Positions 1 to 32,762 of a stretch of 32,762 bases of DNA are shown here, one piece after another. The DNA is from Salpingoeca rosetta. Its lineage: Eukaryota; Protista; Choanoflagellata. The stretch spans positions 2,010,230 to 2,042,991 of the forward strand of contig JAWQFM010000007.1 in assembly GCA_033442325.1 (NCBI GenBank). The letters are read 5' to 3'. The notes under the pieces were generated by a model. The model did not search any database, was not told the origin of the DNA, and worked only from the letters and a program-made list of their open reading frames with translations. The translations under genes were made by a program, and so were the position numbers. Each line of letters opens with the position of its first letter. The stretch's first letter is position 1.

Positions 1-173
1 AGGGATGAGTGGCTGTGTGGTCGACAAAGATCTAACCGATGAAGACACACAAGACACACAGAGCCACATCAACAGGCAAGAGGAAACAAATGCCAACGCA
101 CAACACGTAGCATACAAACACACGACACAGAATGCGTGCAACAGGCACACAATACACAACACAGGTGCAACAC

Positions 174-208
<35 letters not shown>

Positions 209-263
209 CACACACACACACATACACACGCACCAAACAAACAATGCACACATTTGGGCTCAC

Positions 264-537
264 CCTTTGGTCGGAGCTCTTCGTGTGTGACGTTGAAGCC
301 GAGGCCTTGCAAACACTCAAAGAGCTCTGTGTATGTGAGGGCACCCTTGGGCCCTGCAAAGAGGTGGAACGCGTCCGCAAAGTCTGGCACACACAAAGGA
401 GAAGCGATCATGCATGGCACCGTGAGGGGAAAGCACAGCAGCATACTCCAGCAGCCATCCAAGCAAGATCAGCACACGCCAAGGTTGCAAGCAAGGTTGT
501 TGGAACGCCCTCAACAACACCCACCTCGTTGTGCCAT
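264..537 (-). CDS. 5' part of a small EF-hand (calmodulin/myosin light chain/centrin-superfamily) protein; gene continues toward or beyond the left edge
   Basis: Minus-strand exon 537-525 (ATG GCA CAA CGA G|GT) splices in phase to exon 383-264 (CAG|...|GTGAG). This gives MAQRDFADAFHLFAGPKGALTYTELFECLQGLGFNVTHEELRPK, resembling the 'FKEAF.LFD..G.I...EL...L..LG.N.T.EEL' N-lobe pattern with a degenerate Ca loop. A further acceptor may lie at ~32-34, but its frame is uncertain. Confidence 0.7.
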
Positions 538-702
538 GGTCGTTGTTGGTTGGTGTTGTTGTTTTGGTTTTTTTCGCTCGCAAAAACGAAGAAGAAGAAG
601 AAGAAGAAAATCACACACACACACGCATTCATTTCCACTGCCTTCTTGCTTTCCCTCCCCTTATCGCTCGCTTCCTCTCTCTCTCTTGCTCTCTTGCTCA
701 CG
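538..702. promoter_or_regulatory. Compact divergent (bidirectional) promoter region between the EF-hand gene and ECHS1
   Basis: Only 165 bp separate the two head-to-head start codons (537 minus, 703 plus). The interval contains (GAA)n, CA and CT tracts. Confidence 0.55.
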
Positions 703-3882
<3,180 letters not shown>

Positions 3883-4342
3883 GCTGCCCAGCCAGCGAGC
3901 CACCTCCAACTCAACTTTCCTTACTGTGTGATCCCAGGGTGGCATCGCGTCACGTGTCAAATGAATGTCACGCCTCGCTAATGTTGTTCCTCTCCCTCCA
4001 CACAGCACATAAACTGACTCCAAACCAACTCACTGAGAAATACACGCAAGCGGGGGCTACACACGCACAGACACACACATACACACGCGCGTGCGCTCCC
4101 ACCCCCGTTTCCACTTGTGTGTTTGACGTGTGTGCTGCGACTGACTTGAATGACTCTCTTAGTGATGCATGTGTACTATGTGATGGCGCGCACGTGATGT
4201 GACGCGGCCACACAAGAAGCACAAGGCAAAAGACAGAGCAGAAGAGAGGGACGAGAGAAAAAAGGTTGCCAAATCCAAATGCAGACCCAGCTCACCAACA
4301 CACACGCTTAACAAACACGACGACTCGGCTTGGGTGGTCGGC

Positions 4343-5439
4343 TTACTTGGTCTTCTTGGTGGTCTTCTTCTGCTGCTTGGCCTTCTTCACCTCCTTCTTC
4401 TCCTTCTTGGCCGCCTTGGACTGGGCCTGGGACTTGAGGACCTGCTTCACAATCTTCTGCTCCTCAATGAGGAAAGCACGAACAATGCTGCAAAAAAAAC
4501 CCCCGTATACGAGGCCCAGTAGGGGTGAAGAGTGTGAGGAGCGAGGTTCAGAATCGAAAAAGCTTGTCGGAGGGAGGGGGGCGAAGGTGGATAAATGTAA
4601 CACACACACACACACTCATGCACTCGCACGCAGTGTGCCTGCTGGGGCTACAGAGCACAGAGCGTGTGTATGCACACAAAAAATGGCGACAAGGAACAAC
4701 AACAGCAGCAACAACAAGCGACTGACCGGTTGCGGACGCACTGGTGGCACCGGGAGCCACCGTAGGCACGCTGCACTGTCTTCTGTTGCTTGGTCGCCCG
4801 GCTCATCTATGTGACAACGGGACAAGCACCCGAGGCGAGGGACGGCGTGTGAATGGGACAGCGTTCATTCAGGCCCACAAGGGCTTGATCGATTGCCCGG
4901 CACGGGCACGCGGGCATTCGTGCACGAATGCAACCGCAAGCGTATTGACCATGCTGCATTGGTTGGTTTCGGTACATGGCTGCTCGCCAACAAAGGAACG
5001 CGGCATCACCACCCACTCCTTGTCCTCGCTTCCCGCTCCCTCCCTCTGCGTCGCCCCATGTTTCTCCCCGCCTTCAAGCAAGCTCACCTGGTAGGGGCGC
5101 ATGGCGCGAATGCCGCTGAGGGTGGAGTGGCAGTCACCGCACTTGGGGATGGAACCCTGCTTCTTGCGGTACTGGAACACCAGGCGACCACCGGGGGTCT
5201 TCACACTGCGCAAGCAACGACACAACAAACAGCGGCGGCGGCAGCAGCGAGAGACAGAGAGAGTTGTCAGCACATGATGACAGCACGCACGTAGCAGGCA
5301 CAGGCACAACATCTATGAGCACACACTTTCACACATGTGCGCACACGAGCACGCACGCAGGCAATGGCACTTACACCCGCGTGCGGTTGCTCTTGGTGTT
5401 GTAGGAGTGACGGCGACGGTATGTGAGACGCTGCACCAT
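4343..5439 (-). CDS. RPL34: 60S ribosomal protein eL34 (L34), 4 coding exons
   Basis: Exons 5439-5375, 5205-5088, 4806-4727 and 4487-4343 give [112 protein letters not shown]... The eL34 signature and both CxxC pairs are present, with a Kozak-like CGCCACCATGG start. Confidence 0.97.
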
Positions 5440-5984
5440 GGTGGCGCTACAACAAGAAAGAGCAGAACACACGGAAGCAACAGACAGCAAACAGCAGTCG
5501 TGCGTGCGTGCGTGCGTGAGAAGGTGGGTGAGACGACGCCAGAGGGGCAACCAATCAAAAAATCACCTCTGCCAAGAAGTGGCACAACAGCTAACAACCC
5601 CACAAACATCAAAACACATGCACATGCAGGGGCATGGATATAGCAATGCACCAATCCCCGAAGCTGCTGCCGTTTCCTGCATCAGCCACCCGCTCATGAT
5701 CCCATGTACACTTGTGCACATGTGTCTTGAAGTGTGCAGCATCGCCACACACACACACACACATGGCACCGCGTGGACCGCTCATGGATCAATCAAACCA
5801 CCGCTGCTGTTGTCGTCTTTGAGCTGTGCGTTCGCGTGGTGCCCCGTTTGTCGACCCTGCTTCCCACCAACCCCACTTTCCTGTCCCCCACGCATCCTCT
5901 CTTCCACGGTGCCTTGGCCTCACTCGCATCAGCATCCAGCACGCATGCGGCACAGCCGCCACGCACATCAGGCAAGGCACTCAC

Positions 5985-6040
5985 GTTTGTTGGTGGTGTG
6001 GTGGCGGATGGCAGGGTTGAGGCACACACGAGGAAAAAGG
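5985..6040 (-). promoter_or_regulatory. Probable non-coding first exon of RPL34 starting with a 5'TOP-like pyrimidine tract; 5'UTR intron 5984-5447
   Basis: The minus strand reads CCTTTTTCCTC...CAAAC|GTGAGT (donor at 5984). A pyrimidine-rich acceptor, TTCTGCTCTTTCTTGTTGTAG, lies 7 nt upstream of the RPL34 ATG. Confidence 0.6.
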
Positions 6041-6792
6041 CAGCGGATAATTTCTCGTGGCCAAACCGCACAAATCAGCGAGAGAAAATTGCGAAAAGGC
6101 CGATTCTTTGTGCTTGACATAAACGAGAACCTCCAAATGATGATGTTGACGGATTTGGCTCTCCTGCTCAATTGAACGCTTTGGCGCATCTGGGTGCGGG
6201 CAGCCAAGCACACACACACAAACAGCGACGCCACTGCTACGACAACGACGACACACACACACACACACACACACACACCGACCGCGACCACTACGACGAA
6301 CGACCACCCCCTTCGGTGCGTGTCTGTGTCTGTGTGTGTGTGTGTGCGAGAGGGGGGAGGGAGGTGGAGGGTGCTGCTGCTGGCGAACGCGTGTGCGTTG
6401 TTGGAGAGTGCACCATGCGTCGCTGGTGTTGCTGGTGCTGCTGGTGTTCTTGGGCTTTGGGACGATGGCCAGCCATATGAAACACGCATCGCAGACACGC
6501 GGTTGCTGGCAGCCTCAATTGTAACGGCATCAGCCATCGCCTGGGGCTGGCAACAGCCCCTGCGCTGCTGCTTCCGGCTGTTTCTCCGCTTGCTCCCACG
6601 TGCACCGGCAGCGAACGTCCTCACACGTACAGACACACACACGCACACACACGCAACACCAACTACCACTACACGCACGCACACAGGGCAACAAGGACAC
6701 CGTTGCTGCACACCGTTGCCTTTGCTTTCGCGTAAATCGTAGCACCAGAGAACACCAACCAACCAGCCAACCAACCCACCAACCAACCAGCC

Positions 6793-8152
6793 ATGGATGT
6801 CGGCAAGTCTTTGGATGACCTGATCAAGCAGGAGAGCGCACAGCGCAAGGCCACCCGCACAACCAGCACCCGTGGACGCGGTGCTCGTGGCCGCGGTCGC
6901 GGTCGTGGCCGTGGCGGTCGTGGCGCTGGCCGTGGCGCTGCTGTTCCTCGTGTCACACCTATTGTTGGCACACAGCGGCCCGTTTCCATCCGAGGCGCTG
7001 GCCGACCCCGCAGAGGCACACCACGCTCACCGGTATGTGTGTTGTGTTGTGTTGTGTGCGTGTTGTGTTGTGTTGTGTTGTGCTGTGTTGTGTGCATGTT
7101 GTGTTGTGTTGTGTGTGTGTGTGTGTGTGTGCTCGTTCCTGTGCGTTGCTTGGATTGAAACGCAGTGTTCTGCTCATTCCTCCGCTTTTCGTGTTTGTCC
7201 ACCTTCGCCCCCCCCCCCCCACACACACAATCTCTGTGTCTTGCGTCGTTATCATTGACTCAACCCCACCCCATCCTCTTTCACGTCCTGTTCCCTGCAC
7301 CACCTTTGTGCTGTGCAGGGTGCCCGGACGATGCCAGACAAGTGGCAGCACGACCTGTTCCAGGGCGGCCGCACACAGCCAGCCCCTCGCGTTGCACGCG
7401 GCGCCGCACACAGCAGCGATCTGCGGGAGATGCTCCTGCCTGCAGCAAACATCAGCACCACCGGCACCCTTGCCAAGAAGCTGGGATCAAACGGGCTCAC
7501 CACAGGCACAAAGCTGCTTGTGACCAACCTTGAGTCCTCTGTGACCAAGGAGGACATGCGCGAGCTGTTTCAGGAGTGCGGCCCGCTCAAGCGTGTGGAT
7601 ATGCCTGAGGTTGGCGTGGCCGAGGTTGTGTTCTCGCGCCGGGTTGATGCCGTCAAGGCACAGACCACATACAACAAAGTCAAGCTCGATGGTACGATGT
7701 GTGTGTGTTTGGATGGGGGAGGGGTGTGTGCGTGTGTGTATGTGTGTGTGTGTTTGTGTTGTGTTTGTGTGTGTGTGTGTGTGTTTGTTTGTGTTGTGCA
7801 TGTGTGTGTGTGTGTGTTGGTTCGGCAATGGTGTGTTGCACAGCGTGGTCTGCCTTATTTGTCCAATCGCGTTCGTCGACGGATCCACGTGCTCTGTTGC
7901 AGTCAGCATTATTATCAGAATGTCGCGTGTGCTCACGCACAGGGTACCTTGGTTGTGCTTGCGTTTCTTTGCACAGGCCGGCCCATGTATTTGCAGGTTG
8001 AGGAGGCCGCGCCCACAGCAACGGCAGTCGCGCCCACCAAATCAAAGTCAGTTGCATGGTGTTTGTCCTGTCTTGCACCTTCCATTTCACCAACAACAGC
8101 AACAACAACAGCCAACAACCAACAGCAGCACCACCACCACCACAACAACAGC

Positions 8153-8207
<55 letters not shown>

Positions 8208-8364
8208 GCCAACAACCAACAACCAACAGCAGCCAACAACCATCACCACCACCACCACCACCACCATCAAGTGTTTTGCTGATGCCATGTTCGATGGTTG
8301 TTGAATCAGGGGTGGTGCAGCACGCCGTGGACCACGTAAGGTGCAATACACGGTCAAGGTGTAA
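6793..8364 (+). CDS. ALYREF(THOC4)/POLDIP3-family RRM protein (TREX mRNA-export adaptor-like), 4 exons
   Basis: Exons 6793-7032, 7319-7691, 7977-8046 and 8310-8364. Motifs: N-terminal UAP56-binding-like MDVGKSLDDLIK, an RG/RGG tract, PDKWQHDLF, and the RRM GTKLLVTNLESSVTKEDMRELFQECGPLKRV...GVAEVVF...AVKAQTTYNKVKLDGRPM. The last exon and stop (…RKVQYTVKV*) are less certain. Confidence 0.85.
8089..8266 (+). repeat. (CAA)n/(CAC)n trinucleotide tract in intron 3 of the RRM gene
   Basis: Direct observation; lies between the donor at 8047 and the acceptor at 8309. Confidence 0.85.
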
Positions 8365-8544
8365 TTGACAGCATGGTGATCATCGTGTGGTGCTTCTTCG
8401 TTCCCCCGACCTTTTGAGTTCCCTCCCTCACCACGGGCTTTGTTTGAGTGGACCTGCCCCCTTGTCCCTCTTTTTGTCTCCCTGCCCATGCCTCTTTTGC
8501 TCCTTCTCCTTGTGCCTTGCCATCTCGTTTTGGATTGCTGTAGA

Positions 8545-8578
<34 letters not shown>

Positions 8579-8678
8579 GGTGGTGGTGATGTCGGTGGCG
8601 ACAACGCCAAAGCCGTTTCGTTTGTGCCGGGTATTTCAGTGCGTCGGCTTTGGAGTTTGCCTGTGATAGCGACGGCCC

Positions 8679-8727
8679 GTGCGTGTGCGTGTGCGTGTGC
8701 GTGTGCGTGTGCGTGTGCGTGTGCGTG
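8679..8727 (+). repeat. (GTGCGT)n hexanucleotide microsatellite, downstream of the RRM gene
   Basis: About eight tandem copies seen directly. Confidence 0.85.
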
Positions 8728-9798
8728 ATTAACAAACAAACGATGAGAAAAAATAAAGTAGAGAAACCAAGGGAATGCCATGCGCAGTGGGGCGCGTAAG
8801 GGAACACACAAGCACACAAGAGAACACACAAGCAAGCCTCGTGACACAGCGTGAACGCAGTCGATTCTGCCTCCTGATGCTCTGGTGCTTGCTCGCGCTC
8901 TCATCCCCCCTTACGGACGCCATCAGAAGCCCTGCTGTGACGAAGCTTGCGGCTACGCAGAATACGAAAAAATAACAAAAGTAACCGACACGAAAGTTGT
9001 TAGAAGTTAAGGCAGACTTTCTTACATTGAAACTGGGCCAGCGGCCGCGAATGCGTGCAAGCAAAAAAGCAGCAGAGCCCGCACTGCAACAAAGACCGCG
9101 CTCCCTCGCACATCAGCCACCACCACGCCCCAATCACCCTTGTTCTGCTTCTCTTCCGCGCTTCGCCTTCCGCGCAGGCTGGTCTTCATCCACAAAGCAA
9201 CCCAGCCACCACAGCCCATTGATTGTTGCCACCAAGCGAGCAAGCAAGCGAGCGAGCGAGCAAGCAGGAGAAGACTCAGCTAGGGACGTACAAGAGGATA
9301 GTATCAGCCAAGGCACCAAGTGTAAACGATCTCTGCCAACCCAAGACGGCAGGCGCACGGACAGCGCAGGTGACAAAATCGCCTTGCACTCCCGACAAAC
9401 CGCGTGCCGTTTCGTGTCTTCGTGTGTGCTTTCCGTCTCTCTTTGCTGACACAGCAGGACTCCAACCACACACACGCGCACACACACACACACACACACT
9501 CTCTCTCTCTGTGCTAACACAGCAGCATTCCCAACCACATACACACACATACACACACATACACACACACACACTTTGAGCAGCACACGATCTTCCCACC
9601 TTCATCCCTCCTTGAGCGGATCCTGGGCTCTCCATTTGCCGCAATCCACCACAACCACAGACACACAGGACGACAACAGCACAGCCGATAGCGCAGCGAG
9701 CTGTTGACAGCACGCCCGCCCGCTCGCAAGCAAGCAAGCCAGCCTTGCTGCCGTCTGTTCGTCTGGCCTTGACTCCGCGAGCGCGTTGGTTCAAGACG

Positions 9799-10608
9799 AT
9801 GACGCGCCGCGACAGCTCAAGGCACCCCCATCCCCCGAGCAGGCCAGGGGCCGCGCAACGAACAGAAAAGGCAGCGGCCCCTCGTCACATGCACGGCCGT
9901 GCATGCAGCCATGCATGCTTGCCTGCAATGCATCGGGTGCATCACGCTGTTACAACAGACGTTCATTCACAAACACAAACACAACACCCGCAGCTGCAAC
10001 ACATGCAACTACAACACGTGCAACAACGCGTTGAACCTCATCACCACGCACTATGTCCACCACACATGGCATCTCCACAAGCACGAACACAACAACAACA
10101 GCAGCAGCAACATCACAAGCATGACCAGCAACAGCAACCACAACACAAGCACCAGCGACCACGCTTCGGGCGCTCGAGTCTTGGCCCTGCCATCGTGGCC
10201 CTGCTCCTGCTGTTTCTGGCGACAGGGCCAGCGGCTTTGATGCAGGTTCCTGCTGCTGCTGCTGCTGCCGCGGCGGCGCAGCAACACCATGTGCTTGCCC
10301 AAAGCCCAATTCTTAAGAAGGACACGCAAGCGCCGTGTTCGCCTGGGCAGTTTTGGAGCATCGATTTGCAAGCATGCGCACCCGTCACAACGTGTGCGCC
10401 GGGCACGGAGTATCAGCTTGCTCAGCCCACGGCGTCATCAGACAGAACATGTGCGCACGTGTCCACCTGCGGCTGGACGGAGATTGAGCTGTCTCCACCC
10501 ACACCGACAAGCGACCGCCTATGCATGGCGCTGGCCGCCAGCAGCGGGCCCAGGCCATCGCCTGTCGCCAGCCCACCACCACCGCAGCAGCAGCAACAGC
10601 AGCAGCAG

Positions 10609-10643
<35 letters not shown>

Positions 10644-12592
10644 ACTGTCGAGCAGCATGCACCTGGGCGACACGCGTCGCCATGCTGGAGAAGCCTATGT
10701 TGGCGGCGCTGCTTTTCAGGGCGGTGCTCAGAGCAACTCGCGCGAATGGCTGCAAGCACTGGAAGAACACTCGCAACAGCGAATGAGGCGCCAGGTTGGA
10801 GACAGCAGCACGCCCCTGCCAACGCCGGTGCCTTCCAGCACGCTGTTGGCGCCGTCGAGCTCCAGCACGGTGGTGCCCTTGCCATCTTCGCTCTTGTCCG
10901 CAACCGTGTCTCCAACACCAACGCCGGCAGCGTCCAGCTTCTCCTTCGTACCTACGCCTTCGCCGTCGGCTTCCGCCACGCTGGCACCCTCGCCATCCAT
11001 CTCCACCTCCATTGCGGCACCGTCGACGTTGATTGCAACACCAACCACAACGGTTGTTGCGCCGTCCCCGACACCAACGCCCACGTCGTCAGCGCTTGTG
11101 TCTACGCCGACGCCAACGCCAACGCCAGTGCTCTGCCCGGACGAGTTTTACCTGCTCGCCGGCTCCTGTGTTCCCTGCCGCGTTTGCAACGCCACGCAGT
11201 TTGAGGAGTCGCCATGCGCTGACAACCAGAACCGCGTGTGTCGGCCCCTGCGCGTGTGTGGCCCAGAGGAGTACGAGCTGCAGCCACCGACACCAACCAG
11301 CAACCGCGAATGCACAGACCTCGTGCAGCAGTGCCTTCCCATCACGCCAAACTACAACTGGCTCAGCCTGCACGTGCTCCCCGAAGACAGCAACACCATC
11401 TCCGCCCAGTTTCTGGCGTCGTTGGGGGCTGCTGTTGCTGGCGACATGCTCATCAGCAGCGAAGGGGCCGTCACGGCCACCCTCAACGCTTCCGGCACGT
11501 GGGAGAACCTCGACGCCTTCCCTTCCGTGTACGCTCGCCGATTTGATCTCAGCACCGCCGCCACCAACACCAGCGAGTGGTGCGTCCTCGGCGTGCCCGT
11601 GTCACCAGACCCAGGCCTGAGCCTGAGTGTCGGTCCAAACAGGATTGGCATCACGCTGCCACAGCAAACGCCAATCCAGACCGCCTTTGCCAACTTTCCC
11701 GGTCTCGTTGACAACACCGCCATTCTCAGCCAGCCGGAGAACGGAGGCGCGGCAACCTTCTTCAACGGTACCTGGTACACGTCGACAGATCTCAGCAACC
11801 ACCTCATCCCAGGCGTTGGCTACGTCCTCTTTGCACAGCAACCAGCCACCCTTGTCCTAGCTTCCAACTCCAGCGACACCAGCGATGATCGCCGCCGCCG
11901 CCGCCGCGACCTGGGCTATGGCAGCTCGGCTGCTGGTGCTCTGGGCGAGTTTGACATTGGTGATGCAGCTGCGTGGACAAGCCAGTCCCTGCACACCCTA
12001 CCACAGTCGTCACAACAGCAGCACCAGCGACAGCAGCAGCCAGCTGTGCTGAGCACGGGCTCTGACGCGTGGCTGGTGAGCTCGAAGAAACACCCACAGC
12101 AGCAAGGCCGCGTGCACGCTGCTGCCGATCATCGACGTGCAACCACCACCGTCACCATCTTTGCGCAAGTGTTTGAGGATGGGAACCTCATCAGCGCGCA
12201 TGGCTCCGCCCTCTCCGTGTGGCTGCTCGACCCTTTGATGACGTCAGCGTCATCCGCGACCTTCATCAACGCAACCTACGTTGCGGATGGGCCCGCCGGC
12301 CCCATGTTCATGATCACGGCGGTCGTGCCAGCCCCTTCCACAGCAGCACCAGCACCAGCAGCATCAGCATCGCAGCAGCTGCAACAACAGCAGCAACAGC
12401 AGCTGCTGCTACAGTTTGCAGTGCTGGATGCGGACACCCAGCGCGTGCTCGCTGTGGAGGACACGCTTTCGCTACCCAGCGACGCAGACGGGTCAGCAAT
12501 CACGCACGGACATGCATTCCGTCCAATCCCGCTCTCCGTGTCTGCGCCCGCATCAGCCACCGGCAACACCCCTCCCTCGCAGCACCAACAGC

Positions 12593-12665
<73 letters not shown>

Positions 12666-15600
12666 CACGTTTGGGGCGGATGACTTCACATCAACGGCAA
12701 TCGATGCCCTGTCCAGCATCCAACTTTCCCCAGACACTGTGCTCGCGACGACATACGTACAGGTGCTGGACGAGTTTGGGCCCGTGACAGATGATGGGAC
12801 GCAGCTGGCTGTCGTGTGCGGCGCTGTGCGTGTTGCTGTTGCCCTGCTTGCGGATGGGCCTGCTGGACCCACATTTCAGATTCCCATGATAGCGCAGTCT
12901 CGTTTCGAGACACATGCCCGCCACGGCTGTGAGTTCCGGTTTGAGGTGCAGCGCCCACACACGGCATCGCCCACCGTCTCCACTGCAGGCGATGGCGGCG
13001 ATGGTGTGTTGGAGTGCATTCCAGCCACCTCAATCGATCTGCTCCACGGATCAGGCGCCGCCTACCGCCCCGTACACTGCCGCGTCGCCTCGGAGACACC
13101 AGAAGAGGCTCTGACGCAGCCTGCGCGTGGTGACGGCGAGCACGCCGCCATGCAGCTGCTGGGGTCGTCCGTTGCTGGCTCAAGAGCACCCCTGTTTGCG
13201 CAGTTTGCTGATTCGCATCAGCAGCATCAGCAGCACATGCAGCAGCACCATCGTCGCCATCGCCGCGAGGCGTCCATGTGGACACCGCGCCCTGGCCTGC
13301 GCTATGCAATGATCGTGCATGCCACAGTGCGCTACAAGAGCGACCTCAGTTACGTGCAGCAGCTGGGAAGCCGGCTTGCGTGCGTGGACGCAGATGGCGT
13401 CATCAACGCCGCAGACCTGTCCATCGGGCCAACAGGCGAGCCATGGTTCCAGCTGGCGTGCGCAAGCAACCTGCCGTCCACCTCGGATACCATCATGCTG
13501 CAGGTGTTTGACGCAAACAGCTCGACCACCGTACAGACGGCGCTGCCGCTTGCCTTTGCGGCTGAGACCGTGCTCGGCGCCATTGATGCCCCGCTCGTGC
13601 TGGACATCGAGACTGTTTGCGGGCCGGGCGAGTTTGAGCTGCGGCCGCCCACCAACACCACAGACCGCGTGTGTCGGCGCGTTCGCGAGTGCAACGAGCT
13701 GCAGTACCAGCAGCAGGCACCCACCGCCACGTCCAACCGCATTTGTGAGTACATCACAAACTGTACCGTCAACCAGTACGAGCGCGTACCGCCGACCAAC
13801 ACCAGCGACCGCCAATGCGGCACCATCGCCGCGTACGTGCCACCACTCATCCGCGTGACAGAGGCCATCAACCTGCTCACGTTTGGCCTGCTTGGTCGCA
13901 CGGAGGACAACGCAACCACCATCGAGTACGGTGCTCCCGTTGCCTCCGCCCCAAACGCCGCAGGCAGCCTGACAGTTGGGCTTGGCCCCGTCACCGCAAG
14001 CGTGAGCACACGCCACACACCACAGCCCGCGGCCAGTGTCCGCATCGTGCTTGCTGGCACGGGCGACGTGTGGCCGGACGACCCACGCGTGGATGCGCGT
14101 GCACAGGTGTACGACGCCGCGGGCAACGCCCTCACGGCCTCGGCACAGGTCATCTTGCGCGTGCTTCCGGGCCCTCAGCTGGCAGGCGCAGACCCGACAA
14201 CCGTGGAGACCACCTGCACGACCACTGCCCGCTGTCGGCTGCGCACGACGCTCCCTTCAGCATGGTTCACCGTGGGCGGCAACGCCACCGTGGAGGCTGC
14301 CTTGGCTGGGCCTGCGCCCGTGTTCCAGAGCATCGGTGTGCTCATGGTCCAGCCCATCATCACCTACTCGTACGACCGTGACGTCGTCGTTGGCATTCCC
14401 AACAACAACCTGTTTGTGGGCTCCACGCTGACGGCGGTTGTGCGCGGCGATGCGGGCGACTATGCCGTGCGCTCCTTCCAGCTGACCTTCGATGCCCCGC
14501 CCGGCCTGCGCATTGAGGGCGTCACCTACGATGGCGCGACGTGGGCCGCGACCGTGGAGACACAGGGCACCTCCCGCGCCACCATCGTGGCCAACCCGGC
14601 CAACCCCGATGAGCGCCCCTCGGACATGGTCTTTGCGGACGAGGAGCTGTGTCGCGTGTCGCTGCGCATTGACAACTCTGCGCTGGAGGGAAGCACGCTG
14701 CAGCTGACCACCACCATCAACTTCCTCAGCAACGTCAAGGGGGAGAAGATTCGCCCGCGAGACACCACCACCCCCGTTGTTGCCCAAGCCGCTGACCGCC
14801 GCGGCCTCCATGTCGGCGCGGCACACCTCTTTGTCACGCCAAATGTGCCCACGGGCATCATCGCCGCGGTCCCCAATGCAGAGCTGCTCAACTTTGCCAC
14901 CGTGAGCAACGCTGCCGTGACCAGCGCCATGACCGTGTACCGCGTCACCGCCAACGGTGCCCTCACCGCCGTCACGTCTGGTGGGCTCACCTGCGTGTCC
15001 GCCAACACGGGCCGCGTCCGCGTGGCCGTGGACTGCAGCGCCGTGCGCCTGGACGGCACCGAAACGCTTGCCGGCCCAGCGTCCATCTTCGTCGCCCTGT
15101 CGGAGCGCGGCCTGCTCCTGCGCGACATGCCCACGGTCACGGTGTGGCAGCTCGATGGCCAGCCGCGCATTGAGGTCGCAGACCCGGTCCTCAACAGGGT
15201 GGACGGATGGGCGCCTGACAGCAACCCAGACTGCCTCGGTCCCGTGTACCAGCACGCCGAGGTGACCGTGCTGGCCAACTTCACCGACGCCTCTGCGCTC
15301 CTGCTGGACGTTGACGTGAGCACGCGCGCTGCACCCCGCCTCACGGCCACAGACACACGCGTCGTTGCCTTTGATCGGGGCAACGTTGTGGGCCAGAACA
15401 CGGGCTTCACGTTTATCCACGTGCTCTCTGCTGCTGGCGTGCGCCTTGGTGCTGCGCCCGTGCAGGTCAGCGATGACAGCGTGGTGCCGGCCCGTCTGGA
15501 CGTCACTGTTGTGGAGTCGATTGCGCTTCAGGCGCGCTCTGGTGCGTTTGACCCCTTGGACACCAGCACCGCCGTTGCTGCCATCCAGAACACGCTCACC

Positions 15601-18600
15601 AGCGAGTTCCAGCAGGCGCACGTGCGCGTGGACCTGCACCTGTCCGATGACGCGCTCTACACGCTCTCACCCCAAGACTTTGAGCTACGCACCCTGAACC
15701 CGCTGGTGCTTGGCGTGGTTGGCGGGCCTTCGCAGGCATCCACCGTGCAGGCCCTGGGCACCGGCGTGGGCCCCGTGCTGTACGTCAACTGGACCAGCCC
15801 AGCAACATGTGACCGTGTGTTCTCCCTCGCCACGACAGCCAGCGTCAACGTCACCCTGCCCGCGCCACGGGATGTGGCTGTCACACTCTCCGTGAACCGC
15901 ATCACCCCTGTTGGCGACGCCGCCAGTCTTCCCGGCGTTGGCATTGCCACGCAGGCCACCGTGACCGTTGTCGTGGAGTACGTGGATGATAGCACGCAGG
16001 ACCTCTCCCTGGATGACCGCCTCGTCGTTGTTGCGCAGGATCCAAGTGCCCTGACTGTCACACGTGGCCCCGGCAGCAGCCGGTTTGCCGTGGCAGCCAC
16101 CAACCGCTCTGGCACCTTCCAGCTGCTCGTCTCGTTCCAGCACCTGTCCATCACGCAGACGGCCAGCATCGACGTTGCGCTCGCGGACACGCTCACCCTC
16201 ACCACGGCGCCCTACCCGGCATACCCTGGTTCCAGTGCGCTGTCTGCGACGACGCTGAGCCTCATTGGCGGGACGGGCACGTTCCAGCAGGCGCAGCTCA
16301 CAGCGAGGCTGTCCCTGCTGAACGGGCCCACCTTCGACGTGACCACGGCGCCCGCCATCCGCTACAGCGCACTTGCACCAAACTCAACCACAGAGCCGGC
16401 CACGAACATCACCGTGTCGCCCGCGGGGCGCATTTCACCGACAGCGGCAACAACCGCAGACATTGCGGCCTCCTTCCAGGACATTGCTGCCAGCAAGGTG
16501 CGCGTGCTTGTGTCGAGCACGCCTGTGCTCATTGCAGAGTTTATCAACGTGGACGTGCCGTATTTCCTTGTTGGGATGCGTGGCGTGGGGTCCACCCAGG
16601 TGCGCTTCGGTGTGCGCCTCTCCGACGATCGGCAGCTGCCCGCGTCCTTCCTCTTCCCGAACAACAACATGTTCCGCTTCTCCGCCGCCTTTGCCACGTT
16701 TTCCCTCGACACCATCGCTGCCTCCGTGTCGGAGGGCGGCCGCGTGCTCCTGCACGACAACCTCCCCGAGGAAGCAACGCTGACCATCGCTGCTGCGCAC
16801 AACGCCACACTCGCCGTGAGCAGGCCCTTCACGTGCAACTTGAATCCGGAGTTTGGCGACATGGACGCCGGCGAGACACAGGGCGTGCCTTTGCCGCCCA
16901 CCGTCCCCGGCGCAACCGTCGCCATCCCTGTCCGAATCAACACTGGCAGTGCATCTGTGCAGGCCATCAAGCTCTCGCTGCAGTACGACCCAGCCCACCT
17001 CGACTTTGTCAGCGCTGTGGCTGGTGCAGATTGGCCTGGTGGTGCGTTCCTCTTCACTGCAAACGACCCACCCGGCATTGTGGATGTGGGCGGCGTTGCC
17101 ACACCCTTCACCGGGTCGGCTGCCGAGATTGCAGTCGTCACGCTGCGAGTGCTGGAGGCGGCGCGTGACATGCGCGTGCCGCTGCTGGGTGAGGTGGTGG
17201 AGCTCTCCGACGACAACAACGACCCCGTTGGTCCGTTCCGCGGCGTGCCCTCTGTTGCGGCCGACCTGGAAGTGATCGTGGGCCAGGCGCGCAGGCGCAG
17301 GTCGGAAGATGGCGCCGGCATGTCGGCAGCCATCATCGACGCCGCACCCACGCTCACCCGCCTTCGCCGCCGCACACGCACCAACCCACTTGGCGACGCC
17401 AACGCGGACGGTGTGTTCAGCCTGGCCGATGCCTCGTTTGCACAGCAGTACCTCACCCGCCTCATCTTCGACCCCACATACGGCAGCGACTTCACGCAGG
17501 AGCAGCTCGACGCCCTGGACATTGACCACAACAACGACCGCAACCCAGACGACGTGTTCTACCTTGCAAGCGTTGACTTCCGCAACTACCGCTTCTTCAA
17601 CAACATCTCCATCACGCCCGTCTCCAACAACACTGGGTGCCACGTCACCTTGCAGACGCGCGTGTTTGAGGGCGGCGACGTCCCAGCCAACGGCAACAAC
17701 ACGTTCGTCTTCTTCGACCTGGAGTCTGCCAACACAGCGTTTGCTGGCTTTGTGAACAACACCATCCTGCTGCAGGGGCAGCTGGAAACCAGAAACAAGG
17801 GGCCCGGCCTCAACGGCGCTCTCCTTCGCGCTGAATTCGTGGGCAACGGCACCTTCCTCATTGAGGCGTCTGTGCCGTCTGCATTTGACAACATTGGTGT
17901 GTCCCTTCTCATCGCCACCACAGACGCGACAGACCAAGGCAGCAACGCTCGCACCACCCGCATCCTCGGCGGCAGCGTTGACCCACCCTTCCTCTACACG
18001 GGCACCGTGTCCTTCACCTTGAACGTCAACCCCCAGACCAGTGTTCCAATCCGCCTCTCGGGCGGCTATGATCCGCTCGACACGTTCGACAACATGCTCG
18101 GGTCAGAGAACTGCCACCGCTCCTTTCCTTGCGATATGGACGAGTACGTTGTCGTGCCAGCCACGCCAACCTCCGCAGCCACGTGCGCAGCATGCCGCGT
18201 GTGCAATGCCACGGAGTACGAGACTGTGGAGTGTACCATGGACACCAACAGGGAATGCGCAGCCTGTGACGTGTGCATCGGTGACACATACCAGGCCCAA
18301 GCCTGCACACCACACTCCAACACGCTTTGTCTTCCTTGTGGCAACTGCACTTCGTCGCAATACATCGTGGCAGAGTGCACGGACACCACCCCTACCGTTT
18401 GCGGTGATTGTGGCGCCTGCAACCCTGATGAATATGTCAGCGCAAACTGCACAGAGTTTGCACCCACCATGTGCATGGACTGTGACACGTGCGACCCAGG
18501 GCAGTACATCCAGCATCCGTGCACAACCTACTTCAACACGGACTGCGAGGACTGCCGCGTGTGCAATGCAACCACAGAATACGAAGTCAGCCCGTGCCTG

Positions 18601-21600
18601 CTCACGCAGAACCGCGAATGCGAGCTCTGCGACATCTGCGGCGACGAGCAGTACGAGACAACCCCGTGCGGTGCCTTTTCCAACCGCGAGTGCGCCAACT
18701 GCTCAGTGTGCCTGATGGGGCAATATGAGGTGACGCCATGCACGCCTACTCAGAACAGGTTCTGCGACAACTGCAGCCCTTGTGGTTCCGGACAGTACAT
18801 CCTTGTGCCGTGTCAGGACACCATGGATACCATTTGCGACGACTGCGATACGTGCGACCCAGGCTTTTTCATTGAGAGAAACTGCACAGAGGACGCCAAC
18901 ACCAAATGTGCGCGTTGCGGAACCTGCCCGACAGAAACATACATCTCCTCCCCGTGCACCATGTTCAAGAACACCACGTGCTCTGCATGCAGGGTGTGCG
19001 AGGACGACGAATACCAGGACCGCGATTGCGAAAACGGCCTGAACCGCATCTGCAAGGAGATCCGAAACTGCCAGGCGGACGAGATTGAGGTCGCGCCTCC
19101 AACGCCGACCTCGGACAGAGTCTGTGTCAAGGTCGTGCCAGGTGCGCTGCCGCCGGTTGAGTTCCTGCCCACGCTTGGGCTGGGGTTCTACCTGAACAAC
19201 ACATACGCGGTATCAAACCAGGTGAGCCAGCGCGCCATCGGCGAGTTCTGGGACGGCAGCACGGGCCAGTCAGGCACAGTGCGGGTGCAGCTGGCAGACA
19301 CAACGGCCAGCGCCACGTACATGCAGGACCGTCTGCCAGCGGTGACGGTGTCCGGGGTGATCGCAGACCGCGTGGTGTGGTACGACGACCGCACGGTGCA
19401 CTGCCGCGTGCAGGTGCGGGACAGGCGGTTTGACGCGCACACGGAGAGCGCGCGGGTTGACCTTGAGGCGACGCCTGTCGGGTTCAGCGGGACGGCTGTG
19501 ACGGCGTCATGCGCCACAGCAACGACGGGGCAGTGCACGATTGACCTGAGCGTGCCGCTGTCGTGGTTTGGGGTTGTGGGGCAGGACGGTGACCGCACGG
19601 TGTCGCTTGCGTACGGGATCCGCGGGAGCGGGAGCACGGTGGATGCAGGCACGGTGACGCTGCGGCCGGCGCCGGAGGTGACGGTGTCGCGCGACGTTGT
19701 TGCTGTTGTGCCGCACCGCGACCTGTACCGGGGCGACCGGTTCACGGTGCCCGTGCAAGCAAACGCAGAGTACTACATCAACACGTGGCAGCTGCGCATT
19801 GACACGACGGCTGGGGAGGTTGAGATTGAGTCGATTGTGTATGACGAGGACGTGTGGACGGCGTCTGTGCTGATTGATGACGACAAGACGGCGGCGTCGA
19901 TCAACGGCGGGCCGGCAGACACGCTGTCGCGGCCGACGGGCCCGTCGCCGGGAGCGGAGGCGCTGTGCACGGTGAACCTGCGGGTGACTGGGGACGCGCC
20001 GCTGAGCCAGGCGAGCATGGTGCTTGTGACGGTGCTGTCGCTGTTTGACAGCAAGGGCCAGCAGCCGCTGCTGACGCCGACGGCGGCGACGACGGTTGAC
20101 CGCGATGGCACGCGGCGCGGTGCTGGCGCTGTGTACATTGTCGAGGACAGCGTGATGGGGGTGTTTGCGTGGGCCGGACAGGGCAGCCTTGTGAACACGG
20201 TGCCGCTGAACGGCGTTGGGATCACGAGCGTGGTGAGCGTGTGCGCGGTGCTCAAGTCGAGCGGCGGGTGCCCGGCGCTGACGAGCGGGCTGACGTGCGT
20301 GAGCGACGAGCCGGGCGCCGTTGCCGTTGGCGGCGGGTGCGCGCGGCTGGAGCTGAGCAGCAGCACGGACATGGGCTCTGCGCAGGTGAACGTGAGCGTG
20401 AGCCACGGCACGAGCGGGCACTCGACGCTGTTTGCGGTGCGGGTGTGGTACCCGGAGAGCGTGATGCTGACTGTGGACGATGACCGGCTGAGCCGCGTGG
20501 CTGGGTGGCGCGATTCCTCTGCGGGCTGCATGGACCGCTTCCAGAGCTCGCGCGTGCGCGCGCGGGGTGTGTTTGTGAGCGGCGCGGATCGGTTTGAGGC
20601 CGTGGTTGACGAGCAGGTGTCTGGGTACCTTGAGAGCAACGACAGCGGTGTGATGACGGTGGCTGGGCTCGAGGTGCAGGGCGTGTCGGCAGGAACTGCG
20701 AGCGTGCGGCTGCAGACTGATGCTGGCGTGAGCGTGCTTGTGCAGGTTGCTGATGAGACGGTCTCTGTGCAGCGGCTGCAGGCGCACGTTGTTGGCGACG
20801 TGCTGCTGAGCGGAGTGCCGTCGAGCGTTGAGCTTGGGGACGAGGTGGCGGCTGTTGCGATGGTGCAGCAGCGGCTGACGCAGGAGTTTGAGCGCGCGGA
20901 CGTGTACACGGAGGCTGTGCTGTCTGATGGCACGCGGCTTGGCGTGACGGAGGCAATGGGCCTTGTGCTTGGGAGCCGGGATCCCGTTGTTGTGCGCATT
21001 GTGAACGAGACGATGCGGGCAGCGGACGAGGACATTGAGGCAGTTGGGACGGGCCAGGGCCTGCTGCTTGAGGCGACGTGGTACGACGAGAGCGGGTGCA
21101 ACGGCACGGCGCCTGTGATTGGGGCCGGGCTTGGGCAGGTTGACATCGTGCTGCCGCTGCCTGAGCGAGTGATTGTCGACCTGAGCTCGTCAAGCATGAC
21201 GTACGCCGAGGACGCTGCGGCCAGCATTCCGGGGGGCCCGCCGTTGTCTGTGAGCGTGCGCGTGTACTTTGAGTTTGCGGACGGGCGGCGACAGGAGATG
21301 ACGACCGACGGCCGCACGATGTACGACGGCGTGAGCGCGGACGTTTCTGATGTGTTCCGAGTTGTGCGTGGGGAGAGCGCTGTGCGGCTTGTGCCGACGG
21401 GGAACGTGGGCACGGGACAGCTGCGGGTGAACTTCACGCACGTGAACGTGACGGGAAGCGCGAGCGTGGAGGTTGTTGTTGCGACTGGGCTTGAGATTAC
21501 GCCGCGGCCGTTCCCGACGTACAGCGGGTCTGGGAGCGTTGTTGAGACTGAGCTGAGCCCGATCGCCGGATCTGGGGTGTACCAGAGGGCGGTGTTTGAC

Positions 21601-24600
21601 GCTGTGATTACGATCAGCGACGGGCGGCAGTACGGCGTTGCGACTGCTGGAGCGATGGCGTACGAGCTGAGCCGGCCTGACGTGCTGGCGGTGGTTGGCA
21701 CGAACCGCGTGCAGCGGGTGGGGACGGCGACGGGGCCTGCCTCTGTTGTTGTGCGGGGCGTGTTTGGGTCGACGTTTGCTGGGCAGAGCAACGTGACGAG
21801 CGCCGGCGTTGAGATGCGGCTGAGCAACGAGACGCTGAGCGTGGTGAGCGTGGACGGGCTGAGCTTTGTGTCGACGCTGAGCGGACAGGCGGGCGTGAGC
21901 CGGTCGCAGGCGGTGTGCGGGATAACGCTGTCTGACGGGACGCGGTGGACGAGCGGGGCGCTGTTTCCGTCTGGGACGCTTGCGCTGAGCAACGTGCTGA
22001 TGTTTGAGACGAGCGAGGTGCTTGCTGCGAGCGTGAACGGGGCGTCTGGGCTTGTGCAGCTTGAGGGCAATTGGTACGAGCAGGTGACGCTGACGGCGCG
22101 TGCAGTGGACACGGGCGCGAGCGCATCGCGGATGTTTGCGTGCAACCTCTCGCCTGTGACTGGGGACATTGACCTTGGGTCGGCGACTGGAGTCCCTGTG
22201 CCTGCTGTGAGCGTTGGGGCGCGGTTCAGCCTGAGCGTGCGTGTTGCGCTTGGGTCGCGGGAGCTTGCGTCGATGGACGTGACTGTTGAGTATGACGCGG
22301 GCCTGCTGCGTGCCGTGGGTGTTGAGACGGGCAGCGGATGGCCTGGTGGCCCGTTTACGGGGAACCTGGACACGCCTGGGATGGCGCGGTTTGGCGGGGC
22401 AAGCGATCCTGTGAGCGGGACGCGCGAGCTTGCTGTTGTTGAGTTTGAGGTACTTGGCGATGGGCTTGCGTCGCTGGGCGGGTTTGTGACGACGGTGAGC
22501 GATGCGGACGGGGCTGCGATTATCCCTGACGGCACTGAGTTTGTTGCTGGCGCTGTTGAGGTGCTGACTGGCAGCGGGCCCGGGCGACGTCGGCGTGATA
22601 TCGCTGCCTCAGCCAGCGCTGACGGCACTACCGTCACTGCAGCGCTGCTGAGTGGACGAGAGTGGGTGCAGGCCGCACGGGAGCGACGCAGCGAGCGACG
22701 CCGTGAGCAGCAGGCTGTGCGGGTGCGACGCGCAGACTCGTGCACGCCCAAGCCGTGCCTGACATGCGACCCTGTGCGGCAGACGGGCGACACGGACGGT
22801 GACTGCCTGTTTGATGTGCGGGACGTGAGCTTTGCGCGCATGTACCTGAACTGGGTTGCGCTTGAGGACACTGCGCAGCTTGCGCAGGTGACGGAGCCGC
22901 AGCTGGTCAACCTGGACGCGGACCAGAACGATGCCGTGAACACGCAGGACGTGGACTTCCTGCTGAAGGTTAACTTTGGGCTGTACCACTTCTTTGCCAA
23001 CCTGAGCGTGGAGAGTGTCGGGGAGTCTCTGGACGCGTGCGAGCTGAGCATCAGCTTGCGGCTGATTGCTGGCGGCGCTGGTGCTGGCGACTCACCGGCA
23101 AACACGAACCAGACGTTCCTGTACTTTGACATTGAGAGCGAGGACGCGTCGCTTGCACCTGCGTTTGCGAGCAGCGTTGTTGTTGTTGGCAGCGCTGTTG
23201 CTGGGCTGAACAAGGGTGCCGGGTACAACGGCGGGCTGTGGCGCGCTGCGCCGCTTGGTGACGAGGGGTACTTTGGCGTGCGTGTTGCCACGGGGATCTC
23301 GCTGGAGAACATTGGGCTGTCGCTGATCCAGGGCACGGTGTCACCGTCTGGGGTTGGTGCGAATGCGCGCACGACGCCGATTCTCGGGGGCAGCCCGGAC
23401 CCTGCCAAGTTCCGGTTCACGAGCCCGCTTCGGTTTGACCTTGTTGTGAACGCGCAGACGACGATTGAGTTTGTTGCTGGCGCTGGGTACGACCCCTTCA
23501 CGGCCTTCAACAACACCCTCAGCAGCCTGCAGTGCCAGGCCGCAAAGGGGTGCCCTGTTGGCTTCCGTCTCGTGGAGAATGCAACACTCACATCACCCCC
23601 GGTGTGTGAGCCCATTCCGGTTGTGACCTACTCGCACCCACCCACGTTTTCCCTCCTGCCACCGTTTTCGCCATCGCTGTTTGCCACGGCGGATGACCCG
23701 AGTCAGTATGTGTCCGTTACGTCGCTGTTCTCAGCACGCGGTCAGACCCAGCTTGGAGACGTGTCGACCGTGTTCACCAGCCCCCGTTTCTCTGCTGCTT
23801 CCATTTCCGACGTGGACGTGTTTGTGACGCCACAAGTGCTTCAAACCGACAACCCAACGCTGACTGTGCTTGCTCAGGGCCGTGATGCTGCTGGCTCGTC
23901 GTTCTTCGTTGATGGAGACGTTGTCGTCGTGCTGCGTGATCGCGCGAGTGGTCAGGAAGTGGTGGATCAGTGCACGGCTGGGGTTGATGGCACGTGCGCC
24001 CTGACTGCGACCGTGCCTCAAACCTGGCTTGACGCTGCACCGGGCACAATTGACGTGCTTGCGTATGCGGGTGGCAGCCCTGGGTCGGCGCGAGTGTTTG
24101 CGAGCGTCGACGTTGCAGCTGGACCATCACCGCTGCAGTCACGTGCAGTGACGGCTGTGCTCCCCCGGCAGACGCTGTATCCGGGCACGGTGTACGAGGC
24201 GGAGGTTTACGCCAACTTCGCCCGCAGCATCGCCGCGTTCTCGCTGACCGTGAATGTGACACAGAGCCTTGTGGTTGAGCGCCTGCGGGTTGATGAGCAG
24301 TACTGGAACGCCGTGTCTGACGTGTTCTCGCCGACAACGGCGGCCATCAACGCGATTGTGTCGGATGACAGCAACCTGGACACTGGCGAGCAGTTGTTAT
24401 GCAAGATCGAGTTTGTAGTGAACGAAACAGTCACGGCAGACATGGGCTCCATGTCCGTTGTTGTGGAGGAGCTTGCAGATGAGTTTAGCAACCGCCTTTC
24501 GCTGCGGGGAACATTCGACCCAACATTTGCGTACTACGAGACGCGTGACGGCACGCAGTCCGGTCCGCGCGGGTCTGTGTACATTGGTGACGATGTGGTG

Positions 24601-27600
24601 GTCGGCGTATTTGCCACGCTTCAATCGAGTGCGTTCAACACGGCGTCGCTTGGGCTGGGCGCAACGGTTGTGCCTGTCCAGCTGAATGCGCTGACCCGAT
24701 CTGGGCAGGTGTTGACTGGCGCCCAAGTGTCTGCAGCAGACGCGGCAGCCTGCTCCGTTGTGCCGGCGAGCGCGGGCACCCTGAGCGGAGACTGCACGCA
24801 ACTGGTGCTGAACGCGACGCAGAGCGTGCCGGGCCAGACGATGCGAGTTTCCTTTGGCGCAGCGAGTTCGGGGGCGCAGGCCACCAACTACACGCTTGAG
24901 GCGGTGATTGCTGACCAGCTATCAGTTGTGCTCGATGACGCTGAGCTGAATGCGGTGGCTTCCCCCGCGGATTGCCCCACAGCCGTGTACCAGGGCAGCC
25001 GTGTCCGCGTGACGGCCGTGATTGAGCGTGCAGACATGACGAGCATTGGCGTAGATGTGACGCAGCGTGTGCTGCCATTCCTGCGCGTGCGTGACAGCGA
25101 CGTTGCGACGCTAAACACCACGCTGGACGGCACGCTGTATGTTGTCGGCACTGCGCCTGGCACGACGTTTGTGGACGTGCTGTTCCTTGGCGGCGACGTT
25201 GCAGCAACTGCTGCCGTCAACGTCAGTAGCACCCCTGTGGGCATTGAACGCATTGGCGTGGAGATGGTCACTGGGCTTGGAGCGGAAACGGCGCTGACAG
25301 CATCCCCGTATGGCTTTGCCGTGAACGTGACCAAGGTGGCGCAACTTGAGTTTGAGGGCGATGTTGCAGCATTCAAGGCCAGCGTGCTGTACGCTGACGG
25401 CCTGCGGGAGGATCTGGACCACCGCGCACGCGGCGTCGTGCTGGCCTTCAACAGCACGGATGTGCTGCAGGTTGATGGCACGGCAGCAGCAGGTGGCGGG
25501 CCTGCTCTCTCTGCTTTGGCTGTTGGCAGCGGCGTTGTTGCGGTGAACGTGACCTGGACACCACCCAACTGCACGCAGGCGCTGGCTGTTGGGATGCAGG
25601 ATGTTGTTGTTGCGTTGCAGCAGCCTGTGCGGGTGATTGTGGGCGTGTCAGCGAACGTGCTGACCCCTGCCTCGGATCCAGCCGCGTGTGCTGGTGTGGC
25701 GACGAGGACATCGCTAGTGGTGCAGCTTGAGTACGCTGACGGGCATCGCGTTGACGCAACAGCCGATCCGCGGACCGTGGTGGATGTGGATGACGCGGTG
25801 CTTGACGCCGAGGACAGGCTGTCGCTTGCACCAGACGCTCTCCCGGGCGCGATTGAGGTTGTTGCAAACGCGACGGCGACCGCCGGTGCTGCTGGCGTGC
25901 GTGTGTCGTTTACCCACTTGCCGCTGGCGGAGACTGTGAGTGTGGCGGTTGTACGTGCGGAGCAGCTCTCGGTGTTGCTGCACCCTTACCCGGCGTTTGC
26001 TGGCTCGACCAATGTGGACGCCAGTCCCCTCAACCCGATTGCAGACACGTCCGTGTACCAGCAGGCGCTTGCGTCTGTGGTTCTCGTGGTGTCGTCGCCT
26101 GTTGGCCAAGTTGATGTCTCGGACACGGCTGTGGTAGAGGCTGCAAACAGCAGCGTGTCGGTTGTTGCCGGCTCGCGCATGGTGACTGTTGAGGATCCGG
26201 CGGCGCCCAGCGGGCTCGTGCGCGCGACGCTGTGCTCCATCAGCAACACGACGCAGATTGGCATCAGCCAAACGCCGGTGTTTGTGCGGGACATTGATGA
26301 AGTGTCGTTCCCCGACACGTTTGAGGGCGAGCGAGGCTCGCAGGGGCAGGTGACCACGGGTGTGCTGCTTGATGATGGCACACGTCTGCCTGCGGATGTG
26401 CTTACGCCGCGCCTGCGCACGAACTTGCCTCTTCTTCAGTTCACACTGTCTGCGGTGAACAACGGCGGCAGGAATGGCCCGGCGCTTGTCGTGGACAATG
26501 CGACCGGTGTAGTGACGCTGCTTGGCAACAGTGCAGGCTACGTGGAGCTGGTGGTGCAGTCGAGACTCAACCCCAACGTGACGCGCAGCATCGTGATGGC
26601 TGCCAACCTGCTGCCGGCTGTGGGTGACATTGACATTGGAAGCAGCACAGGTCCAGCTGATGGTGGCCCGCACCGGGTTGGCGACGAATTCACGCTTGCC
26701 GTGCGTGTGAACACGGGCACGTACACCGTGGCCGCGGTTGACGTGACGCTGCAGTACAACGCCAGCGTCGTGGAGGCTGTGCGCGTGGAGCGAGGGCCGG
26801 ACTGGATTGGTGGGACGTTCATCGCGACACTCAACGACCCCGTCGGCGAGATTGCGTTTGGCGGCATTGCATCTGGCATCCGCGGCATGGACACAATTGC
26901 GCTGGTGACGCTGCGCGTGCTTGATGCCGTTTCTGACCCCATGATCACGGTGATGAGCGGAACCATCAACACGCTGGCCACGGCAAACCAGGACCCTGTT
27001 GGCGATGACACGCCTCGGCCAATGGTGGCTGGAGACATTCCCATTCGCGTGCAGCCCGTGTCGCGTCGCCGTCGCAGCGACAGCAGTGGCAGTACCGGCG
27101 CGATGCTGACACACGCAGCAGCAGCAGCAACAGCATCGTCATCGTCATCATCAGCACCACCAGAGGCTGTTGCTGCTGCTGCGCGCGTGCGTCGGGCCAT
27201 GTGCTCAGAGTACGTGCGTGGTGACACCAACCTGGACTGCGCGTTTGACCTGAACGACGTGACGTTCCTGCAGTCATACCTGCTCAGCTTGCACAGCCCG
27301 AGCGGGCCGTTGAGTGTGACGCCAGAGCAGCTGGAGGAGCTGGATGCAGACAACTCTGGCACGCCAGACACGTTGGACGCGCTGTTCCTGCTGCGCACCA
27401 ACTTCAGACAGCTTCGCTTTGTCAGCACACCACGCCTGTCGCGCCGCCCCGCCATGGGCCCCACGGGCGCATGCACGTACCGGCTTGTCGTGGATGTGTA
27501 CACCAAGTCTGGACCTGCGCCTCCGGAGCAGACGGACGTGTTTGTTGACTTTGAGAGCTTGGGCATGGACTTGGGCGCTCTTGTGTCCAACCTGTCCTTC

Positions 27601-30150
27601 TCGCAAGGATCCCTTGATCAGCTGAAGCCGAGCCCATTCGACGGCTTCCTGGCGCGTGCGCAGCCGTCTGCTGCCAACAGCGGCGTGTGGGAGCTGGAGT
27701 TCACCACCCGTGAGGTGCTTGGCAACCTGACGCTGACGCTGATTCAGGCGACCACAGATGCGCTTGGCAACACATCGCCGTCACGCTCGCTCGTGCTGAC
27801 AGGAGATCGGGTTTCACCGTTCACATACCCGAACAGCCTGGTGATGAACGTGACACACGGTGCTGGCGGTGTCGCACAGAGCACGGTGCGGTTTGGCCCC
27901 TCTGGGTACAACCCTCTTGTGGAAACGAGCGTCTTCGATGGGCCATGCTCACCTATTCTCATCACCACAACTACCACTACCACCACCACTACGACTACGA
28001 CGACAACAACCACCACAACAACAACAACAACCACCACCACCACTACGACTGCAACAACGACGACAAGCACGAGCACCACGACGACGAGCAGGAGGCCGCC
28101 AATAACCACCAGCTCAACGTCCACCAGTGTCCCCATTACGATTGGGCCGCCGCAAAAGTCCGAGACGTTCTTTGAATCTGCAGCTGGCATCATCGTGATT
28201 GTGGTGGTCGTGCTGCTGCTGCTGTGCTGCTGCTGTTGCCTGTTCTACGTGTGGCGGCGGCGCATGCCGGAGGAAGGCGACGAGGAGTCGGGCCACGGCA
28301 TGTTTGGTCGGTCCATGACGTACGACGTGCGCGACCACAAGCCACATCGCCTCGAGCACGACACGCGCAACGTGACGCTGGTTGGCAAACAGAAGCGCGG
28401 GTCACTGGCTGCGTCCCAGGCGCTCGACGAGGACAACTTCCTGCAGGTGTCGTCGTTCCCTGAGGTTGTGAGCCGCGAGGAGGACATGACCAACGGGAAA
28501 GACGTGGAAACCATCTCGCTTGACCTGCAGGAGTCTGTTGGCGTGGAGCAGGGCCAAGGCGAGGCGGAGGGCGGTGAGGACATGTTTGAGACGTCGTTTG
28601 GAACAACACCGACATCGCAGGCAGAGGGCCTGAGGGAGACGGAGGTGGTGCTGAGCGACGACGGCGCGCCCGGTGGCAAGGTGGAGGAGGTGGTGACACC
28701 CCCGCACCTGTCCACATCCGCGTACCTCAACCCGCCCGTGGACGACACGGACAGCGTGCAGCGGGTGCCTGTTGAGGGCGGCAGCACGGGTCTGTATGGC
28801 GAGACGGGCGCCCCTGCCACCACGTACCTGCGACCTCCGAGTGACTCTGAGGACGAAGCGACCGAAATGCTTGGTGCTGGCCTGGCCATGGCCATGGCTG
28901 ACAAGGGTCAGGGTGGTGGTGACGAAGACCGCCGCGCGTCGTTTGTGCCAAACCCGTTTGATCCTGCCAACGAGAGCTCATCCGAGGACTTTTACAGCGA
29001 CGAGGAGGAGGGTGCAGGAGCAGGAGAACAAGACCAAGAGCGAGCGGCGCTGGGCCCAGAGGGCGAGCGTGAAGACACGCGTGCAGGACAACGCGACGAA
29101 GAACAACAAGAAGAAGAGGAGGCGGCGCCACCGCGGTCGGCACGATCGTCCAAGGAAGCGTGGGGCGAGCCAGTGCATGAGCCGCAATACCTGGACGTGA
29201 GACCCGAACCGGAGCAGCCTGGCACGGACACTGGCGGTGCTGTTGAGCACGTGTCGCAGTATCTCGACGTGAAACCGGGCGAACCCGGCGATGGCGATGG
29301 CGCTGGCCCGAGCGGCGAGCGTGAACATGGCGGTGACGGTGAGGAGGAGGACGGCGAAGGTGGCTTGCAGTTCTTCGATGATGATGAGGTTGAGTTTGTG
29401 CCGGACGATGGGCAGGACGCGGCGTGGACAGAGAGCACGATGATGGAGGAGAAGGGGTCGTCGTCACACTCGCGCTCGCCCGAACCGGAGACGAAGGTGG
29501 ACGAGGCGGAAGGCAGCGCTGAGACATCGTTTGCAATGACAGCAGCAACCACGGGCGACAACGATGGCGAAGCTGAGGATGATGATGCTGATGAGAGCAC
29601 GGACACCTTCCCCTCCGACTCACAGCAGCAGCAGCAGCAGCAGCAGCCGCGGTCTCGGCGTCCGCTGCCGCCGGCGCAAGAAGAGGAGCAGGAGGTGAAG
29701 AAAGACATCCTTCCACTGACGGTGTACAAGCGGGTGGGCGAAGGCGTTGGGTTCAGCATCTACGGAGGAACGGAGACGGGTGAGGCCGGCATCTTTGTCT
29801 CGCGCGTGGATGAGGAAGGTCCCGCTGCTGGCATTGTGCGGCCGGATGACGAGGTGCTGGCGGTTGGCTTGAACAAGATGCGTGACCTGACCAGCACCGA
29901 GGCGGACTTGGTGATGGAGGAGGCAAGCGGCTGCGAGACGGTGAAGCTTGTGGTTGCGCGCGTGCCTGACAAGAAGCCGAGCGCTGATCCTCGGAGTACG
30001 CTGTCTGTTGGGCCGGGCAAGTTTATGTTGTCGAAGCCGCTTCGCTCACGCCGCCGCTCCGCCAACCTCTCTGGCATGGCCAACCCGTCCAACCCACACC
30101 AGCCCGACCACGTCTACGATGAGACGTTTGACGTGTCGGAGTTTGCTTAG
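9799..30150 (+). CDS. Giant intronless single-pass cell-surface protein (~6,783 aa): Cys-rich TNFR-like repeats, 3x [TMEM132-like module - cohesin - furin linker - dockerin], Thr stalk, TM, acidic Tyr-motif tail, PDZ
   Basis: Uninterrupted ORF 9745-30150 with first ATG at 9799; the true start could be a later Met such as 10066. There is strong codon bias and none of the long GT/CA arrays that mark introns elsewhere in the window. Hydrophobic signal-like stretch GPAIVALLLLFLATGPAALM at ~10183-10242, a clear three-fold internal repeat, a TM helix at 28186-28254 and a PDZ domain at ~29707-29961. Confidence 0.92.
13840..17283 (+). other. TMEM132-like module 1 (cohesin-like domain, Ig-like/BIG-type domains, terminal cohesin-like domain)
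   Basis: The sequence VTVW...IEVADPVLNRVDGW...C...YQHAEVTVLANF...DV...L...DTRVVAF...VVGQNTGFTFIHVLS...LGAAPVQVSDDSV...LDV matches the TMEM132 extracellular consensus as I recall it. Cohesin-like strands appear at ~14374-14840 and ~16891-17283 (VAIPVRINTG..SVQAIKLSLQYDPAHLDFVS...EIAVVTLRV). Confidence 0.7.
17392..17590 (+). other. Dockerin-like domain 1 (duplicated Ca-binding loop-helix)
   Basis: GDANADGVFSLADASFAQQYL ... LDIDHNNDRNPDDVFYL fits the dockerin pattern GDxNxDGxxxxxD...(Y)L / DxD/NxDxxxxxxD..L. Confidence 0.75.
18130..19125 (+). repeat. Array of 14 tandem ~24-aa TNFR-like Cys repeats (CxxC-x4/5-Y-x4-C-x4-N/D-x2-C)
   Basis: Examples: CRVCNATEYETVECTMDTNREC, CDTCDPGQYIQHPCTTYFNTDC, CSVCLMGQYEVTPCTPTQNRFC. 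Smaller clusters occur at ~10336-10524, ~11134-11337, ~13618-13818 and ~23533-23607. Confidence 0.85.
19140..22575 (+). other. TMEM132-like module 2 with terminal cohesin-like domain (~22198-22570)
   Basis: Collinear homology with module 1 (VRVWYPESVMLTVDDDRLSRVAGW...C..RFQ; CNLSPVTGDIDLG; LASMDVTVEYDAGLLRAV...GWPGG.F). Confidence 0.7.
22786..22990 (+). other. Dockerin-like domain 2
   Basis: GDTDGDCLFDVRDVSFARMYL ... LDADQNDAVNTQDVDFLL. Confidence 0.75.
23620..27060 (+). other. TMEM132-like module 3 with terminal cohesin-like domain (~26665-27060)
   Basis: Collinear homology with modules 1-2 (LDDAELNAV...C..AVYQGSRVRV; ANLLPAVGDIDIG; VAAVDVTLQYNASVVEAV...DWIGGTF..LNDP.G.I.FGG). Confidence 0.7.
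27220..27420 (+). other. Dockerin-like domain 3
   Basis: GDTNLDCAFDLNDVTFLQSYLL ... LDADNSGTPDTLDALFLLR. Confidence 0.75.
27964..28263 (+). other. Poly-Thr mucin-like stalk followed by a single TM helix with CCCCC and an RRR stop-transfer signal
   Basis: A run of about 30 Thr, then GIIVIVVVVLLLLCCCCCLFYVWRRR (28186-28263). Confidence 0.9.
29707..29961 (+). other. Cytoplasmic PDZ domain of the giant protein
   Basis: LTVYKRVGEGVGFSIYGG...GIFVSRVDEEGPAAGIVRPDDEVLAV...T.TEA...M...TVKLVVAR: a GLGF-like loop (GVGF) and the canonical PDZ pattern. Confidence 0.88.
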
Positions 30151-30300
30151 ATTCGGCGGCGAGAGCATGTGTGTGTGTGAGAGAGAGAGAGTGTGAGTGT
30201 GAGTGTGTGTGTGTGTGTGAGAGAGTGAGAGTGAGTGAGTGTGTGTGCATCGAAAGCGTTTTATTCTTGTATCTTCTTGTGTTTTTGTGGCAAACGTCTG

Positions 30301-30302
<2 letters not shown>

Positions 30303-30380
<78 letters not shown>
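30303..30380 (+). repeat. (GT)n microsatellite downstream of the giant ORF
   Basis: Direct observation. Confidence 0.9.
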
Positions 30381-30381
<1 letters not shown>

Positions 30382-30917
30382 TTTAGGTGTTCGAGTCTGT
30401 GCATGGGGATGGCTTAGCGTGAGTGTTATGCGAGTGCATGTCACGGCAAGCCCCAAATTTGCTTCTTCTTTTGCCTGCATGCATCCTTCTCGCTTGGTCA
30501 TTTCTCTTTTGTTTTGTTGTTTTTTCTCTTCACAGTAGCAGCCCATATTCTTTCTTCATTGCGGTGGTTGGTCCTTTTACTGTCGACTACTTTCTTGTTT
30601 GGTTCTCATCGTCAACAATACACGTATCCCACAAAACACAAACAAAGAAGAGCCATCACCCTCAGCAGCCACTACAGTGTGACTCGCAAGCAAGGCACAG
30701 TGTGGGAAATGGGTGGGGATGTGGAAGCTGGGAAGGTAACAACACAACACGTCGTGGCTTGCGCCAGTCGAGTGGCGGTGGTCGTGGTTGTGGTGGTGTG
30801 GTGTTGGATTTGACACATGAACCAAGCAGCAAGAGGGGAGGGGGCTTGGTGTTGGTGGTGCCGTATTGTCAAAACGAGTGGCGCTGTTCCGTCGCTCTCG
30901 AGTATGTGTTCGGCCGG

Positions 30918-31073
30918 TTAAAGCACATCGACGTGGCCATCGGCAAACGCGTTGTACATGATGTCCACAAGGCCGAGAATCACCTGAAAAAGAGGGAGCA
31001 CAGGAAAGCAATGGTTGATTGTGTGAGGACACACACTGTGTGTGTGTGTGTGTGTTTGTGTTTGTGTGTGTGT

Positions 31074-31130
<57 letters not shown>

Positions 31131-32469
31131 GGTGTGTAGGTGCGCGCGTGTGTGTGGGGGGGGGGAGTTGAAACTCTTTGTCCATGACATGTGCTCGCTA
31201 CCAAGCAAGACTCACCTCGACGACAATCAGGATAATGACGATCCATTCTGCACATGCCAACAACAACACATACGCGGGCACACAGGTACACGAACAAATG
31301 CATTACATGAGGCGCGGAGAGAGACAGACAGCGCAATCAATCAACGAAGGTGCACGACAACAAGAACGGCGTGAGTATTTACAAGTACAACAGTATCAAA
31401 TGCGTACCGAGACGGGTGCTGTGCTGTTCTGATTTCTCTGTGCGAAGAATGTCGAGCAACTCTGCAAGCACATCCAAGCGCTTGTTCAGCACCTGAAAAA
31501 TGTTGAGAGCGGACGGTGTGGTGGTGCGAGTGGTGACATGAAGTGTGAGGACAACAGCCATAAGGGAATTGAAAGGGAGTTGAAAGGGAGTTGAAAGGGA
31601 GTTGAAAGGGAGTTGAAAGGGAGTTGAAAGGGAGTTGAAAGGGAATTGAAATCACACTGCCATGCCATCAACAGCGTGTATGCGCAAGAAACAAGAGGAC
31701 ACTGAAACGAACACGTGCGCAGGTACAAACACACACTCACTCATCCAAACACACACACACACACGCGCGTGTCGGGGCAACCACTTACATCAACACGCTG
31801 GTCGATGCTGAGGAACTTTCTGCACTTTGTGTACACCCATTCACCATGCTGCTGATCCCAAAAGTGGTCGGGCGTGTCGAGAATGTCGTAGATGAGGTTG
31901 ACAGACGATTTCTGGATGTAAAGCTCGCCAATGTACTTTGAAATCTCCTGTTTGCTCAGCGCCATCTTGCCCTCTGTTGCCAGCTCCTGCGGAATGTGCT
32001 GTGTGGCCGCAATTGTCTTCTCGATGCCTTGGGAACAGGTCGGGGATGGACGTGCAGGTGGGTTGTGCGGGTGTGTGCATGAGTGCGTGATGTCATGAGC
32101 ACGCAGAGCAATGGGAGAGTGAAGGGGCGAGTGGAACGGCCAGAAGGAGCGCAAAGAGATATTAAAGGAGGCAGCCACACACAACGTGTACACGTGCATA
32201 GAACAACACGCACGTGCGACGAAAGAGCAATGTGTACACAGATCCGTTCACACATCACACACACACACATCACATCACATCACACATGACGCAATCACGT
32301 GTAAGTGTTGTACTGACCGACTTCAAACGTCTCGAGCTTGACAGACGTGGCGATGGCGTAGGAGACGGCCAGCTTGATCGCAGTGCCCTCCTCGCCAAAT
32401 ATCCTGGGCAGCAGGTAGTTGTTGTCGAAGATTGCAAACGCATCTGGGGACTGCGATGTCGTGTAATAC
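30918..32469 (-). CDS. DUF155 / RMD1-RMND1 family protein, 3' five exons (5' end outside the window)
   Basis: Exons 32469-32318, 32027-31789, 31492-31408, 31247-31216 and 30983-30918 join in phase. They give ...IKLAVSYAIATSVKLETFEVGIEKTI...IPQELATEGK...KYIGELY...VNL..DILDTPDHFW...Y...RKFLSIDQRVDVLNKRLDV...LLDIL...HSTRLEWIVIILIVVEV..., the DUF155 signature with a C-terminal TM. Confidence 0.9.
31564..31651 (+). repeat. 11-bp minisatellite (GGGAGTTGAAA)x8 in a DUF155-gene intron
   Basis: Eight contiguous units; the first and last are the variant GGGAATTGAAA. Confidence 0.92.
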
Positions 32470-32664
32470 CTGGATACGTACAGCACGCGCGAGAGAGTGC
32501 AACAGCACGAGCACGGTGTGAGGTTGGGCAAGGGCTGAAGCAGGATAATGGGAACGGGGGCAGGAAGGGAAGACAAGAAAAACAACACACGGGATGTACA
32601 GCCGTGATGAAAAAGTTGCACAGAAAGCGCGCAGACACAGAAAAACAAAAGCGCACAAACACAC

Positions 32665-32665
32665 A

Positions 32666-32762
<97 letters not shown>
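32665..32762 (+). repeat. (GT)n microsatellite at the window end, probably intronic in the DUF155 gene
   Basis: Direct observation. Confidence 0.9.

What the first reader, a model, noticed from the sequence alone, without database searches (positions are those of the whole stretch)
16891..27420. Three cohesin-[furin linker]-dockerin junctions: a candidate self-assembling, cellulosome-like surface complex in a unicellular eukaryote
Seen in sequence: three times, a cohesin-like beta domain is followed by RRRR (17290, 22585, 27064), a short non-conserved Ala/Ser-rich spacer, a second R-x-R-R type site (RLRRRTR 17359; RVRR 22720; RVRR 27184), and then a duplicated Ca-loop dockerin-like motif (17392, 22786, 27220). 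Established: cohesin-dockerin is the high-affinity, Ca-dependent pair of bacterial cellulosomes, and furin/kexin cut after R-x-K/R-R in the secretory pathway. Inference: cleavage removes each spacer and yields four parts: a distal subunit ending in cohesin, two middle subunits with an N-terminal dockerin and a C-terminal cohesin, and a membrane anchor (dockerin-stalk-TM-PDZ). These could re-associate non-covalently. Because middle subunits carry both halves, they could also swap, polymerise head-to-tail into fibres or bridge cells, with Ca- or force-dependent release. I know of no described eukaryotic system with this logic.
Basis: partly seen in the sequence, partly recalled or inferred. Interest (0 to 1): 0.92.

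Follow-up and report, generated by a model that had tools for sequence, protein, structure and literature searches.

The report
Cut-and-clasp cohesin-dockerin joints, three times
A giant surface protein of the choanoflagellate Salpingoeca rosetta contains three bacterial-type cohesin-dockerin pairs, each split by a floppy spacer with two conserved protease-cutting sites, so it is probably cut into four pieces that stay joined by calcium-dependent clasps rather than assembling freely like a cellulosome.

Summary
One 6,801-aa open frame (9745-30150, +) holds three ~1,500-aa TMEM132-like modules. Each ends in a Pfam-significant cohesin, then RRRR, a non-conserved spacer, an RxRR site, and a dockerin with two intact Ca loops plus a beta-sandwich.

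The modelled third cohesin superposes on solved type I cohesins (Z 16, 2.0 A). A profile of the dockerin family finds solved dockerins at 1e-8.

The cassette is a conserved unit. I found 994 database representatives, and every one that carries an organism name is a choanoflagellate. Furin-type motifs are about 95 times denser in the linkers than elsewhere in the same proteins.

The evidence favours a clasp within one chain over free, cellulosome-like assembly:
- All 23 cohesins of this type in the genome sit directly before a dockerin, with no orphan of either.
- AlphaFold2 packs the whole cassette as one body (pTM 0.88), with only the spacer disordered.
- The strongest covarying pair in the cassette links a cohesin Gly to a dockerin Phe.
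- Dockerin helix residues are junction-specific and conserved among orthologues.

Neither cleavage nor binding has been tested at the bench. The scan had already found this cassette on other DNA of this genome, and those follow-ups reached the same reading.

The parts
9745..30150 (+). Giant uninterrupted ORF, 6,801 aa. It reads: N-terminal hydrophobic signal-like stretch, TNFR-type Cys repeats, three TMEM132-like modules, Thr stalk, transmembrane helix, acidic tail with PDZ domain.
16843..17289 (+). Cohesin 1 (aa 2367-2515)
   Evidence: Pfam Cohesin 39.9 bits against a cut-off of 24.1; aligned in A3
17290..17301 (+). Junction 1, first convertase-type site: RRRR followed by Ser
17302..17358 (+). 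Spacer 1, 19 aa, not conserved; predicted to be excised
17359..17379 (+). Junction 1, second convertase-type site: RLRRRTR
17392..17595 (+). Dockerin 1 (aa 2550-2617), two Ca loops 41 residues apart
   Evidence: Pfam Dockerin_1 18.1 bits, below the cut-off; loops intact; 78% identical to the Barroeca orthologue, whose dockerin passes Pfam
17596..18096 (+). Post-dockerin beta-sandwich 1 (aa 2618-2784)
   Evidence: conserved with the dockerin in the family alignment
22150..22578 (+). Cohesin 2 (aa 4136-4278)
   Evidence: Pfam Cohesin 40.9 bits
22585..22596 (+). Junction 2, first site: RRRR followed by Asp
22597..22719 (+). Spacer 2, 41 aa, with extra basic clusters (RERR, RRR)
22720..22731 (+). 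Junction 2, second site: RVRR followed by Ala
22732..22992 (+). Cys-rich cap (three Cys, spaced as in the family's CxxxPCxxC) plus dockerin 2 (aa 4330-4416)
   Evidence: no Pfam hit on its own; loops intact and aligned in the family profile that finds solved dockerins
22993..23517 (+). Post-dockerin beta-sandwich 2
26611..27060 (+). Cohesin 3 (aa 5623-5772)
   Evidence: Pfam 36.3 bits; AlphaFold2 pLDDT above 90; Z 16.0, rmsd 2.0 A over 133 aa to 6kgc_A, also 2vn5_A and 1ohz_A
27064..27075 (+). Junction 3, first site: RRRR followed by Ser
27076..27183 (+). Spacer 3, 36 aa, Ala/Ser-rich; the only low-confidence stretch inside the model (only the last few residues are also low)
   Evidence: model 10-residue blocks from 151 to 200 average pLDDT 46-67
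27184..27195 (+). Junction 3, second site: RVRR followed by Ala
27220..27420 (+). Dockerin 3 (aa 5826-5892)
   Evidence: Pfam Dockerin_1 23.2-23.8 bits against a cut-off of 22.9; three helices after two loops in the model
27421..27939 (+). Post-dockerin beta-sandwich 3
   Evidence: pLDDT above 90, all-beta
28189..28245 (+). Transmembrane helix (aa 6149-6167), preceded by a poly-Thr stalk
   Evidence: the only 19-aa window with mean hydropathy above 2.2; sequence
29725..29955 (+). Cytoplasmic PDZ domain (aa 6661-6737)
   Evidence: Pfam PDZ 34.9 bits against a cut-off of 23.2

Best explanation
The window encodes a type I membrane protein of Salpingoeca rosetta whose ectodomain is built from three TMEM132-like modules. 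Each module ends in a cassette: cohesin, basic site, disordered spacer, basic site, dockerin, beta-sandwich. Proposed mechanism: while the chain folds in the Ca-rich ER, each cohesin binds the dockerin that follows it, and the 35-70-residue linker acts as a tether that guarantees the correct partner. Later in the secretory pathway a kexin/furin-type convertase cuts at both basic sites and removes the spacer, much as the C-peptide is removed from proinsulin. The mature protein is then four polypeptides (about 2,350, 1,742, 1,448 and 984 aa) held in order by three non-covalent, Ca-dependent cohesin-dockerin clasps. The last piece carries the stalk, the membrane anchor and the PDZ tail. Each clasp is a predetermined breaking or sensing point, comparable in role to the cleaved GAIN, SEA or Notch S1 junctions of animal receptors. 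Shown here: domain identities, conservation of the sites, disorder of the spacer, strict cohesin-dockerin adjacency, and covariation between the two domains. Inferred: that the sites are cut, that the pair binds, and what the joint is for.
For: (1) Cohesin identity: Pfam above threshold for all three; the model of cohesin 3 gives Z 16.0 and 2.0 A to solved type I cohesins. (2) Dockerin identity: six intact Ca loops; the family profile hits 2ccl_B at 9e-9 and 1ohz_B at 1.3e-8 over its full length; 82 of 128 family members hit Pfam Dockerin_1 on their own. (3) The cassette is a conserved unit: 994 representatives at E<=1e-3 and 196 at E<=1e-30, most of the top hits covering cohesin through beta-sandwich in one stretch; named members are Barroeca, Codosiga, Hartaetosiga and S. 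rosetta. (4) Sites: 120 of 129 cassettes have a dibasic within about 9 residues after the cohesin, 112 have a later one and 110 have both; R-x-[KR]-R is about 95-fold enriched in the linkers; P4 is Arg in 60 and 84 cases; P1' is S/D/A/E at site 1 and A/Q/S/N at site 2. (5) The spacer varies in length (6-72 aa between sites) and sequence, and is the only low-confidence stretch inside the model. (6) A convertase with Peptidase_S8 and P domains is encoded in the genome. (7) Pairing within one chain: 23 of 23 cohesins in the genome are followed by a dockerin on the same strand, with no orphans; no linker is shorter than 27 aa. (8) AlphaFold2 with 128 sequences gives pLDDT 91.1 and pTM 0.88 for the 443-aa cassette. 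A pTM that high is not expected if the 150-aa cohesin moved freely relative to the rest. (9) The highest MI-APC pair of the whole alignment is cohesin G84 with dockerin F265 (0.487, against 0.375 for the best within-domain pair and 0.203 for the best cohesin x beta-sandwich pair). The substitutions compensate in size: Gly pairs with Phe, larger cohesin residues with smaller dockerin residues. Other top dockerin partners are repeat positions 10, 11, 17, 20 and 21, at or next to the classical recognition positions (10, 11, 17, 18, 22; from my own knowledge). (10) In Codosiga the cassette (aa 643-1125) sits about 70 residues before a secretin-family 7TM domain (Pfam match from aa 1196), where adhesion GPCRs carry the cleaved GAIN domain.
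Against: No experiment shows cleavage or binding. The one complex prediction gave no verdict. I could not see the coordinates or the error map of the AlphaFold2 model, so packing within the chain is inferred from pTM alone, and the network may simply reproduce cohesin-dockerin complexes it has learned. The covariation rests on 128 related sequences, so shared ancestry can inflate it. Nineteen of 129 cassettes lack one or both dibasic sites (for example L042 in this genome), so cutting cannot be obligatory for every copy. Dockerins 1 and 2 do not pass Pfam individually. RNA reads over the region are very sparse.
Confidence: 0.6

Rival explanations
1. After cleavage the four parts separate and re-associate between molecules. 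Middle pieces carrying both a dockerin and a cohesin swap, polymerise head-to-tail or bridge cells, as a cellulosome-like self-assembling matrix.
For: Middle pieces would indeed carry a dockerin at one end and a cohesin at the other. The genome has 23 cassettes in more than ten giant proteins that could in principle cross-react. Non-covalent joints can exchange.
Against: There are no dockerin-only or cohesin-only proteins of this type in the genome. Cohesin and adjacent dockerin covary. Dockerin recognition positions differ between the three junctions and are conserved within orthologous junctions, which fits private partners. AlphaFold2 packs the adjacent pair in one chain.
Confidence: 0.12
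2. The cohesin and dockerin form a fixed structural pair within one chain, but the chain is not cut. The basic clusters serve another purpose, such as glycosaminoglycan or membrane binding, or a structural role.
For: Cleavage is untested. Some cassettes lack canonical sites.
Against: The motif is specifically R-x-[KR]-R with Arg at P4 and small or acidic P1' residues. There are two clusters at fixed places: one directly after the last cohesin strand, the other about 17 residues before the first Ca loop. They flank a spacer that is free to vary, and the motif is about 95-fold enriched. This is the signature of convertase processing, not of a charge patch. A convertase is present.
Confidence: 0.13
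3. The sites are cut, but the cohesin and dockerin of one junction do not hold each other. Cleavage sheds soluble ectodomain pieces, and the cohesins and dockerins bind other ligands.
For: Shedding of ectodomains by convertases is common (my own knowledge). The complex prediction gave no verdict.
Against: Strict 1:1 adjacency of the two domains across hundreds of proteins with otherwise different architectures; covariation between them; a confident single-body model.
Confidence: 0.1
4. The spacers are short in-frame introns, or the cassette is a chance resemblance.
For: None beyond the lack of conservation of the spacers.
Against: A Trinity transcript of Codosiga (P0025) contains its linker with both basic sites. 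No splice joints were seen in RNA reads here, though coverage is thin. Domain statistics exclude chance.
Confidence: 0.01

Closest known systems
Type I cohesin-dockerin pairs of bacterial cellulosomes (e.g. Clostridium thermocellum CipA cohesin with Xyn10B dockerin, PDB 1OHZ)
   Same: The cohesin has the same fold (Z 14-16). The dockerin is homologous, with a duplicated Ca-binding loop-helix. Covarying positions fall at or next to the helix positions that set specificity in bacteria (the list of bacterial positions is from my own knowledge).
   Different: Here the two domains lie in one eukaryotic polypeptide, always adjacent, joined by a linker with convertase sites. There are no enzymes, no multi-cohesin scaffoldin and no separate dockerin-bearing cargo. 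The dockerin carries a Cys-rich cap and a following beta-sandwich.
TMEM132 family and the choanoflagellate/sponge cadherins with cohesin domains (coherins, lefftyrins, hedglings; Sanchez-Pulido & Ponting 2017, PMC6030884)
   Same: The Ig_TMEM132 4th, 5th and 6th domains occur in each module. Relatives combine them with cadherin repeats. Cohesin domains in these lineages are already on record.
   Different: That paper reports no dockerin in vertebrates and does not describe a dockerin next to the cohesin or the paired cleavage sites. The cohesin studied here is a second one, at the C-terminal end of the module, not the one placed before the Ig domains in TMEM132.
Cleaved, non-covalently held receptor junctions: GAIN domain of adhesion GPCRs, SEA domain of mucins, Notch S1 furin site in the heterodimerisation domain (my own knowledge)
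   Same: The proposed outcome is the same: a chain cut in the secretory pathway whose halves stay together non-covalently and can part under force. In Codosiga the cassette occupies the position just before a 7TM domain.
   Different: The folds are unrelated. Here there are two convertase cuts that remove a spacer rather than one cut or autoproteolysis, and the joint is a Ca-dependent two-domain plug and socket that occurs up to three or four times in one protein.
Proinsulin C-peptide excision (my own knowledge)
   Same: Two basic convertase sites flank a variable connecting peptide that tethers two parts while they pair and is then removed.
   Different: Insulin chains are held by disulfides. 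Here the parts would be held by a domain-domain interface. There is no homology.
Bacterial proteins that carry both a cohesin and a dockerin (ESM Atlas clusters named 'Cohesin/Dockerin type I domain-containing protein') and anaerobic-fungal cellulosomes (my own knowledge)
   Same: In the bacterial proteins both domains lie in one polypeptide, so they are a possible evolutionary source. The fungal case shows that eukaryotes can use a dockerin-scaffoldin logic.
   Different: The bacterial proteins are about 200 aa and lack convertase sites. Fungal dockerins are not homologous to bacterial ones.

Membership tests
Cohesin (Pfam PF00963) | Sequence match above the curated threshold | tested here: met
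   39.9, 40.9 and 36.3 bits against 24.1 for the three copies
Cohesin (Pfam PF00963) | Nine-stranded jelly-roll fold that superposes on solved cohesins | tested here: met
   Model of copy 3: Z 16.0, rmsd 2.0 A over 133 aa to 6kgc_A; also 2vn5_A, 4uyp_A and 1ohz_A, Z 14-16. Copies 1 and 2 were not modelled well.
Cohesin (Pfam PF00963) | Binds a dockerin | tested here: inconclusive
   Indirect support from pTM 0.88 and covariation. The complex prediction gave no verdict.
Dockerin type I (Pfam PF00404) | Sequence match above the curated threshold | tested here: inconclusive
   Copy 3 scores 23.2-23.8 against 22.9 (met); copy 1 scores 18.1 (below); copy 2 has no hit. At family level, 82 of 128 members hit, and the family profile finds solved dockerins at 1e-8.
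Dockerin type I (Pfam PF00404) | Duplicated 12-residue Ca-binding loop followed by a helix, with Asp/Asn at loop positions 1, 3, 5 and 12 | tested here: met
   All six loops keep the ligand pattern, 40-42 residues apart. The model shows loop-helix, short helix, loop-helix.
Dockerin type I (Pfam PF00404) | Three-dimensional superposition on a solved dockerin | not tested
Cellulosome-like system (scaffoldin plus dockerin-bearing subunits) | Separate proteins: multi-cohesin scaffold without its own matching dockerins, and cargo proteins with a dockerin but no cohesin | tested here: not met
   In the window's genome all 21 dockerin matches and all 23 cohesin matches fall in adjacent cohesin-then-dockerin pairs.
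Cellulosome-like system (scaffoldin plus dockerin-bearing subunits) | Dockerins attached to carbohydrate-active enzymes | tested here: not met
   The partners are TNFR repeats, TMEM132 Ig domains, cadherins, VWA, 7TM and PDZ.
Furin/kexin (proprotein convertase) substrate | R-x-[KR]-R motif in an exposed, disordered, lumenal or extracellular segment | tested here: met
   Motifs at all six places; spacer pLDDT below 50; the region lies between the signal-like stretch and the transmembrane helix.
Furin/kexin (proprotein convertase) substrate | A convertase present in the organism | tested here: met
   Four P-domain matches; the ORF in L002 carries Peptidase_S8 plus P_proprotein.
Furin/kexin (proprotein convertase) substrate | Actual cleavage | not testable with these tools
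   Needs protein chemistry.
TMEM132-like ectodomain | Tandem Ig domains 4th-5th-6th | tested here: met
   Module 1 has the 4th, 5th and 6th above threshold. Module 2 has the 4th above and the 5th below. Module 3 has only a weak 5th. The modules align end to end at 27-31% identity.
TMEM132-like ectodomain | Cohesin-like third domain before the Ig domains | tested here: inconclusive
   No Pfam match in the segments before the Ig domains at E<=1.

The most novel reading that the evidence does not exclude
Choanoflagellates took a bacterial cohesin-dockerin pair and turned it into a general-purpose, convertase-matured breakable joint. It is used in dozens of receptor types (cadherins, 7TM receptors, TNFR/TMEM132 giants) and up to three or four times in one chain. 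Each junction has a private recognition code, so a multi-piece ectodomain assembles in fixed order and can shed defined pieces under force or low Ca. This would be a class of cleaved non-covalent receptor junction independent of GAIN, SEA and Notch, present in the closest relatives of animals.
Probability: 0.5. Interest if true: 0.85.

Novelty: new variant of a known kind. Interest (0 to 1): 0.72.

Why it matters
Cohesin-dockerin is one of the strongest known non-covalent protein pairs, and it is thought of as a bacterial tool for building cellulosomes. [quoted passage not shown] This offers a concrete, testable mechanism for how giant choanoflagellate surface proteins are assembled, sensed or shed. 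It may be a functional counterpart of the GAIN, SEA and Notch junctions that arose from different parts. It also bears on the unanswered question of what the TMEM132 and 'coherin' cohesin domains bind (PMC6030884). The three junctions in one protein, each with its own recognition residues, form a natural set for testing orthogonal pairing. S. rosetta can be transfected and edited (my own knowledge), so the sites can be mutated in vivo.

Tried and rejected
- A self-BLAST of the whole protein printed no repeat HSPs. Cutting it into three chunks showed the modules.
- The search for homologous proteins with the 461-aa cassette found nothing because of its length window. With Codosiga P0025 it found only 4 proteins.
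- The first AlphaFold2 run, on a 3-sequence alignment, was poor (pLDDT 48.8). It was replaced by a 128-sequence run.
- Complex prediction on cohesin 3 plus dockerin-sandwich 3 plus 2 Ca gave no verdict (score 0.08). It ran ESMFold2 without my alignments. This is no evidence either way.
- Pfam found nothing in the segments where a TMEM132-type cohesin-like domain would lie.
- The two searches of the ESM Atlas returned only bacterial cohesin or dockerin clusters and no whole-cassette analogue.
- The papers by Peer et al. 2009 and Nichols et al. 2012 are not held. I therefore could not check whether they list adjacent cohesin-dockerin pairs in Monosiga.
- RNA reads are too few (22-62 reads per run over 5.8 kb) to say more than that the region is transcribed at a low level without visible splicing. 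I kept to 5,838 letters.
- The fold of the post-dockerin beta-sandwich was not identified. Integrin alpha-chain hits have rmsd 17 A and mean little.
- The sponge occurrence claimed in earlier scan notes was not tested.
- Considered and rejected: spacers as introns, and chance resemblance (see rivals).

Full report
**What is in the window.** A single stop-free frame runs from 9745 to 30150 on the + strand and encodes 6,801 aa. A 467-aa stretch of S. rosetta protein PTSG_03507 matches another locus of the same genome at 100% identity. The genome has 55.4 Mb in 68 contigs, so it is Salpingoeca rosetta. Pfam finds TNFR-type Cys repeats, the TMEM132 Ig domains (4th, 5th, 6th), Cohesin, a weak Dockerin_1 and a C-terminal PDZ. 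Chunk-wise BLAST shows three ~1,500-aa modules that align end to end at 27-31% identity: aa 1301-2814, 3070-4621 and about 4700-6058. After module 3 come a poly-Thr stalk, one transmembrane helix (aa 6149-6167) and an acidic tail with the PDZ domain.

**The observation.** The domain before each RRRR passes Pfam Cohesin's gathering score (39.9, 40.9 and 36.3 bits against 24.1). Taken singly, dockerin 3 just passes Dockerin_1 (23.2-23.8 against 22.9), dockerin 1 is below it (18.1) and dockerin 2 gives no hit. All six loops keep Asp/Asn at the Ca-ligand positions 1, 3, 5 and 12, and the two loops of each dockerin are 40-42 residues apart.

**Are these true cohesins and dockerins?** A profile of the three copies, scored against 1.84 billion representatives, found 994 proteins at E<=1e-3 and 196 at E<=1e-30. 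Most of the best hits match the whole cassette, from cohesin to the beta domain, in one stretch. With 128 of these cassettes as alignment, AlphaFold2 modelled copy 3 at mean pLDDT 91.1. Its first 150 residues superpose on solved type I cohesins at Z 16.0 and 2.0 A over 133 residues (6kgc_A; also 2vn5_A, 4uyp_A, 1ohz_A). Foldseek agrees. A profile of the dockerin segment alone hits solved dockerins over its full length (2ccl_B 9e-9, 1ohz_B 1.3e-8, 4fl4_A, 4dh2_B). Of the 128 members, 82 hit Pfam Dockerin_1 individually. The model shows loop-helix, short helix, loop-helix. I did not obtain a 3D superposition of the dockerin alone.

**Are the basic sites meaningful?**
- In the alignment of the three copies the Arg residues of both sites are invariant, while the spacer differs in length (19, 41 and 36 aa) and in sequence.
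- In 129 cassettes from many proteins, 120 have a dibasic within about nine residues after the last cohesin strand, 112 have a later one and 110 have both. Fifty-three have a full R-x-[KR]-R at both.
- R-x-[KR]-R occurs 27.6 times per 1,000 aa in the linkers against 0.29 per 1,000 aa in the remaining 346,000 residues of the same proteins.
- P4 is Arg in 60 (site 1) and 84 (site 2) cases. P1' is mostly S/D/A/E at site 1 and A/Q/S/N at site 2.
- The second site typically lies about 17 residues before the first Ca loop and is usually followed by a three-Cys cap, CxxxPCxxC.
- The majority consensus of the family alignment itself reads RRRR ... RxRR.
- The spacer is the only low-confidence stretch inside the model; only the last few residues of the model are also low.
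- The genome encodes a convertase with subtilase and P domains.
- A Trinity transcript from Codosiga contains its linker, and no splice joint was seen in the sparse RNA reads here, so the spacers are not introns.

**Clasp within one chain, or assembly between molecules?** Four tests bear on this.
- *Pairing in the genome.* The family profiles find 21 dockerins and 23 cohesins. All fall in adjacent cohesin-then-dockerin pairs on the same strand. The two cohesins without a dockerin hit in that search proved to have a weaker dockerin downstream. There is no dockerin-only or cohesin-only gene of this type, which a cellulosome-like logic would need. One pair (C24, about 800.7-801.4 kb) is interrupted by a withheld stretch.
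- *Single-chain model.* The 443-aa model has pTM 0.88. If the 150-aa cohesin were free relative to the 250-aa dockerin-sandwich unit, such a value would not be expected. I could not see the error map, so this remains an inference.
- *Covariation.* The highest MI-APC score among all column pairs more than five residues apart is between cohesin G84 and dockerin F265 in model numbering. It scores 0.487, against 0.375 for the best within-domain pair and 0.203 for the best cohesin x beta-sandwich pair. Gly pairs with Phe in 82 sequences, and larger cohesin residues pair with smaller dockerin residues. The next pairs join cohesin residues 42-44, 69-71, 84-90 and 123 to dockerin repeat positions 10, 11, 17, 20 and 21. 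These lie at or next to the positions known from bacterial work to set cohesin specificity (my own knowledge). Shared ancestry among the 128 sequences can inflate such scores.
- *Junction-specific residues.* Each junction has its own orthologues: junction 1 matches Barroeca P0014 (dockerin 78% identical), junction 2 matches the second cassette of P0001 and junction 3 the fourth. The three junctions are only 35-41% identical to one another. The helix positions differ between junctions but are largely kept within orthologues. This fits private partners better than promiscuous swapping.

No linker among the 129 cassettes is shorter than 27 aa, which is enough to loop back. The one complex prediction gave no verdict and is not used.

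**Context elsewhere.** The cassette is mobile between architectures.
- In Codosiga hollandica it (aa 643-1125) sits about 70 residues before a secretin-family 7TM domain, whose Pfam match starts at aa 1196.
- In a metagenomic protein it sits before a VWA domain.
- In Hartaetosiga, and in large environmental ORFs, it sits among cadherin repeats.

The 7TM case puts it where adhesion GPCRs carry their self-cleaving GAIN domain.

**Mechanism proposed.** Each cohesin captures its own dockerin during folding, with the linker acting as a tether. A convertase then removes the spacer. The mature protein is four chains held by three Ca-dependent clasps, with the membrane-anchored piece carrying the PDZ tail. 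The joints would be defined breaking or sensing points. The domain identities, site conservation, adjacency and covariation are shown here. Cleavage, binding and purpose are inferred. I put the whole picture at about 0.6.

**Comparison with what is known.**
- Cohesin domains in choanoflagellate and sponge cadherins and in TMEM132 are on record. That paper notes that no dockerin is detectable in vertebrates (PMC6030884).
- None of the full-text searches found a paper that combines dockerin with choanoflagellates, sponges, cadherins or furin in this sense.
- Two older surveys that might list adjacent pairs are not held.
- Bacterial proteins with both domains exist.

I rate the finding a new variant of a known kind: known parts in a new arrangement with a new proposed use. 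It fails the membership test for a cellulosome-like system.

**Relation to earlier scan notes.** After forming this reading (note) I looked up earlier notes. Several follow-ups on paralogous loci of this genome describe the same cassette and reach the same cut-and-clasp reading. They are not independent evidence. One claims a sponge member, which I did not test.

Noticed in passing
window 10780, 11890-11907, 13255: There are further convertase-type sites in the N-terminal part of the same protein: RMRR at aa 346, RRRRRR at aa 716 and RRHRR at aa 1171. They lie between small domains and poly-Q/His runs. The distal piece may be cut further.
   Followed up: partly
window 16001-22000: GC skew of the coding strand changes sign inside the ORF, from about -0.14 at 16-18 kb to +0.28 at 20-22 kb, although the reading frame and the module architecture continue.
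   Followed up: no
window 29725-30150: The tail carries a PDZ domain and ends in ...SEFA. This could be a PDZ ligand (acidic residue at -2), so the tails might bind one another or fold back.
   Followed up: no
P0047 (2,185 aa; NCBI MAS41851.1): A protein with the full choanoflagellate-type cassette is filed in NCBI as a hypothetical protein of a Rhodobacteraceae metagenome-assembled genome, on an 8.8-kb contig. The contig is probably eukaryotic and was binned wrongly.
   Followed up: no
G000 C5:1866026-1866874 and C12:50997-51845; C18:328097-328402 and C4:205903-206208: Two pairs of cassette loci on different contigs give identical scores and nearly identical linkers. They are recent segmental duplicates or uncollapsed copies in the assembly.
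   Followed up: partly
P0025 (Codosiga hollandica), aa 643-1424: The cassette lies directly before a secretin-family 7TM domain, and Pfam finds no GPS/GAIN match. This is a candidate adhesion-type GPCR that uses the cohesin-dockerin joint in place of GAIN.
   Followed up: partly
window 27115-27166: RNA reads of three runs show an 'opposite strands' joint inside the Ala/Ser-coding low-complexity part of spacer 3. This is probably a library or mapping artefact of the GC-rich repeat.
   Followed up: no
window 27196-27240 and 22732-22810, and the family alignment A4: Conserved cysteines: three in the cap before the dockerin, one at position 6 of the first Ca loop, and one nearly invariant in the first strands of the beta-sandwich. 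Junction 1 of this protein lacks the cap and loop cysteines. The disulfide pattern is unknown.
   Followed up: no
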